From the NCBI GenBank assembly GCA_023300235.1, contig JALZWN010000034.1, positions 33,514 through 97,513 of the forward strand: 64,000 nt of DNA, given 5' to 3'. Under the pieces are notes generated by a model, which was not told the origin of the DNA, did no database searches, and saw only the letters and a list, made by a program, of their open reading frames with translations. This DNA comes from Mariniblastus sp. (GTDB taxonomy: Bacteria > Planctomycetota > Planctomycetia > Pirellulales > Pirellulaceae). The position numbers were made by a program, and so were the translations under genes. Shown piece after piece: positions 1 to 64,000 of the stretch; position 1 is the first letter of the stretch; the number at the start of each line of letters is the position of its first letter.

Positions 1-849
1 ACCCTGTCGCACTGGACGCATCCGCCAGCAACCAACTCGCTGCCCGCTCGTATTCGATCACTCCTCAAACTCGCGGCGACAGCCAGCCAGACCAAAGTCG
101 ATTACCTGCATCAACTTCAGGCCGAGAAGTTAGCCGCGATGAAGCAACTGGCCTACGGGGCCAGCCACGAGATTAACAACCCGCTGGCCAACGTCGCGAC
201 CCGAGCCCAAACCATGCTGGCCGACGAGGACCACCCGGAAAAGCGGACGAAGCTGGCAACGATCTACCAGCAAGCGATGCGCGCCCACGAGATGATTTCG
301 GACTTGATGCTATTCGCTCATCCGCCAGCCACCAACGCGACGCCCATTCTGCTGCGACAACTTATTCGACGGTTCATAGGCGAACATGAAAAAACGTCCC
401 CCGTCGACGAAGCGATCACTACCAACATTTTCGTTGGCCCAGGGATCGACCGTGCCTGTTTGGACCAGACGCAGTTTGTAGTTGTTTTGCAAATGCTGGC
501 TCGTAATTCACAAGAAGCCATCCGCGCGACCAAAGATGCGACTGGCGAGATCGACATTCGTTTTGACCTGGTGGACCGTCAAGCACCAGGTTTGCCTCAG
601 CGTTTGCAGCTGCTCCCAACCAATACGTTTTTGCAAGTGAGCGTTCAAGACAACGGCATCGGCGTGGACGCTCGTGTCCGCCGGCATTTGTTTGACCCGT
701 TCTTCAGTGGGCGCGAAGCGGGCAGGGGACTAGGCTTCGGCCTGTCCAAGACCTGGCGGATCATCGAGCAACACGGTGGCGAAATCATCCTGGACGAAGC
801 ACACACTCAAGGCACTCGCTTCGTTTTCTGGCTACCGCAACAAGACTAG
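1..849 (+). CDS. Sensor histidine kinase, C-terminal part (HisKA + HATPase_c); 5' end lies outside the window
   Basis: Frame 1 is open from nt 1, with no stop before the listed ATG at 139. H-box 'ASHEINNPLANV', G1-like 'VQDNGIGV', G2 'GRGLGFGLS'. Confidence 0.8.
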   Translation, partial: TLSHWTHPPATNSLPARIRSLLKLAATASQTKVDYLHQLQAEKLAAMKQLAYGASHEINNPLANVATRAQTMLADEDHPEKRTKLATIYQQAMRAHEMISDLMLFAHPPATNATPILLRQLIRRFIGEHEKTSPVDEAITTNIFVGPGIDRACLDQTQFVVVLQMLARNSQEAIRATKDATGEIDIRFDLVDRQAPGLPQRLQLLPTNTFLQVSVQDNGIGVDARVRRHLFDPFFSGREAGRGLGFGLSKTWRIIEQHGGEIILDEAHTQGTRFVFWLPQQD

Positions 850-1266
850 TCCGTTCGCACCAATCACCCACAAGCGAAGATCACCGAACCGCAGGGCGCG
901 GAACTGATGGGGCAGACTGGGCAAATCGTTTTTTGAACCTGGGTGCCCTGGTAGCCCGCAGCGTCAGCAAGGAACCCAATGTCGCCTTTCACTCCGTGAA
1001 AGAAGCGCTACCTTCCGTGGCCTCTTCCACGTAAACAGACAGCCAACACCCCAAGGTCCTCTCAAGTCGATTTCTATTCCCAAAACTCATATTCATGAAT
1101 CCCGATCAGACACGCTGCACAGAATTGGCCGATATTTCCCTGATTGAACGAGCACTACTTTCGCCGAGCCAAAGGCGACTCTACACGACTGCACTTGATC
1201 GGTTTGGTTGAATCGGGAAGATACCGGGCTTAGACGACACACCTATGGCTATGGATATCCGCAATT

Positions 1267-3174
1267 ATGCGAACTCAATCGATCTTCGCTCTCCTTCTTT
1301 TTTTCCTCACGGCCCTCTGCGGGCAACTTGCGTGGGGGCAAGACGGCTTGGAGGTGACGCTCGAGAAGCCAGCCGCTACCCAAGCTGAGCCAGCCCCAGT
1401 CAAACCGGCGACGGTGGACCCGGACTTCGCGTCGCCAACCGCAACAATGGCCACGTTCTTGAAAGAGATGGATCTCTATAGCGAGGAACTGGCGGCAGAG
1501 AATTCGACCGCCCAGCAACAGAGGCTCAACAAAGCCATCCGCACGCTCAAGCTGACCGATGTCACCCGAGAACGCGGTCCCAAGCTGGCGAAAATGTTGT
1601 TGGTCACGCTCAACCGACTGGGAGAATTCAGATGGTTTGATCTGGGGGACGAAGACGACGTAAAGGGACGCGAAGAAGAAACCTATTTCCCTAACCGGCG
1701 TTTTGATCACATCATCTCGGCGGTGCCCGATGTCGTGCCGGAGGGCTCCATCGTGCTAGCCAAACAACCCGACGGACGCTGGCTTTTTTCCGAAGAAACA
1801 ATCGCAGGGCTGGATGAATTGTTCCGGTCGCTCGAGCCGCTGCCCATCATTGTCGGAGCTGACACGGACGCGATTGCCGCTGAGAGTTGGCTGCGTCGGC
1901 AGATGCCTGACCATTTAAAACGAAACACGTTTCTGACCATCGAGTACTGGCAGTGGATGGCGTTGCTGGTGCTAATCTTTATCGGGGTAGCGATTGACCG
2001 GTTGAGCCGTCTGGTCAACCAAGCCGTCGGTCAGCGAATCATCCTACGACGTGGCGCCGAACCCGACCCCGAAAGCATGCGTTTGTTCGTGAGGCCCGCC
2101 GGTCGGTTATTGATGGCATTGTTTTGGCTGTCGACGCTGTGGTTATTGGACCTTCCCGGTGCCGCCTACCCGATCGTCCACGGCGCTGCCCGAGTATTCG
2201 CCATCCTCGCCGGCGCCTGGGCGCTATGGCGATTGATTGACCTAATTATTGGATCGCTTGTTCAAAAGGCACTAAAAACCGACACCAAATTTGATGACGT
2301 CGTTTACCCGATGATTCACACCACAATTCGGATCTTCATCGCTCTGTTCACGATCATTTACAGCGGCCTGGCATTAAACATCAACGTCTGGCCGGCGGTT
2401 ACAGCACTTGGCATTGGCGGCATCGGGTTCGCCTTCGCCGCCAAAGACACATTGGAAAACTTTTTCGGATCCGCAACGGTGCTGATCGATCGTCCGTTCG
2501 GCGTCGGAGACTGGGTCGTTATTGGGGATGTCGAAGGCACGGTCGAACAGATTGGATTCCGGTCGACTCGCTTGCGTACTTTTTATAACTCCTTGATCAC
2601 CGTGCCCAACGCCAATCTAGTCCGCGCCGCTGTGGATAATTATGGGGCCCGCCGCTATCGCCGTTGGAAGTGCCACGTTGGGGTGCAGTACGATACACCG
2701 CCGGAAAAACTGGTCGCGTTCTGCGAAGGCATCCGTGAACTGGTTCGCACTCATCCTTACACCCGCAAGGATTATTTCCAAGTCTGGCTGAATCAGTTTG
2801 GTCCGTCATCGCTGGATGTGCTGGTTTACGTCTTCTACGAGGCTCCGGACTGGTCGACCGAACTTCGCGAGCGTGAACGGATGATGTTGGACATGATGCG
2901 ATTAGCCAACAAGTTAGGCGTCGAGTACGCATTCCCAACTCAGACGGTTCACCTGCATCAACAAGAGCCTAGCGTTCCAAACACGCCGGCCGATGCCCCA
3001 GGATTCTCGACCGACCAGCGTGCGATGGTCGAAGGAATCCGCACTGTCCACGAACTTGTTGCTAACCAAAGTTGGCAAACCAAAAAACCCGGCCCGGTCG
3101 AATACAAGCACGGCCCGACCCAATTGGACGGCGATACTGATTCCCAAATCGAACAACGCAGTGCGGGTGGCTAA
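1267..3174 (+). CDS. MscS-family mechanosensitive ion channel
   Basis: Signal-like N-terminus, several TM helices, and the MscS core 'GIGFAFAAKDTLENFFGSATVLIDRPFGVGDWVVIGDVEGTVEQIGFRSTRLRTF'. Confidence 0.85.
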   Translation: MRTQSIFALLLFFLTALCGQLAWGQDGLEVTLEKPAATQAEPAPVKPATVDPDFASPTATMATFLKEMDLYSEELAAENSTAQQQRLNKAIRTLKLTDVTRERGPKLAKMLLVTLNRLGEFRWFDLGDEDDVKGREEETYFPNRRFDHIISAVPDVVPEGSIVLAKQPDGRWLFSEETIAGLDELFRSLEPLPIIVGADTDAIAAESWLRRQMPDHLKRNTFLTIEYWQWMALLVLIFIGVAIDRLSRLVNQAVGQRIILRRGAEPDPESMRLFVRPAGRLLMALFWLSTLWLLDLPGAAYPIVHGAARVFAILAGAWALWRLIDLIIGSLVQKALKTDTKFDDVVYPMIHTTIRIFIALFTIIYSGLALNINVWPAVTALGIGGIGFAFAAKDTLENFFGSATVLIDRPFGVGDWVVIGDVEGTVEQIGFRSTRLRTFYNSLITVPNANLVRAAVDNYGARRYRRWKCHVGVQYDTPPEKLVAFCEGIRELVRTHPYTRKDYFQVWLNQFGPSSLDVLVYVFYEAPDWSTELRERERMMLDMMRLANKLGVEYAFPTQTVHLHQQEPSVPNTPADAPGFSTDQRAMVEGIRTVHELVANQSWQTKKPGPVEYKHGPTQLDGDTDSQIEQRSAGG

Positions 3175-3470
3175 GGTCGTGTTGGCGATCCATTAAAGAA
3201 GGTTATCCATTAAAGAAAGCTACCCCTTAACAAAGGCGAACAGTTGACGACAACCGTGGGAACAACCTCGCCGTTGCTGAATCCTGTTGGGGAGTGCCCC
3301 AATTAGCTTCAACTGCATTCGACATCGGATCGACAGACGTGCAGATCCGTGAGAATAAGTGGCTAGTTTTTCGGTTCTTCCGGCAATTTCGTGGGCGGGC
3401 ATAAGCTGACAGCATTTAGATAGCCTGCCCCAATGCTAGGGAGGGTGCCATGCAACGACGTCCAAATTGG

Positions 3471-3594
3471 CCTGACTCTAAAAGGCCCCATAAAAAACAT
3501 GCTCACGTGGCTTTCCCTGGATCACATCGCACGCGTAAGCTTGCCGGCACTCAATAGATCCATCTACGCCTCAAATCCGTGAAGCATGGCACCC
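3471..3594 (-). repeat. Copy 1 of a ~122-nt conserved structured element (second copy at 59687-59808)
   Basis: The reverse complement aligns with 59687-59808. Identical blocks: GGTGCCATGCTTCACG, TTTGAGG, CGTGAGCATGTTTT, GGGGC. An 11-bp perfect inverted partner GGGTGCCATGC lies at 3443-3453. Confidence 0.6.
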
Positions 3595-3730
3595 GAAATA
3601 ATTGGGCCAGCCACTAAAACACCAGAAGCACCAGTTTTCCAATTACGCGTGACGTAGTTAGCCACCGATCAACACCAATCCGCCACAGCCCAAAACAACG
3701 ATCCGATTCCAGTAATAAAATCGTAAAGCA

Positions 3731-4696
3731 CTAATAACGCGTCGACATTCGAACAAAAAACGAACTACTCAACGGAACCTCCACCGAGTCTTGATCCAGT
3801 TCAAGATCTCGCGAGAACGCATAACCGATTTCAGCGGCATACTTTCGCCCCAATACAAACGGCGCGTTTACGGGAGCCGAAGGTCGCCCCTCCCACCCTA
3901 CGAACACTCGCCAATCGCCATACGAAAGTTGCTGATCAACTCCGCCTTCGCTTTCGTATCCCCAAGTGTTTCCATCTAAACCCACTCCGGTATAAATCCA
4001 ATTTTGTCGTTGCCCGTCGTCGCTCAAGAGATAGCTGAGTTTTGGTTTGGGCAAAATCAAATCTAAACGGCTCCGTGAAGTTGGCACCCAAATCGCCCCC
4101 AACGCAGGAACCACCGGCAAATCGTCTCGGCCTAAAGCGATCGCCCCAAAAGACAACTTCAATTGAGGATTCGCCTCCCAGATCGCGAACGCACCTCCGC
4201 GAAACCGCCAAGCATCACTCGACCGGTTATCGCCATCTGTCGCAAAATCCACTCCGATGATCGAACGCACCGCCCAACGGTCACTCAGCTTGCGGACTCC
4301 ACTGACCCCGATCGAAGCTTCGTACAAATCCGATGGCAAACCAAAATCGTCGGCAAAGTTTAACTCTGTATGATTGAACCCCACGCTAACCATCGGCGGC
4401 GGCCCACCTTTTGGACGCAAAAACAACAACGGCACCCGTAACCCGACACCTAGCTTTCGCAGGCCAAGATCGGAATCCGTCAGCCATTCGGCATCAAGAC
4501 TCCCCGGAATCCCGCGCGGCCGCTGGCTTTGACTGGGGGTTTGATCAACTGCATAAACAGACGCTTGGCCTGGCGCACTGTCGAGATTTTCATTTGCCGG
4601 ATAAACCTGAGCAACCAACAAACGTTCACCGCTAGCACTGCTGACCAAGACAGCGAGCCAACCTAAAATTAAAGCAAACTTCTGTTTTCTGACCAT
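3731..4696 (-). CDS. Secreted hypothetical protein, possibly an outer-membrane beta-barrel
   Basis: Signal peptide 'MVRKQKFALILGWLAVLVSSASG', alternating hydrophobic pattern, C-terminal aromatic residue ('...FVRMSTRY'). No family recognised. Confidence 0.55.
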   Translation of the reverse strand: MVRKQKFALILGWLAVLVSSASGERLLVAQVYPANENLDSAPGQASVYAVDQTPSQSQRPRGIPGSLDAEWLTDSDLGLRKLGVGLRVPLLFLRPKGGPPPMVSVGFNHTELNFADDFGLPSDLYEASIGVSGVRKLSDRWAVRSIIGVDFATDGDNRSSDAWRFRGGAFAIWEANPQLKLSFGAIALGRDDLPVVPALGAIWVPTSRSRLDLILPKPKLSYLLSDDGQRQNWIYTGVGLDGNTWGYESEGGVDQQLSYGDWRVFVGWEGRPSAPVNAPFVLGRKYAAEIGYAFSRDLELDQDSVEVPLSSSFFVRMSTRY

Positions 4697-5093
4697 GAAA
4701 TCCGTTTCACCAGCGAGTTACTGCTCCGTTATAGTGAGACTGCAAACGGAACAACAGATTAATTTTGCCAGTACCGACCCCGGTCATGCGATCGCGCGAG
4801 CCTAGGGTCTCCAAATCAATTCCGTGATACGAACAACAGTTTTAAACAACCTCGCAGTTGCTTCCCCCACCACTTACGTGAAGGCCTCTACAAACCACTT
4901 CGACCACTTCAGCAATGTGTAGCTAAAACATTAAATACGGTGTTAACCAACAGTAAAAACCTACGGTTCTTTTTGCGATAATCTACGGTTAATCAAGGCG
5001 AAAGCCGAGGTAGAATACATCTGCCACCGGCAAGCTGGAACCACTGCCAGCCAAAATCAAGTTGTCTTTGCATTTACTTTATTTTTCTAATCT

Positions 5094-7226
5094 ATGATCG
5101 ACGCCAAAGAAACAACTGACATCATTCGTCGTATCTGCGAACACATGACGATCGCTTTCTCGGCCAACCGTGTGTATCCAGGTATCGCGGACCTGAAGAC
5201 TAGCGACGAACCGGTTGAAGTCGAGAAGCACCTTGACTCCGTCGGCAAACAATTCGGAATTCGTTTTCGCCCCATGTCCGGCCCCGTTCGAGACCTGCTG
5301 AGCACGGTCGCTGATTCTGGGCCCGTGCTGGTTGGCAAATTAACTCTTGGCGACCGCCTAGCGACCGAAGGAGCGCCGCTTACGTTAATCCTGCGTTTCA
5401 GCGGCCGCAACAAACTGGTCATCGTGCAAGACGGTATCGAACAGTTGGTCAACACGTCCTGGGTTCGAAAACGATTCCGCCTCAAGGATTCCCGCGATTA
5501 CAACTGGCTATTGGCCCAACCAATGCTGGCCGCTCAAAACGCCTCACGAATTCACTACGACGGTTCAACGGCCCCGAAGCCTTTGGCTCCCTTGAAGCGC
5601 TTGATCGCTTTCATGAAACCTGAAACCGGCGACATAAAATCAATTTTCGTTTTTTCGTTGTTTATCGGACTGCTAAGCCTAACGTTGCCACTGGCGGTCG
5701 AAGCCGTCGTGAACACGATTGCTTATGGTCGCTACCTGCAACCGTTAATCGTCCTGTCATTGATCGTCATGGTCTTCCTGGGCTTTCGCGCCGGTTTACA
5801 AATCCTAGTTACCATCGTCTCCGAATACATCCAACGCAAACTATTCGTGCGCACGGTCGAAGACCTTTCCTATCGACTTACCCGCGTGCCACTTCCCGTC
5901 TGGCGAAAGTACCATGGCCCGGAACTAGTCAATCGCTTCTTTGACATCGTTAACGTTCAAAAAATCACTTCCAAGCTCTTGCTAGATTCGCTGATGCTTG
6001 TTTTACAAACCGCAATCGGCTTGTCGCTGCTGGCTTTTTATCATCCATTTTTGTTAGGCTACGACATCGGATTGTTAGCCTTGATGTCAGTCGTGCTTTA
6101 CTTAATAGGCCGTGGAGCTGTTAAGACCGCAAAAGACGAATCGCAATTGAAATACGAAACCGGTGCGTGGTTACAAGAAATCGTCCGCCACCCGAGTACA
6201 TTCAAATTCAATGGCGGCCTTGGATTCGCGATCAATCGAGCAGACGAACTGACTGCCAGATACATCAACCACCGCCAAAAGCACTTCAGCATTCTCCTAC
6301 GGCAAATCTCCTTTGCCATGTTCATGCAAGTTATCGCGGCGACAATTTTGCTCGCACTGGGTGGTTACCTCGTCATCATCCAACAAATCTCACTTGGCCA
6401 GTTAGTAGCGGCTGAATTGATCGTGACCGTGATTTTGGGATCCTTTGCCAAACTTGGAAAGGACCTAGAAAGTTTTTACGACCTCATGGCATCGGTCGAT
6501 AAACTCGGCAAACTCTTTGACCTGCCCGTCGAACCGCATGACATGCTACAACTCCCTAACAGCAATCAAGCGCGTGCACTCTCACTCAGGGGCCTCAAAC
6601 TTGACTCGACCAACAACCACCCTAGTGACATCGAATTTGCTCCCGGCCGCAGTGTTGCTATCTTTGGTTCATCCGAGCTACGACGTTCAAAACTGATCGA
6701 GTCCATGGTTGGCCATGCCAAAGCTGACGCCGGTTACGTATTAATCGACGATTATCGAATCGACACCATCAGCGCGGAATCATTACAAGAATCGGCTTCC
6801 TTGATCCGCGAAATCGAACTGTTCGAAGGCACCGTCGACGAAAACATTCGCATGGGCCGCGAAGGACTCGGCTCCGATCGCGTCAATCAAATCATCAATC
6901 AACTTGGCTTAGGGCAAATCGTATCCGGCCTAGAAAACGGCCTGCTGACCCCACTTAGCATTTCGGGATACCCACTATCACAAGGCGAAGCCATCCGCAT
7001 CGTTCTCGCACGAACACTTATTGCGCGTCCCGGAATCGTATTCATTGACGGGTTGCTGGACCGCTTATCAGACAATGACACGCTGGACGTCCTCCAGCGT
7101 TTGGACGCGTTTGATGGCGAAACCACAGTGGTGATTTCAACAGGACGTAAGGTAATCGCCAACTGGGCTGACCAACAACTGGACATCAGCATACCTCATT
7201 GGCAACTGGGAAAATATTCTGATTAG
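5094..7226 (+). CDS. ABC exporter (N-terminal C39-peptidase-like region + type-I exporter TMD + degenerate NBD)
   Basis: Six-helix ABC_membrane-like region. C-terminal NBD-shaped domain with 'LSQGEAIRIVLARTLIARPGIVFIDGLLDRLSD'. First gene of an ABC-MFP-OMF operon. Confidence 0.8.
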   Translation: MIDAKETTDIIRRICEHMTIAFSANRVYPGIADLKTSDEPVEVEKHLDSVGKQFGIRFRPMSGPVRDLLSTVADSGPVLVGKLTLGDRLATEGAPLTLILRFSGRNKLVIVQDGIEQLVNTSWVRKRFRLKDSRDYNWLLAQPMLAAQNASRIHYDGSTAPKPLAPLKRLIAFMKPETGDIKSIFVFSLFIGLLSLTLPLAVEAVVNTIAYGRYLQPLIVLSLIVMVFLGFRAGLQILVTIVSEYIQRKLFVRTVEDLSYRLTRVPLPVWRKYHGPELVNRFFDIVNVQKITSKLLLDSLMLVLQTAIGLSLLAFYHPFLLGYDIGLLALMSVVLYLIGRGAVKTAKDESQLKYETGAWLQEIVRHPSTFKFNGGLGFAINRADELTARYINHRQKHFSILLRQISFAMFMQVIAATILLALGGYLVIIQQISLGQLVAAELIVTVILGSFAKLGKDLESFYDLMASVDKLGKLFDLPVEPHDMLQLPNSNQARALSLRGLKLDSTNNHPSDIEFAPGRSVAIFGSSELRRSKLIESMVGHAKADAGYVLIDDYRIDTISAESLQESASLIREIELFEGTVDENIRMGREGLGSDRVNQIINQLGLGQIVSGLENGLLTPLSISGYPLSQGEAIRIVLARTLIARPGIVFIDGLLDRLSDNDTLDVLQRLDAFDGETTVVISTGRKVIANWADQQLDISIPHWQLGKYSD

Positions 7227-7324
7227 CTAAACTAAACCAATCGCTCGTAGTTCCCGACCTGGGTAAAGCAATCGCGACACCAAAGCTTCGATGATGACAC
7301 TCAACGACTATTCCGATAATTCCA

Positions 7325-8689
7325 ATGATAACTAACAAACCGATTCGGTCAGCAATGTCGATGTCAAACCGTAACGAAACGAACTTGCACCTCATGCAGT
7401 CGTCGCGATACGCAAAGCGTTTGGCGAAGTGGCTGCTGCTTTTGCTAGTACTTTGCGTGCTTGCCATGGCATTTCTACCTTGGCAACAAACCTCACGTGG
7501 TACCGGTTCGGTCGTGGCTTACGCTCCTCAGGAACGCCAGCAAACGATCGACGCACCAACCAAAGGGATCGTGGCGAGAATTGGAGACGGGTTGGCCGAA
7601 GGGTCGCAAGTAAAACAAGGCGACTTTATTCTCGAGATCCAACCGTTTGCCGCCAATATGGTTCAGCAACTCCAAGGACAATTGCAAGATCTGAAAACCA
7701 AAGAAGAAACATTCAAAGTCAAATCCGAAGCCTACCAACAAAACGTCCAAGGCTTTACCGAAGCCCGAGACTTTGCCGTTAGCGCCGCACTGCAGATGGT
7801 GGAAGCGGCAGAAGCTAAGCTTGAAAGCAAGCAGCGTTTGACCCAAGGCTACGATGCCAAACAACTACAAACCAAATTGAATTTCCAACGCCAAAACAGC
7901 CTTGCCAAGCAAGGACTGAAACCCGCGAAAGAAATCGAGAAGCTGAGAAAAGAATGGGACGTCGCGAAAGCCAATTTCGAATCGATCCAACAGGACGTCA
8001 TTTCTTTGAAAAAAGAACTGGCCAGCAAGAAGGATTCCTTGGAAGAGAAACGGCGCCTGGCGCAAACCAAAATCGACTACGCACGTGCTTTGCAGCAAGA
8101 CGCGATCGGCGGAGCAGCGACGATCCGCAAAGAAATTGGCGACGTAAAAATCAAACTTGGCGAAATGGATCGGTTGACCATCCACGCCCCTCGCGACGGA
8201 ACCATCTATCGAATGCCGATCTACGAACTCGGCCAGACCATCAAAGAAGGCGAAGCAGTTCTTACATTGATTCCAGAATCGACTCAAAATGCAGTCGAAC
8301 TGATGATCAATGGCAACGATCTTCCGTTGATTCAGAAAGGACAAGAGGTTCGTCTTCAATTCGAGGGCTGGCCAGCCGTTCAAGTCGCCGGTTGGCCGTC
8401 GGTTTCCGTTGGAGCCTTCAGTGGACAAGTCGCGACGATCGATTCGACCGACAACGGCAAAGGCCAATTTCGAATCCTTGTAGTTCCCACCGAGGATCCG
8501 GACTTACCATGGCCCGAGGACACCGAACGATTTTTACGACAGGGCGTACGAGCCAACGGCTGGGTACAACTTCGAAAAGTTCGCCTAGGTTTCGAACTCT
8601 GGCGTCAAATGAATGGCTTCCCAGTCGTGATCGAAGGCAAAGAAATCAAAAAAACAAAAACTGCCAAGCCGCCCAAGGTTCCCAAGTAG
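7325..8689 (+). CDS. HlyD-family membrane fusion protein
   Basis: N-terminal TM anchor, long coiled coil, lipoyl-like hairpins 'IDAPTKGIVARIGDGLAEGSQVKQGDFILEIQP' and 'IHAPRDGTIYRMPIYELGQTIKEGEAVLTLIP'. Confidence 0.85.
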   Translation: MITNKPIRSAMSMSNRNETNLHLMQSSRYAKRLAKWLLLLLVLCVLAMAFLPWQQTSRGTGSVVAYAPQERQQTIDAPTKGIVARIGDGLAEGSQVKQGDFILEIQPFAANMVQQLQGQLQDLKTKEETFKVKSEAYQQNVQGFTEARDFAVSAALQMVEAAEAKLESKQRLTQGYDAKQLQTKLNFQRQNSLAKQGLKPAKEIEKLRKEWDVAKANFESIQQDVISLKKELASKKDSLEEKRRLAQTKIDYARALQQDAIGGAATIRKEIGDVKIKLGEMDRLTIHAPRDGTIYRMPIYELGQTIKEGEAVLTLIPESTQNAVELMINGNDLPLIQKGQEVRLQFEGWPAVQVAGWPSVSVGAFSGQVATIDSTDNGKGQFRILVVPTEDPDLPWPEDTERFLRQGVRANGWVQLRKVRLGFELWRQMNGFPVVIEGKEIKKTKTAKPPKVPK

Positions 8690-8691
8690 CA

Positions 8692-10440
8692 TTGTGCCTG
8701 TTGGCAATCGTTCTGGTCATTGCTGCGGGCTGCCGTAGCACTCGCTCCAGCGTCGCCTTCGCACAGCCAACGATTGCGCAGCCTTCCTTTGAGGACAGCC
8801 AACTCCACCCCAATGCGAACGAGCCATCCGCTCCAACAATCGGTTTGGTCAGCCACCAAGCAGGCGACCAAACGCAGAATGCTGACAAAATCGACGCCGC
8901 CATCGAAGTCGACGAACTAGACAACACGCTCGCGAAAGAACTCGACAAAAACTCCGCAGCAGCCGAACCTGACCTAGCTGAAACCAACCAACAGGATCCG
9001 GTAGAACACGACGGCCAAGCCTCTCCGGTACCATTCGAGGTCACCAACAAAACTGAAATCGATACAAGCGTTACCGACAACGGTGGTATTTCTTTGGGTT
9101 CAGTTCTTCAATCAGTCGCTGATTGCTACCCTGAGATTTCAATCGCTATCGGTGAAATCGAAGCCGCCAGCGGAAAAACGCTCGCTTCGTGGGGGAAGTT
9201 CGATACCATCGCTTCCGCCCATAGTATCTCGCAACCATTGGGTTTTTACCAAACCTATCGCAACGGCGTCGGTCTCTCACGACCTTTGTATAGCGGCGGA
9301 GAAGTTTACGGCACCTACCGCATCGGTGACGGGAACTTTGAACCTTGGTACGGAGAACGCGAAACTAATGAAGGCGGCGAGTTCAAAGCTGGCTTCGACT
9401 TACCGCTGTTGAAAGACCGCAACATCGACAAACGACGCGCCGGCGTGCAAACCGCTCAGCTACAACAGCAACAACTTTCCGCCAACATCGAAACTCGGCT
9501 ACTCAACTTCGAGCGACTTGCCACGCAAGCCTATTGGGACTGGGTCGCCAACGGACAAGCCGTTACAATCCAACGACAACTTTTGGAACTCGCCGAAACT
9601 CGCGTTGACCAAATCGACAAACGCATGGCCGCCGGCGACTTGGCAACCATTGCTGGCATCGACAACGATCGATTCATCGCTAAACGAAAAAACGGACTAA
9701 TCAAAGCAAGACGTGGACTTGAAAAAGCCGCGATCAAACTTTCGATGTTCTATCGAGACGCATCTTGCCAGCCGATCGTCGCCGACGCAACAGACCTACC
9801 GCCCAACTTTCCAAGCGAAAACGCGCTGCTGCAACAGCAGATCCTAACCGATATTCAAACCGCCTTATCGAATCGTCCAGAAATGCTTGAACTGGCCGCC
9901 GCTCGCCAAGAGGCTTTCGTAAAACTCCAGTATGCCGAAAATTTACTGCTGCCAAAACTAGACATCAAAGGATTTGCCGGCCAAGACGTAGGAGGTGAAA
10001 CGAGCAGCACGGGTGATAAAACTCCGTTTGAACTACAGTTTGGCGTGTTTGCTGAAGTCCCCATTGAACGCCGCGAAGGAGCAGGCAAAGTGGCTCAAGC
10101 CCGCGGCAAAATCAAACAACTCGAAGCCAAACGCCAATTGGTCTCCGACAAAATCAGAGCCAGCATTCAAGACGCCGCCTCGGCGGTGAACAATGCCGCC
10201 GAACAAATCCTACAGTCGAAAGAGAACGCTCGGTTGACGGCTCAATCGCTACGCCTGGGCCGCTTGGCATTCGACGCCGGCGACATCGACTTGCTGGCAT
10301 TGAACATCTACGAGTCATCCGTCGCCGACGCCAACTTGCAATTATTAGAAGCTCAATACAAATACTTTAGCGGCCTGGCAAAGTACGATACGATGGTCCG
10401 CAACCAAGCGTTCACACAGACCGGGTCTCCTTCGAACTAG
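8692..10440 (+). CDS. TolC/NodT-family outer membrane factor lipoprotein
   Basis: Lipobox 'LVIAAGC' followed by an acidic/Q-rich linker and a two-repeat TolC-like helical/beta region. There is no in-frame ATG near the signal peptide. I propose the TTG at 8692, 3 nt after the hlyD stop; the start is uncertain. Confidence 0.7.
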   Translation: MCLLAIVLVIAAGCRSTRSSVAFAQPTIAQPSFEDSQLHPNANEPSAPTIGLVSHQAGDQTQNADKIDAAIEVDELDNTLAKELDKNSAAAEPDLAETNQQDPVEHDGQASPVPFEVTNKTEIDTSVTDNGGISLGSVLQSVADCYPEISIAIGEIEAASGKTLASWGKFDTIASAHSISQPLGFYQTYRNGVGLSRPLYSGGEVYGTYRIGDGNFEPWYGERETNEGGEFKAGFDLPLLKDRNIDKRRAGVQTAQLQQQQLSANIETRLLNFERLATQAYWDWVANGQAVTIQRQLLELAETRVDQIDKRMAAGDLATIAGIDNDRFIAKRKNGLIKARRGLEKAAIKLSMFYRDASCQPIVADATDLPPNFPSENALLQQQILTDIQTALSNRPEMLELAAARQEAFVKLQYAENLLLPKLDIKGFAGQDVGGETSSTGDKTPFELQFGVFAEVPIERREGAGKVAQARGKIKQLEAKRQLVSDKIRASIQDAASAVNNAAEQILQSKENARLTAQSLRLGRLAFDAGDIDLLALNIYESSVADANLQLLEAQYKYFSGLAKYDTMVRNQAFTQTGSPSN

Positions 10441-10791
10441 GTTCTTCCGGTAACTTAGTGGCATCCATTCAGTTCCCTCCAACAACGCATCTGACCAACG
10501 TGAATTGCCAGCTGACCATGCCCATGAGCAAATATCGATAAGGCTCTGATTGGTTGACTATTAAGGCAGGCCTCAGCCACCATTCCACGAAAAAACTCAG
10601 ATTGGAGCATACCAACGAATGAATGGTCGGTTCCAGCTGGCGGCAGCCCCCCGGTTCAATTCCGACTTACTGAATCTTGCCCCAAGAAACGAAACGGGGC
10701 CACAATCAGATGCCTGCCCCTACCGAACCACTCTCGAGCAAGCTTAGACGATTAAAAAAGACCTCTGAGTGGATTGCACAAGCAAAAAACT

Positions 10792-11667
10792 CTAACCTTC
10801 AATTGGTCGGCCAACCATCAACGAACATTGCACCACCGCACCAGGCACTGTTTTAAATTCCCACTGGTAATCGTCACGCGTTGGCAACGTTTTCACCAGT
10901 TCGTAAAACTCAGCCTCGCGGTAAGTCCGGGCACTCGTCACCGCCCCATCCCAAGCAAAACAAGCAGGAATGATCGGCAGCAAAAAGCTAAACGCAAGCC
11001 CGTGAACGGTAACCGGCCGAGCAAACAAACTCACCAGTAAACCAAACAGAAAGTTCGCCGGCAACGTCACCCACCACAGCCAGCGTGGCGGCACCGTTCC
11101 GTCGGTCAATTCAAAAATCACCAATGGCTGATTGGCCCGTTGAGCATCCAGCAACACCAGTCTCGCTTGCTCGGGCGCAAGATGATGAAACCCACAAACC
11201 AAAGTCCGCACCACCGATGCACCGCAATCGACCACCGATGCACCGCGATCGACCACCTGCACAGCCCCTCCCGCAACCGAAGTTTCCAATTGCTCCATCA
11301 ACGGCAAACACACATTCACCGGCCACTCAAGATAACGGATGCTTGACTTACTACCGTTAAGCTCGGACACCAACCTCGAAGGCGGTTGAAGATCGGTCAG
11401 CACCAAATCGATCCTGCGATCCTGATCTTGTTCTGCAACTACCAACTCCAACGCAGCGAGCATTGGCCCACCGCTTCCCGAGCACACATCAACGATCGTG
11501 ACCGCTTCTTCGCCAAAATTGGCAAGCACCTGCTTGACCTGATCAGCGACCACTCGCGGCACACCAAACCATCGGTGTACCACAACAATCATCGACGTCA
11601 CACAATCGCGGATCCAACTTGGGCAAACCGCAAGGTCTTCAACCTCAAATAGATGTAAACGCTTCAC
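10792..11667 (-). CDS. Class I SAM-dependent methyltransferase-like protein with hydrophobic C-terminal segment
   Basis: Motif I 'IVDVCSGSGGPMLAALE', acidic post-I 'LVLTDLQ', C-terminal TM-like 'WLWWVTLPANFLFGLLVSLFA'. Confidence 0.5.
   Translation of the reverse strand: MKRLHLFEVEDLAVCPSWIRDCVTSMIVVVHRWFGVPRVVADQVKQVLANFGEEAVTIVDVCSGSGGPMLAALELVVAEQDQDRRIDLVLTDLQPPSRLVSELNGSKSSIRYLEWPVNVCLPLMEQLETSVAGGAVQVVDRGASVVDCGASVVRTLVCGFHHLAPEQARLVLLDAQRANQPLVIFELTDGTVPPRWLWWVTLPANFLFGLLVSLFARPVTVHGLAFSFLLPIIPACFAWDGAVTSARTYREAEFYELVKTLPTRDDYQWEFKTVPGAVVQCSLMVGRPIEG
11211..11257. repeat. In-frame 21-bp tandem repeat (2.2 copies) inside the methyltransferase-like gene
   Basis: CCACCGATGCACCGC[A/G]ATCGA occurs at 11211-11231 and 11232-11252, then CCACC. 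It encodes 'VVDRGASVVDCGASVV' on the minus strand. Confidence 0.8.
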
Positions 11668-11863
11668 GACCCAGTCAATCCCGTTGAACTACTAATTACC
11701 ATTCCCCGATTCGCTCCCCCACACTTGCAATGCAGCTGAGACTACCCCAAATCCAGATTTAATTCGCGTGGCAAATCATGCGAGGGAAAACATTCTCATT
11801 CGGCAAAAAGCTTCCCACCTCGCCCCGTTAGAAACACGATCGCCATCGATCGAAACCGCGCCC

Positions 11864-13558
11864 CTAATTCGAACTGCTCGCAATCCGCCAGCGTGAATTG
11901 AACGTAAAAATCATAGCCGCGAACAACGCCAAGTTTAGAACCACCGTAAACGACAAATAGCAGCCGAAGTGCACCAAATCTTTCACCGGGTAGTGCAACA
12001 AACTGGCCTCACCCGCCGTCGCCACCTGCCAACGCGACTCATTATCGACGGAATAATCGTCAACGTACAACGGCAAGTTATGAGCCGCCGCAAAGGGACT
12101 TGTCGCTGACATCGTCTTCACCACCTGCGTCGCCGGTGCAGCAGGGTAATACGTTTCCGCAAAGAAATTGGCGGCCAACGGAGCAACATACAACAACAAA
12201 ATAACCGAGTAAGTCACCAACAAACTGGTACTGGTCTTTTTACAAACCGTTGAAAAAAACAACGCCAACATCGACGTCGTCACACAAGTTAACACGTAAA
12301 TCACCAAGTAGCTAAGCATCGTTGGCATCGACTGCCACGCGTCAGGACTCAGCAACCCCAGCGTGATCGCGATCAACAAAGGCCACAACAAAAACAACGT
12401 CAATACACTGGAAACCCGCAACCCCGACAACAGCTTCCCCCAAAGAATTTGCCAAGGCGTAATCGACGTTGTCAGTAGCAGATCCAATGTCTGACGTTCA
12501 CGTTCACTCGTCACACTACCAGCCGAAAAAACAGGCCCGATCAACAAATTAAACAGGATGACGTAAGAAACGTACCACGGCGTCAACTGCCGAGCGATAA
12601 ACAAAAAGTACGCCATCAACGGCAACGCCAAAATCATGCTAACCTGAATCGCCAACCGCAGCATCAACGTGCCTTGGCCAAAAATCTCACTCCGCATCTC
12701 TTTATCATAGACCGGGTTAATCCCGTCCGGCATCAACGTCTCTCGGCTAGGTGGAGCCAACAAACGATCAGGAAACTGATCGCGAACAATCACCACACCG
12801 ATCGCATTTTTGTTCTCATCCTCGATGTCGATGACCTCTTTTCCCTCCGACCCAAAATCCGGAGGATACAGCATTCGCGAGCTACAGATATAAAACAACA
12901 CAATCGAAACCGCCGCCGCGAAACCGGGAATCACCGTAATCGCCATGTTCAAACGCATCTCGCCGAACTCGCTCATCGACCCCCAAAATAACACCCCCGC
13001 CAACGCCAACGGCAGAATCATCAAATAAGAAACCACCAACGCAGAACTCGTTCGCGAAAAGAAACTCCCCGCCGCCACACTGATCATACCAAAGGTAATC
13101 ACGCTCGCGATCAACGCCAGATACGCAGCCAGCACTTCATAAAACGAAACACCGCCTAACGGCAAACATAACATCACGATCGGCAACGAAGCGAAAATCA
13201 ACACAGCCAAGTGCGTCAGCGCCGCGACCAGCTTCCCCATCACAATCGACTCCGGACGAATCGGGCTCGCCAACAGCATCTCGTACGTCATCCGCTCCTT
13301 CTCGCCCGCAATCGATCCCGCCGCAAAACTTGGCGCCATCAAAGCCGCCAAAATATACTGTCCCAAAAACACCAAATCCACCAACACGCTCGACGCACCC
13401 GCATCGCTCAGATCCAACCGAACATTCTCCGTCGGCCAAGCAAAATAAACCACCGCCGCCAGCAGCACTTGATACACCAGCAACAAACCGAAGGCTCTGG
13501 GCTTGCGCAAATTGACCAGCAGTTCACGCTGTAATACGGGGTTACTAAAAAACTGCAT
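11864..13558 (-). CDS. Polytopic membrane protein, ABC-2-type permease-like (two fused halves)
   Basis: About 12 hydrophobic helices in two similar halves, with an ABC-2-like layout. No ATPase gene is adjacent. Confidence 0.5.
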   Translation of the reverse strand: MQFFSNPVLQRELLVNLRKPRAFGLLLVYQVLLAAVVYFAWPTENVRLDLSDAGASSVLVDLVFLGQYILAALMAPSFAAGSIAGEKERMTYEMLLASPIRPESIVMGKLVAALTHLAVLIFASLPIVMLCLPLGGVSFYEVLAAYLALIASVITFGMISVAAGSFFSRTSSALVVSYLMILPLALAGVLFWGSMSEFGEMRLNMAITVIPGFAAAVSIVLFYICSSRMLYPPDFGSEGKEVIDIEDENKNAIGVVIVRDQFPDRLLAPPSRETLMPDGINPVYDKEMRSEIFGQGTLMLRLAIQVSMILALPLMAYFLFIARQLTPWYVSYVILFNLLIGPVFSAGSVTSERERQTLDLLLTTSITPWQILWGKLLSGLRVSSVLTLFLLWPLLIAITLGLLSPDAWQSMPTMLSYLVIYVLTCVTTSMLALFFSTVCKKTSTSLLVTYSVILLLYVAPLAANFFAETYYPAAPATQVVKTMSATSPFAAAHNLPLYVDDYSVDNESRWQVATAGEASLLHYPVKDLVHFGCYLSFTVVLNLALFAAMIFTFNSRWRIASSSN

Positions 13559-13637
13559 AGAAACTGAACTGAAAAGGGTTTATCAAAATCGTAATTAGTA
13601 ATAATGCAATTCGGCAGCAACCGAACATCCATAAAAT

Positions 13638-15236
13638 CTACTTCGTTGATTCGTCAATTTCGCCAGTTACCAACTTGGCGATCGCGATTCCTGCAAAGCC
13701 GAAAACCACCGTCATAATCGGACTCAGGTAATTGAAAAAACAATAACCGATGTAAGCGTAAGACGTCAAATTTAACACCGCGATTTGAGCCGCGCCACAA
13801 GTATTCCAAGGCACCAGCACAGACGTCACCGTTCCACTGTCTTCCAGCGTTCGGCTTAAATTTTGTGGAGCCAAACCTCGATCCTTGAACGTCTGCCGAA
13901 ACATTCGGCCTGGAACCACGATCGACAAATACTGATCCGACGCCGTAGCGTTCAAAAACAAACAAGTCGCCGCCGTCGTCGCAATCAACGATCCGGTTGA
14001 ACGAGCAAACTGGACCAACGAGTCAGTGATTCGCTTCAGCATTCCACAGGCTTCCATCACCCCGCCAAAACACATCGCACAAATGATCAACCAAATGGTA
14101 TTCATCATGCCCCCCATCCCACCGGCGGACAACAAATTCTTCGCAAACACGTTGACCCGCTGCTGCGACGTCAACATCGCCAACTGCTGTCGATCCCCAG
14201 CATCTTCCTCTGCCTTCGACAACTCGACCCCAGACAAATCAACATCGCCCATCATCGCGTTGATGCTCGCCTGATAACTCTCCGAACTCAACTCCACGAA
14301 ACTACGCCCCCCGGCCGGCAACTCCGCATCGCCGCTCACCAAAAAATGAACGATGGCTGGCTGAGCAACCACGGCCACAATGGCTCCCAGCAACGTCCCA
14401 ACAAACAACGCCGCCACCGCATCGACCTTCATCAGCACCATCGCCAACACGACCGCCGGGATCACAAACAACCATGGCGTAATGTTAAATCGACTCAACA
14501 AAAATACTTGCAACGCTTCCACATCTGCGGCGTTGGCCCCTGAAGTATCTAGTGTCGATCCCAAGTACCAAAACAAACCCAACGTAATCAAAATACTAGG
14601 CACCGTCGTCCACAGCATGTACCGAATATGGCTAATCAAATCGGCCCCGGCCATCGCAGCAGCCAAGTTGGTGGTATCCGAAAGCGGCGACAACTTGTCC
14701 CCAAAATAAGCCCCCGAGATAATCGCGCCGGCAGTCATCGCTTCGGGAGCACCGAGTGCCGTCCCGATCCCCATCAACGCAATCCCAACCGTGGCTACCG
14801 TCGACCAAGAACTCCCCGTCGCGACGGACACCATCGCGCAAATCACCACACTGGCCACCAAAAAATAGCTGGGCTCGAGCACATTCAGCCCGTAGTAAAT
14901 CATGGCAGGCACGACACCGCTGAGCATCCAAGTGCCCGAGAGCGCACCGATCAGCAGCAGAATTAAAATCGCAGGCAACGCGGCATTCAAACTCGTACTG
15001 ATGCCCGTCAGCATTTCATTCAGCGGCACCTTCAGTACCCAACCACACGCCGCCGCAAACGCCGCCGCTAAAATCAAAGCAATTTGATTCGGCCCATAAG
15101 TCGCATCCGCCTTGTACAACAAAACATTGATCGTCAACAGTAAGACCAGAACCAACACTGGAGCCAACGCAAGCAACAGGGCAGGGCGTTGAAATTCAGG
15201 TTCAACTTTGGCTTCAGACATACTCACCTTGCTCAA
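13638..15236 (-). CDS. nhaC: Na+/H+ antiporter, NhaC family
   Basis: 'GTWMLSGVVPAMIYYGL', 'ATGSSWSTVATVGIALMGIG' and 'GAIISGAYFGDKLSPLSDTTNLAAAMAG' closely match the NhaC family pattern. Confidence 0.85.
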   Translation of the reverse strand: MSKVSMSEAKVEPEFQRPALLLALAPVLVLVLLLTINVLLYKADATYGPNQIALILAAAFAAACGWVLKVPLNEMLTGISTSLNAALPAILILLLIGALSGTWMLSGVVPAMIYYGLNVLEPSYFLVASVVICAMVSVATGSSWSTVATVGIALMGIGTALGAPEAMTAGAIISGAYFGDKLSPLSDTTNLAAAMAGADLISHIRYMLWTTVPSILITLGLFWYLGSTLDTSGANAADVEALQVFLLSRFNITPWLFVIPAVVLAMVLMKVDAVAALFVGTLLGAIVAVVAQPAIVHFLVSGDAELPAGGRSFVELSSESYQASINAMMGDVDLSGVELSKAEEDAGDRQQLAMLTSQQRVNVFAKNLLSAGGMGGMMNTIWLIICAMCFGGVMEACGMLKRITDSLVQFARSTGSLIATTAATCLFLNATASDQYLSIVVPGRMFRQTFKDRGLAPQNLSRTLEDSGTVTSVLVPWNTCGAAQIAVLNLTSYAYIGYCFFNYLSPIMTVVFGFAGIAIAKLVTGEIDESTK

Positions 15237-15530
15237 TCACTAAGAAACTTTTTGAATTCCAACGTTTAAACAAACCGACAACAGAACAGCGGTCACATTC
15301 GGAAAGACTTCCAAACAAACAGTGTAGCAAATTTCAGCCAGCCTAGGCTCACCGCCTAACCACCAACAAGAGAAACAGCCAGAAACAAAATGGCCCACCA
15401 CCGCGTGACAAACAAGCCTGCGTCTGCGAGTCTGGCACAGTGGACGAGACTACAAGTGGGATGACGAAACGATCCTACAGACTCTAATTTTCCGATTAGG
15501 AACTGTCCCGGAATAAGTTTCGCTTCTACT

Positions 15531-15594
15531 AACCCGAATGCGTAAGCGAGGGATCATTTTGTCCCGCTAAATCCCTCGCTTACGCATTCGGGCT
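15531..15594. repeat. REP-like palindromic hairpin, copy A (24-nt arms, 16-nt loop)
   Basis: AACCCGAATGCGTAAGCGAGGGAT (15531-15554) pairs with ATCCCTCGCTTACGCATTCGGG (15571-15592). The same arms recur at 20584-20647. Confidence 0.75.
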
Positions 15595-15661
15595 AGGATT
15601 TTTACTCATTTGAAATCGGGAACTTATTTCGTGCCTGATCCTTAGCCCCTTGATACCGCGG

Positions 15662-15751
15662 AAAATTTAACAACCACCGCTGCACACCAATAAACACGGA
15701 TGTGCGTGCAGAAATCCGTGTTTATCGGTGTTCATCCGTGGTTAATTTTTT
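15662..15751 (-). terminator. Long imperfect hairpin flanked by A- and T-tracts; likely bidirectional intrinsic terminator after the beta-propeller gene
   Basis: CACCAATAAACACGGAT (15685-15701) pairs with ATCCGTGTTTATCGGTG (15714-15730), with an extended outer stem. It starts 30 nt after the stop at 15781. The single mismatch becomes G-U on the minus-strand RNA. Confidence 0.5.
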
Positions 15752-15780
15752 AATCTGCAGAACCAGCCTACACCCAACAG

Positions 15781-17115
15781 TCACTTCACGGACTTGCCAA
15801 TTCGATACAACCTCTTATCCGTCCGGATCAGCAAATCATTGGCAACCGGCGCCGGCGTAGCCAGCAAACGACTATCCTCAAACGTGTGCTTGCCGACTTC
15901 CTCCAGCGTTTTGTCAGCCTTCACAACCGTCACCGTGCCTTCACGCGAACAAAGATAAACATTGCCACCGGCCAACAACGGCGACGCACAAAAATTCCCG
16001 CCAACTCGCACTCGCCCCAACATCTCCCCAGACTTCGCGTCCAAACAGACCATAATCCCCTTGTCCAAAATCGAAAACACCTTGCCACCGGACGTAACCA
16101 AAGACGGCAAATTAGGCCCCTTCTTAGATCGCCATTTGACATGGCTTTTACTCACGTCACCACTACCTGACGGATCGATCGCGACAAATTCCGACCGAGT
16201 AAAACTGGTTGGAAAAATCACCAAGCCGTCTTCAACGCTCGCCGTTGGTGTCGTCGAAAAACCATCACCATGATCCACTCGCCAGTACTCTTGGCCACTT
16301 TCTGGATTGTAAGAAACGATCCACTGGGCCCCCGGCACAATCGCCTGAGTTCTACCTGCCAATTCAACAATCAACGGCGTCGAGAACGCTTTGCGGTGAT
16401 CACCGGCAGGATCGCGAATCTCGGGACGATCCGTTTTCCATAACTCCTCGCCCGTCTCCAAACTCACCGCCACCAAAAATTGCTGATCCACGCCATCACA
16501 AGTCAACAAAACTTTGCCGTCGTAAATTGCTGGTGAACTTCCGGGCCCCGTACCATGATCGATCACAAACTCGGCTTCCCAAATCTTTTCACCAGTTTTG
16601 GCGTTAAGGCACCAAGTTCCATAAGCCCCAAAGTGCAACACAACCTTACCGTCGCTGATAGCTGGCGTTGGCGAAGCATACGAGTTTAGCGGATGCGAGA
16701 CGCCCGGTTTTTCAACATTCGCCAGCAAAACATTGTGCAGCAACTTCCCGGTTTTCAGATCCACACAAATCGCATGCAGGCTCAACGATCCCACCGTCGT
16801 TTTCATGTTCGGCTTATCTGCGCCTTCTCGGATCGTCTTTAACTGCTCGTCCGTTGCAGGCCTGGTAACCGCCGTCGTCAACCAAACTTTCCCGTCCGCA
16901 TACACCGGCGAAGACCAACCAGAGCCAGGAATCTCTGTCGTCCAACGATAGTTCGACTCATCCCAAGACGTCGGCAGCGACGCAGACGAAACACTTTCCC
17001 CATCGGCACCTAAAAACCTTGGCCAAGCCTGCTGTTCAACTTCTTGCGCAACCGCACTTTCGCAAAATAAAAACCAAACCCCAATCAACAAAAAATTGGC
17101 AGCAAAACACTTCAT
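15781..17115 (-). CDS. PQQ-like (BamB-like) beta-propeller repeat protein, secreted
   Basis: Signal peptide, plus repeated blocks 'DGKVWLTT', 'AICVDLKTGKLLH', 'CLNAKTGEKIWE', 'VAVSLETGEELWK', 'VCLDAKSGEMLG'. Confidence 0.7.
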   Translation of the reverse strand: MKCFAANFLLIGVWFLFCESAVAQEVEQQAWPRFLGADGESVSSASLPTSWDESNYRWTTEIPGSGWSSPVYADGKVWLTTAVTRPATDEQLKTIREGADKPNMKTTVGSLSLHAICVDLKTGKLLHNVLLANVEKPGVSHPLNSYASPTPAISDGKVVLHFGAYGTWCLNAKTGEKIWEAEFVIDHGTGPGSSPAIYDGKVLLTCDGVDQQFLVAVSLETGEELWKTDRPEIRDPAGDHRKAFSTPLIVELAGRTQAIVPGAQWIVSYNPESGQEYWRVDHGDGFSTTPTASVEDGLVIFPTSFTRSEFVAIDPSGSGDVSKSHVKWRSKKGPNLPSLVTSGGKVFSILDKGIMVCLDAKSGEMLGRVRVGGNFCASPLLAGGNVYLCSREGTVTVVKADKTLEEVGKHTFEDSRLLATPAPVANDLLIRTDKRLYRIGKSVK

Positions 17116-17601
17116 AAACTGATACCCTACAAATGATTTCCGACGACATTACGAAGAAAACTGCTCGCCGCCGAGCAGCATTCGAACAGATATTTTACCC
17201 GGCTGCAACTTTATTCGGCAAATCCTTGCAGTACGACCAGCCAATCGCTCTATCACTGATTCCCCTCTGACGGACGTCCAATACCCTGACTTTTCATGCC
17301 CCGCGTACGATGCAGAAAACTCGACGCTAAAAAGGATCTTCACGGAATTCAGTGGTGGTTTTCACACAGGATGGGGTCGACTTCGTTAGCTCGTGGTGGG
17401 AGCCCCGAGCTACCTAAGACGGCACCATCCGGGGGCGGGCCGCATTCCTAAATCTCACCCTAAGAGCTCTTGCCACTCCCCCCCGAAGCACCAGTAAAAA
17501 CCAAGGCTCAAACTCTTTGGCATGCGTTAGCACATAATTTCAGAAGGTGTGAAAACGGCCACAACATTCTGTGAAGAACCCAAATGCAAGAATCTTAGCA
17601 A

Positions 17602-19197
17602 CTACATGCCATCTTCTAAGTCGGGTCGGAGATAAGTCGAAGATCGCTTTTTCACTTTCTCTCCATCGTGCATCCTATTAAATAGATCTCTTCGGATTTC
17701 TGTAGAATAAAGGTTTTCAGGGCCGTCGTACCAATCGCCATCGCCCGTCACGCGTAAGTCCTGCTGCTGCGTTAATTGCTCAAAGAGTTCCTTTTTTAGG
17801 GCAACGATCTGCTGGGCATAATCTGGATTGGCGGACAAGTCGGTCATACAACTGGGATCCTTTACGACGTCATAAAGCTCTTCAGGATTGCGTTTACCTA
17901 GCGACAATTTCCAGTACAACGAATCCTCTCCGGCGGTCATAATTTCATTCAATGTCGGGCTCGCATCGGTGTCTAGAAATCCAGTCGATGGATTGCCGCA
18001 CGGCCAACGGGTTGGCTTGAAGTTGTGAATGTAAAAGAGGTCGCCGCGACGGATGGCTCGCACCGGATAGCCCCAATCATTAGGGCGGCCCACATCATTT
18101 CGTTCTCGCCCCATTAGGATTGATTCACGCTCAGGAATCGCCGCCATCTCGCGACCGCCTTTGAATGTTTCAACAAGACTGCGTCCCGCCCACGGTTTCA
18201 TTCCGCTTTGCTCCAGGCTGATTCCTGCCATTTCCATAAACGTCGGTGCCAGATCGGTAAAGCTAACGAACTGGTCGAAAGTTCGTCCCGGATCCTTGAT
18301 TCCGTCTTTCCACATCGCCATAAAAGGCATGTGTGCCGCGTCGTGATACGGATGGCCTTTGACTCGCGGGAACGGCATGCCGTTATCCGAAGTAACAATC
18401 ACCAATGTGTTTTCAAGTAAGCCCAGTCGTTTCAATGCATCGAGACACCCTCCAACATGACGGTCGTAATGTTCAACCTCCACGGCGTAGTCAAGCATGT
18501 CATGACGTACAGCAGCAGTGTCGGGCCAATACCCAGGCACCGACTGTATTGAATCAAGTTTTTTGCCGGACTTAACACCTGACTTAAATTCATAACTTCG
18601 GTGTGGTTCGTTGCACCCCATCCAAAATACAAAAGGTTTAGCCGGATCACGCTCCGACAAAAATTGATTAAAGTTCTTAGTGTAATCGTTGGTCGAAATT
18701 CGCTTCGTTGGACTCTTTCGTTTATGCTTGCCATACGATTTACCTAGCAACTTGCGCCCCTGTGGATCGCCCGGCTTCCAGCCTTTACCCGTCATCCCGA
18801 CTGAGTATCCCCTGTCCCCTAAAGCCTCTGCATAAGTCTTGAACTTCTTGGGGAAAACTGGATTATGATTGGCCGCTGCTTCCAATTGCCAAGGATTGCG
18901 ACCGGTAATGATAACCGATCGTGAAGGAGAACATTTTGGATTGGGCGTATAGGCCGAGGTGAAGTTGATGCCTTGCTTCGCAATTCGATCGATGTTTGGT
19001 GTGTTCACCCAAGTGCATCCGTTTGCACCAAAATGCTCGAACGAAGCATCATCAGCAATGCAAAACAATATATTGGGCAGAGACGGTTCGGCGCCGACCG
19101 CAGGATCGCTGCCCCCCGATTGGGGCTGCGCTCCGTTGGAAGCAGAGGCGCAGAGGGAGGTGGCAAAAATGATGCTGCCAATAATGAGCTTGTTCAT
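17602..19197 (-). CDS. Sulfatase (formylglycine-dependent arylsulfatase family)
   Basis: 'ILFCIADD' and the C-x-P-x-R motif 'CSPSRSVIITGR'. Start chosen at 'MNKLIIGS...', which has an AAGGAA Shine-Dalgarno sequence; the ORF extends to 19245. Confidence 0.9.
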   Translation of the reverse strand: MNKLIIGSIIFATSLCASASNGAQPQSGGSDPAVGAEPSLPNILFCIADDASFEHFGANGCTWVNTPNIDRIAKQGINFTSAYTPNPKCSPSRSVIITGRNPWQLEAAANHNPVFPKKFKTYAEALGDRGYSVGMTGKGWKPGDPQGRKLLGKSYGKHKRKSPTKRISTNDYTKNFNQFLSERDPAKPFVFWMGCNEPHRSYEFKSGVKSGKKLDSIQSVPGYWPDTAAVRHDMLDYAVEVEHYDRHVGGCLDALKRLGLLENTLVIVTSDNGMPFPRVKGHPYHDAAHMPFMAMWKDGIKDPGRTFDQFVSFTDLAPTFMEMAGISLEQSGMKPWAGRSLVETFKGGREMAAIPERESILMGRERNDVGRPNDWGYPVRAIRRGDLFYIHNFKPTRWPCGNPSTGFLDTDASPTLNEIMTAGEDSLYWKLSLGKRNPEELYDVVKDPSCMTDLSANPDYAQQIVALKKELFEQLTQQQDLRVTGDGDWYDGPENLYSTEIRRDLFNRMHDGEKVKKRSSTYLRPDLEDGM

Positions 19198-20272
19198 AAA
19201 TTCCTTTTTGATTTTTCTGGTCGCGGTTATTCCGCGGTGCTTCAAGACAGAGTCAGGGCCTAGGAGAACGTTAAGCGACTAAACATGAGGTTGTTAAATC
19301 TACGACGCGGCACTTATATCGCCCTTTGAACGAACGCTCGCAAATACAAATTCCAACGACTAAAACGACTTGCTCCCATTCCAATCGTCGTTTTACGAAA
19401 CAATTAAATCAGAGGACGCCATTCGTGAATCAATTCTGAGGGACGCTCTTTTTTTGTTGCAATGCAGGATTTCAATGTTTCGAATCTAGAACTCGAAACT
19501 AGTGCCAACCGCCAAAACAAATGAAGGTGACGTTTATCACAACCTAAAGCGCTGTTCCAAGATCAAGCCATACCTGAACGTTTTAAGCGAACCGATACTT
19601 TCCGGTTTGCTCGTGCCGCAATGACGGCGCGCCCAATTACTAGTTAATGCATTATCGTCTTGAATTATTGCCGTTGATTCTACGGATTTGCTGAAAGAGT
19701 TCGAAATCTCGCCGTAAGCAAAGCAGCCTACCCGATCAGCACTATTGCCTGGGGTTTGCTTTGAACGCTTTTACTCAATTTTTGGCAGTTTCACTTGGAA
19801 ACGAAAACTAGTTACTCTACGGACCACAAGTAACCCCATGACGCCGTTGCGTCCACTGTTCAGCCCCGACCAGCAAGGCAGCACGATGTTGTGCATGCCC
19901 ATCGGTAACAGGTTACTAGCTAGTCTCAGCAGTCTGCATCTTGCCATTGCCGCGAGCCACTGACCAGCGTCGGTCGCGATAATTGGATTCGCTTGCTGTT
20001 CCCGCTCTTGGCGTTTCTGTTAGCCAAGAACCGCCCCCCCAAGGCTCAACACTATCTGTTATGCCTGAGCCTGATTGGGAGCATGCTTAGCTGCACCATT
20101 CTTACGTCGGCTCTTGAACTGCGATCGCTTGCCTCCGAATCCGTGCACAGATCGTTTTCTGATTGGCAGACCGTCTTTAAATTTGCAGTCTTTTGGCCCA
20201 CTAATTTGGTACTACCAACGCATTCACCGGGCCGACGACAGCCTGGACCTTAAACGCTCGCTAAGACAGCGC

Positions 20273-20514
20273 TGAGTTTAACGGCGATCCGGCAGGCGAA
20301 GGCGGCAGCGTTTAGCTGAACACCAACGCCCACACTGATTCGACAACTCTGAATTCTTACAATGGAACCTGAATCGAAACTTGGGACAAAAGCACAGCGG
20401 TGTGGACCACCAGAGGTTCTAAGTGCGGTTGAAATATTAAAGAGCGGTGTGGGAAGAACTGCCGTTATACAGCTACCGCTTCCGCTTCCGCCTTCCGGAT
20501 CGCCGTTAAACTCA
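20273..20514. repeat. 242-bp element bounded by ~45-nt imperfect inverted repeats (20-nt perfect core)
   Basis: TGAGTTTAACGGCGATCCGG at 20273-20292 is the exact reverse complement of 20495-20514. The arms extend at about 80 percent identity to 20317 and 20471. Confidence 0.65.
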
Positions 20515-20583
20515 CTTAAAATTTTGAACAGCAACGCGATCGCTGGCAGCAACAAAACCAAAGCAGCGACGGAACAGAATCAT

Positions 20584-20647
20584 AACCCGAATGCGTAAGC
20601 GAGGGATTAGAAGGTGCAGAGTAATCCCTCGCTTACGCGTTCGGGTT
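20584..20647. repeat. REP-like palindromic hairpin, copy B
   Basis: Same 24-nt arms as copy A (one G-U-compatible change), with a different 16-nt loop 'TAGAAGGTGCAGAGTA'. Confidence 0.75.
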
Positions 20648-20914
20648 GCGAACGTCAGCGTCGCCTTGCGCTCCGAGACTGACATTTAATCAAGATATCA
20701 ATTTTGAGAATTCGCTTTACAGCGACGCGCCGAAGTTGAAATCTATCTCAAGGCTTTCGGGCGTGGTTTTAAGCGTGACCTTCTTGCCCCGATTTTCAGA
20801 ACCGACATCTAACATCAGCCTCTCCGTGAACGAGCGTTCTTTTACGGATTAAAAGGCGACATTGAAATTCGGCCGCTCCGCGAAGCAGCGAGCTTCGCAC
20901 GAAAGAAGAAAAAG

Positions 20915-20998
20915 TACCCGAGGCGGGACTTGAACCCGCACGTCCGTAAGGACACAGGATTTTAAATCCTGAGCGTCTGCCAATTCCGCCACTCGGGC
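20915..20998 (-). tRNA. tRNA-Leu (anticodon UAA), class II with long variable arm; CCA not encoded
   Basis: Minus-strand read: GCCCGAG acceptor, D-arm GCG/CGC, anticodon stem CAGGA/TCCTG with loop TTTAAAA, variable stem GTCC/GGAC, T-arm GCGGG-TTCAAGT-CCCGC. Confidence 0.9.
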
Positions 20999-21015
20999 AG
21001 GTACTTGGTCCGGAG

Positions 21016-21044
21016 AATGTAGAAGATTCTACTCGTCTTTGCAA
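21016..21044 (-). promoter_or_regulatory. Sigma-70-like promoter for tRNA-Leu
   Basis: On the minus strand: TTGCAA, 17 nt, TACATT. It ends 17 nt upstream of the mature tRNA 5' end. Confidence 0.45.
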
Positions 21045-21279
21045 TGCTCACTGACCTACAGATAATTGAGTATTCAAAAACAATTCCTGAATCGTCTCGC
21101 CGTTCCCATCGACGCCGCAAAAGACGCGGCCCTTCTAATAGAAAACCGCCTTCGATCTACAAACGCCTTGCCGATCACGACCGCGAACAAACAAAATTCG
21201 CTTCGGCTGGCGATCAGGAAAACCCCAGAAATAACCCCAGAAAATCTGCCTCTACCCAACCCCTTCGTTAAAAATGCTA

Positions 21280-22926
21280 TTAGTCGTTGGGCTCACCCAT
21301 TTTGGCTTTCAGCGTCAATTCTTTACCGCCTCGAAGAACTTGAATTACGGCCTCTTCGCCAATTTCATATTGAGCAATCACCAATCGTAATTCATCAAAG
21401 CTCTTTATCTCTTGATCGCCAATTTTTACGATCTCGTCTCCAACTTTCACGCCGGCTCGATCGGCGGCTTCGCCTTCCACTACGGTAGCAATCAAGCAGG
21501 CGCCCAAACGTTGTGCCGGTCGCCGCTCTCGAATTTGATTGGCAAGTCCTCGAGGTGGGGAACTGCTTACCCCTAAAAATGCTTTCGCTTTGAAATCAAT
21601 GTTAACGTCCCTGCGTCGTTTCTGTTGAAAATCAATAAATGCCGCTGCTGGAAACTTGCATCGCTCAAGCCACAATCGGCGCAATTGCCTCAACGCCGTC
21701 AGCCCGTCAAACGTATCGCTCTCCAAATCAATCTTGATCAAGTCGACCGACGCTAACTGACGAAAATCTCTCAGCAGCAACGCTTCCATTTCTCCGAACT
21801 TGCATTTTTCAAACCGAATATGACTCAACTCCGAATCCCCACTAGCAACCACTCTCAACACATCAGCAAGATCCGTCGCCCCGCGGATGGTCAACATACG
21901 TAACTTCGGCGGCAATGCTTCTTTTAGATCAGACGCGACGGAACATTCGGTCAGCACGACAGTTCCCAGAGGATGCTCTTTCAGCACAGACAGCAACGCG
22001 TCGGTAACCTCCAAGTTTTTCAGGTAAAGGTTGCTGATTGGCAAAATCGACGTCGCTTCTTCAAAGTCAAAAACCGAATAGTCGCCTTTCCAATCTTCGC
22101 CGATCGTGACGGTCACAGGCTGCTTTTGCACCATCGCCATTTTTTCCTCAAAGCCGTCTGCCCCCTGACTGGAATTCAAGACCAGCTGTTTGTTTTGCTC
22201 AAGCGTCCCCTCCAAAACTAGCCTTACTACCTCAGCAATGGATCGAGTCGACACTGGCGATTTTCGCACTTTCACTTTGGCCGGTTTCGATCCTGAGGCT
22301 ATCCGTCCTCCGTCTCCTATTTTCAATTCGAAAACTTGTCGTCCGGGAGCCATTTGCAAACGAAGTCCATTCACTAGCACGTTGGCTGCCCCATCGCGTC
22401 CCATGCCTTGAAAAGGATCGACCACGACTGCGCCTTGCTCGCGCCAAGCAGCAACCACCGCGGATCGGCGCTGAGAAGCCCACCGCTCCAACATCGGCTT
22501 GACCCGCTGATCAGGCACATTGAACCGAAGTCGCAGCACCGCCAGCACCTTAAACAATGACTCTTCATCGCACTTCTCTGAACACGCTTGCAGGATTCGT
22601 TTGACCCGAGAACACACATCCGGCTTGCAGTCAATCAACTCCTCCAACAACAAATCGATCGCTGGCGCACCAATTTCGATCAACTGCCGTTCCGCTAGTT
22701 CTCGCTGGTCGAAGTCGACTTCATAGAGCTGTTCGATCAACCGTCCGATCTGTGGCTGCGGTTCCTGGCGCTCACTTTCTCCAACGGAGACGCCGGTCAG
22801 TAAAAAACAACACACTAAAACTGCTATCACGCTCGCTGGCATCGAGCGTGCTATCAAACTGTAAAACCGATTGATCGCTTTGCGGCGAAGATTAAGAGAG
22901 CAAGTTTGTTCTTGGCAATCCATCAC
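21280..22926 (-). CDS. Membrane-anchored/secreted protein with leucine-rich-repeat-like region and C-terminal PDZ domain
   Basis: N-terminal hydrophobic segment. C-terminal PDZ-like 'VVEGEAADRAGVKVGDEIVKIGDQEIKSFDELRLVIAQYEIGEEAVIQVLRGGKELTL'. Confidence 0.7.
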   Translation of the reverse strand: MMDCQEQTCSLNLRRKAINRFYSLIARSMPASVIAVLVCCFLLTGVSVGESERQEPQPQIGRLIEQLYEVDFDQRELAERQLIEIGAPAIDLLLEELIDCKPDVCSRVKRILQACSEKCDEESLFKVLAVLRLRFNVPDQRVKPMLERWASQRRSAVVAAWREQGAVVVDPFQGMGRDGAANVLVNGLRLQMAPGRQVFELKIGDGGRIASGSKPAKVKVRKSPVSTRSIAEVVRLVLEGTLEQNKQLVLNSSQGADGFEEKMAMVQKQPVTVTIGEDWKGDYSVFDFEEATSILPISNLYLKNLEVTDALLSVLKEHPLGTVVLTECSVASDLKEALPPKLRMLTIRGATDLADVLRVVASGDSELSHIRFEKCKFGEMEALLLRDFRQLASVDLIKIDLESDTFDGLTALRQLRRLWLERCKFPAAAFIDFQQKRRRDVNIDFKAKAFLGVSSSPPRGLANQIRERRPAQRLGACLIATVVEGEAADRAGVKVGDEIVKIGDQEIKSFDELRLVIAQYEIGEEAVIQVLRGGKELTLKAKMGEPND

Positions 22927-23234
22927 AATAGCCTTTCGAAAAGGTCAAATTAGCGTTGTTTAGGCGTGGTCGACTCCGGAACGCACTATCTTACAGAGAA
23001 CTAGTATGGGTTGTCGAGTTTGCCGCAACAAAACCACCATTTTACCTGATCGACAAATCTGGACTAAAAGGACCGATTTCATTGAAGCGATTTACCGTCA
23101 AGGGTCGATAGAACTAAACAATAACGGATTTCACACTTTGCCGGTGCCTTTTCTAGCCGCCAAACTCCTTCCAGGTGTGGCCGTTTACTTAACTTCATTC
23201 CAAAAAATCGAAAATCCCTGCCTGAGAATCACCC

Positions 23235-23675
23235 ATGAAGATCCACACTAGCCGCTTCGCCGCGATCGAGATCGAACCGGATGACATTCTGTTTTTCAGA
23301 AACGGATTGCTGGGCTTTGAAGATTGCCGCCATTGGGTTCTGCTGGCAGACGCGGACAATGCTGCTGTCGCTTGGTTGCAAAGCATGCAACACGCCGACA
23401 TCGCCGTCCCAGTCGTGTCACCTCGCCGCTTCGTTTCTGACTACCAAGTTCACCTTGAACCTGCCGACGTGAGCTCACTGCAGCTAACCGCCGTAGATCA
23501 AGCGTACGTTTTGTCGGTCGTTAGCCGCGATGAGAGCATGCTAACGATGAACTTGCGAGCACCTTTGGTCATCAACTTGGACCGTCGCATCGGCTGCCAA
23601 GTGGTCACTGCCGACGCTCAACCGATCCAGTTTGAACTGGCTTCATTGCCCACGGCACTACGTAAGAGTGCTTAA
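23235..23675 (+). CDS. fliW: Flagellar assembly factor FliW
   Basis: Typical N-terminus 'RFAAIEIEPDDILFFRNGLLGFEDCRHWVLLAD', about 146 aa, with csrA downstream. Confidence 0.85.
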   Translation: MKIHTSRFAAIEIEPDDILFFRNGLLGFEDCRHWVLLADADNAAVAWLQSMQHADIAVPVVSPRRFVSDYQVHLEPADVSSLQLTAVDQAYVLSVVSRDESMLTMNLRAPLVINLDRRIGCQVVTADAQPIQFELASLPTALRKSA

Positions 23676-23761
23676 GCCATCGAACCGGCACCCCGCCAAT
23701 TCGAACCTACTTGTCCGGTGAATCGCAGGCACAGCCCGCATGAATCGCACCCACGGCTTAT

Positions 23762-23793
23762 CCGTCTACCTTCCGGGTCGACGGTTTTTTTTT
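23762..23793 (+). terminator. Rho-independent terminator after fliW
   Basis: CCGTCTACC / GGTCGACGG stem (one mismatch) followed by T9. Confidence 0.7.
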
Positions 23794-24229
23794 GCCTTGT
23801 TGCCAAGCATTGAGATCAGCACGAAGCCACCACTCAGCTATTATAGCCCTAAGCCACTGCCATGCAGGCTTGCAACCAACTGCCCATGGCCTCGCTAACG
23901 CTGGTGGCAGTCCCAGCACGCCCCAGCCTCTAGCCTCTATTGCTGGGCGACCTTAACGATTGCAACAAGCAATCGGATTCGAAGCCGTTTTCAAATACGT
24001 CATAAGCCGCACGGGCGTTAAAAAACATCGCCACAGAATTCGGCGAACCTTTGCCAGCAAACTCGGACGATAGCTGGTTCGTGGAACGACGTGTTTCATT
24101 CCGGGCCATCTTAACGGCTTTAGAATTATCCAGTTACGGCGGCAAACGATTGCCCTGAACTAAAAAAGTATTGGTTTGCTGCTGCAGCCAACGCTCAAGC
24201 AGTCAACTCAGTTTCAGAAGGAGCCAGCC

Positions 24230-24445
24230 ATGCTGGTCTTGTCACGACATCGCGACGAAAGCATCATGATCGGTGACGACGTAGTCATTACCGTCGTGGA
24301 CATTCGTGGAGACAAAGTTCGCCTCGGCATCGACGCCCCTCAAGAGATTCCGGTTCATCGCCAAGAAGTCTACGACGCGATCAAACGGGAAAATCAAAAG
24401 GCCAGCCGCCTCGGCCCCAAAGAAACTCGCGACCTAGGAAAGTAA
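24230..24445 (+). CDS. csrA: Carbon storage regulator CsrA
   Basis: 'MLVLSRHRDESIMIGDDVVITVVDIRGDKVRLGIDAPQEIPVHRQEVY'. AGAAGGAG Shine-Dalgarno sequence 7 nt upstream of the ATG at 24230; the listed ORF start at 24176 is an upstream extension. Confidence 0.95.
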   Translation: MLVLSRHRDESIMIGDDVVITVVDIRGDKVRLGIDAPQEIPVHRQEVYDAIKRENQKASRLGPKETRDLGK

Positions 24446-24521
24446 TCCATCCCTAACGGGTGCCCTTCGAAAAGGCCCCCCAAGAACGTCACAGCGGCCC
24501 AACCCCAAGAAGCCGCGTGCT

Positions 24522-25364
24522 CTAAACTCGGCAGATCTCTAGCACTTGCTGTGGCGATGCGATGTAGCTGGTATAAAACGGCCCAAACTCCGCATACTTT
24601 GCGCTGGCCTCATCGAATCTCATCTCGTAAACGATGTCTTTGAGATATTTAGGATTGGTGGCCCACAGCGTCACGCCCCATTCCCAATCATCCAAGCCGA
24701 TGCCAACTGTAATCAGTTGGGTGACCTTGCCGGCGAACTTGATACCACTTCTCGCATGCTGCGACATCATTCGTTGACGCTCCGACGACGCTTGCGAAAA
24801 CCAATTCGCTCCCGGCACTCGCCATTTATTCATTGGATAAAAACAAGAAACGGGCCAATCAGGAAAGTCTGGTGTCAGACGTTGGTAGTTCATCTTTCCA
24901 ACGCGTCCCCCGTAGGCGGCAATCTTTTTCTGAAACGCCGAACTCTCCGGGTCTTCGCCTTCCCGCTTCAATCGTTCACCGTATTGCTCGACCGACAACG
25001 CATACTCTGAAATCTCAGAGATCGACACGTAAGACCATGTCGTATTAAGGAGTTTCCCCATTGCCGATGCCATCAATCGCTGGTGGAGGGATTCGACTTT
25101 GATCGGGTCAGGGTCCATCAACATCAGCGAAAAATCAGCTTTGTGGCCACTGGTCATCCCCAGTTGAAACCGAGCAGGGTGGTGATCACCATCGCTCAGC
25201 ACGGCAACGAACTCTTCTTTGGCTACTTGCAGTCCGCCGCTGTCCTCGGCACCGAGCCTTGCAATCGCAGGTCGATCAAAAGAATAAAAGAAATGGCTGC
25301 AATGCCAACCTTCTCCCGGAGTTACGTCTTGTTCTTCAAAACCGAGATCTGAAATTTTACTCAT
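24522..25364 (-). CDS. Chlorite dismutase / HemQ (coproheme decarboxylase) family protein
   Basis: 'CFYPMNKWR...ANWF', 'RQRMMSQHARSG' and 'GLDDWEWGVTLWA' are patterns typical of the Cld/HemQ family. Confidence 0.7.
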   Translation of the reverse strand: MSKISDLGFEEQDVTPGEGWHCSHFFYSFDRPAIARLGAEDSGGLQVAKEEFVAVLSDGDHHPARFQLGMTSGHKADFSLMLMDPDPIKVESLHQRLMASAMGKLLNTTWSYVSISEISEYALSVEQYGERLKREGEDPESSAFQKKIAAYGGRVGKMNYQRLTPDFPDWPVSCFYPMNKWRVPGANWFSQASSERQRMMSQHARSGIKFAGKVTQLITVGIGLDDWEWGVTLWATNPKYLKDIVYEMRFDEASAKYAEFGPFYTSYIASPQQVLEICRV

Positions 25365-25770
25365 TAGTTACTTTGCTTCTACTCAAAAGGTCACTGACTT
25401 TTTCTAACAGCAGTGGGATTTTTACTGGTTTATAGAAGTACCCTTCAACCCCTAGCACCTCCGCATACGTCCGATGTCGGTCGCCAAAGTTACCAGTGAC
25501 CATGACAACGGGGATCGGATCTTCAAGAATCTGAAGCAAGCGTTCGAGTACCAAAAACCCGCTGCGTCTTGGCAGCATGATATCGAGTACGATCAAGTCG
25601 GGCGACTTAGTCTCAGCCACGGCCAACCCTTCGTTGCCGTCTTTTGCGACCGTGGTGACATAACCGGCACCCTCAAACGCGTTCGACAATATACGCGCCA
25701 TTTCACGATCGTCGTCGACAATCAGAATATGATGAGATTGTTCTGTAGCTAGGTGGTTGTCTATCGCCAT
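25357..25770 (-). CDS. Stand-alone response-regulator receiver domain (CheY-like)
   Basis: 'ILIVDDDREMARIL...PDLIVLDIMLPRRSGFLVLERL...PVVMVTG...YFYKPV'. The ORF is open up to 25923; I chose the start at 'MAIDNH'. Confidence 0.75.
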   Translation of the reverse strand: MAIDNHLATEQSHHILIVDDDREMARILSNAFEGAGYVTTVAKDGNEGLAVAETKSPDLIVLDIMLPRRSGFLVLERLLQILEDPIPVVMVTGNFGDRHRTYAEVLGVEGYFYKPVKIPLLLEKVSDLLSRSKVTNE

Positions 25771-26137
25771 TTTCCGCTTGTTATCGAGGGTGGAGTTCAA
25801 AGGCGTTTCTAAGATTTGCAACCGAAATGGATCGCAGGATCGAAACTGTTCCGGCATAGTACCATTTAGGGGGGCCGCAAGACAGGCCACGAGCATCGAG
25901 ATTTTCTGTCCAAAGTCTATCAAGGATTTTTCCTATTGGAGTCGCAAAAAATCAAACTGAGCAATATTTCTGTCCGCTACGATAAAATAAAGAAGTAGGA
26001 GGAACCATAGAGTACCGAATGTTCGGAATTTCTAGCTCGCACAGAAAACCGAAAACTTCTTGGGCGAATCCGACCGATGACCCAATAGAGGCGAGTTTGC
26101 GAAGGAACGCATCCCAACACTTAACCGGGACTTTGAT

Positions 26138-26707
26138 ATGTGGCGTTCATTCTTTTTTTCAGTCGGAACCATTCTGATTTTTTTCGGCCTCCAATGCTTG
26201 GTGGTCGAAGAATTCCGAGTCGACAAAAACAGCCGGATCTTTTCTGTAGTCGCCAGAGCCAACCGTGCTCTCGATGCATCCACACGTCAAGACTATCGAC
26301 CTCAACCGCAAGACATTCGCCCCCAAGACTACCGACCGCAAAACGAAATCGGGGCTCGAGGGAATCAAGCTGCGAATTTAGCGAATCAGCAACGCTTTTC
26401 TTTGCCCTCGTCTGAATCTTATTACGGCGGCCCGTCGCGATTTCAAAATTCGAGCTACCCCAGCTACCCGTCCGCCTACGGAAACCGTTCGCCGGTTGCT
26501 CAGCAGTCTCTACCTGCCAACCTGGTATCCAGCCCAACCAATCTGAATCAACTTGGACTTGGCAACCGAATAGGTAGCAGCCCACGCATCAAAGCCTTGC
26601 ACAGCTACCTTGTAAAAGACTGGATGCCATGGGGATTTCTAGCCGCTGGCACCATCGTCACACTCTACACGAACTCAACCCGCCACTCTCGTTACTCCGG
26701 CGACTAA
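26138..26707 (+). CDS. Hypothetical membrane protein with Q/P/Y-rich low-complexity core
   Basis: N- and C-terminal hydrophobic helices. Internal repeat 'QDYRPQPQDIRPQDYRPQ'. The stop TAA abuts the next ATG. Confidence 0.5.
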   Translation: MWRSFFFSVGTILIFFGLQCLVVEEFRVDKNSRIFSVVARANRALDASTRQDYRPQPQDIRPQDYRPQNEIGARGNQAANLANQQRFSLPSSESYYGGPSRFQNSSYPSYPSAYGNRSPVAQQSLPANLVSSPTNLNQLGLGNRIGSSPRIKALHSYLVKDWMPWGFLAAGTIVTLYTNSTRHSRYSGD

Positions 26708-27625
26708 ATGAAAATCTTCGTTACTGGTTCAACCGGTCTTATCGGCGGCGAGCTGGTAAAGCAGCTGTTGGCCGATGGCCACGAGCTTCGGCTTTGGCAT
26801 CGCTCCTGTTCAGCAACTGAATCTTTGGCGAAATTAAAAAAACAGTCCGGCGGTCAAATTGAATTGATCGAAGGGCAACTGGGAGAGGGCGGGGAAGCCG
26901 AAGCGATCGCCGACTGCGATGCGGTTATCCATGCGGCCCTCTGGCGATCAGGCCGGTCTTTCCAACAGCCTCCGCAGGACGTGCTGGAGTACCTACGCAT
27001 TAACTTGATGGGCTCGATTCGTTTGATCGAAGCTGCGATGCAGCAACAGGTTTCGCGGTTTGTTTTTCTTTCTACCTGCGCGGTGCATGACAAAATCTTA
27101 GTCGACCGACCGCTGGACGAGTCCCATCCACTGTGGGCGAAAACACACTACGGCGCTCACAAAGCCGCCATCGAAAAATTTGTACACAGCTACGGGCTTG
27201 GTAGCGGCTTCCCCATCTGTGCAATTCGCCCTTCGGGAGTCTTTGGTGTCAACTCACCGATCGAACATTCAAAATGGTTTGACTTGATCGCCGATGTAGT
27301 CGCTGGGAAATCAGTCCAGCCAATGGGCGGCGGAAAAGAGGTCCATGTCGCTGACGTGGCCAAAGCGATCCGACTACTGCTGGCCGCGCCGAAAGAATTA
27401 ATCGCCGGCCAAGCGTTTTCATGCTGCGACGCCTTTTACTCTCACCACGATGTTGCGACGACGGCCAAGCGGATTAGTTCGAGCACTGGTGACATCCAGG
27501 GGACTCAGAAATCTCCCAAACACCAAATCATCACTAAGAAAATTGAGAGTTTGGGAATGAAATTCAGTGGAATGCGAGCCTTTGAGCAAACCATTTACAA
27601 AATCTGCAACCACTTGATGCAATAA
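26708..27625 (+). CDS. NAD-dependent epimerase/dehydratase (extended SDR)
   Basis: 'MKIFVTGSTGLIGGELV' Rossmann motif; catalytic 'YGAHKAAIE'. Confidence 0.85.
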   Translation: MKIFVTGSTGLIGGELVKQLLADGHELRLWHRSCSATESLAKLKKQSGGQIELIEGQLGEGGEAEAIADCDAVIHAALWRSGRSFQQPPQDVLEYLRINLMGSIRLIEAAMQQQVSRFVFLSTCAVHDKILVDRPLDESHPLWAKTHYGAHKAAIEKFVHSYGLGSGFPICAIRPSGVFGVNSPIEHSKWFDLIADVVAGKSVQPMGGGKEVHVADVAKAIRLLLAAPKELIAGQAFSCCDAFYSHHDVATTAKRISSSTGDIQGTQKSPKHQIITKKIESLGMKFSGMRAFEQTIYKICNHLMQ

Positions 27626-27734
27626 TAACGCTCCCCCCACGAGCTCGACGACTGACTCGACTTTCCAAAAACAGCTCGAATCATTCTATTGGTCATCTTG
27701 GCGACCTAGCATTACTCGGCCCTATCGATTGACT

Positions 27735-30530
27735 ATGAAATCTCCAGAAGAAAACAAGCCGCCTCGCGGCATGACTCTTGAAGCGACTTTCGGTGACGGC
27801 AACCGCCCCACTCCCGCCAGTCGCTCGAACGACCGCAACGGAGACCAAGGCAGTTCCAGCCTCTCGGAATACGTGGCATGGCCTGGCCGAATTTGCTTAC
27901 TTCTGGCGGTGGTAATTTCGCCTTGGTTTTTTGCCAGTGTCAACTTCGCGCCGCAGCGTGGGATCGCAATTTTGTTGCTGGTCGGACTTGGATTTTGGTG
28001 GTTCGAAACCTCCATGAACACGGACCGCAAACAAGTCCTTCCATTGCTGTTCTTTCCACTGACGTTAGGAATTTTGCTTGGGCTATTCCAACTGATGCCG
28101 CTACCTGAATTTGCCAGTAGTTTACTGGGGCGCCAGGTGGAGATCCAACAACAGCTCGCCGGCACCGAATCGACCAGCACGTCGATTTCGGTCGACCCCG
28201 ACGGCACATGGCATCACCTACGCTTACTCGTGATCGCGTTGGCAGCATTGCTGTTGGGCGCCCGCTACTTTCGCACAAAACAACAAATGACGATCTTGCT
28301 GACCACCATGACTGCCAACGGTTGTGCGATTTCGTTTTTTGGGATCATTCACAAATTCACGACAGACCCTGAAAACCCGTTAATGTTTTGGTTTCACAAA
28401 GTCTCATTAGGCGGAACTCACTTTGGGCCGTTTGTGAATCGCAACAACGCATGCGGCTACTTACTAATATGCCTAGCCGCGGCGATCGGACTACTACCGA
28501 TCTTGCTTGGACAAACCGAGCGATCTGGGCCGCGAACGATCCTCAGCAAAGAAATGCCGATTTGGCGTCAAATGCTAATTCATATCGTCGAGTTCTTTGC
28601 TGACTTGAATGCGAAAAAGATCGCGGTCCTACTCGCGATTGTCCTGATTGGCACGGGGATCATTGTTTCACTTTCTCGTGGCGGAACAGCGGCGATGCTG
28701 TTCGGCGGGCTCGTCTCCCTAGTGGCCTACGGAATGGCTCGCCAACCCAAGAACTCAATGTTTGTATTGATCCCTGGCCTTCTGGTCGTGGGCTTATTAA
28801 TTGCCTTTGTGACAGTCGGCATCGACCTAGTCGATCGCTTCGAACAAGTGAACACCGTCGACATCGAAAGCGACCTACGCTTCACTCAATGGAAGGCAAC
28901 TTGGCCAGCGACCAAAGAATTTGGCCTTTTGGGTTCGGGACTAGGAACCTACCAAGGCGTCCACCGAAGTTACTCAACCATTCCTGAACTGGTGGTGTTT
29001 TTCCACGCCGAAAACCAATACTTCCAAGGGCTAGTAGAAGCCGGATGGCTTGGCCTAATCGTCTACTTGTCGGCGTGGCTGCTTTCCTGGCTATCGGCTC
29101 AATTATTACTCAACCGTGGCCAGTCGCCGACTTCGATTGGCGTAGGGCTAATGGGAGTGTTTTTAATTTCCTCACAAGCAATCGCTTCGTTTTTCGATTT
29201 TGGTTTTTACATCCCAGCCAACACGCTCGGCCTCGCAATGATGCTTGGCTTCCTCGGCTACCACGCTCAAGCCCTTGGCGGTCGCCTTAAGAAGGGTTCT
29301 TGGATACGCCTTCAAGTCCCGAACGTGGCAATCAGCACGATCGTCTTACTGTTGTTCGGAGCCACCAGTTTGGCCGCCTACGGCATGCATCAACGAGCCT
29401 CCATTCAAAAACACTCGAGGCCCCGTATAGCGCAACTGAACCGCGACAACATGACTCTCGTGCAGACCAAAGAACGGCTCGACAAACTCCTGCCATTGGT
29501 CAAAAGCTGCCCGACCCCCGACGGCCTGAACTACGCAGCTGGCCTGCTTGTTCACCACTGCCGCCTGCAACTTTTTGACACCCTGTACGACGAAACCAAA
29601 ATCGACCGCGGGCTTGCCTTGAAAAGTGCCCCGGAAGAGAAAGCACAGGAAAAATCACTCATTGCCGAAAACCTCTGGAACGCAACCCAACTGATGCAAC
29701 TGCAGGAACACGTCAACTTTCTTAGTTCCGATTCAAAGCTCGAACTTAGCAAGTTCAAGGTACAACCTAGCATCCAACAAAACTTGCCACTGGCCAAGCA
29801 ACTGCTAACGTACAGTCGAAAAATTTCACCGTTGCAACCAGTGGTGCACCTGCGATTAATGCAAATCAACTCGATCATTGGCGACCAAGAGGAATCAGAT
29901 GCTTGTATCAAGCGGGCCATAGCAATCACTCCGATGAGCCCCAAGTATCGAAACTTTGCTGGCATCTACTACCTGCAATCCAACCGTCCCAAACTTGCCG
30001 CCGAACAATTTAGACACGAACTGGAACAACAGCCGAACCACTTCAACAAAATAATGGCGATTGCCACAGGAAGTTCTAACCGGTCAAGCCAGCCGATCAG
30101 CGCAGAGGTCATCGGCAATACGATGCTACCGGACGACCCTGCGATGCTATTTAAATACGCCACTAGATTCCAGATCGTTAGCGAAGAACAAAAACGTAAC
30201 ACGCTAGAAAGAGCAGCTACGCTTTTGGACGACCTGAAACTCCGCGACGAAAAAGAAAACAAGCTGCTGGGAGATATTCGCAGCCTCCAAGGTGAACCGG
30301 AAAAGGCCATCGCCGCTTACAACAAATACCTAATACTCTTTCCGCATGACGCGAATTACTTGAATAAGCGATCCAAGCTCTTGGAAGAAATCGGCGACTA
30401 CAAACTTGCCCTCGAGGACGTCAATGACCTCGCCGATCGAGCAACTGACCCACAAAAATTCCGTGAACGGGCGAGAGAGCTACGATACAAACTATCCGAG
30501 GAATTGGAAAACAATCGGAACAATCGGTAG
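27735..30530 (+). CDS. O-antigen ligase (Wzy_C) family membrane protein fused to C-terminal TPR repeats
   Basis: 'SLSRGGTAAMLFGGL', 'HAENQYFQGLVEAGWLGL', at least 10 TM helices, TPR-like C-terminal third. The ORF opens with TTG at 27729; the first ATG is at 27735. Confidence 0.8.
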   Translation: MKSPEENKPPRGMTLEATFGDGNRPTPASRSNDRNGDQGSSSLSEYVAWPGRICLLLAVVISPWFFASVNFAPQRGIAILLLVGLGFWWFETSMNTDRKQVLPLLFFPLTLGILLGLFQLMPLPEFASSLLGRQVEIQQQLAGTESTSTSISVDPDGTWHHLRLLVIALAALLLGARYFRTKQQMTILLTTMTANGCAISFFGIIHKFTTDPENPLMFWFHKVSLGGTHFGPFVNRNNACGYLLICLAAAIGLLPILLGQTERSGPRTILSKEMPIWRQMLIHIVEFFADLNAKKIAVLLAIVLIGTGIIVSLSRGGTAAMLFGGLVSLVAYGMARQPKNSMFVLIPGLLVVGLLIAFVTVGIDLVDRFEQVNTVDIESDLRFTQWKATWPATKEFGLLGSGLGTYQGVHRSYSTIPELVVFFHAENQYFQGLVEAGWLGLIVYLSAWLLSWLSAQLLLNRGQSPTSIGVGLMGVFLISSQAIASFFDFGFYIPANTLGLAMMLGFLGYHAQALGGRLKKGSWIRLQVPNVAISTIVLLLFGATSLAAYGMHQRASIQKHSRPRIAQLNRDNMTLVQTKERLDKLLPLVKSCPTPDGLNYAAGLLVHHCRLQLFDTLYDETKIDRGLALKSAPEEKAQEKSLIAENLWNATQLMQLQEHVNFLSSDSKLELSKFKVQPSIQQNLPLAKQLLTYSRKISPLQPVVHLRLMQINSIIGDQEESDACIKRAIAITPMSPKYRNFAGIYYLQSNRPKLAAEQFRHELEQQPNHFNKIMAIATGSSNRSSQPISAEVIGNTMLPDDPAMLFKYATRFQIVSEEQKRNTLERAATLLDDLKLRDEKENKLLGDIRSLQGEPEKAIAAYNKYLILFPHDANYLNKRSKLLEEIGDYKLALEDVNDLADRATDPQKFRERARELRYKLSEELENNRNNR

Positions 30531-30820
30531 TAGCGGCCATTTGCAAACAAGCTCGGCTCAAATGAGCCCTAGCCCAACGTCCGCCCAATTCCGGTTTCAA
30601 ACACCTGCAAAATTCCACCAGCTATAAATCCAATGCTGTAAGTGACAAATCACGTCAACTTATGCATGTAATTACCCCAAAAAAAGCAACTCAATTTGAT
30701 CCGATTCCCGATATAGTATCATAGTAACGGCGGGTGGTTTGGCTATTTAGTTTGGTTAAGGTAAACTGGTCGCTTGGGCTGAATCGGCCATTTGAATTCA
30801 CATACCTTTGACAGCCAACC

Positions 30821-32461
30821 ATGATCGCAGTCATAATTGCTTTTTTTGCATCGCTGATCACCGCAATGATTGCGGTGCCGATCTGCGCAATGGTTGGTAG
30901 AGCGATTGGTCTGGTCGACGTTCCAGACAATAAGCGAAAGCTTCACAAGGACGCCATTCCACTGATTGGTGGCGTCGCCATTTTCGCCTCGATGCTAATC
31001 GCAATACCATTCACCACTTGGTTGACGGTAAATTTCCAAGAGCTATTTCTAAGCTGGAGTCGTCCAGTTTATTCGTCGCTCTTCAGCGATGCGCAGCAAC
31101 TTGTCGTGTCAGTCCGCCCCTCAGATAAATGGGAACTGCTGGGACTAGTAATTGGGGCAAGCATCATCCTGGCAATCGGTGTACTGGATGATCGGTTTGC
31201 AATTCGTGGCCGTCAAAAACTGCTGGGGCAATTCATAGCCGCCACTGTGCTGATCATCTTTGGCTATCACTTTGATGAAGTCACCTTCGCCGGTTTCACG
31301 ATCAAATTCGACGTTTTCTCGATCATATTTATTTATGGTTGGGTTTTAGCTGCCGTCAACTCGGTCAACCTTCTCGACGGCGCCGACGGAATTGCCGGCA
31401 CGATTGGGGTCGTAATGAGCATTGCTCTAGGAATCATGGCATTGTGGCTTGGCCATGCTCTAAACGCGATGATTTTGTTCGGCTTTGCCGGAGCACTACT
31501 TGGCTTTTTGAAATTCAACTTCCCGCCCGCCAAAGTATATCTTGGCGATGCAGGTAGCATGCTGATTGGCTTTGTGCTTGCAGCGATGGCTATTCGCAGC
31601 ATGTCCAAACAAACCTCTGCCTTCGCTTTCTTCGCACCGCTCGCTTTGCTATCGATTCCTTTTATCGACACATCGGCGGCCATTATCCGCAGACGGCTTA
31701 CCGGACGAAGCATCTTTGAAGTTGACCGAGGCCACCTGCACCATTCGTTAATGAAACGTGGCTTCAGCCCCAGAGCCAGCATCCTCTGGGTCGTGGCGCT
31801 TTCTTTGACAACTGCCACCGGCGGCGTCTTAAGCCTGATCAATCGGCAGAGCGTGTACGCTTTGGTTTCGATCGGTGTTGTGATCTTCGTGATGATGGCC
31901 AATCGCATCTTTGGCAATGCCGAGTTCAAGCTCGTTAGCCGCAAAGCCGCCGGACTTGCCCAGGCCTTGATGAACCGTGACTCAAAGGCAGATTCGAGCA
32001 ACGTTCGGCAGAGCGTCGTGCACGTACAAGGCAGTCGCAACTGGGATAAAGTTTGGCAGCAACTCTCCGACTTTGCTGACGCCAGCGGACTCTTAGAACT
32101 CACACTTGACCTCAACGCACCGTGGATCCACGAGTCATTCCACGCCACGCGACGAAGACGAGACATCGCGTCCGGCGGTAACCATGAATGGTACGCCCAA
32201 CTCCCACTGATCGCAGGAGATCGACTGTATGGCCGCGTCGAAATCATTGGGTCCGGAGAAGAACAACTCACCCATCATGAAATCCTAGAGAAACTCTCGA
32301 CGGCCGCTAAAAGAATCGAAGCGGAACTGCTCGCAGAAGACAAACCGGCGGCGGGCCAGCTTGCGTCTCAGGTTGGCGAAAAACCAAAATGCCTAGCCAC
32401 AATCTCGGCCACTGACTCCCCCCTCACCAACTCACACAACGAGCCTGCAAAAACCGATTAG
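30821..32461 (+). CDS. Polyprenyl-phosphate sugar-1-phosphate transferase (MraY/WecA GT4 family) with ~190-aa C-terminal extension
   Basis: 'DVPDNKRKLHKDAIPLIGGVAIF', 'NSVNLLDGADGIAG', 'FNFPPAKVYLGDAGSMLIGF'. Confidence 0.85.
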   Translation: MIAVIIAFFASLITAMIAVPICAMVGRAIGLVDVPDNKRKLHKDAIPLIGGVAIFASMLIAIPFTTWLTVNFQELFLSWSRPVYSSLFSDAQQLVVSVRPSDKWELLGLVIGASIILAIGVLDDRFAIRGRQKLLGQFIAATVLIIFGYHFDEVTFAGFTIKFDVFSIIFIYGWVLAAVNSVNLLDGADGIAGTIGVVMSIALGIMALWLGHALNAMILFGFAGALLGFLKFNFPPAKVYLGDAGSMLIGFVLAAMAIRSMSKQTSAFAFFAPLALLSIPFIDTSAAIIRRRLTGRSIFEVDRGHLHHSLMKRGFSPRASILWVVALSLTTATGGVLSLINRQSVYALVSIGVVIFVMMANRIFGNAEFKLVSRKAAGLAQALMNRDSKADSSNVRQSVVHVQGSRNWDKVWQQLSDFADASGLLELTLDLNAPWIHESFHATRRRRDIASGGNHEWYAQLPLIAGDRLYGRVEIIGSGEEQLTHHEILEKLSTAAKRIEAELLAEDKPAAGQLASQVGEKPKCLATISATDSPLTNSHNEPAKTD

Positions 32462-32640
32462 TCTACGCGTGTTCAATTTGTAACTGAGTCATTTGAGCTG
32501 CCAAAGGTAAAATCCCCTACCTAATCCCCGTCAGATCAATACCTTCGAAATATCTTGCTGTTTTTTGGCTCTTCAACGACCAAACAGCAGCTATAAACCT
32601 AAAACAAGCAACATTACTTGATATCAAGGAGCCTTTAAAA

Positions 32641-33099
32641 GTGATTCGCCCAACACATATCGTAGCAGGCCTTCTTTTGGCCACATTCGCCTTCGTTACA
32701 CCGTCTGCCGAAGCCCATTCAGCATTCAAAAAATACATGTCAACGAAGATGCCGAACAAAAAGTTCACGTGCAACGTCTGCCACAAGGCCGGCGAAAACA
32801 AAACTACCAGAAATTCGTACGGCCAACTGTTCACCAAAGTAATGAACAAGCCAAACCTGACAAAAGACTGGAAATCGAAGAAAGGCGATGCCAAAAAGAC
32901 CTACGAAAAAGACGTCATGGTCGCTGAATTCGGCAAAGCCTACGAGAAAATCAGTAAAATGACATTCGCTGACCTGATCAAAAACGACATGATCGATGGC
33001 GTGAAATCCTCAACACCACCCGAAAAAAGCGACGAAGAACCCAAAAAAGAAACCAGCTTTGCCAAGCCACCAGAAGGCGATGCCAAATTAGAATCGTAA
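32641..33099 (+). CDS. Small secreted protein with a single CxxCH haem-c motif and K/E-rich tail
   Basis: GTG start 11 nt after an AGGAG Shine-Dalgarno sequence. Signal peptide ending 'PSAEA'. Motif 'CNVCH'. Confidence 0.55.
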   Translation: MIRPTHIVAGLLLATFAFVTPSAEAHSAFKKYMSTKMPNKKFTCNVCHKAGENKTTRNSYGQLFTKVMNKPNLTKDWKSKKGDAKKTYEKDVMVAEFGKAYEKISKMTFADLIKNDMIDGVKSSTPPEKSDEEPKKETSFAKPPEGDAKLES

Positions 33100-33129
33100 A
33101 AAAGTAATGTAACTGGGCGACAATGCCGA

Positions 33130-33157
33130 TTGACATTTCAGTCGGTAGACTAATAAT
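33130..33157 (+). promoter_or_regulatory. Sigma-70-like promoter for tRNA-Val
   Basis: TTGACA, 16 nt, AATAAT. It ends 10 nt before the tRNA 5' end. Confidence 0.45.
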
Positions 33158-33167
33158 CATCCGCTCA

Positions 33168-33241
33168 GGGCGTTTAGCTCAGTTGGCTAGAGCATCTCGT
33201 TTACACCGAGAGGGTCGGGGGTTCGAGTCCCTCAACGCCCA
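33168..33241 (+). tRNA. tRNA-Val (anticodon UAC)
   Basis: Acceptor GGGCGTT/AACGCCC, D-arm GCTC/GAGC, anticodon stem TCTCG/CGAGA with loop TTTACAC, T-arm GGGGG-TTCGAGT-CCCTC. Confidence 0.9.
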
Positions 33242-33247
33242 CTATTA

Positions 33248-33288
33248 AAGCACCAGCAGACCTTAACAGGCTTGCTGGTGCTTTTTTC
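33248..33288 (+). terminator. Rho-independent terminator after tRNA-Val
   Basis: AAGCACCAGCA / TGCTGGTGCTT stem followed by T6. Confidence 0.75.
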
Positions 33289-33320
33289 GTAGGGTTTCCG
33301 GCACCCCCGTTCTCCCTTAG

Positions 33321-33377
33321 TCGCGTCGGATTTGGCGTCATCGGCGTTTATAGCGTCGGATTTGGCGTCGGATTTAG
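33321..33377. repeat. Cluster of direct repeats GCGTCGGATTTGGCGTC (2 full + 1 partial)
   Basis: Copies at 33323-33339 and 33353-33369, with a partial copy at 33367-33375. Confidence 0.8.
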
Positions 33378-33772
33378 AAGCCTGATTTCCGCTGTCTGCG
33401 AAGTCTGACTTGCGCACTAAAGCGTAGTTCTTCATTGCCGTTGCCGGGCTGTTCCCCGTCCACTGGCCAACCGCAGCCCGTGCGAGTCCATCAGGTCAGT
33501 TTCGGCTGACGCTCTTTCCGATTCACGAGCCACCCCAGATGACCAAGGGAACAGACAACCTAACCAAATTCTTTTGCAACTCCTCGGCTTCGAGGACTGT
33601 AGGGGCGGTGTGCCAGTTCCAATATCTGTCAGCAGCCCTTCACTCAATCAACGGCGGTTTCGCGGTTGTGCTGGCGCTGACGAGGCACGGCGGTCAGTTC
33701 TTCAATCAACCATTGTTGCCCTGATTCAGTCAGTGACCCAAACAGTGTCAGCAATCTCTGTTCGGTGGTCCA

Positions 33773-33805
33773 TCGCGTCGAATTTAGCGTCATCGGCATT
33801 GATAG
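33773..33805. repeat. Diverged 33-nt copy (29/33 identical) of 33321-33353
   Basis: TCGCGTCGAATTTAGCGTCATCGGCATTGATAG compared with TCGCGTCGGATTTGGCGTCATCGGCGTTTATAG. Confidence 0.75.
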
Positions 33806-33951
33806 AATTACAACTGGCCTGAATTTAACGATTAAACCCGTCCAGTTCCATGACCACGTCGGCTGTGGACGATCAAAGTAAACACAACCGGATTACAATA
33901 CCTGAACACCAGACGCATCGTACTTCTTTCCGTATCTATCGCAGGCATAAC

Positions 33952-34962
33952 ATGGATCAATTGATTCGCTTTCGCTGTGAATGTGGCAAAAAACTGAAAG
34001 CCACTCGCGATATCATCGGCAAAAAAGTGCGCTGCACAAAGTGCGTACGCACTCACCTCGTTCCTGAGTCCGATCGACTCACACCAAAAAAAACGGAACC
34101 CGCCAGCAAGCGACCGAAGAACGCTTCCAAAGAACGCGCCCCTCTAAAACCTGAATCGAAGCAACAAGACCTAGCCGCTACAAAACCGAAAAAAACAACC
34201 AACGTGCCCCCCACAACCAATGCGGGCACCCAAACGGCAACCACTTCAAAATCAAACTCGCGTAAACTAAAGTCAAACCTTACCGCGACGAAGGAAGCAA
34301 GCCTGATCATTGCCGACGAAATGGCTGCCAACGAACCGTCGCTGCTCCCCACCAGCGATGATAGCAACTCGCGTTTCAAGCTCGATCCAAAACTTGATCC
34401 CGAGCCATCTGACAACCCGCTCGACCCCGCAAGCAATTTTGAATTTGATTTTGATGCTCCGGACATCGACACGCCAAACGCCAATTCCGAGTCGACCCCA
34501 TCCCTTCAACGACCAAGCTACCAACGAGCCAACAGAAGATCGAAGCTTACGCTTGCCATCGTCGCGGCATCGACAGCCTTGCTGCTACTAACGGCTTTCG
34601 CTTGGCTCGCATTCGGTGAATTAGGTTGCCTACAAGAGTTTCCCAACCGCCCCGAAGTTCAGAACTACGTGAACAAAATCGAGGAGTTTCGCAAGTCTCA
34701 ACGCACACTAAAAAGGGTGAGCGAAGCCTACGTAACCTCGAAATCGCCGACCGCACAGGAACGGGCACAAATCGAAGCCTTCAATCGTTCGATCGAACCA
34801 CTGGCCAACGAAGAAATCAAATTGGCTGAAGCACTCGATCTTTTCCAAGCCTCCGAGCACGAAAAGGCTCGCACTGCGTTAATCACCGCGACTCAAACGC
34901 TCGAACAAAAAATCTCCGAGCTACAGACCAAAGCCAAAGACTTCTCTGCCAAACTCCGCTAA
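33952..34962 (+). CDS. Hypothetical protein with N-terminal zinc-ribbon motif, disordered linker and one TM helix
   Basis: 'FRCECGKKLKATRDIIGKKVRCTKCV'; TM helix 'LTLAIVAASTALLLLTAFAWLAFG'. The ORF opens at 33850; I chose the ATG at 33952. Confidence 0.6.
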   Translation: MDQLIRFRCECGKKLKATRDIIGKKVRCTKCVRTHLVPESDRLTPKKTEPASKRPKNASKERAPLKPESKQQDLAATKPKKTTNVPPTTNAGTQTATTSKSNSRKLKSNLTATKEASLIIADEMAANEPSLLPTSDDSNSRFKLDPKLDPEPSDNPLDPASNFEFDFDAPDIDTPNANSESTPSLQRPSYQRANRRSKLTLAIVAASTALLLLTAFAWLAFGELGCLQEFPNRPEVQNYVNKIEEFRKSQRTLKRVSEAYVTSKSPTAQERAQIEAFNRSIEPLANEEIKLAEALDLFQASEHEKARTALITATQTLEQKISELQTKAKDFSAKLR

Positions 34963-35197
34963 CAAAATCTGCAGTTGCGATTTTTTTCGGCCTCCCCATC
35001 GATAAGCCGACCCCCACTGTAAACGTTCACGACGTGTCTTCTGCCCGCCTCGCCTGAGTGCAATCTCCCACTGGCAACCTGCGGGCAACCAATAGCCAAC
35101 GCTGAAGCAATTACAGCTATCTTGATACACCGGACTCGATAAGATAACGTGATTCATCTTATTAGAAACCTAACGATCCGATTTTGGAGAGATCATC

Positions 35198-35737
35198 ATG
35201 CAAAAGTCAATCAAACACACGCTCGCTATCGCATTCTCAGCTGCGATCATTTTCCTTGCCGCCAACGTGTCGTCCGCAACCGAGCCAACACAACCAACCA
35301 CAGTGGCCCCGCCAGTCCCACACTGCCAAGTCCCTTGCGGTATCTACACTGATCAGCTTCGCTTCCAGCAAATGCTCGAAGACACTAAAACAATCGCCAA
35401 AGCGATCACCAGCGTCAAAACAATGACGCAAGAAATTAAAGACGGTCAAATATCACCAACCAGCGTCAACCAAATGACCCGCTGGATTAACACCAAAGAA
35501 GACCACGCCAGCCAAATCCAAAAAACCATCGCCGACTACTTCTTGACTCAGCGAATCAAAGAATCAAACAAAGATTACACCAGCCAACTGGTCACCGCTC
35601 ACAAAGTGATGGTCGCGGCAATGAAGTGCAAACAGGACGCTAAGCCAGAAACCGCTGAAACACTAAAGAAGGCGATTTTCGATCTCTACCGAGCCTACGA
35701 AGGCAAAGAGCCAAACTTCGAGCACACAGACAAATAA
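35198..35737 (+). CDS. sodN: Nickel superoxide dismutase with 41-residue presequence
   Basis: Nickel-hook motif 'HCQVPCGIY' starting at His42. The rest is the length of a four-helix-bundle domain. GGAGAG Shine-Dalgarno sequence upstream. Confidence 0.85.
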   Translation: MQKSIKHTLAIAFSAAIIFLAANVSSATEPTQPTTVAPPVPHCQVPCGIYTDQLRFQQMLEDTKTIAKAITSVKTMTQEIKDGQISPTSVNQMTRWINTKEDHASQIQKTIADYFLTQRIKESNKDYTSQLVTAHKVMVAAMKCKQDAKPETAETLKKAIFDLYRAYEGKEPNFEHTDK

Positions 35738-35908
35738 TGTTCGTCTCTTGCTCTTCTCAACTGGAAGCGATCTAAAAAAAGCTCTTCACTGAACTGAACG
35801 GCTGCTTTCACCTCAAGCTAACAAGGACGGCCCAACCGGGGCAAGCAACATTTGCAAATCTCACTCTACGTGTTTTTGCCACTAAAGTACCGGAAGCACC
35901 CAAAAACC

Positions 35909-35949
35909 AAACACGGCCAACTGCACTGCAAGTTGGCCGTGTTTTTTTG
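35909..35949 (+). terminator. Rho-independent terminator ~170 nt downstream of sodN
   Basis: AAACACGGCCAACT / AGTTGGCCGTGTTT 14-bp perfect stem followed by a T-run. Confidence 0.7.
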
Positions 35950-36107
35950 TGATTACGGCGTGCACGTTATGCGTTTAAAGCTGTTCCAGCAAGCCAACCG
36001 ACCGAAACACGATAAGCCGTCGATGCACCATTAAACGACGTGCTGGAAGGCGTCAGCGTCAATGCAAACATGAACGTCGCCGGCACCAACCATTCATTGG
36101 CATTCAG

Positions 36108-36143
36108 AATCGTAGTCCAAATCGTAGTCCAAATCGCAGTCCA
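36108..36143. repeat. Non-coding 12-bp tandem repeat x3 (AATCG[T/C]AGTCCA)
   Basis: Read directly from the sequence: aatcgtagtcca aatcgtagtcca aatcgcagtcca. Confidence 0.8.
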
Positions 36144-36247
36144 AACTGCCTCTCCATGCGATCAACCACAAGGCGATCTTCATTTCAGCTCGCCTAAGCG
36201 CCGACGCCTGCCAGCTGATCGTTGCACGAAAATTTGGAAATCAACCG

Positions 36248-36994
36248 CTACCGCTGGAACGGTGCAACCGCTCCGTATCGCACCGGCTGACCCGGGTTAG
36301 CTGGCTGCTGTAAACCGGCAGGGACGGGCAGGGCAGCGACGCGATTTTGCAACGAAGCCACTCGCTGAGCCAATCCTTGCTGGCTACCATCCACCTGCAA
36401 CGCTCGAACATAATTGTCGATCGCCAAATGTGTCTCACCGGTCACCTCGCGAAGATGCCCCATCGCGACCAACGAACGAACATCGCCTGGATTCAAACGC
36501 AACGAATCTGCCAACAAATCCGTTGCTCGACGAGTATCCCCGTACTCCTGATACAACCGAGCCAGCTCAACCAATGGCTCGTTGCTGGTAGGATAACGCT
36601 GCTTCCATTGATTGATCAAATCAAACGCGTATTGCTCTTGGCCGGACTCAATCAACAACCCCGCTAATCCACGATGAGCATCGACATGTCGGTCGTTGAG
36701 CGAAATCGACTGTCGATAAAGCTGTTCTGCTTGACCAAGCCACTGTTTGTTTTTGGTTTGCTTTCCAAGAGCCCCGTAGCTGGCGGCCAAATTGTAATAG
36801 GCGTCCGCATTGTTGGGATTCGATTTTAGCGCCTGCTGGAACTCGTTGATCGCAACCGCGAACTGACCACGCTCAAACGCTTGACGGCCCACAGAATTAA
36901 AACGATCCGCTTGCAGCTTGCATCCGCTTTGGCAAATTGTGGCGCAGCCGACAACGGCCAAACAAACAGCAGAGATGATTCGACGTCGATCCAT
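36248..36994 (-). CDS. TPR-repeat lipoprotein
   Basis: 'MDRRRIISAVCLAVVGCATICQSGC' signal/lipobox-like N-terminus, then about 5 TPR units ('ADAYYNLAASYGALGK', 'VDAHRGLAGLLIESGQ', and others). Confidence 0.7.
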   Translation of the reverse strand: MDRRRIISAVCLAVVGCATICQSGCKLQADRFNSVGRQAFERGQFAVAINEFQQALKSNPNNADAYYNLAASYGALGKQTKNKQWLGQAEQLYRQSISLNDRHVDAHRGLAGLLIESGQEQYAFDLINQWKQRYPTSNEPLVELARLYQEYGDTRRATDLLADSLRLNPGDVRSLVAMGHLREVTGETHLAIDNYVRALQVDGSQQGLAQRVASLQNRVAALPVPAGLQQPANPGQPVRYGAVAPFQR

Positions 36995-37200
36995 GACGTA
37001 TTCCAAATTTCAATCGATAATCGCTTTAGCAAAATCCCGTAACAAAGTCGAATTTGTCCGGAAAACTCGCGTGACGTTAGCGAAATCGCACAGCAACGGC
37101 AAGTCCAGCTAAACAGGAGCGAAAGTCCAGCCGACCAACATCGACCCCAAACGCCTACCAAAGAAAGCAATGCTAGCAAGAAAACTCGGGACTGGCGGCT

Positions 37201-38037
37201 CTAAGCCACTTCTCGCAAACGCAATTGCTGCATCCCAATTTCAACCGCCGCCTTTTCGACTTCCATTTGCAAATCGGCGCCCCTGTCTCTTTTCAACCAA
37301 CCCAACGTGAAACAGACCGTTCCCTGCATCGAGCTGAGTGCCGGGATCTGCCCCGAATAATTTAGCATGGGCTGCAGCGATTCAAGCCGAGACTCCAAAC
37401 TCACCAGGTCCAATCTCACGTTCGACAAATCTCGAATCACCGCGACTTTCTCCTCGCCAACCAGCAACTCAGTTCCCGACACGACCAACCTTTCAAGCTG
37501 GCTTAGCGGATCCTCCGAATCCCAAAGTAAATCGCCAACCGCCAGCTCGCTGGACGTCATCAATAATTCATTAACCGATGCATCGACCGGAAACGACTGC
37601 GACTGATTCCCAACGGCCGCAACACTCACCACCGAATCGCCACTACCTTGATCGCCCCAATACTGCCCCGCGAAAATCGCCAAGGCCACCAAAGCAGCGA
37701 GCGTCAACGGAAGCTTCGCCCAGCCGAGCGTCGGCTGCATTCCCCAACCCGATCGATCACTCGCAGCGGCTGTCGTATCGATACGACCATCCACTTGCTG
37801 GCCACCAAACAACAACTCAAGCTGCTGGTACTGCTGCAAAACCTGTCGGCACTCCGAACAATCATCCGCATGCTCCTGCACTGCAGCATCGCTCGACAAA
37901 CGAACTCGATCGTCCATCAAGTGATTCACACGCTGCTCAAAACCATCGCAAGTAACCGCTTCATCTACGGTGCAGGATGCGCGAAGGCAATCAGATAGCA
38001 AATTTTTGTTAAAGGCGGACATTATTTTTCGTTTCAA
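37201..38037 (-). CDS. Putative anti-sigma factor (zf-HC2-like, single TM)
   Basis: Lies immediately downstream of the ECF sigma gene. 'HADDCSECRQVLQQYQ' motif; TM helix 'LPLTLAALVALAIFAG'. Confidence 0.6.
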   Translation of the reverse strand: MKRKIMSAFNKNLLSDCLRASCTVDEAVTCDGFEQRVNHLMDDRVRLSSDAAVQEHADDCSECRQVLQQYQQLELLFGGQQVDGRIDTTAAASDRSGWGMQPTLGWAKLPLTLAALVALAIFAGQYWGDQGSGDSVVSVAAVGNQSQSFPVDASVNELLMTSSELAVGDLLWDSEDPLSQLERLVVSGTELLVGEEKVAVIRDLSNVRLDLVSLESRLESLQPMLNYSGQIPALSSMQGTVCFTLGWLKRDRGADLQMEVEKAAVEIGMQQLRLREVA

Positions 38038-38085
38038 ACTACGTCACAAGGTAAAGGCAGGAGGGCGGAAACATCGAACGACCTG

Positions 38086-38637
38086 CTAAGATTTGCCGGC
38101 CACAACAACCTCTCGCATGGCAAGCTTTTGGACCAGCTCTTGTCGAGCCCGATGGACCCAAGTTTTGACCGTCCCCAACGGGACACCTAACTGCTCAGCG
38201 ATTTGTTGGTACTCCATCTGCGACCGATGAAACAACTCGAACGCGTTGCGATAATCATCTCTGATTCCTTGCAACGCCAAGTCCACTTCTTCCGCCAACA
38301 ACTGGCCTCGTTGAGCCTGCACGGAGCTATCTTCGACGGGATGCTCCAATGTGATTTCTTTGGGACGTCGTGTCCGTTTGGCCAGCCGAGTGCGACAGCG
38401 ATTGCCGGCGATGGTCAACAACCACGGTTCAAAGGCTCGCGTCGGATCCCAGCGATGAAGATTCCTCGCCACTCGCAAAAACGTCTCTTGCGTCGCGTCC
38501 TCCGCGTCCTCGCGTTGCCCAAGCATTCGGTAACACAGCCCATAAACCCGACCGCGAAAGCGCTGCAGCAGGTCGCCGAAGGCAGACTCATGTCCGTCCA
38601 GATAACGACCAACAATAATAGATAGTTCTTCAGCCAA
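38086..38637 (-). CDS. ECF (group 4) sigma-70 family RNA polymerase sigma factor
   Basis: Region 2 'DAEDATQETFLRVARNLHRWDP...FEPWLLTIAGNRCR'; region 4 'YQQIAEQLGVPLGTVKTWVHRARQEL'. TTG start preceded by an AAGGA Shine-Dalgarno sequence. Confidence 0.9.
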   Translation of the reverse strand: MAEELSIIVGRYLDGHESAFGDLLQRFRGRVYGLCYRMLGQREDAEDATQETFLRVARNLHRWDPTRAFEPWLLTIAGNRCRTRLAKRTRRPKEITLEHPVEDSSVQAQRGQLLAEEVDLALQGIRDDYRNAFELFHRSQMEYQQIAEQLGVPLGTVKTWVHRARQELVQKLAMREVVVAGKS

Positions 38638-38883
38638 TGGAAAATTCCTTGATACACCAGGTCTGTTGTATATACCTAGGTTAGCCGACCACAGTTTCGA
38701 TCTACGGGAAAAATCCTACAAAAAACTCCGCAGCAACCAACGCAGAGCTCTTCGCGATCGATTGACGACTCTTGGGCTCTCCCCACGTCATCGGCTTTCT
38801 GCCTGTGATCTTAAACACACAGCATACGGTTTAGACGCACTAAAAACCAATAACTAACGCGAATCATCGACGCCTAAAGAGCT

Positions 38884-39591
38884 TTATCGGCGTTTAAACA
38901 ACTTTTTCAGCACATCGTCGGCCGCCGTGGTCGAATTGCCCTCTCGTTTTTCTTCTGGCTTGGGCAGCTTTTGGGGAAGCTTCTTTGGCGTGGACTTTCC
39001 TTTAGAACTCCCCGAATCAGCCTCGGCTTCTGCGGCTGCCTTTTCTTCTGCCTCCTTGCGACGCTGCTCGTCTCGCCAAGCCTTCCCTTTACCAAAGACC
39101 GACGTGTCTTCCAGTTTCAATTGCAACGTTTCCGCAGAAGAAATCTTGTTTCGTTCACTCGTGTCCGGATCGTTCTCGTCATCCATCAACCAGTCAGAGA
39201 TACTGTCCTCCAGCGACATCTTTTTCTTCGTCGTGGCAGCACGCGAAGCAGCCTCGACCACGCCTTTTACCTTCGGTTTCTTCTGACCAGCCAGTGCATG
39301 ATCAACAATGACCTCAAACTGCAACCGGCCAACTCGCAACGAATCACCTGAACTAGCATCATGAGGGCTGTCTAACTTCAGCCCATTCACGTAAGTACCG
39401 TTCCGACTCTTCAGGTCACTAATCCGGACGACACCATCGCCAACCAATATCTCGCAATGCTCACGACTGACCAGATCACTCGATGGACGCAGATGAGCCG
39501 TCTCGCCGCGCCCGATAATGAACCGAGGAACCGCAATTTTGATCTGCCTTCCGTCGTTCTTGCCGCCGATAACCTTTAGAGTTACTTGCAT
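38884..39591 (-). CDS. FHA domain protein with K/E-rich tail
   Basis: 'FIIGRGETAHLRPSSDLVSREHCEILVGDGVVRISDLKSRNGTYVNG'. Confidence 0.85.
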   Translation of the reverse strand: MQVTLKVIGGKNDGRQIKIAVPRFIIGRGETAHLRPSSDLVSREHCEILVGDGVVRISDLKSRNGTYVNGLKLDSPHDASSGDSLRVGRLQFEVIVDHALAGQKKPKVKGVVEAASRAATTKKKMSLEDSISDWLMDDENDPDTSERNKISSAETLQLKLEDTSVFGKGKAWRDEQRRKEAEEKAAAEAEADSGSSKGKSTPKKLPQKLPKPEEKREGNSTTAADDVLKKLFKRR

Positions 39592-40050
39592 TCCCTACGC
39601 CCTTCATTTTTAACGGTTTCGACCTCTAAATCGAAACTAAAGATTTGCCGCAACGCAAACTAATATACAATATTTATATCGGCGGCGACCACCCAAAACA
39701 ATTATGGCTTGCAGACGCTTTGTGTCAAATCCCCGTGAAAAAGACCGGATGTCCCATCACCACCAACCGTTTTCACGGGCTGCTACATTCTTCACAAAAT
39801 GTACCGCTCGCCACCATCTTACAGCCTGAGCCCACACCGAACACCCCCAGTCGACCCGCCAAACCACCCATTCCACCAAGTCTGCCAGCTTTCTAAACGT
39901 TTGAATTAGTTTCTTTTTAACAAGATTGCGGCGATGCTCAAACCCAACCGCTGGTCAGCTAGCCTTCCCGGTGCATAATCATCCAAGCACGACTACTGGC
40001 TAAGGCAGCAACACAACCTCTATAAAGTTCCCCGAACAAAACCATTTGCA

Positions 40051-40830
40051 TCACCGCTTTTGCGTCCATGCATCCGCGCCGAACGTCAATGCTTCGATCT
40101 CTTTCGCCAACCCAACTTCTGCCGCAGTCAAAACCGCAGAAGTGAACTCAAACCCAAGTGCGGCCCCCAATGCCTCCGTCAACCGCTGCGAAAAATCCTC
40201 GAACGACAACTGATTGCCGCTGAGCTCCAATAGGCCCGGTAGTTCCGGCCCAAAATCGGATTGCCGCAACAACAGGCTTCCGTGCTGCAACAACGAATGC
40301 TTCAAACGCCGTTGAGCACTCCCGAGCACCTTTACGCCATCGGAAACTAGATCTCCATCAGACCGCCGTTGAAAACACAAAAACGCGGTTGGGTCGATTG
40401 CAACTTTTTCCGATTCAGCCGAGTCATCTGACTGGCTGGCGGCGTCTTTAAACAACCGAGATCCAATCCCATCTTCGGCCAACAATTTGATCACCACCCG
40501 GTGCACCAGATCGTACAGCTCCGAAGTTTCTTTGGACCAGCGATGGCTACTTGGGATCGCCAAGCTGTAGGTCAGCTCTTGGTCGTGCATAATCGCACCA
40601 CCGCCACTTCGCCGACGCACCACTGGACAAGACTCACTGGCCGCATGTGACTGCCGATCTTCGTACTTTTGAAAGTACCCTAACGACAACGTCGGTTCCG
40701 CCCAAGCATAAAGCCGAAGCGTAACCACGCCATCCCGTTCGGCCGACATCAACAACGATTGATCGACCGCCATGTTCCAAGCACCGCCGCCGGGCGAATC
40801 AAAAATCACTCGTGCGGGAACCGTACTCAT
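40051..40830 (-). CDS. Lipoate-protein ligase / octanoyltransferase family protein (BPL_LplA_LipB domain)
   Basis: '[19 protein letters not shown]', 'KVLGSAQRR'. The start overlaps the gcvP stop by 4 nt. Confidence 0.8.
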
Positions 40831-43727
40831 TCTTCTGTCTCGTAATCAGACATCGGTGGGCAAGAACAAACGAAGTTACGATCGCCGTAAACATCATCCA
40901 CTCGATTAACCGCCGGCCAAAACTTCGACGCTCGTGTCGCTGCGGTCGGGAACACCGCCTGCTCACGCGAGTAAGCCCGCGTCCAATCGGCTTGCACCAA
41001 ATCATCCATCGTGTGTGGAGCCTGGTGCACGACGCAATCTTCCGCCGAAACTTCACCTCGTTCAACCGCTCGAATTTCTTCGCGAATACCGATCATCGCA
41101 TCGCAGAAACGATCCAATTCCTCTAACGACTCACTCTCGGTTGGCTCGATCATCATCGTTCCTCCCACCGGCCAAGACATCGTTGGAGCATGGAAACCAT
41201 AATCCATCAAACGCTTGGCGATATCGACTTCGGTGATCCCGGTCGCTTCTTTGATCGGCCGGATATCGATGATGCACTCATGAGCCACGCGACCGTTACT
41301 GCCTTTGTACAACACCGGGAAATGCTCTTCCAATCGAGCCGCGATGTAGTTCGCGTTCAGGATCGCCAGCTGAGTTGCTTTTCGTAGTCCCGCTTCACCC
41401 ATCATCGCGATGTAAGCCCAAGAGATCGGCAGAATCGCAGCGCTACCGTACTGAGCCGCCGAAACCGCGCCGTTGTTTTCATCACTCAACCCATCGATCG
41501 GTTGCACGACATGGTTTGGCAAAAACGGAGCCAAGTGAGCCTTCACGCCGATCGGCCCCATCCCCGGGCCACCGCCGCCGTGCGGAATGCAGAACGTTTT
41601 GTGCAAGTTCAAGTGCGACACGTCCGAACCGAACTTCCCCGGCGCGGCGATACCGACCAACGCGTTCATGTTCGCACCGTCCATGTAAACCTGACCACCG
41701 TGCTCGTGCACAAGATCACAAGCCTCGATAACCGTCTCTTCAAACACCCCGTGCGTGCTCGGATAAGTAATCATCAAACTCGACAACCGCTCGCTGTGCT
41801 GTTCTGCTTTAGCTCGCAAATCATTCAAGTCGATATTGCCGTCGTCGTCAGTTTTTACAACGACCACTTTCAAGCCCATCATACTCGCGCTGGCCGGATT
41901 GGTGCCATGAGCAGAACTTGGGATCAGACAAACGTCACGTTCACCTTGCCCTAAACTCTCGTGGTAACGCCGGATCGCCAACAACCCCGCGTACTCACCC
42001 TGCGCACCCGAGTTTGGCTGCATCGACATCGCGTCGTAGCCGGTAATCTCGATCAACCAATCACGCAACTGATCGACCATTTGCTGGTAGCCAGGCCATT
42101 GACTTGCAGGAGCAAACGGGTGCATGTTGGCAAAACCGTCGAACGTCACCGGAATCATTTCAGCAGTCGCGTTCAACTTCATTGTGCAAGACCCCAGTGG
42201 AATCATGCCATGAGTCAACGAGAAGTCTCGGTTTTCCAAACGCTTCAGATAACGCAGCATTTCTGTTTCACTGTGATAGCGATTGAAAATGGGATGCTCG
42301 AAAAACGGCGTCTCACGTTTTAGCTCTTGCAAACCAACCGTCCCGAACCCTGCCACCGCAGGCTCCACCTTATCTGCATCTGCAACACCGAACGCGTTCA
42401 ACAACGCCCGCACATCGCACGCCGTCGTAGTCTCATCAAAGCTAAACCCAACTTGCGACGGCCCCACCAAACGTAAATTCAAATTGAACTCAACCGCCGC
42501 CCGATCCACGATCGCTTGAGCCTCTTCGGCCTCGAACAAAGCCGTGTCAAAGAAGTCGTCATGCACCAACTTAAAACCAGCTTTGCCCAACTGCTCAGCC
42601 GCCCAACTCGCCAACCCATGCGTCCGCTGCGCGATCGCCTTGACGCCCTCCGGCCCGTGGTACACGGCATAGAACACCGCCATATTGGCCAGCAACGCCT
42701 GAGCCGTACAAATGTTCGAAGTCGCTTTATCGCGTCGAATATGTTGTTCACGAGTCTGCATTGCCATTCGCAACGCGGTCTTGCCGTTGCGATCTTTCGA
42801 TACCCCGATCACTCGACCCGGCATCGAACGCTTGAACTTATCGCGAGTCGCAAAGAACGCCGCGTGCGGACCGCCGAAACCCATCGGCACACCAAATCGC
42901 TGAGCACTCCCGAGCACAATATCGGCGCCCATTTCGCCTGGCGGCTTCAACACGGTCAACGCCAACAAATCGCTTGCCACCGCGACCAATCCCTTGTTCG
43001 CCTGCACCTGCTCAATGATCGGTGTCAAATCTCGAACTTGCCCCGTCGTTCCCGGATACTGCAACAACGCACCAAACACATCGTGCTCGCCCACCGTTTC
43101 CGCAGCTGCAACAACCAACTCAAACCCAAAGTAATTCGCTCGCGTTTGCACCACGTCCAAAGTGTGAGGATGCACGTCGTCCGCGACAAAGAACAAGCTC
43201 GACTTGTGCTTACTGGCTCGCTTACACAACGCCATCGCCTCAGCCGCCGCCGTCGCTTCATCCAACAGCGACGCATTCGCGATCTCCATGCCCGTCAGAT
43301 CCATCACCATCTGCTGGAACGTCAATAAACTCTCCAAACGCCCCTGAGCAATCTCGGCCTGATAAGGCGTATAAGCCGTGTACCAACCAGGATTCTCTAA
43401 AACGTTTCGCAAGATCACGTTCGGTACATGCGTCCCGTAGTAACCCATGCCAACCATCGATCGCTTAACTTGGTTAGCCTGCGCAAGCTGCCGCAATATA
43501 TCGATCGCTTGGTTTTCGCTAACCGCCGCTGGCAAATCCAAATCACGCCCCAGCAAAATACTTTCGGGAACGGTCGTGGCCATCAGATCATCCAGTGACT
43601 TAGCACCAACCACTGAAAGCATCGCATCGACGTCGGCCGCATTGGGGCCGTTGTGCCGTCGAGCAAAATCGTCATTGAGATCCATGGGGACATTAACTCT
43701 GGGAGTATCAACCGATTGAACAGACAT
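40827..43727 (-). CDS. gcvP: Glycine dehydrogenase (decarboxylating), single-chain P-protein
   Basis: 966 aa. '[15 protein letters not shown]', and the PLP-lysine region '[22 protein letters not shown]'. Confidence 0.95.
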
Positions 43728-43854
43728 ATTTCAGTAACGCTTATGATTTCAAAGGATAGGGCAGGGCACTGCTGCGGGCGGGGGTCGTTGCCGAAGCGCA
43801 GAGTGGACCAGTCAATTAGTTTTAAAACAAATCACCAGGCGATTCGAACGCAGC

Positions 43855-44238
43855 CTAGCTGGCTTCGTCACATTGTTTTTGATAGTCGGTATACGACAAC
43901 AGTTTGTCGACGCCGGTGTCGCCATTCATTTTGACTTTGATAATCCAGCCCGCTTCGTAAGGGTCGGTGTTCAAAGTTTCCAAGCTGTCGACGATCGAAG
44001 AGTTTACTTCTACGATTTCACCGGCGACGGGCGAGTACATTTCGCTGGTTGCTTTGACCGATTCGACTTCGCCAAAGGCTTGCCCGACATCGACCAAATC
44101 GCCGACCGACGGCAACTCCATGTAAACCAAGTCCGTCAACGCTTCGACCGCGTTGGCAGAGATACCGATTGTGGCGACACCGTCTTCGACAGCAGCCCAT
44201 TCGTGCGTGTCAGCAAAAAGCAAGTTTTCAGGATTCAA
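43855..44238 (-). CDS. gcvH: Glycine cleavage system H protein
   Basis: 'ADTHEWA', lipoyl-lysine motif 'GEVESVKATSEMYSPVAGEIVEVN'. I chose the TTG start at 44238, 8 nt after GGAG, which gives a typical 127 aa; the ORF is open to 44301. Confidence 0.9.
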   Translation of the reverse strand: MNPENLLFADTHEWAAVEDGVATIGISANAVEALTDLVYMELPSVGDLVDVGQAFGEVESVKATSEMYSPVAGEIVEVNSSIVDSLETLNTDPYEAGWIIKVKMNGDTGVDKLLSYTDYQKQCDEAS

Positions 44239-44328
44239 AGCACTAACTCCGTTTGAATTTAAAGTGAAATTATTTTGATGAGATCGGCAGCCCAAAAGCA
44301 AGCGATCGTTTGTGTTTCTTAGATGTAT

Positions 44329-45453
44329 CTAGCTAGGCCGCTTATAAAACGGGACTTCAACCACGACCGCCGGGTGTGATTTGCCGCGAATATCGACCGT
44401 GACCTCCGTACCCAGCTCTGTGGCTTCTGGCAGCAAATAGGCCATCGAAATTGATTTTTGAAGTGTCGGAGCGAACGTTCCGCTGACCACGGTGCCGACG
44501 TTCTTCTCGCCAACAAAAACGGTACAACCTTCGCGAGCCGCTCGACGGCCCTCCAACTGTAAACCGACTCGCACAGGCAACGAAGAATCTTTCATCGCCG
44601 CGACAATCGCCGCCTTGCCAGTGAACTCACGGTCCTTCAACTGCATCGCAAACCGTAAATCAGTCTGCGCCGCGTTGACATCTTCGCCCAGCTCGTGACC
44701 GTACAACGGCATACCGGCTTCTAACCGCAGCGTATCGCGACAAGCCAAACCAGAAGCTCCGCCGCCGATTTCTTGAGCGGCCGCGTAAACCTTTTCCCAG
44801 ATCTCTAACGCAATCGACGCATCGCACATGATCTCACAACCGTCCTCGCCGGTGTACCCAGTCCGCGTCAAAATCACGTCGCCTAACAGCTGACAAGACG
44901 TACCTGTGTAGTAGCCGAGCGTATCCGGATCAACCGACGACAACTTGGCCACGACTTGATTCGCGGCCGGGCCTTGGACTGCGATCATCGCGGTGGATTC
45001 GGTTCGGTCGTCCAGCTTGATTGCTCGGCCGCCGATATGTTGCTCCAGCCACGCCACAATCTTGGCGCGGTTGCTGGCGTTACAAACCATCATCCAAAAT
45101 GGCTGATCGCCACTGGCATCGGGCAAGTAATAAACCAACACGTCATCAAGAATTCCGCCGGTTTGACTGCAAACCAACGAGTAACGGATTTTCCCAGGCG
45201 CGATTCCAGCGACGCGACGAGTCGTCAGACCGTCCAGCCATTGACCGATTTCTTCGCGATCGCCCGAAAACCAAATTCGGCCCATGTGAGAAACGTCGAA
45301 CATCCCGATCGCTTTTCGCGTCTGGTGGTGTTCGTCCATGATGCTGGAATACTGCACAGGCATCTCCCAACCTGCAAAGTCGACCATCCGGCCTCCGTGG
45401 TTAACGTGCCATGGATGCAATGGTGTTTGCAAAAGTTCAGCGGATTTTTTCAA
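44329..45453 (-). CDS. gcvT: Aminomethyltransferase (glycine cleavage T protein)
   Basis: 'LQTPLHPWH...DFAGWEMPVQY', 'FDVSHMG', 'TGYTGEDGCEI'. I chose the TTG start at 45453 ('MKKSAELLQTPL'); the ORF is open to 45597. Confidence 0.9.
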   Translation of the reverse strand: MKKSAELLQTPLHPWHVNHGGRMVDFAGWEMPVQYSSIMDEHHQTRKAIGMFDVSHMGRIWFSGDREEIGQWLDGLTTRRVAGIAPGKIRYSLVCSQTGGILDDVLVYYLPDASGDQPFWMMVCNASNRAKIVAWLEQHIGGRAIKLDDRTESTAMIAVQGPAANQVVAKLSSVDPDTLGYYTGTSCQLLGDVILTRTGYTGEDGCEIMCDASIALEIWEKVYAAAQEIGGGASGLACRDTLRLEAGMPLYGHELGEDVNAAQTDLRFAMQLKDREFTGKAAIVAAMKDSSLPVRVGLQLEGRRAAREGCTVFVGEKNVGTVVSGTFAPTLQKSISMAYLLPEATELGTEVTVDIRGKSHPAVVVEVPFYKRPS

Positions 45454-45858
45454 GCCGTCAACCTTTCTTCGTGTCGGGCGATATACGTAGATGCCGTCCA
45501 AATCACACAGTTTCCTCGGGCAACGATTTTGCTCCGAAGGTGGATTTGGCTCAGCGGCCGTTTTTGGATGTAAAAGAACTGCCCCAATTCTACCCACGCC
45601 GATCGCCTTGGCTAGGCGTCCTAACTGCCTACTCTACCAATTTCGCCGCAATGGCAATCCGTTTCGACCAAGTATTATCGACCACGTAATATATACCGGG
45701 ACACATCGCCGCACGCTCCGCCCACAGTCCGGCGTGCTAGATCGAGCCACGAATCCCGAAGAGATGCAGTGCTTTGGGCCCCGTGGGCTCCGTGGGCCTA
45801 GGATGACGAAACAGCCGGAGCCAAGATCCGATGGGGAGACCGGGGTCGACAAAGCGAA

Positions 45859-46278
45859 CTAAACCAACCAACGCCACAGAAAATACCCCGCCGCCGCCAC
45901 CGCTAAACTCGTGATCGCCGAAACGACTTGCAACCGGCCGCTATAAAACCCACGCGTCGTCAGCTCCAACCGAAAATAACCACAAGCCACCGCCAGCAAC
46001 AGCAATACCACGCCACCCAAAATCGCAGCAGTCACCAAACGCTTTTTCAACCTTCGCTCCCGGTCCGTTACCCCAGCGACTGTTTCGGCATCCCCGGCAC
46101 CTCCGGCCTCATCCCCATCGACCAACGCCGCTTCGGAAACGGAAACCTGAACCAAACAAACCGTCGCCGCACCAGCCGTTGACAGCAGCCCGGCGGTCAC
46201 AAACAACAGCAACAAACCGATCAGCCTAGCCAAACGCAGCCTAGCCAAACACAGCCTAGCCAAACGCAGCCCACTCAT
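45859..46278 (-). CDS. Hypothetical small membrane protein with N-terminal (R/C)LARL repeat
   Basis: ATG at 46278. 'MSGLRLARLCLARLRLARL' followed by hydrophobic helices. Lies directly downstream of the kinase gene. Confidence 0.4.
   Translation of the reverse strand: MSGLRLARLCLARLRLARLIGLLLLFVTAGLLSTAGAATVCLVQVSVSEAALVDGDEAGGAGDAETVAGVTDRERRLKKRLVTAAILGGVVLLLLAVACGYFRLELTTRGFYSGRLQVVSAITSLAVAAAGYFLWRWLV
46222..46271. repeat. In-frame 15-bp tandem repeat, 3.3 copies (CAGCCTAGCCAAAC[G/A])
   Basis: Read directly at 46222-46236, 46237-46251 and 46252-46266, plus a partial copy. Confidence 0.85.
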
Positions 46279-46294
46279 TCGCGGATTCACCACC

Positions 46295-48358
46295 TTAGAC
46301 CTCCACTTGATCAGCGGACTCACCCACGATCATCTCAAATTGATCCGGGTGCAACCAAGGCGAAGCCAACTGAACCGACACCGACACGACGACCGCAAAG
46401 GTACACATCACCGTCAGAGGCAAATTCAACAAATGACTCCCCACAATCCCCACCATAAAACTCATGATCACATTCATCACACTCATCCGCGTGCGACGCA
46501 ACGGGTCGGTATGTCGCCCCAACCGGATCAGCGCAAACAACGCGGCAAAGCAAATCGCAAACGCCGGCAACTTCCCAACATAACGACAAACCAACGCCTC
46601 GGTTTGTTTCACTGCAAAGTCCGCTACCGTAATCCGAGCCAAATCGATCTCGAACACGCTGGCGGAATAAAAAGCAAACGCCCCCACCGCCGCACCAGCA
46701 AACGCCAGCGCCGCCGACCGAGCCAAAAACTCGGGTTGCTTCCAAGTCCATTGCTTGGTCATCCCCAGCGTCACCCAAACCGCCAGCACGCTCAGCATCG
46801 TTTGCCAAGTAAAAATCGACCATCCCATCAACGAACCGAACCCGCCCTTGGCCAAACCAGATTCTGCCTTCACACCAACCGCCAACACAAAGAAACCAAT
46901 CACGATCGGACTCAACGCCCCCACCAAAAGCGAACCCGTCAGCTCTGCCAGCTGGTCCGTTACCGGCCGATTAACCAACCGCAACCGAACCGCCTCTCGC
47001 TCCGAACGCTTTTTCGGTTTGACCGCCGACGGAACATTCCCAACCGACGGCGAGAGCACATATCGACGAGCCGCATAGTACAACAAATAAACCGTCGCCA
47101 AAGCCACCGAAACCGCCAACAACCAAGTCGAATTCTGGATCACGACGACCCCAGCAACCACGATTGCCACCAAGCGAGCTGGCGTCGAAACATTCGCTTC
47201 GTTCCACCACCGATTCAAATCCGTCAAACCCGACCGCACCGCAACAGCCATCGGCTCATCGACATGGCCACCAACCCCAGCCACATCAGTCGCCGCCACG
47301 CTACTGAACGCTAAACTAGCGACCGACTGCCCGGACGAATCGGCGGCCGCTTGCTGCCCAGCCCCAAAACCACCTTGCATAATCGCTGGCGGCAACTGAG
47401 CCTTCAGACTCACAGGCGGCTCCACCGAATCACTTACACCGGCATCCTGCACAGCAAGACCGGCCTGATAACCGGCCGTTGACTTAGGTTTGTTCCCAAG
47501 CCCCGTCGGAAAATTCATTTCCCCAACCACATGGCGATCAACGATCTGATTGGCACTGGCCGCAATCTCTGGCCACGGCAAATCCCGAGCCATCTCCGCG
47601 ATGCTCGAATATCTTTTTTGAGGATCCTTCCGCAGCGACTTCCCGACCACGCGGTGATACTCCTGCGGCAACACACTCAAATCCGCATCCATCGTTAAGT
47701 GCTTCATGATGATCTCTTGAGTGCTCTCGCCCTCAAACGGCACCACCCCCGTCAGCATCTCGTACAAGATCACGCCGACCGCGTAGATGTCAATCTCCTT
47801 GCCGTATTCGCCCTTGCCGATCTCGGGGGCCATATAATGAAACGTCCCCACGGCTTCGGTTTGCCCAGAACGATTATTGCACGAGATGAATTTCGACAAA
47901 CCATAATCGCCGATCTTAATCACCCGCGCGTCTTCATCACAAAACACGTTCCCCGGCTTCAAATCCCGATGCACAATCCCGTGTTCGTGCAAATAAGCCA
48001 CCCCCGACGCCGTCGACACAAACCAGCGTTTAACTTCTTCCAGCGGCATCCCCCGCGGATTGGCCTCGACCACGTCCCGCAAGTTCGGACCAGGTACATA
48101 CTCCATCACCACCCAACTCTCACCAAACTCATTCGTTTGAATGTCCCACAGCGAAATCAAGTTCACGTGCTTCAAGTTCAAACAATACCCAACCCCGCGC
48201 AACTCGACGTCCAAGTTCCGTTGAATCTTTTTCAACGCAACTTCTTTGCCCGCGTCGTTCAAAGCAAAGTAAACCTCCCCAAATCCGCCGATACCGATCC
48301 CGCGTTTGATCGTGTAGCCGTTCAAAGGCCGAGAGCCGCTAGAGTAAGAGAATCGCAT
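46295..48358 (-). CDS. Ser/Thr protein kinase with large polytopic C-terminal membrane domain
   Basis: 'GIGGFGEVYFA', 'VALKK', 'HRDLKPGNVF', 'DYGLSK', 'APE', then at least 8 hydrophobic helices. I chose the start 'MRFSYSS' at 48358; the ORF is open to 48433. Confidence 0.85.
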   Translation of the reverse strand: MRFSYSSGSRPLNGYTIKRGIGIGGFGEVYFALNDAGKEVALKKIQRNLDVELRGVGYCLNLKHVNLISLWDIQTNEFGESWVVMEYVPGPNLRDVVEANPRGMPLEEVKRWFVSTASGVAYLHEHGIVHRDLKPGNVFCDEDARVIKIGDYGLSKFISCNNRSGQTEAVGTFHYMAPEIGKGEYGKEIDIYAVGVILYEMLTGVVPFEGESTQEIIMKHLTMDADLSVLPQEYHRVVGKSLRKDPQKRYSSIAEMARDLPWPEIAASANQIVDRHVVGEMNFPTGLGNKPKSTAGYQAGLAVQDAGVSDSVEPPVSLKAQLPPAIMQGGFGAGQQAAADSSGQSVASLAFSSVAATDVAGVGGHVDEPMAVAVRSGLTDLNRWWNEANVSTPARLVAIVVAGVVVIQNSTWLLAVSVALATVYLLYYAARRYVLSPSVGNVPSAVKPKKRSEREAVRLRLVNRPVTDQLAELTGSLLVGALSPIVIGFFVLAVGVKAESGLAKGGFGSLMGWSIFTWQTMLSVLAVWVTLGMTKQWTWKQPEFLARSAALAFAGAAVGAFAFYSASVFEIDLARITVADFAVKQTEALVCRYVGKLPAFAICFAALFALIRLGRHTDPLRRTRMSVMNVIMSFMVGIVGSHLLNLPLTVMCTFAVVVSVSVQLASPWLHPDQFEMIVGESADQVEV

Positions 48359-48544
48359 TGAGGGTGGTTGGTTTTCGCTGCGAGATAAAAAGTAGAGCAG
48401 GGCGGTTGGCTGGCATTCCACCAGCAAGTGCAACTAGTAAGGCAGAACCCCATTAGTACAGATTATTGAAGACACTTCTACGTGTCTAGTCTTGGTTGGC
48501 AGGCTGGAATCACTTTTACAAACTAGGAAGTCCCTATAAATGGT

Positions 48545-48597
48545 AGCCCGACGCGTTGGCGAGGATTTCCACCGGTTCCACGTTAACGCGTCGGGCT
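48545..48597. other. 13-bp perfect-stem hairpin between the FHA gene and the kinase gene; left arm resembles the REP-like family
   Basis: AGCCCGACGCGTT (48545-48557) pairs with AACGCGTCGGGCT (48585-48597). Confidence 0.6.
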
Positions 48598-48669
48598 GCC
48601 AGTTCCCCAGATTCAAGAACCGATTCACCCTGGCTTGGTTGGCCGAAATCATTTCGTCTTGCAATCGTT

Positions 48670-50181
48670 TTAGCATTCCAACAGCACCGGCTCTAGCTTC
48701 AACGAAAAACTATCGCCATGCAACCGACTATCAAATCGAATTTCAGCTTCGTTTCCCATCGCCTGTTCATCGACACAAAACCCTATTTTAGATTTTGCAA
48801 ACCACTGATCATTTCGTCGGAACAAAATCAAATCCGATTTCCAACCGGGACAGAACACATGATTATTTGGGTTAGGGCCAAGGATCACCGACTGTCCCGC
48901 CAAAATAACTCCATCCGACCAAGGCAACGTCCGATGCCGCGAAACAAAATCCAACCTCGCCGACTTGCTCAGCGGATGCTCTTGCCGATACGACAACTCG
49001 ACTCGGTCGCCAAGTAAAATCAACTGACCTGATTTGATTGCGATGCTTTCGTCCATCGGCACCTGACGTCCTGCAATCGCCACCGGCCCCAGCGGCTGAA
49101 TCAAATGCTGGCCAGAAATCGTTTCAATCCTCGCATGACGCTGCCGCACATCCGCTTGCAACGGAATCGAAACCGTGGCACCTGCTACCGCTTGGCCAAT
49201 GAAGTTGATCGGCTTGGTACAAACCAAATAGCCTCCCACGCCATCAACCCAAATCAAAAACGAACTGGCCAGTGGCACTGAACTAAAATCCTGATCGACG
49301 GTTGAATCCGCACCAGCTGCATCCGTCGCGCGACCGGTCGACGCATCCGACTGAGCAACGGCCGTGCCTTTGACATCGCCGCTGCCGGCCACCCCACCGC
49401 CACCGATATCGGTCGATCGCCGCTTGACCACCAAATCGCCATCGTTTGACTCGGGAACGTTAGTCAACCGCGAACCAACCGATGTCCGACGTTTGATTCG
49501 CTGCATCGCGTGCCGTTTCGCCCCCAACGCAATCTCGTGTTGCGGCGCAAGCTCAAGAATCTGGTCGCACAGCTGACAGACATCGTTCCACTTGCATGCC
49601 AGCGCCGCAGCCTGCAACGCTTTGGCCAACGAACCCAACGTTTGCTTTCGCTCTTGTTGCTCAGCCAACCGCTCGCTCAAGCCAAGCAATTCGGGATACA
49701 AACGCTCAGCCGTTTGCAAACGCTCAATCGCCTCGTCCAGCTTACCAACGACCACTAACCCATCAACTGATTTCAATAGATCGGCAACCGAGCCAATTCG
49801 TTCACTTTTTTGATTCGATAAATCTCGATCGGCCAACAGCTGCACCCAACCAGCCGCTTGCCGCAACTGCCCAGCATGCAAAACCGCATCTGCACTGCTG
49901 ATGGTTTGATTTTGCAATTGCAAAGTCGTTTGCGAAACCAAAGTTTGCTGCCGTGGATCAGCAAAGCTGACCGCCTGCGAAAGCGCCTGCCAAGCGGCCG
50001 AGTAATCTTGGGTTTCCGCGGCAGCGTTTGCTCGCTCGATCAACGCTTCCGTCAACTGCCTACGATGGTTCCTCGCGGCCTTGCTCTCACCCAAACGACG
50101 CGTAAGCTCCATCGCTCGGTCAAGCTGACCAGCGTTGATCGCGTCATCAATTTCATTTTTACGGCGAAACCAAGCCATCAT
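48670..50181 (-). CDS. Hypothetical protein with helical-repeat N-terminal half and FHA-like C-terminal region
   Basis: N-terminal TPR-like helices. The C-terminal blocks 'FLIWVDGVGGYLVC...FIGQA', 'RQRHARIETISGQHLIQPLG' and 'VILGPNPNNHVFCPGW' resemble FHA beta-sandwiches. The assignment is tentative. Confidence 0.55.
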   Translation of the reverse strand: MMAWFRRKNEIDDAINAGQLDRAMELTRRLGESKAARNHRRQLTEALIERANAAAETQDYSAAWQALSQAVSFADPRQQTLVSQTTLQLQNQTISSADAVLHAGQLRQAAGWVQLLADRDLSNQKSERIGSVADLLKSVDGLVVVGKLDEAIERLQTAERLYPELLGLSERLAEQQERKQTLGSLAKALQAAALACKWNDVCQLCDQILELAPQHEIALGAKRHAMQRIKRRTSVGSRLTNVPESNDGDLVVKRRSTDIGGGGVAGSGDVKGTAVAQSDASTGRATDAAGADSTVDQDFSSVPLASSFLIWVDGVGGYLVCTKPINFIGQAVAGATVSIPLQADVRQRHARIETISGQHLIQPLGPVAIAGRQVPMDESIAIKSGQLILLGDRVELSYRQEHPLSKSARLDFVSRHRTLPWSDGVILAGQSVILGPNPNNHVFCPGWKSDLILFRRNDQWFAKSKIGFCVDEQAMGNEAEIRFDSRLHGDSFSLKLEPVLLEC

Positions 50182-50576
50182 CGAATTCCGATTGCTACTC
50201 TTTTAAAGACCCCTACAGCATACGTCATAAACACCTATAAAACGACTCTTATAAATTTCAGCCGAAGATCGCCTTGCACTGACAGATTGTGAACTTCTGA
50301 GCCGCTTAGACGACTAGGGTTTATTGACTTAGCCAAGGCTGAAAAATCATTTCAAACCAACCGAAAATCCTAACCGCCAAATAAAAAACCGCTTCTGAAC
50401 GCTAACTCACGCCAATGCTTTTTAAGCATCAGTTCGCAACCATCAGCGGCCATTGGCGGTCACCCCCAATTCACCCCAAGTGCACCTTCGGCCTCCGCCG
50501 TTAAAAAATCCTCAACGGCCAGCGAGGAGGACTGCTCGCCATTGAGTCCAAACGGTCGTGGAAACCTTAACCTGGT

Positions 50577-51410
50577 TTAGATCCCAACCAAATCAGCAGC
50601 CGCATCACTGATTTCGACTTCGTTTGCTTTTGAGCCCTCACCAAAGTACTCATCCATTTCCTTCAGCACATCCGTCGTTGGCAAAACCGAATCGGCACTC
50701 ACAGGAATCTGGCCGCGAAAACCAGGCATGATATTCAAATACTCTTCGTCAGCCGAGATCGTGGCATCCAAGTCGGACAACATCTCCCGAGCCTTCGCCA
50801 GCTGACGGGTGTCAACATCCAACTCGCTCGCCATCGCGATCACTTCGTTCATGCGATTTCTCGCCGACAAGTTTTCGATTTGAACTTCCAACTCCTGCCT
50901 CTGCACCTTCGCTTGCTCCAACATCACCAACGCATTGCCAAGCGACTTTTCACGAATGGTGATGATCTCTTGTTTCTTCTCAAACGTCGCCTCAGCCGTT
51001 TTGTAAATACTGAATCGATGCTGCAAGTCTTCCTCAACTCGCTTATTGTCGAATTTCTTGTTGTTCACAGCCACGTAGAACTCGTCGCCGGAGACAAGAT
51101 GATTTCGTAACGCCAGCATTTCTTTTTTGCTAAAGTCCAACATCTGCCGATGCTGTTTAAGGTCCACCAACAGCTTGTTAATTTGAACCTTCTCTTTGGC
51201 CACTTCGTGCACCATGCTCTTGATCTCTGGACCGATCGCTTGCAGCTGTTGCCGAGCCGCGTCCAGCTGAAACGAAACTGGCACTGAATCGTTCGCCACA
51301 TCACGGAACTTACTGTAAGCCGTCTGGGAGTAGGGGATCAATTTTCCGCCGAAAGCCAAGCCTGCCAACAAGGCGACCGCGACGACCCCAAGGGTGATTT
51401 TCTTTAACAT
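50577..51410 (-). CDS. Membrane-anchored coiled-coil protein, function unknown
   Basis: I chose the start 'MLKKITLGVVAVALLAGLAFGG' (AGGA Shine-Dalgarno sequence upstream), followed by about 230 aa of heptad-rich sequence. The ORF is open to 51701. Confidence 0.6.
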   Translation of the reverse strand: MLKKITLGVVAVALLAGLAFGGKLIPYSQTAYSKFRDVANDSVPVSFQLDAARQQLQAIGPEIKSMVHEVAKEKVQINKLLVDLKQHRQMLDFSKKEMLALRNHLVSGDEFYVAVNNKKFDNKRVEEDLQHRFSIYKTAEATFEKKQEIITIREKSLGNALVMLEQAKVQRQELEVQIENLSARNRMNEVIAMASELDVDTRQLAKAREMLSDLDATISADEEYLNIMPGFRGQIPVSADSVLPTTDVLKEMDEYFGEGSKANEVEISDAAADLVGI

Positions 51411-51792
51411 CGTTTTTTCCTGTTCGTTTTGACCGAAACAGCCTGTGAAATAGTTTCTGGGCACACCACGCAAACCAATCGGCTCACGCTTCTTGCCTGC
51501 CCTTAAGTGGTCTTCGCCCGTTGCCAAAGAATCTTTGGAAAAAAGACAAACCTTTTTGCCAGTAACCACACCCAACACTTTTCCGCTTCGCAAACCATCC
51601 AAGCTCACTCCACGCATCAGTTCAACTACTTCTGCTGGCATTTGCCCCCCCATCGGTGGTTCCCCCACCCTAAATACAGCTCGCACACGAGCCAAAAACA
51701 AATTTACAAATCAGGTTGGTTGCAACGTTTGCTGCCTTTAATTACCTTAACCGCGTAATAGGAAACGGAGTCGAACACGGAGATTCGAAGCA

Positions 51793-52479
51793 ATGTGGAA
51801 TACATCTTATGGCGACCGGGTGCTCACCCCTGCTGAAGCCGCGCTGTTCGTGGAAGCTTCCGCCTACATGCGAGACATGATCACGGCAGCGGTCGAAATG
51901 AACGAACCGCACGGGGTCGGAGTAGCAGCATTTGACCGCCTGCAACCGACTCAGCAGCTAGCCGCATTACACATCGTCAACATGGCGTTGATCAAACCCG
52001 AGATCGAACCGCCGCCGCTATCTGCTACGCTCGAAGGCACCGTCTACGCGGTCTTCAAAGATCTCCAGAGCCTGATCGCACTAGAAGTCGACTACGAATT
52101 CGACCTCGAGATCTCTTACCATCTTCGCAACGCCATCCTTGCGGCTCGCAAAGCGAAAATCGTAACCGAGACCGATTGGCACGAACCGTCCGAAGAAGAA
52201 CTAAACGAACTACCCGATCGCGACTGTACCGACATCGATCGCTGGGCATTCGAAATCGAAATCTTGGCCGATCAAATTTTATGGGACCGCGACTTTGAAC
52301 TCGAAGGCCTGATCGCCGACCAAGACCCTTCCAAGGTTGCGGACATCAAAGAGTACCTTGGCATCGGCCACGATTACTTCGCCACCGCCGCCCCCGACGC
52401 GAATTCAAAAGAGTACCTGCGACTGGACCGAGAACTGGCCGAACTCGTAAAGAAAACCAACCCATCGGCTTATCGATAA
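51793..52479 (+). CDS. Hypothetical acidic cytoplasmic protein
   Basis: 228-aa ORF with coding-like composition and no recognised motif. Confidence 0.5.
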   Translation: MWNTSYGDRVLTPAEAALFVEASAYMRDMITAAVEMNEPHGVGVAAFDRLQPTQQLAALHIVNMALIKPEIEPPPLSATLEGTVYAVFKDLQSLIALEVDYEFDLEISYHLRNAILAARKAKIVTETDWHEPSEEELNELPDRDCTDIDRWAFEIEILADQILWDRDFELEGLIADQDPSKVADIKEYLGIGHDYFATAAPDANSKEYLRLDRELAELVKKTNPSAYR

Positions 52480-52501
52480 TAGTCGCCAAGCTCGCAGCGA
52501 C

Positions 52502-53458
52502 TCAACTCACCACATTCTGCGGTTGGCCTTGCAAGAACGCTTCGACATTCTCCGCCGTCGTATGCATCAACCGCTGTCTCGCCTCAAACGTCGCCCAAGC
52601 GATGTGCGGCGTCAACAGACAATTCTTAGCCGCCAGCAACGGGCTGTCCGTACCAATCGGTTCGGTACTACACACATCCAACAAAGCACCCGCGATCCCG
52701 CCATCGTTTAACGCCGCCGCCAACGCCTGTTCGTCGACCAAACCGCCACGCGCCGTATTAATCAACATCGACGTTGGCTTCATTCGCGACAACAACTGCC
52801 CATCAATAAAGCCCTTGTTCTCTTCAGTTTGCGGACAGTGAATGCTCACCACATCCGCTCGCTCAAATAACTGCTCGACCGACAACCACTCAAACCCCTC
52901 ACCGGTCAACGGATTAATTTGCCGACGACTGCTGGCCACCACACGCATCCCGAATGCGGACGCGATCGCCGCCGTCGCTCGCCCCGTGCGACCAAGACCG
53001 ACAATTCCGATAGTTTTGCCAGCCAGCTCTTGAATCGGTGCCAGCGTGAACGAAAAATCACCGACCGCTTGCCACTGCCCATCGACGATCGCCTGATGAT
53101 GATCCGCCGGTCGGTGCAAAAACGAAAGCAACATCGCAAACACATGCTGAGCCACCGAGAGCGTGCTGTACTCGGGGACGTTTGAAACCACGATGCCCCG
53201 TTCTGCGGCGGCAGCAACATCAACCACGTTGTACCCCGTCGCCGTCACCGCAATGAATTTCAAATCCGGTAACTGATCGAGCGTCGCTGCAGTAAACGGA
53301 ACTTTATTCGTCAACACAATCGACGCATCGCCACAACGTGACACAATTTCGTCGCTGGCCGTGCGATCATAAACTTCCAAGCCCCCAAAGCGTTCTAATG
53401 GCGCCCACGGATTGTCACCTGGGTTCAGCGTTTTGCCGTCCAATACAACCAGTTTCAT
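52502..53458 (-). CDS. D-isomer-specific 2-hydroxyacid dehydrogenase (glycerate/hydroxypyruvate reductase-like)
   Basis: 'GIVGLGRTGRATA' NAD-binding motif, 'NTARGGLVDEQAL', 'LDVCSTEP', 'TPHIAWAT'. Confidence 0.9.
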   Translation of the reverse strand: MKLVVLDGKTLNPGDNPWAPLERFGGLEVYDRTASDEIVSRCGDASIVLTNKVPFTAATLDQLPDLKFIAVTATGYNVVDVAAAAERGIVVSNVPEYSTLSVAQHVFAMLLSFLHRPADHHQAIVDGQWQAVGDFSFTLAPIQELAGKTIGIVGLGRTGRATAAIASAFGMRVVASSRRQINPLTGEGFEWLSVEQLFERADVVSIHCPQTEENKGFIDGQLLSRMKPTSMLINTARGGLVDEQALAAALNDGGIAGALLDVCSTEPIGTDSPLLAAKNCLLTPHIAWATFEARQRLMHTTAENVEAFLQGQPQNVVS

Positions 53459-53649
53459 TTACCACTCCAAGTTAAAAACGCAAGGTAAATCAGAAACACC
53501 AGCCAAACACTAAACAACGCCACCACCACGCCAAAACGTTTTGTGGCAGGCGCGACCGGTTTCAACGGACGGCCGTTCGTTGACAATTCCGGTTCTTTGC
53601 CAGGTTCGGCATCAGCAGCAGGCCGAGACGGCGGTGGTTTGCGGGGCAT
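53455..53649 (-). CDS. Small P-rich protein with one C-terminal TM helix (tentative)
   Basis: The stop overlaps the dehydrogenase start by 4 nt (ATGA coupling). 'FGVVVALFSVWLVFLIYLAFL'. Confidence 0.4.
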   Translation of the reverse strand: MPRKPPPSRPAADAEPGKEPELSTNGRPLKPVAPATKRFGVVVALFSVWLVFLIYLAFLTWSGK

Positions 53650-53732
53650 TCTAAATCAATTACTAAGCGATAAAACAACGCCGACATGTCCAATGATAGT
53701 TCGCGATCGAACGAGAAGTCCACAAGCGCGAA

Positions 53733-54158
53733 CTACAGGTTCGCGGCGGAAGCATTGATTTCGAGATCTGTCTCAAAAACGTCATCGAAGTCATAAACGT
53801 TGTTGAAATGTTCGCGACGATCATCCGCTGACTTCTTCATCATCTCGGCGTCGATCATGTTGTAAACCAGATCACCGAAACAGCTCGTCGAATCGATGTT
53901 CCAGTTACGCAAAACAACCTTGGCCAAATAGCCAAACTGATTGACGGCGTACTGCCGGATGGCTTCGCACAACTGCTGGCCAGTGAAGTGCCGTTCGACT
54001 ACTGGGCCGTCATCTTCAGAAAAACGCTCGAACTCTTGCAGTTGCAGTTCCATGTTGTCAGACGCGTAAGTCAACGCTTCGCGGACAAACTGATAAGCAT
54101 CCACGGGATATCGTGAGTCGTTTTCGATAATCTCGAACATCGCAATCTCATCGTGCAT
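53733..54158 (-). CDS. Hypothetical cytoplasmic protein (141 aa)
   Basis: Sits between PSP1 and the small ORF on the same strand. Coding-like composition ('YPVDAYQFVREALTYA'). No family assigned with confidence. Confidence 0.6.
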   Translation of the reverse strand: MHDEIAMFEIIENDSRYPVDAYQFVREALTYASDNMELQLQEFERFSEDDGPVVERHFTGQQLCEAIRQYAVNQFGYLAKVVLRNWNIDSTSCFGDLVYNMIDAEMMKKSADDRREHFNNVYDFDDVFETDLEINASAANL

Positions 54159-54328
54159 GTGCTTACTCTATCTCAAAATTCTCCACCGCTCGCAATGCAT
54201 GCGATTGGCGCTTTTTTTTAAAATTGGAGGCGACGCAAACTCGCGTCTGTTAAAGACGTTAGTAACTGCGTTTCTTCATTCTAGCCTCTAACCGTTTTAG
54301 TCCAATCTCAAATTGAGCCCAAGCCCGG

Positions 54329-55312
54329 TTATTCTGATTTTCGCGGCTTCCGATTTCGCTTACCCTGCTTGCTTACTTGCTTCTTACGGCCCGCTTTCGC
54401 GGCTTTTTGAGGGTCTGGCTTGCTATCAGCAACCACTGCCCCCTTATCTTTTTGAGCTGGCTTTGCTGACGAAGATGATTTTTTTCTTTTCCCACCTCCA
54501 GCTTGACTCTTAATTACCGAGAGCACTTCGCTGGCATCAATCACCATCCGACGATGGTCTTCCATCTCGATCAATAACTGCTCGGCAATGATCTGTTGAT
54601 TCAACACCTTGGCTCGACCATTAGCCGTAACAATGTGAGCTCCCACACGCGGCAGCTGTTTATGAATTTCCTCATACGTATCAAATTCGTATCGCAAACA
54701 ACACTTCAGGCGACCACAACGTCCCGAAATTTTGGTCGGATCCAAAGTCGCTTTTTGCAGCTTGGCCATCTTCATCGAAACCGGCGGCATCGTCACCAAG
54801 TGGTTATTACAACAGACCGGTTTCCCGCAATCCCCGTAGTCCGCCAGCAATTTGGCTTCGTCACGAACACCAACCTGACGCATCTCGATTCGCGTCTTAA
54901 ACTCACTCGCCAAAACCTTGACCAACTGCCGAAAATCCACTCGATCGTCAGCAATATAAAACACCACAATCCGCTCGCCGCCCAACAACGTTTCGACGTC
55001 GATTAACTTCATGTCTAGTTCGAGCTTCGAGATCTCACGTTTGCAGATTTCAATCTTGCTAAAACGATCACCATCAATCGAATTAATGTTGCTGACATCT
55101 TCGCCCGAAACCACCCGCACGATCGAGCCCGTGGGCGGCTGATCCAAATGCGTCAACGCGTCGTCGGTCGCCTCACACAACACCTGACCGACCTCGACCC
55201 CGCGATCCGACCGAACGACCACTTCATTGCCACGCCGATACTGATCTTCATTGCGCGAAGTCATCACTCCAATGCTTCGCATCAATCCATATCGAACAAT
55301 ATATTTCGGCAA
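54329..55312 (-). CDS. PSP1 domain protein (YaaT/RicT-like) with K-rich tail
   Basis: Cys cluster 'CGKPVCCNNHL...SGRCGRLKCCLRYE', typical of the PSP1 C-terminal domain. Confidence 0.85.
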   Translation of the reverse strand: MPKYIVRYGLMRSIGVMTSRNEDQYRRGNEVVVRSDRGVEVGQVLCEATDDALTHLDQPPTGSIVRVVSGEDVSNINSIDGDRFSKIEICKREISKLELDMKLIDVETLLGGERIVVFYIADDRVDFRQLVKVLASEFKTRIEMRQVGVRDEAKLLADYGDCGKPVCCNNHLVTMPPVSMKMAKLQKATLDPTKISGRCGRLKCCLRYEFDTYEEIHKQLPRVGAHIVTANGRAKVLNQQIIAEQLLIEMEDHRRMVIDASEVLSVIKSQAGGGKRKKSSSSAKPAQKDKGAVVADSKPDPQKAAKAGRKKQVSKQGKRNRKPRKSE

Positions 55313-55490
55313 CGTTCTTCTCCGTGACTTTTGCTAAGCGGTCCAGACTTCCTAGTGTAGCTTGATTCGTCAAATTTCTCGCGGGTTTGATTTCAGATTT
55401 ATCAAAGTTAACCTACCTCAAAACCCCGATTCGGCAAAACAAAAGCTCCCCCTCCAGCGAGCCCGACTTTGACATCGACTAGATTTTTAC

Positions 55491-57551
55491 TTAGCTTGGC
55501 AAAATCAATTTCGACTCTGATTTCGGATCTGCTGGTGCCGGTGGTGCCCCCGTCAACTGATCCATTGGCATCGCTTCGTCCAACAAACCTCGCTCGGACA
55601 GAATTCGCGTGAATTCGAACTTCACTTCTTCGTCGCTCGAATAACCACCGATCTCAGAAACGATTTCCCGAGCCCGCTCGACGTTCTGCAGTTCTAACTG
55701 CACTTCGAATTCGTGGCACAAAGCGAGCCCCGCTTCGCGTCGGTCACCGGATACGTCCGCCGCTTCCTTCGCTCGCACGACCAAAGCCAGTGTCTCGTCG
55801 AGACTATTTCCACACTTCGACAACGACCTCAGCTTCGGCGCATCCAAACTCTTGTTGCGATCCTCTCGCTTGAGGTACTCGCCAATTGCAGTGGCCGCCA
55901 TATTGGCATCATTGCAACCAAACCCAGCCATCTCCAACTGCTGGATCTCGTCCAAACTCGCTTTGCTCAAATCGACAGCGCGACTTCGCAGGGGCGACGT
56001 CAACGCAGCAAAGTCGCTTGGCTCGACCGGCCCCAACGGCGGCAACTCAAGCTTCTCCAACATCTCTTCAAACACACCTTGCGGGGCAAAACGTGACTTT
56101 GAATTCGAAACCAAAATCAACAACCGAGCGTAAACCAAATTCCGCAACTCGGGTTGCTTGGCCGCTTCGCGAATCGACAACGTATGATCTGCATCGAGCT
56201 GCAAGTCCAACACTTCGTTCAAGAAACCCCGACGACGATGCTCCAGCAACAAACGATCCGCTTTGACAGGCTCAAGATCCATCGGCAACAAAGCTTGCGT
56301 CAACAACAACACATCCTGAGCAACGCTTTCCTCATGCACAACCTCTTGCACCGGCCCGCTCAGCTCGACATCGATTCGCTTCAGCACCTCCTTGACCTGA
56401 TCAATCCGACTCGTGCTCACCCACAGCTCCATCCGAGCTGGCCGGTCGGTTTGCTTGCCGTAGATTTCGGCGTTACCAATCCGCAACGCAATGTCATCAA
56501 CCGACAACGAATCTGATTTTTTCGCAACCGGCTTGTTCAAAACCGCAAAACCATGCTTGGGCGGTGGCGAACCATCGGGCAGCGAAGCCGGAGTCTCAAC
56601 CGGTTCAAAGATCTTACTTCCGATCAATTTCTCGGAAACCTCCGCTACATCGTCAAGCTCGTACCGCAGCACAACAATCGGATCCTTAGACGCCCAAGAG
56701 TCATCATGAACATAAGCAAACGCCAACGCCTCAGCCGCAAACGCGCTGTTCAACTCCGGCCAATTCGCGTAAGCCCGCCAAGCATCACCGGCATCTTCAT
56801 GAGCCAACATTGTTTTAACCACGGCCACCGCTCGCAACACAATCGGATCAGCCGGGAAGTCACTTTCAGCTTTTACCAAATACTGCAACGCTCGACGAAA
56901 CTGCCCTCGCGCGATCGCTCGCGTGGCGTTCGAATAAAACTTCTCCCACTCGGCGCCCTCGGGAGCATCCTCCAGCACTTCGGCTTGAAACAGAAACGAA
57001 AAGAACGACCATTCCTGCAGCAAGGACAAGTACATTTCCGAAACTTCGCTGTCCTGGTCGCCTCGCAGCCGACTCGCGAACTGCAGATGAGCCAAACCAG
57101 CGAACACGTTGCCACGGTCCACCAACGCGCCGGCCAAAACCTTGAACACGTTACTGACAGCCACCGGAATTTCGTCACTCTTATTGACGTCCATCGCGTC
57201 TTGCAAAGAATTGACCGCGTCATCCAGACGCCCCTCGAACAACTCGATCAACGCCAAGTGCTGCATGCCCATTGAGTGGCTTGGCGATTGCTCGCGAAAC
57301 TCAGCATTGGTTGCTTTGGCTGCTTTGATGTCGTTGGCCGAAATCAAAATATGCGTTTTAATAACTTGCAGGCAGTCTCTTTGTCCGCGCTTGTCAGCCG
57401 TTCGCTCAAGTTGATCAAGAGCGGCTTGGACTTGGCCGCCGGCGTTTTTTTTGAGAATGTCGTTAAGCTCGTTGATGACGTCTTTGCCACAACAAAACTT
57501 GATCTTATTGCCGCTCTGGCAAGGGCAAAGATGGTAGGCGTCGATATCCAC
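55491..57551 (-). CDS. Large helical-repeat protein with N-terminal SEC-C metal-binding motif
   Basis: 'CPCQSGNKIKFCCG' at residues 9-22. The remainder is TPR-like/helical. Confidence 0.65.
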   Translation of the reverse strand: MDIDAYHLCPCQSGNKIKFCCGKDVINELNDILKKNAGGQVQAALDQLERTADKRGQRDCLQVIKTHILISANDIKAAKATNAEFREQSPSHSMGMQHLALIELFEGRLDDAVNSLQDAMDVNKSDEIPVAVSNVFKVLAGALVDRGNVFAGLAHLQFASRLRGDQDSEVSEMYLSLLQEWSFFSFLFQAEVLEDAPEGAEWEKFYSNATRAIARGQFRRALQYLVKAESDFPADPIVLRAVAVVKTMLAHEDAGDAWRAYANWPELNSAFAAEALAFAYVHDDSWASKDPIVVLRYELDDVAEVSEKLIGSKIFEPVETPASLPDGSPPPKHGFAVLNKPVAKKSDSLSVDDIALRIGNAEIYGKQTDRPARMELWVSTSRIDQVKEVLKRIDVELSGPVQEVVHEESVAQDVLLLTQALLPMDLEPVKADRLLLEHRRRGFLNEVLDLQLDADHTLSIREAAKQPELRNLVYARLLILVSNSKSRFAPQGVFEEMLEKLELPPLGPVEPSDFAALTSPLRSRAVDLSKASLDEIQQLEMAGFGCNDANMAATAIGEYLKREDRNKSLDAPKLRSLSKCGNSLDETLALVVRAKEAADVSGDRREAGLALCHEFEVQLELQNVERAREIVSEIGGYSSDEEVKFEFTRILSERGLLDEAMPMDQLTGAPPAPADPKSESKLILPS

Positions 57552-57763
57552 TTGTTGAACTCCACAACCGAAATCGATATGTAATAAAAACCAAACAATA
57601 ACCAGCCGCGTTTTGGCTTTGCGTGCGATACGAGTTATTGGAGGGATGGATGTATGGTAAGATGCCGCGGCTCTGATTGGATCGGCGATTGTTTAACAAA
57701 CCAATCCGGCCCAGCACTACTAAATAATCTACGTCATTCAGCCGGCCTAGGTAACCCTGCAAC

Positions 57764-59524
57764 GTGCCATTCTCAAATTCAAATCACGTGAATTCAAAAA
57801 AAAAACCCGACAGCGGCTCGATCAAACCTTGGCGTCTCGACCATATTCAAAACATTGGCCATGCCCTCACCGAAACCGCCAAGCGTTTGCCCGACCAAAT
57901 TGCCGTCGCCTGCCCAAGCTCGCCTCGACCAACCAAGCTTAGGGCCCAACCGGGACAAAAACTGGCTTACGATCAAATTACTTTCGCGGAACTAGAGGAC
58001 CGCTCTAATCGAATCGCCGCCAAACTTCGCGAAGCTGGCATTGTACCTGGCATGCGAACCGCGTTAATGGTTCCCCCAGGAATCGATTTCGTGGCTCACG
58101 TTTTTGCTCTTTATAAAACCAATGCCGTGACGATTTTGATCGATCCCGGCATGGGCCGAAAGAACATGATCGGCTGCCTCGCCGCCGCCAAGCCTGCCGC
58201 GATGGTCGGAATCCGCAAAGCCCACCTAGCTCGCCTAGTGTTTCGGAAAAAACTCGGCGCTTGCAAAATCAATTTCTCCACTGACGGTTGGTTCCCCGGC
58301 TGCCAACGCACCGACCAATTGCAAACCAGCCAACTCCCCGACGCCCAACAAATCGTCGCCGGCAACGGATGCGACCGCGAATCACCCGCGGCAATCATCT
58401 TCACCACCGGCAGCACCGGCCCGCCCAAAGGCGTGCTCTACCGGCACCGCAACTTCATCGAACAGGCTCAACAAATCCGTGATTACTTTTCGCTCCAACC
58501 GGGCGCGGTGGATGTTTCGGGGTTCCCGTTGTTTGCTTTGTTTAATACCGCAATGGGTTCGACAACGGTATTCCCTGCCATGGACGCCACCAAACCCGCC
58601 GAAATTTATCCGCCAAACTTAATCGACGCCGCCGAACAATTCTCCGCGACCCAATCGTTTGGCTCGCCCGCGTTATGGAATACCGTTTCCAACTACTGCG
58701 TGGCCAACCATGTCAAACTGCCTAAGATCAAAAGCGTCTTCACCGCCGGCGCGCCGGCTCCGCCCGACGTACTGCGCCGAGTCAAATCAGTGATCGCGGA
58801 CGATGGAGACGTTTACACTCCTTACGGTGCCACCGAAGCACTGCCGGTGGCCTGCAATGCCGCGTCGGTCGTCATCAGCGAAACCGCCGCTAAAACCAAC
58901 GACGGCCAAGGCACTTGCGTCGGGCATAAGTTTAGCGAGATCCAATGGCAAGTGATCGAGATCTCTGACGAACCAATTGAAACAATCGACCAGATAATCC
59001 CCGTCGCCGCTGGCGAAATCGGCGAACTGATCGTCAGCGGCCCCGTCGTCACCGACCAATACGTGACTCGGATCGAAGCCAACGCGGACCACAAAGTCCG
59101 CGACGGCGATTCATTTTGGCACCGCATGGGAGATGTCGGCTACTTGGACGATCAAGATCGGTTTTGGTTTTGTGGTCGCAAGGGCCATCGAGTCCGCACG
59201 GCCGAAGGGACGATGTTTACGATCCCTTGCGAAGCGATTTCCAATGTGAACCCAAAGATCTATCGTAGTGCCTTAGTCGGCACTGGAACCACCGGCAGCG
59301 AAAAACCTGTGATGATCATCGAACCGCTGCCGAACGCCTGGCCAACCACACCGGCGGACTCGCAAGCCTTGATCGAAGAGATCAAACAACAGCTTGCCGA
59401 CCACCCAAAGACGTCATCCATCAAAGATGTTTTACTGCGACAAAAACTGCCTGTCGACATCCGTCACAACTCCAAGATCTTCCGCGAGCAACTCAAACCC
59501 TGGGCCGAACAACAGCTCGGTTAG
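57764..59524 (+). CDS. AMP-dependent synthetase/ligase (fatty-acyl-AMP/CoA ligase family, possibly OleC-like)
   Basis: 'IIFTTGSTGPPKGV', 'TPYGATEAL', 'GDVGYLDDQDRFWFCGRK', 'LIDPGMGRKN'. GTG start; the exact start is uncertain. Confidence 0.85.
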   Translation: MPFSNSNHVNSKKKPDSGSIKPWRLDHIQNIGHALTETAKRLPDQIAVACPSSPRPTKLRAQPGQKLAYDQITFAELEDRSNRIAAKLREAGIVPGMRTALMVPPGIDFVAHVFALYKTNAVTILIDPGMGRKNMIGCLAAAKPAAMVGIRKAHLARLVFRKKLGACKINFSTDGWFPGCQRTDQLQTSQLPDAQQIVAGNGCDRESPAAIIFTTGSTGPPKGVLYRHRNFIEQAQQIRDYFSLQPGAVDVSGFPLFALFNTAMGSTTVFPAMDATKPAEIYPPNLIDAAEQFSATQSFGSPALWNTVSNYCVANHVKLPKIKSVFTAGAPAPPDVLRRVKSVIADDGDVYTPYGATEALPVACNAASVVISETAAKTNDGQGTCVGHKFSEIQWQVIEISDEPIETIDQIIPVAAGEIGELIVSGPVVTDQYVTRIEANADHKVRDGDSFWHRMGDVGYLDDQDRFWFCGRKGHRVRTAEGTMFTIPCEAISNVNPKIYRSALVGTGTTGSEKPVMIIEPLPNAWPTTPADSQALIEEIKQQLADHPKTSSIKDVLLRQKLPVDIRHNSKIFREQLKPWAEQQLG

Positions 59525-59686
59525 CAACGCACCTGTGGCGATTGTGATGGACGTTTCATGGGCTTATTGTCGGCCTGTTGATTCCTAAGGCCGGCAACTG
59601 AATCAAGGCTAACCCCGATGACAAAAAAAGGTCACCTGGGTTTATTGTGGACCTGGCAAGTGTTCCAAGCGTTTCACCATGGGTTA

Positions 59687-59808
59687 GGTGCCATGCTTCA
59701 CGCCTTTGAGGGCGAGGGTGCCGCCTGAATGTTGGCATGCTACGCGGCGGATGTGCTCTTGGAAAAAACCCGTGAGCATGTTTTCCAAAAGGGGCTTTCT
59801 AGAATTAG
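59687..59808 (+). repeat. Copy 2 of the ~122-nt conserved structured element
   Basis: Aligns with the reverse complement of 3471-3594. Internal stem CATGCTTCACG / CGTGAGCATG is followed by TTTT. Confidence 0.6.
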
Positions 59809-59906
59809 TCCTTTTCTGATCGCTTAAACATGACAACCTCACGCGGTAAAGCTACATCGGAGCCAAATGGCTGCTTATTAAGTCACTCACAATAAACCCC
59901 GATGGC

Positions 59907-59945
59907 AAAAAAAACGGTCAGTTGATTCTCAATCAACTGACCGTT
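59907..59945 (-). terminator. Rho-independent terminator after the 59975-61417 gene
   Basis: On the minus strand: ACGGTCAGTTGAT / ATCAACTGACCGT 13-bp perfect stem followed by T8. Confidence 0.8.
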
Positions 59946-59974
59946 CCTATGTGAGCTTGCGATCTAACAGCGAG

Positions 59975-61417
59975 TTAGTCCCACCACCACTGACCGGGCT
60001 TGAGGCCAGACAGGTCAATCTCGTCACGAATTTCGTTCAACTTCCCATCTGTGTCGACAGTGACATGATCAGAATTCAAAGCGATCTTTGCTTGGATCGC
60101 AACGCCACCAGCGATCGGTGACATGAACTTGCCATTTTTCCAATAAGCGTTGGCAATTGGAGCAACGTGGGTGGCCGCTGGGTACTTTTCAACCGGATAA
60201 AGACTCTCGTCTCCTAGCACTCCAAGCGACCAGTTAGCTTTGCTGTAGAAATCCATTTTTTGAATGAATGCTGCGGCAATCGACAAGTCGATCACGTTGC
60301 GGAGTTCAGCCCAAATAGGAGTTTGTTCGGCAAGCTTTGCATAAGTAGTAGTGAAGCTATTAGTAAATGCTCGGCTGGCACTACTGGTTTTACCAGTTCC
60401 TTTACGCTGCCCTTGGGCACTGACGGTTTCGCCTTCGCCAACTAGCTTTACTCCTTCGCCAGCAATCTCTAGGGCGGTGTCATTGTCGTTGATGGTGACG
60501 CAATCGTAATCAGGTTGGAAGAACCACCTTTGGAGTGCGTTACCACGACTGGTCGGATTGGCCTTGGCAACAAACGAAATGATTCCAGGAACCGCGGGAC
60601 GCTCAAGTCCTAAGCCGATCAGTTTCATGCGATAGTCCGCTTCGACCAAAATCCGAGCAAAATCCGTTGCAGGAGAAATGCCAGCTACCTTAACGGTTTG
60701 AAGCCCCAGTGAATCTTTGTAGGATTGAACGACTTGGTTTTCAATGCCTGGGCCGAACTGACCAGCACTTGCTCGTCGCTGCCACTCTTTAACAACGCCT
60801 CTGAAGCGAACGAGGCCTTCTTGAGTCGGATCGATCGAGCATGTGATCATGCTTGCCTGTTTTGAGTCGGGAGCAAACGCTCTTAAGGCAACGATCAAGT
60901 CTTCCAACTTCAATGTAGCGCGGCCAGAGTTCATGCCGACGACAAAGTTGTTGCCGCTGAAAAAGAAACCTTCTGCCGGACCAGCAATGACAATGTCTTT
61001 GCTTTCTGGGTAGAAGAAAACGTGACTGATTTTTGTTAAGCCAGCCAAATACCGAAAGTCAGCCGGGACCGACTTTCCGGCTGCAACCAGTTGGGCAACT
61101 TCAGCTTCCAAGCGGTTAAGTGAAACTTTACGAAGTGGGCTGATTTTTTGCAGGTCTTGGTTTAATGCAACCTTGGCTGCATTGAAACGCTGAGCGTTTA
61201 GCTGGCGGGCGTTGTTGGGAATCGCGCGGCGGGCAAGCAGCCCATTCGAATCAATCAACACTCCACCGACGATGGGGTCGTCAACGTCAGTGTCGCCGCC
61301 GATTGGATTTCCGTCCTCGTCAACAACAATCTGCCCCACACCGACTGCAGCCATCGACAAGGCAAATACGCAAACTAGTGCGAATTTGGTTAACAGCAAT
61401 CTGTTAAATTCCAACAT
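59975..61417 (-). CDS. Secreted hypothetical protein (480 aa)
   Basis: Signal peptide 'LLLTKFALVCVFALSMAAVGVG', coding-like composition, own terminator. The family is not recognisable from sequence alone. Confidence 0.7.
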   Translation of the reverse strand: MLEFNRLLLTKFALVCVFALSMAAVGVGQIVVDEDGNPIGGDTDVDDPIVGGVLIDSNGLLARRAIPNNARQLNAQRFNAAKVALNQDLQKISPLRKVSLNRLEAEVAQLVAAGKSVPADFRYLAGLTKISHVFFYPESKDIVIAGPAEGFFFSGNNFVVGMNSGRATLKLEDLIVALRAFAPDSKQASMITCSIDPTQEGLVRFRGVVKEWQRRASAGQFGPGIENQVVQSYKDSLGLQTVKVAGISPATDFARILVEADYRMKLIGLGLERPAVPGIISFVAKANPTSRGNALQRWFFQPDYDCVTINDNDTALEIAGEGVKLVGEGETVSAQGQRKGTGKTSSASRAFTNSFTTTYAKLAEQTPIWAELRNVIDLSIAAAFIQKMDFYSKANWSLGVLGDESLYPVEKYPAATHVAPIANAYWKNGKFMSPIAGGVAIQAKIALNSDHVTVDTDGKLNEIRDEIDLSGLKPGQWWWD

Positions 61418-61909
61418 AACATCTCCGATTATTTAGTTAATCTAACGTTGGAGCACATCGCTTGCCCAAGCTGTCCAAGTTGGAGTTAACCGATTTTCAT
61501 TTACATCTAATATAAAATGTTAGCTACGGCACCAAGAAGAGCAATAGCATTCCGCCACTACAACACGCTTTCATCTTGGGATTTCCCGGCACGCGGCACG
61601 AATATCTAACGGCAATGCCCTAAAGTCACTACCGGGCAAGTAACCTGATTGACGTCGCGTCTGCTGGCTTACGAGGGCCTCACTAGGCCAAACCATCGAG
61701 GCGATGATAGCTTGCATCTGCCGGCGATGCCTCTGAGATTCGATCAAGTTATTTGTTAATCCGATGCAGGCCCAAGCTGAATTTTGAAAGCGGTCGACCG
61801 TTTCGGAGTCGACGTCGTCCGGTTGCCCGTATCGCACCGCCGGAGTTGAGGATCGTAAGTGGGGGCTCGTCAGCCAGCAATCGAGCGTCCGTGAATTTAC
61901 CCCCACCGC

Positions 61910-62515
61910 TCACGCGCCTTTTTTAAAACTCTCAATCCACCCCGGCAACCGCTCCACCGGCAAGCCCACCACGTTGGACTCCAAGCCCGACTGCACGTGT
62001 AGCCAGTCCAGCCCGTCTTGATACCCAAACGCCCCGGCCTTACCAACCCAGCTATCCGAATCCAAAATCCCTTCCAACTGCTCGCTCGACAAATCGTCCA
62101 TTTTCAAAACCGTTTGCTCCAAAAAACAAACGCGACGATTCGAAGGACAATCCCACAGACAAACTCCCGTCAGCACGCGATGAGCCTTTCCGCTCATCAA
62201 CCGCAGCATCCGCTCCGCGTGATCGCGATCGACAGGCTTGCCCAGCACCTCGCCACGACACTCCGCCACCGTATCGGCCGCCAAGATCAACCCCTCTGAG
62301 ACTCCCTTCGCGATCGCCCGAGCCTTCAAAAACGCCCCCTCCAACACCGTATCCTCTGGCGAGCAACTGCTACAAATCCCACGTTCGACCTCATCGCTGG
62401 GCGCGATCACCTTAAAATCGTAGCCCGCATCGGTTAACAACTGCCGTCGGCGAGGAGACTGACTGGCGAGAATCAACGAAGTTCCTAAACTATCAACGGG
62501 CGACAACGGACACAT
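61910..62515 (-). CDS. maf: Maf-family nucleoside triphosphate pyrophosphatase
   Basis: 'LILASQSPRRRQLL', 'LAADTV', 'GKAGAFGYQD'. Confidence 0.85.
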   Translation of the reverse strand: MCPLSPVDSLGTSLILASQSPRRRQLLTDAGYDFKVIAPSDEVERGICSSCSPEDTVLEGAFLKARAIAKGVSEGLILAADTVAECRGEVLGKPVDRDHAERMLRLMSGKAHRVLTGVCLWDCPSNRRVCFLEQTVLKMDDLSSEQLEGILDSDSWVGKAGAFGYQDGLDWLHVQSGLESNVVGLPVERLPGWIESFKKGA

Positions 62516-62561
62516 CCAATCTTAACGGGGCAGGGTAGGCTACTTTGAAAAACTGCATTCT

Positions 62562-63284
62562 ATGAATTCTAGCGGCAACAACCAGATCGAAGTGCTCTTC
62601 GAAGACAACCATTTACTGGTCGTCAACAAACCAGCCTTGCTACCGACGATGGGCGTCAAAGCCGGCGATGACAGTCTCTACCGCCGTGCCGCGGAGTATT
62701 TAAAGATTAAATACAACAAACCCGGCAACGTCTACGTCGGCATCGTCAGCCGACTGGACGCTCACACCACCGGCGCGATCGTGCTGGCCCGGACATCCAA
62801 AGCCGCCTCCCGACTATCGGACCAACTCCGCCGTGGCACCATCGAAAAACGCTACCTCGCCCTGATTCCCGCCGGCCTGTCCCCCGCCAACGCCACGCTG
62901 ACGGACCGCCTGGTCAAAAACGAAAGCTTGCATCGGATGCAGGTCGTACCCGAAAACGCCGCCCCAGTTCCCAACGAAAAAGCTGCAGTGCTCAGCTACC
63001 AAACGATTGCCGAAAACGGCCAACACCAAGTACTCGACGTCGACCTGCAAACAGGACGCAAGCACCAGATACGTGTCCAACTAGAAAACTCAGGCTTCCC
63101 CATTTGGGGGGATCGCAAATACGGCAGCAGACATCGCTTCCCCGCCGGAATCGCTCTACACTGCCGTAGCCTTTCTTTTTTACATCCGACTAAAAAAGTC
63201 GTACAATCGGTTAATATTGCCCCACCAGCCTATTGGCCGACCGCGAACTTAAAAAAACTCGAATCATTTTTACAAGACCAGTAA
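62562..63284 (+). CDS. RluA-family pseudouridine synthase
   Basis: 'HLLVVNKPALLP', catalytic-Asp motif 'VSRLDAHTTGAIVLA', 'GRKHQIRVQL'. Confidence 0.9.
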   Translation: MNSSGNNQIEVLFEDNHLLVVNKPALLPTMGVKAGDDSLYRRAAEYLKIKYNKPGNVYVGIVSRLDAHTTGAIVLARTSKAASRLSDQLRRGTIEKRYLALIPAGLSPANATLTDRLVKNESLHRMQVVPENAAPVPNEKAAVLSYQTIAENGQHQVLDVDLQTGRKHQIRVQLENSGFPIWGDRKYGSRHRFPAGIALHCRSLSFLHPTKKVVQSVNIAPPAYWPTANLKKLESFLQDQ

Positions 63285-63356
63285 AACTACTGTAAGGATC
63301 ACTTAAGCTTTAACGACTCCTCATCCTCCTTAAACACAAAACACCCAGCACCGTCC

Positions 63357-64000
63357 ATGAGCCCTCGGCATAACTTTCAAGCGACTGCGATCAAAAGCAA
63401 ACTGGTCACCCAAGACCAAGTGGGCGATGCAATCAACTTGATTGTCAACTCCCGCGGAGGTGATCCAAGGCTCGCAACGGAGATCGACGACCGAGCGTTG
63501 GCGACGCAGCTGGTCGAAATGAAGATCTTGTCGACGTACCAAGCCGATCAGTTGATGACCGGGCGTTGGAAACTGAACCTAGGTCCGTACATCATCACCG
63601 GCTGGATCGGCCAAGGCGGGATGGGACAAGTCTTTAAAGCCGTCCATGAGATGCTTGGCCGCGAGTCGGCGGTGAAGGTTTTACCTCGACACAAATCAAC
63701 CGACGAAGCGATCGAAAGCTTCCGCCGCGAAATCCGCGCTCAAGCAAAACTCGACCACCCAAACTTGGTCCGGGCTTTCGACGCCGGTGAAGACGGCAAC
63801 GTTCATTACTTAGTGGTCGAATACGTACCGGGCACCGACCTGCGACGCTTGGTTCGAACCAAAGGCAAGCTGACGGTGCAACAAGCCGCCAACATCGTCA
63901 AACAATCCGCCGAAGGACTCAGCCATGCTCACCATCGCGGGCTCATCCACCGCGATATCAAACCGGGAAACATTTTGGTTACCCTCGACGGCGTGGCAAA
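63357..64000 (+). CDS. Ser/Thr protein kinase, N-terminal part; 3' end outside the window (absent from the ORF track because no stop is reached)
   Basis: My own translation from the ATG at 63357: '...GWIGQGGMGQVFKAVHE...AVKVL...HPNLVRAFD...YLVVEYVPG...GLIHRDIKPGNILV'. Confidence 0.85.
   Translation, partial: MSPRHNFQATAIKSKLVTQDQVGDAINLIVNSRGGDPRLATEIDDRALATQLVEMKILSTYQADQLMTGRWKLNLGPYIITGWIGQGGMGQVFKAVHEMLGRESAVKVLPRHKSTDEAIESFRREIRAQAKLDHPNLVRAFDAGEDGNVHYLVVEYVPGTDLRRLVRTKGKLTVQQAANIVKQSAEGLSHAHHRGLIHRDIKPGNILVTLDGVA

Follow-up and report, generated by a model that had tools for sequence, protein, structure and literature searches.

The ABC superfamily is defined by the binding and hydrolysis of ATP. 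HlyB, the ABC protein of the E. coli haemolysin type I secretion system (T1SS), functions with HlyD and TolC, carries all the ATPase motifs and requires ATP hydrolysis. In known heterodimeric exporters the two halves come from neighbouring paralogous genes, each with its Walker A. [quoted passage not shown] In these exporters (TM287/288, TmrAB, BmrCD, TAP1/2 and CFTR) the catalytic Glu, the H-loop His and the signature are substituted (PMC7756269). Furthermore, TAP with a substituted D-loop Asp performs downhill translocation without ATP hydrolysis, as a nucleotide-gated passive facilitator (PMC4242082), and SbmA/SLiPT proteins, with a fold like that of an ABC transmembrane domain (TMD), work without ATP and use the proton gradient as energy (PMC13316013). 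In Planctomycetes and others, SecA_DEAD/HlyD/peptidase_M50/OEP modules have been described by Kamneva et al. (2015) as T1SS-related systems where the usual ABC engine is unavailable (PMC4452313). We searched the literature for the family described below and for homodimeric ABC exporters in which both sites are degenerate, and found neither.

We have analyzed a gene for an ABC-fold protein in a 64-kb stretch of DNA, here called the window, and compared it with these systems. The protein has in common with HlyB the C39-like/TMD/NBD architecture and fold (Foldseek 8dck_A and 7sgr_A, ~720 columns), as well as partners of the HlyD (adaptor) and OEP/TolC (outer-membrane factor, OMF) families; unlike in HlyB, the A-loop, Walker A, Q-loop, catalytic Glu, D-loop Asp and H-loop His are replaced. 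With PCAT1 and ComA it shares the C39 fold, but manual mapping finds neither catalytic Cys nor His, and the ATPase motifs are degenerate. In contrast to the exporters with one degenerate site, the gene is single and the P-loop is lost, so that a homodimer would have two degenerate sites, each affected on the Walker side as well as on the signature side. The TAP mutant resembles it in the missing D-loop Asp (DRLS instead of SALD); that mutant, however, is engineered and still needs nucleotide binding, whereas the case described here is a natural family. SbmA is an importer that has no NBD and stands outside tripartite systems, while the window protein retains a complete but apparently dead NBD. 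The planctomycete modules use a SecA_DEAD ATPase instead of an ABC-fold protein; a link to them was considered and rejected, no SecA_DEAD, M50 or GAF-HlyD gene having been found in the window or as a conserved neighbour in the 81 related loci that we compared.

The exporter fold and its nucleotide-binding domain

The 710-aa product has the six-helix TMD and the NBD fold of a type IV ABC exporter (Table 1). ABC_membrane (PF00664) matches residues 184-450 with 35.9 bits (cut-off 28) and ABC_tran (PF00005) residues 512-652 with 35.8 bits (cut-off 25), scores that are above the cut-off yet weak. In the AF2 model six long TM helices (175-210, 216-263, 276-316, 318-365, 375-428 and 434-475) are followed by an NBD that folds confidently (pLDDT about 80-90). 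Whole-chain Foldseek matched PCAT1, HlyB, TM287/288 and MsbA with E values of 1e-21 to 1e-26, the best being PCAT1 (6v9z_A, 4ry2_A) and HlyB over ~720-730 aligned columns. The initial annotation of this DNA had described a 2.1-kb frame without stops and a six-helix exporter TMD, and had proposed searches with both Pfam models and a structural comparison with HlyB or PCAT1; the frame is open, and profiles, helices and fold all agree with that description. Assembly error, which it had named as a possible source of the unusual residues, is excluded because six contigs from separate samples and assemblers encode the identical 710-aa protein.

Table 1. Features of the locus, in window coordinates.
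Feature	Coordinates	Strand	Details and basis
Pseudo-ABC exporter gene: C39-like domain, TMD and degenerate NBD	5094..7226	+	710 aa plus stop; ORF, Pfam, Foldseek
N-terminal C39-like domain, apparently non-catalytic	5094..5588	+	residues 1-165 (folded part ~2-145); AF2, Foldseek
TMD, six-helix, type IV exporter	5589..6533	+	residues 166-480; AF2 helices, invariant columns
Degenerate nucleotide-binding domain	6534..7223	+	residues 481-710; ABCB1 and family alignments; pLDDT ~80-90
Walker A remnant GSSELRRSK	6666..6692	+	G4 to E528, G6 to R530, Lys to R531
Q-loop position	6807..6809	+	Gln to R572; ABCB1 and family alignments
Signature LSQGE (canonical LSGGQ)	6975..6989	+	L628-S-Q-G-E; Ser and second Gly retained
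Walker B and D-loop IVFIDGLLDRLSD	7035..7073	+	catalytic Glu to G653; SALD to DRLS
H-loop region STGR	7137..7148	+	His to T683, then G684-R685
HlyD-type membrane-fusion (adaptor) protein	7325..8689	+	HlyD_3; public gene callers start at 7355, 444 aa
Outer-membrane factor, OEP/TolC family	8692..10440	+	lipobox-like LVIAAG-C; TTG start at 8692 or 8701

The motifs of the NBD were mapped in a phmmer alignment to ABCB1 and in a family alignment including motif-intact members, two independent alignments that agree. Walker A (GxxGxGKST) is replaced by G525-S-S-E528-L-R530-R531-S-K, Walker B (hhhhDE) by IVFID652-G653 and the D-loop by D656-R-L-S659, and the aromatic A-loop residue (Tyr) of intact family members is deleted. 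Both alignments support the substitutions first annotated at Walker A, the Q-loop, the signature and the Walker B Glu. The H-loop His, also annotated as lost, is indeed lost, but the position given was one residue off, His aligning with T683 and not with G684. An intact Walker A Lys, Walker B Glu and H-loop His would speak against a pseudo-ATPase, and all three are replaced. As aligned, the protein differs from a catalytic ABC ATPase on every count (Walker A, Walker B Glu, H-loop and Q-loop, signature, D-loop and A-loop), and every canonical residue for ATP binding or hydrolysis is missing from it. The public annotation 'ABC transport system ATP-binding protein' is probably wrong for this clade. 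One earlier claim went too far in denying an intact site even to a heterodimer with a normal partner: LSQGE retains the Ser and the second Gly, and consequently the Walker A/B/H side of a partner facing this signature might still work.

The N-terminal domain modelled alone gave an AF2 pLDDT of 89.6, and Foldseek placed it closest to 3zua (the CLD of HlyB), with 3k8u (ComA), 7n87 (PCAT1) and 3b79 also matched, at E about 3e-4 and TM 0.5-0.6. The initial description of the first ~150 aa as C39-like therefore holds for the fold. It does not hold for the sequence, where identification failed: a profile search of the PDB gave no C39 entry, and PF03412 (Peptidase_C39) matched one of 26 N-terminal domains of the family (E=0.08) and not that of the window protein. 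We mapped the domain manually on predicted secondary structure, with catalytic Cys and His positions that we take to be those of the PCAT1 motif. The corresponding strand has no His, as had been noted, while C15, which had been pointed out beside it, is found towards the C-terminus of helix 1 (4-18 in AF2), off the position of the catalytic Cys, and is probably not its equivalent. The domain would be a C39 fold without catalytic Cys and His, as in CLD-type (HlyB-type) transporters; the Cys/His/Asp triad and PF03412 match of an active C39 peptidase, required for membership of the PCATs, were not found in it. No other part of the protein is so poorly conserved (the window and L002 are 50% identical here), and some family members apparently do without it.

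Operon and genomic neighbourhood

Two co-directional genes follow that of the ABC-fold protein. The adaptor matches Pfam HlyD_3 with 51 bits (cut-off 22.2), and NCBIfam type_I_hlyD with 74.6 bits, under the cut-off of 208.65. The OMF, which gene callers predict as 579 aa from 8701, matches Pfam OEP with 96.6 bits (cut-off 22). The locus thus encodes the HlyD-family adaptor and the TolC/OEP-family OMF characteristic of a T1SS. With the NCBIfam LssB, PrtD and HlyB models the ABC subunit scored 134, 124 and 117 bits, under the cut-offs of 693, 510 and 726; a motif-intact family member reached 231 bits on the T1SS model with the cut-off of 693. The order ABC, adaptor, OMF, with the ABC gene first, is kept across 81 loci, mostly of Planctomycetota, with some labelled Myxococcota, Acidobacteriota and Methylobacter; almost everywhere the adaptor gene lies 3' of the ABC gene, and most of the loci have an OEP gene in the third place. 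The three-gene unit is not absolute, as a co-directional OMF gene is absent in two further loci encoding 86% orthologues (L082 and L083). Unlike in the HlyB system, the window operon itself encodes the OMF, which is lipoprotein-like, and no RTX-type substrate gene lies near it. In the related loci we found neither a conserved substrate gene beside the operon nor a conserved gene for a double-glycine leader peptide nearby. The adaptor contains no exact match to the RLS (RxxxLxxxxxxS) TolC-docking motif, and scanning the operon for promoters and terminators gave counts not above those in shuffled sequence.

A second exporter gene of the family was found in the operon in none of the 81 loci, each examined with 10 kb on either side, and the extra ABC-like ORFs seen in five of them (L004, L006, L013, L026 and L071) have no conserved position. 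The window has 44 ORFs that reach 180 aa; a Pfam scan of 36 of them, covering the non-overlapped candidates, revealed no other ABC ATPase or exporter, and the complete Mariniblastus chromosome OZ253677.1 returned a single family locus. A paralogous half-transporter that would supply a consensus site, as in heterodimeric exporters, is not conserved within ±10 kb and was not found in the 64-kb window.

Other genes of the window (MscS, DUF6268, a Na+/H+ antiporter, an ABC-2 permease and a 291-aa ORF at 10792-11667) were considered as parts of the system and rejected, as they are absent near the operon in L001-L081. The 291-aa ORF was also considered as a cryptic ATPase, but searches of Pfam and the PDB with E values up to 10 matched nothing; it adjoins the ABC-2 permease, which has no ATPase. 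Regulator genes adjoin some of the 81 related loci, NhaR-type in 22 (255 bits, cut-off 219) and ArsR-like in seven (by sequence inspection), which suggests an inducible envelope function.

Stepwise motif loss and conservation

The large family to which the protein belongs is unnamed and has no curated model. Among 1.84 billion representatives searched with a profile, 1845 matched at E<1e-30, the best 150 all above 500 bits. A motif-intact stage (Walker A, LSxGQ, DE, TH) is represented by nine representatives and about seven loci, and R or K takes the place of the Q-loop Gln in all family members that we inspected, the otherwise intact ones among them. Most members combine Walker A with DG and TGR. 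Planctomycete lineages have for the most part replaced the catalytic Glu, the H-loop His and the D-loop Asp, often together with the signature Gly, and have kept Walker A. The lineage of L001 still has GRSGSGKT, the window clade having lost Walker A after the split between them; several other branches are likewise without Walker A, with replacement sequences unrelated to those of the window clade. This Pirellulaceae clade has lost the P-loop and the A-loop as well, and several other clades have apparently done so on their own. The NBD/TMD divergence ratio climbs with motif loss from 1.28 to 1.42 and 2.49, the TMD being the more conserved domain at every stage. In this comparison the window protein stands at the end of a series in which the family has given up its ATPase motifs step by step.

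All three domains of the window protein are under strong purifying selection, and the adaptor and OMF genes beside it are intact. Ratios of dN/dS were calculated by NG86, and only the pair L082/L083 gives reliable values because dS against the window is saturated (>2 or undefined). For this pair the NBD had a dN/dS of 0.095, against 0.051 for the TMD and 0.049 for the N-terminal domain; between the window and L082 it was 0.033 in the NBD, with saturated dS. The residues replacing the motifs are themselves conserved. At the Walker A position E528 is found in 110 and R531 in 118 of the 120 closest homologues; the Q-loop position is R in 110/119 orthologues, G653 is kept in 114/119, T683 in 117/119 and G684 and R685 in all 119, and D656, L658 and D660 are invariant. 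The signature, with the clade consensus LSQGQ, keeps its Ser in 105/119 (88%) and its second Gly in 102/119 (86%), and is thus less conserved than the replacement residues. The orthologue of the cultured Mariniblastus fucicola (P0047) is in the same motif state: GSTELRRSK, R, LSQGQ, DG and STGR. Within the clade, identity is 83% in the TMD and 58% in the NBD; the TMD, the most conserved part of the protein, has dozens of invariant columns, among them polar positions of TM1 and TM6 common to HlyB-type exporters. The initial annotation had read the gene as a maintained pseudo-ATPase rather than a decaying one, and had suggested looking at orthologues. These keep the substitutions; the NBD dN/dS of ~0.03-0.1, the near-invariant replacements in 120 orthologues and the conserved operon uphold that reading.

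A Glu in TM1 (E203) occurs in 2 of 16 fully intact members and in about two thirds of the degenerate ones. As a marker of proton coupling it was retained as a weak lead only, since phylogeny confounds the enrichment and Glu alternates with Gln.

Possible modes of action

The stepwise loss among relatives, together with strong conservation, indicates that this export machine is probably not run on the ATPase of the pseudo-ABC protein. On balance we favour a model in which the NBD has been retained for structure and coupling; the complex would do without this protein's ATP, probably as a downhill or ion-gradient-coupled conduit. The 710-aa product forms the inner-membrane part of a tripartite envelope system that resembles type I secretion and is encoded by three genes, with the HlyD-type adaptor and the lipoprotein-like OMF as partners. 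It would act as a homodimer, like the single-gene, motif-intact members, with the NBD serving for dimerization and coupling to the TMD and not as the engine. Most likely the complex would be a gated facilitator or conduit, letting a substrate pass from the cytoplasmic membrane through the adaptor/OMF duct, either downhill or in coupling with membrane potential or proton gradient; the expression of the operon is probably stress-regulated. More speculatively, the conserved E528, R531, R572 and R685, at the former phosphate, Mg and gamma-phosphate contacts, may form a salt-bridge cluster replacing MgATP. The broader proposal, that a homodimeric HlyB-like exporter has repeatedly been turned into an ATP-independent, gradient-driven tripartite subunit, with intermediates still alive and these four residues filling the ATP site, is tentative, and we would not be surprised to see it fail. 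Some points weigh against an ATP-free complex: a passive conduit across two membranes would require tight gating; the signature Ser and second Gly are mostly retained, as expected when they face a partner's ATP site; and Arg at the P-loop Lys with Ser at the Ser/Thr position leaves room for non-canonical binding of nucleotide or phosphate.

The retained signature leads to a different explanation, in which the protein joins an active ABC exporter encoded elsewhere, as a heterodimer or in a larger HlyB/HlyD-like assembly, with LSQGE facing the partner's Walker A/B/H-loop and completing one ATP site that powers the system. It is a hallmark of known heterodimeric exporters that one half is degenerate at the Walker B Glu and the H-loop His (PMC7756269), and our survey covered 64 kb here and ±10 kb per homologue. 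Within that coverage, however, all 81 operons are without a second family exporter, no other ABC ATPase was found in the window and the few extra ABC-like ORFs are unconserved in position, while the complete chromosome yielded one family locus only. Neither the adjacent paralogue nor the Walker A pattern of known heterodimers is seen here; the D-loop is non-canonical, and the signature residues, kept in 88% and 86% of orthologues, are less constant than the novel ones. Moreover, the motif-intact members of the family are also single-gene, which implies a homodimer. We consider an active partner unlikely. The missing energy source would suit a protein that transports nothing, whether an inner-membrane anchor assembling or plugging the duct, a membrane tether, or a device for substrate titration through the C39-like domain. 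Conservation of the TMD and of the NBD-TMD interface but not of the catalytic site would fit such a scaffold or regulator, as would the OMF partner, which the closest relatives (L082, L083) have exchanged or lack. But it is the TMD that is most strongly conserved, including TM1/TM6 polar positions as in HlyB-type exporters, which argues for a conserved translocation path more than for a mere anchor; the layout of a transport-system operon is found in more than 70 loci, and the C39-like domain is the least conserved and apparently missing in some members. This makes a purely structural role improbable.

A further alternative keeps a ligand in the NBD: nucleotide or a phosphorylated compound would be bound non-canonically through R531, S532, R572 and R685, making the protein a ligand-gated switch like some pseudokinases. 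Arg in the place of Lys, a Ser kept where Ser or Thr is usual, a further pair of invariant Arg at the usual gamma-phosphate contacts, and intermediates with Walker A but without catalytic residues, which suggest stable binding without hydrolysis, are in line with this. With two of the three P-loop glycines changed to Glu and Arg, however, the negative charge and bulk of a Glu would lie at the phosphate site of the canonical geometry, the aromatic A-loop residue is deleted, and the Walker A replacements of other lineages are unrelated, as expected where no nucleotide is bound; we give such a switch little credence. That the gene is a pseudogene in early decay, or an artefact of sequencing or assembly, might be suspected from the weak Pfam scores of both ABC domains, but is refuted by the intact 2.1-kb frame, the identical protein in independent assemblies, dN/dS values of 0.1 or less and substitutions common to more than 100 orthologues.

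A presumably homodimeric, single-gene exporter without P-loop or catalytic residues, and still strongly conserved within an adaptor/OMF operon that is otherwise ordinary, raises the question of what an ABC fold can do without ATP. If the favoured ATP-free model is true, the family would provide a natural transition from pump to facilitator or from pump to secondary transporter. Its graded series of intact, hydrolysis-dead and binding-motif-lost forms allows comparative biochemistry beyond engineered mutants, by which one can test whether hydrolysis serves translocation itself or directionality alone, and how a pump turns into a channel, as in CFTR, or into a secondary transporter, as in SbmA. 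The cultured M. fucicola offers an organism with the fully degenerate form.

Degenerate ATPase motifs within an exporter fold

Both exporter domains described in the initial annotation are recognized by Pfam: the 710-aa window protein matches ABC_membrane (PF00664 type, the exporter TMD) at residues 184-450 (35.9 bits, cut-off 28) and ABC_tran (PF00005 type, the NBD) at residues 512-652 (35.8 bits, cut-off 25), scores above threshold yet far under those of ordinary exporters. The top-ranked NCBIfam models are the type I secretion subfamilies LssB, PrtD and HlyB, at 117-134 bits against cut-offs of 510-726. Motifs were placed with a phmmer alignment to ABCB1 and with a family alignment including motif-intact relatives, which agree on every catalytic motif, and coordinates were confirmed by translation. 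Walker A (canonical GxxGxGKST) reads G525-S-S-E-L-R-R531-S-K, the Q-loop Gln is R572, the signature LSGGQ is LSQGE, Walker B (hhhhDE) is IVFID-G653, the D-loop SALD is DRLS, the H-loop His is T683, followed by G684-R685, and the A-loop aromatic residue is absent. The catalytic substitutions listed in the initial annotation are therefore correct bar one residue: the H-loop His is indeed replaced, but its equivalent in the alignments is Thr683, not Gly684. At the level of these alignments, the window protein is shown to be without any canonical determinant of ATP binding or hydrolysis.

An AlphaFold2 model built from 36 sequences (mean pLDDT 70.9) comprises an elbow helix and six long TM helices, with the NBD fold predicted confidently (pLDDT about 80-90). 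The best whole-chain Foldseek matches in the PDB are PCAT1 (6v9z, 4ry2) and HlyB (8dck, 7sgr), over about 720-730 aligned columns, so that the N-terminal domain is included in the match. The C39-like character proposed for this domain holds for the fold but not for the sequence. Modelled alone (pLDDT 89.6), it is closest to the HlyB C39-like domain 3zua, the ComA and PCAT1 peptidase domains and 3b79 (E about 3e-4, TM 0.5-0.6), whereas a profile search of the PDB gave nothing relevant for C39 similarity and Pfam Peptidase_C39 matched one of 26 family N-terminal domains (E=0.08). By manual comparison with the PCAT1 motif, Cys15 would fall towards the C-terminal end of helix 1 and not at the catalytic position. 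The strand that bears the catalytic His in C39 peptidases appears to have no His here, in keeping with the lack of an obvious His partner in the initial annotation. We read the modelled domain as probably C39-like without catalytic function, of the kind found in HlyB-type transporters; since there is no peptidase triad, the protein is not a PCAT.

Coordinates of features in the window
Feature	Position	Strand	Remark
Histidine-kinase C-terminal fragment (HisKA + HATPase_c)	139-849	+	window left edge
MscS-family channel gene (635 aa)	1267-3174	+	between kinase and ABC gene
DUF6268 gene	3731-4696	-	between kinase and ABC gene
Pseudo-ABC exporter gene	5094-7226	+	uninterrupted ORF, 710 aa
HlyD-type adaptor	7325 or 7355 to 8689	+	downstream of ABC gene
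OEP-family OMF	8692 or 8701 to 10440	+	downstream of adaptor; lipobox-like LVIAAG/C
291-aa ORF adjoining ABC-2 permease gene	10792-11667	-	matches nothing in Pfam or PDB up to E=10
564-aa protein, two ABC-2 permease domains	11864-13558	-	no ATPase gene beside it
Chlorite-dismutase-family protein (280 aa) and response-regulator receiver protein	24522-25923	-	
ECF-type sigma factor, FHA-domain protein, 712-aa Ser/Thr protein kinase	38086-39591 and 46295-48433	-	
gcvP	40827-43727		
gcvT	44329-45597		

Purifying selection and graded motif loss

Six contigs that derive from separate samples and assemblers encode the identical 710-aa protein. Searching 5.8 billion clusters for homologues gave more than 2500 matches, the best 120 of which are all about 700 aa long, 57-86% identical and, where named, from Planctomycetota (Mariniblastus, Pirellulaceae). 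Among these 120 the replacement residues are near-invariant: E528 in 110/120, R531 in 118/120, R572 in 110/119, G653 in 114/119, T683 in 117/119, and G684 and R685 in 119/119 each. The signature keeps its Ser in 105/119 and its second Gly in 102/119, a lower conservation than that of the replacement residues. In cultured Mariniblastus fucicola, too, the orthologue has the same motifs. For the two 86% orthologues, L082 and L083, dN/dS (NG86) is 0.095 in the NBD, 0.051 in the TMD and 0.049 in the N-terminal domain, this being the only pair with unsaturated dS; window against L082 gives 0.033 for the NBD with dS saturated. By these comparisons the gene is shown to be under strong purifying selection, which bears out the earlier view of a maintained gene and, with the identity across six contigs, refutes decay or artefact.

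A profile search of 1.84 billion representatives gave 1845 family-level matches at E<1e-30, the top 150 all above 500 bits, and motif states across representatives and loci form a continuum. Nine representatives and about seven loci (Gemmataceae, Isosphaera, Singulisphaera-labelled bins and others) retain the A-loop Tyr, Walker A, LSxGQ, DE and TH, with the Q-loop Gln replaced by K or R. In the majority of planctomycete members Walker A is retained, with D-G and T-G-R and often with S, N or T for the second signature Gly; several further branches and the clade of the window protein have lost Walker A too. In a neighbour-joining tree the sister of that clade is L001, a related locus retaining GRSGSGKT, which indicates that Walker A was lost last; other lineages without Walker A are scattered, with unrelated replacement sequences, the count of independent losses being provisional in a tree of this kind. 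The TMD is better conserved than the NBD in every motif class, the opposite of what is generally seen in ordinary ABC exporters, and NBD divergence relative to the TMD grows along the series, with ratios of 1.28 in intact members, 1.42 in intermediate ones and 2.49 in the window clade. Even a motif-intact member, at 231 bits, stays below the LssB cut-off (693), so that the family is without a curated model. A TM6 Glu (E441) is near-invariant family-wide (335/343), and a TM1 Glu (E203), rare in motif-intact members (2/16, the rest having M or Q), is present in some two thirds of the degenerate ones and in 117/118 close-clade sequences, a pattern confounded by phylogeny. As far as the family's sequences indicate, the window protein stands at the end of a widespread, graded ATPase loss in a T1SS-like family, and the finding is more than a single odd gene.

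Operon context and possible working

The order ABC gene, adaptor, OMF is near-universal in 81 related loci (Pirellulaceae, Planctomycetaceae, Gemmataceae, Isosphaera, Kuenenia, Cystobacter and other Myxococcota, Bryobacterales, Methylobacter), with one family ABC gene per locus. The 86% orthologues have a two-component pair upstream and lack the co-directional OMF after the adaptor; L082 (12274-16467) and L083 have a nearby OEP gene on the opposite strand without tblastn similarity to the window OMF. No conserved candidate substrate gene was found beside the operon in related loci, and regulators alone recur as neighbours there. One of them, an NhaR-type LysR protein (NCBIfam NF008284, 255 bits, cut-off 219), adjoins the operon in 22/81 loci from several phyla, including L004, L005, L010, L016, L029, L042, L051, L072 and L077, and is often directly divergent; the 64-kb window has no copy. 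An ArsR/SmtB-like small HTH protein, so called by sequence inspection only, lies upstream of the ABC gene in seven loci (L038, L048, L068, L074, L079, L033, L032), mainly motif-intact and Acidobacteriota members, and a different small winged-helix-like HTH protein (WTFLTNHAHVL motif) in seven others. A small RaiA/HPF-like protein is encoded upstream of the ABC gene in six loci.

The system is built, and would work, like a HlyB-type T1SS, but the window protein falls below the curated family thresholds and departs from the consensus at every catalytic motif. Because the family is single-gene throughout, motif-intact members included, we infer a homodimer, in which both composite ATP sites would be dead and the NBD would persist as a module for dimerisation and TMD coupling. 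The complex would then run without ATP from its ABC-fold subunit. We favour, by analogy, a gated facilitator or gradient-coupled conduit, on two precedents: TAP with a substituted D-loop Asp, likewise absent here, becomes a passive nucleotide-gated facilitator (PMC4242082), and SbmA, with an ABC-TMD-like fold, is energised by the proton gradient (PMC13316013). More speculatively, a charge cluster of E528, R531, R572 and R685 may stand in for MgATP.

The main rival to this facilitator or conduit is an active partner encoded elsewhere in the genome, its Walker side facing the LSQGE of the window protein. The partly preserved signature would suit such a partner, but no conserved second exporter or ATPase was found within +-10 kb of the operon in the 81 loci, nor any in the 64-kb window. 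The degenerate-site exporters reviewed in PMC7756269 differ in keeping one consensus site, Walker A in both halves and an adjacent partner gene. Alternatively, the window protein might be a pure scaffold or regulator, or its NBD might bind ligand non-canonically. Our literature search, incomplete in coverage, found nothing on this family or on homodimeric ABC exporters in which both sites are degenerate; the SecA_DEAD/HlyD/M50 module of Planctomycetes (PMC4452313) is unrelated.

Other features of the window

The OMF frame (7954-10440) is open for about 740 nt 5' of the likely TTG start, overlapping the adaptor gene, and many related loci have a similar overlap of about 170-300 nt. Since the signal peptide predicted from 8692 or 8701 is without a charged n-region, these starts are tentative. 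The ABC-2 permease and the 291-aa ORF are conserved in L082 (89% and 66% identity), where insertions next to the pair encode an unrelated 616-aa OEP and a barrel-sandwich adaptor-like protein of 677 aa. In L082 the orthologue of the left-edge histidine-kinase fragment immediately precedes the ABC gene. The chlorite-dismutase-family gene lies immediately downstream of the receiver-protein gene, with an 8-nt overlap, and the sigma factor, FHA and kinase genes are interspersed with gcvP, gcvT and a lipoate-protein ligase gene.
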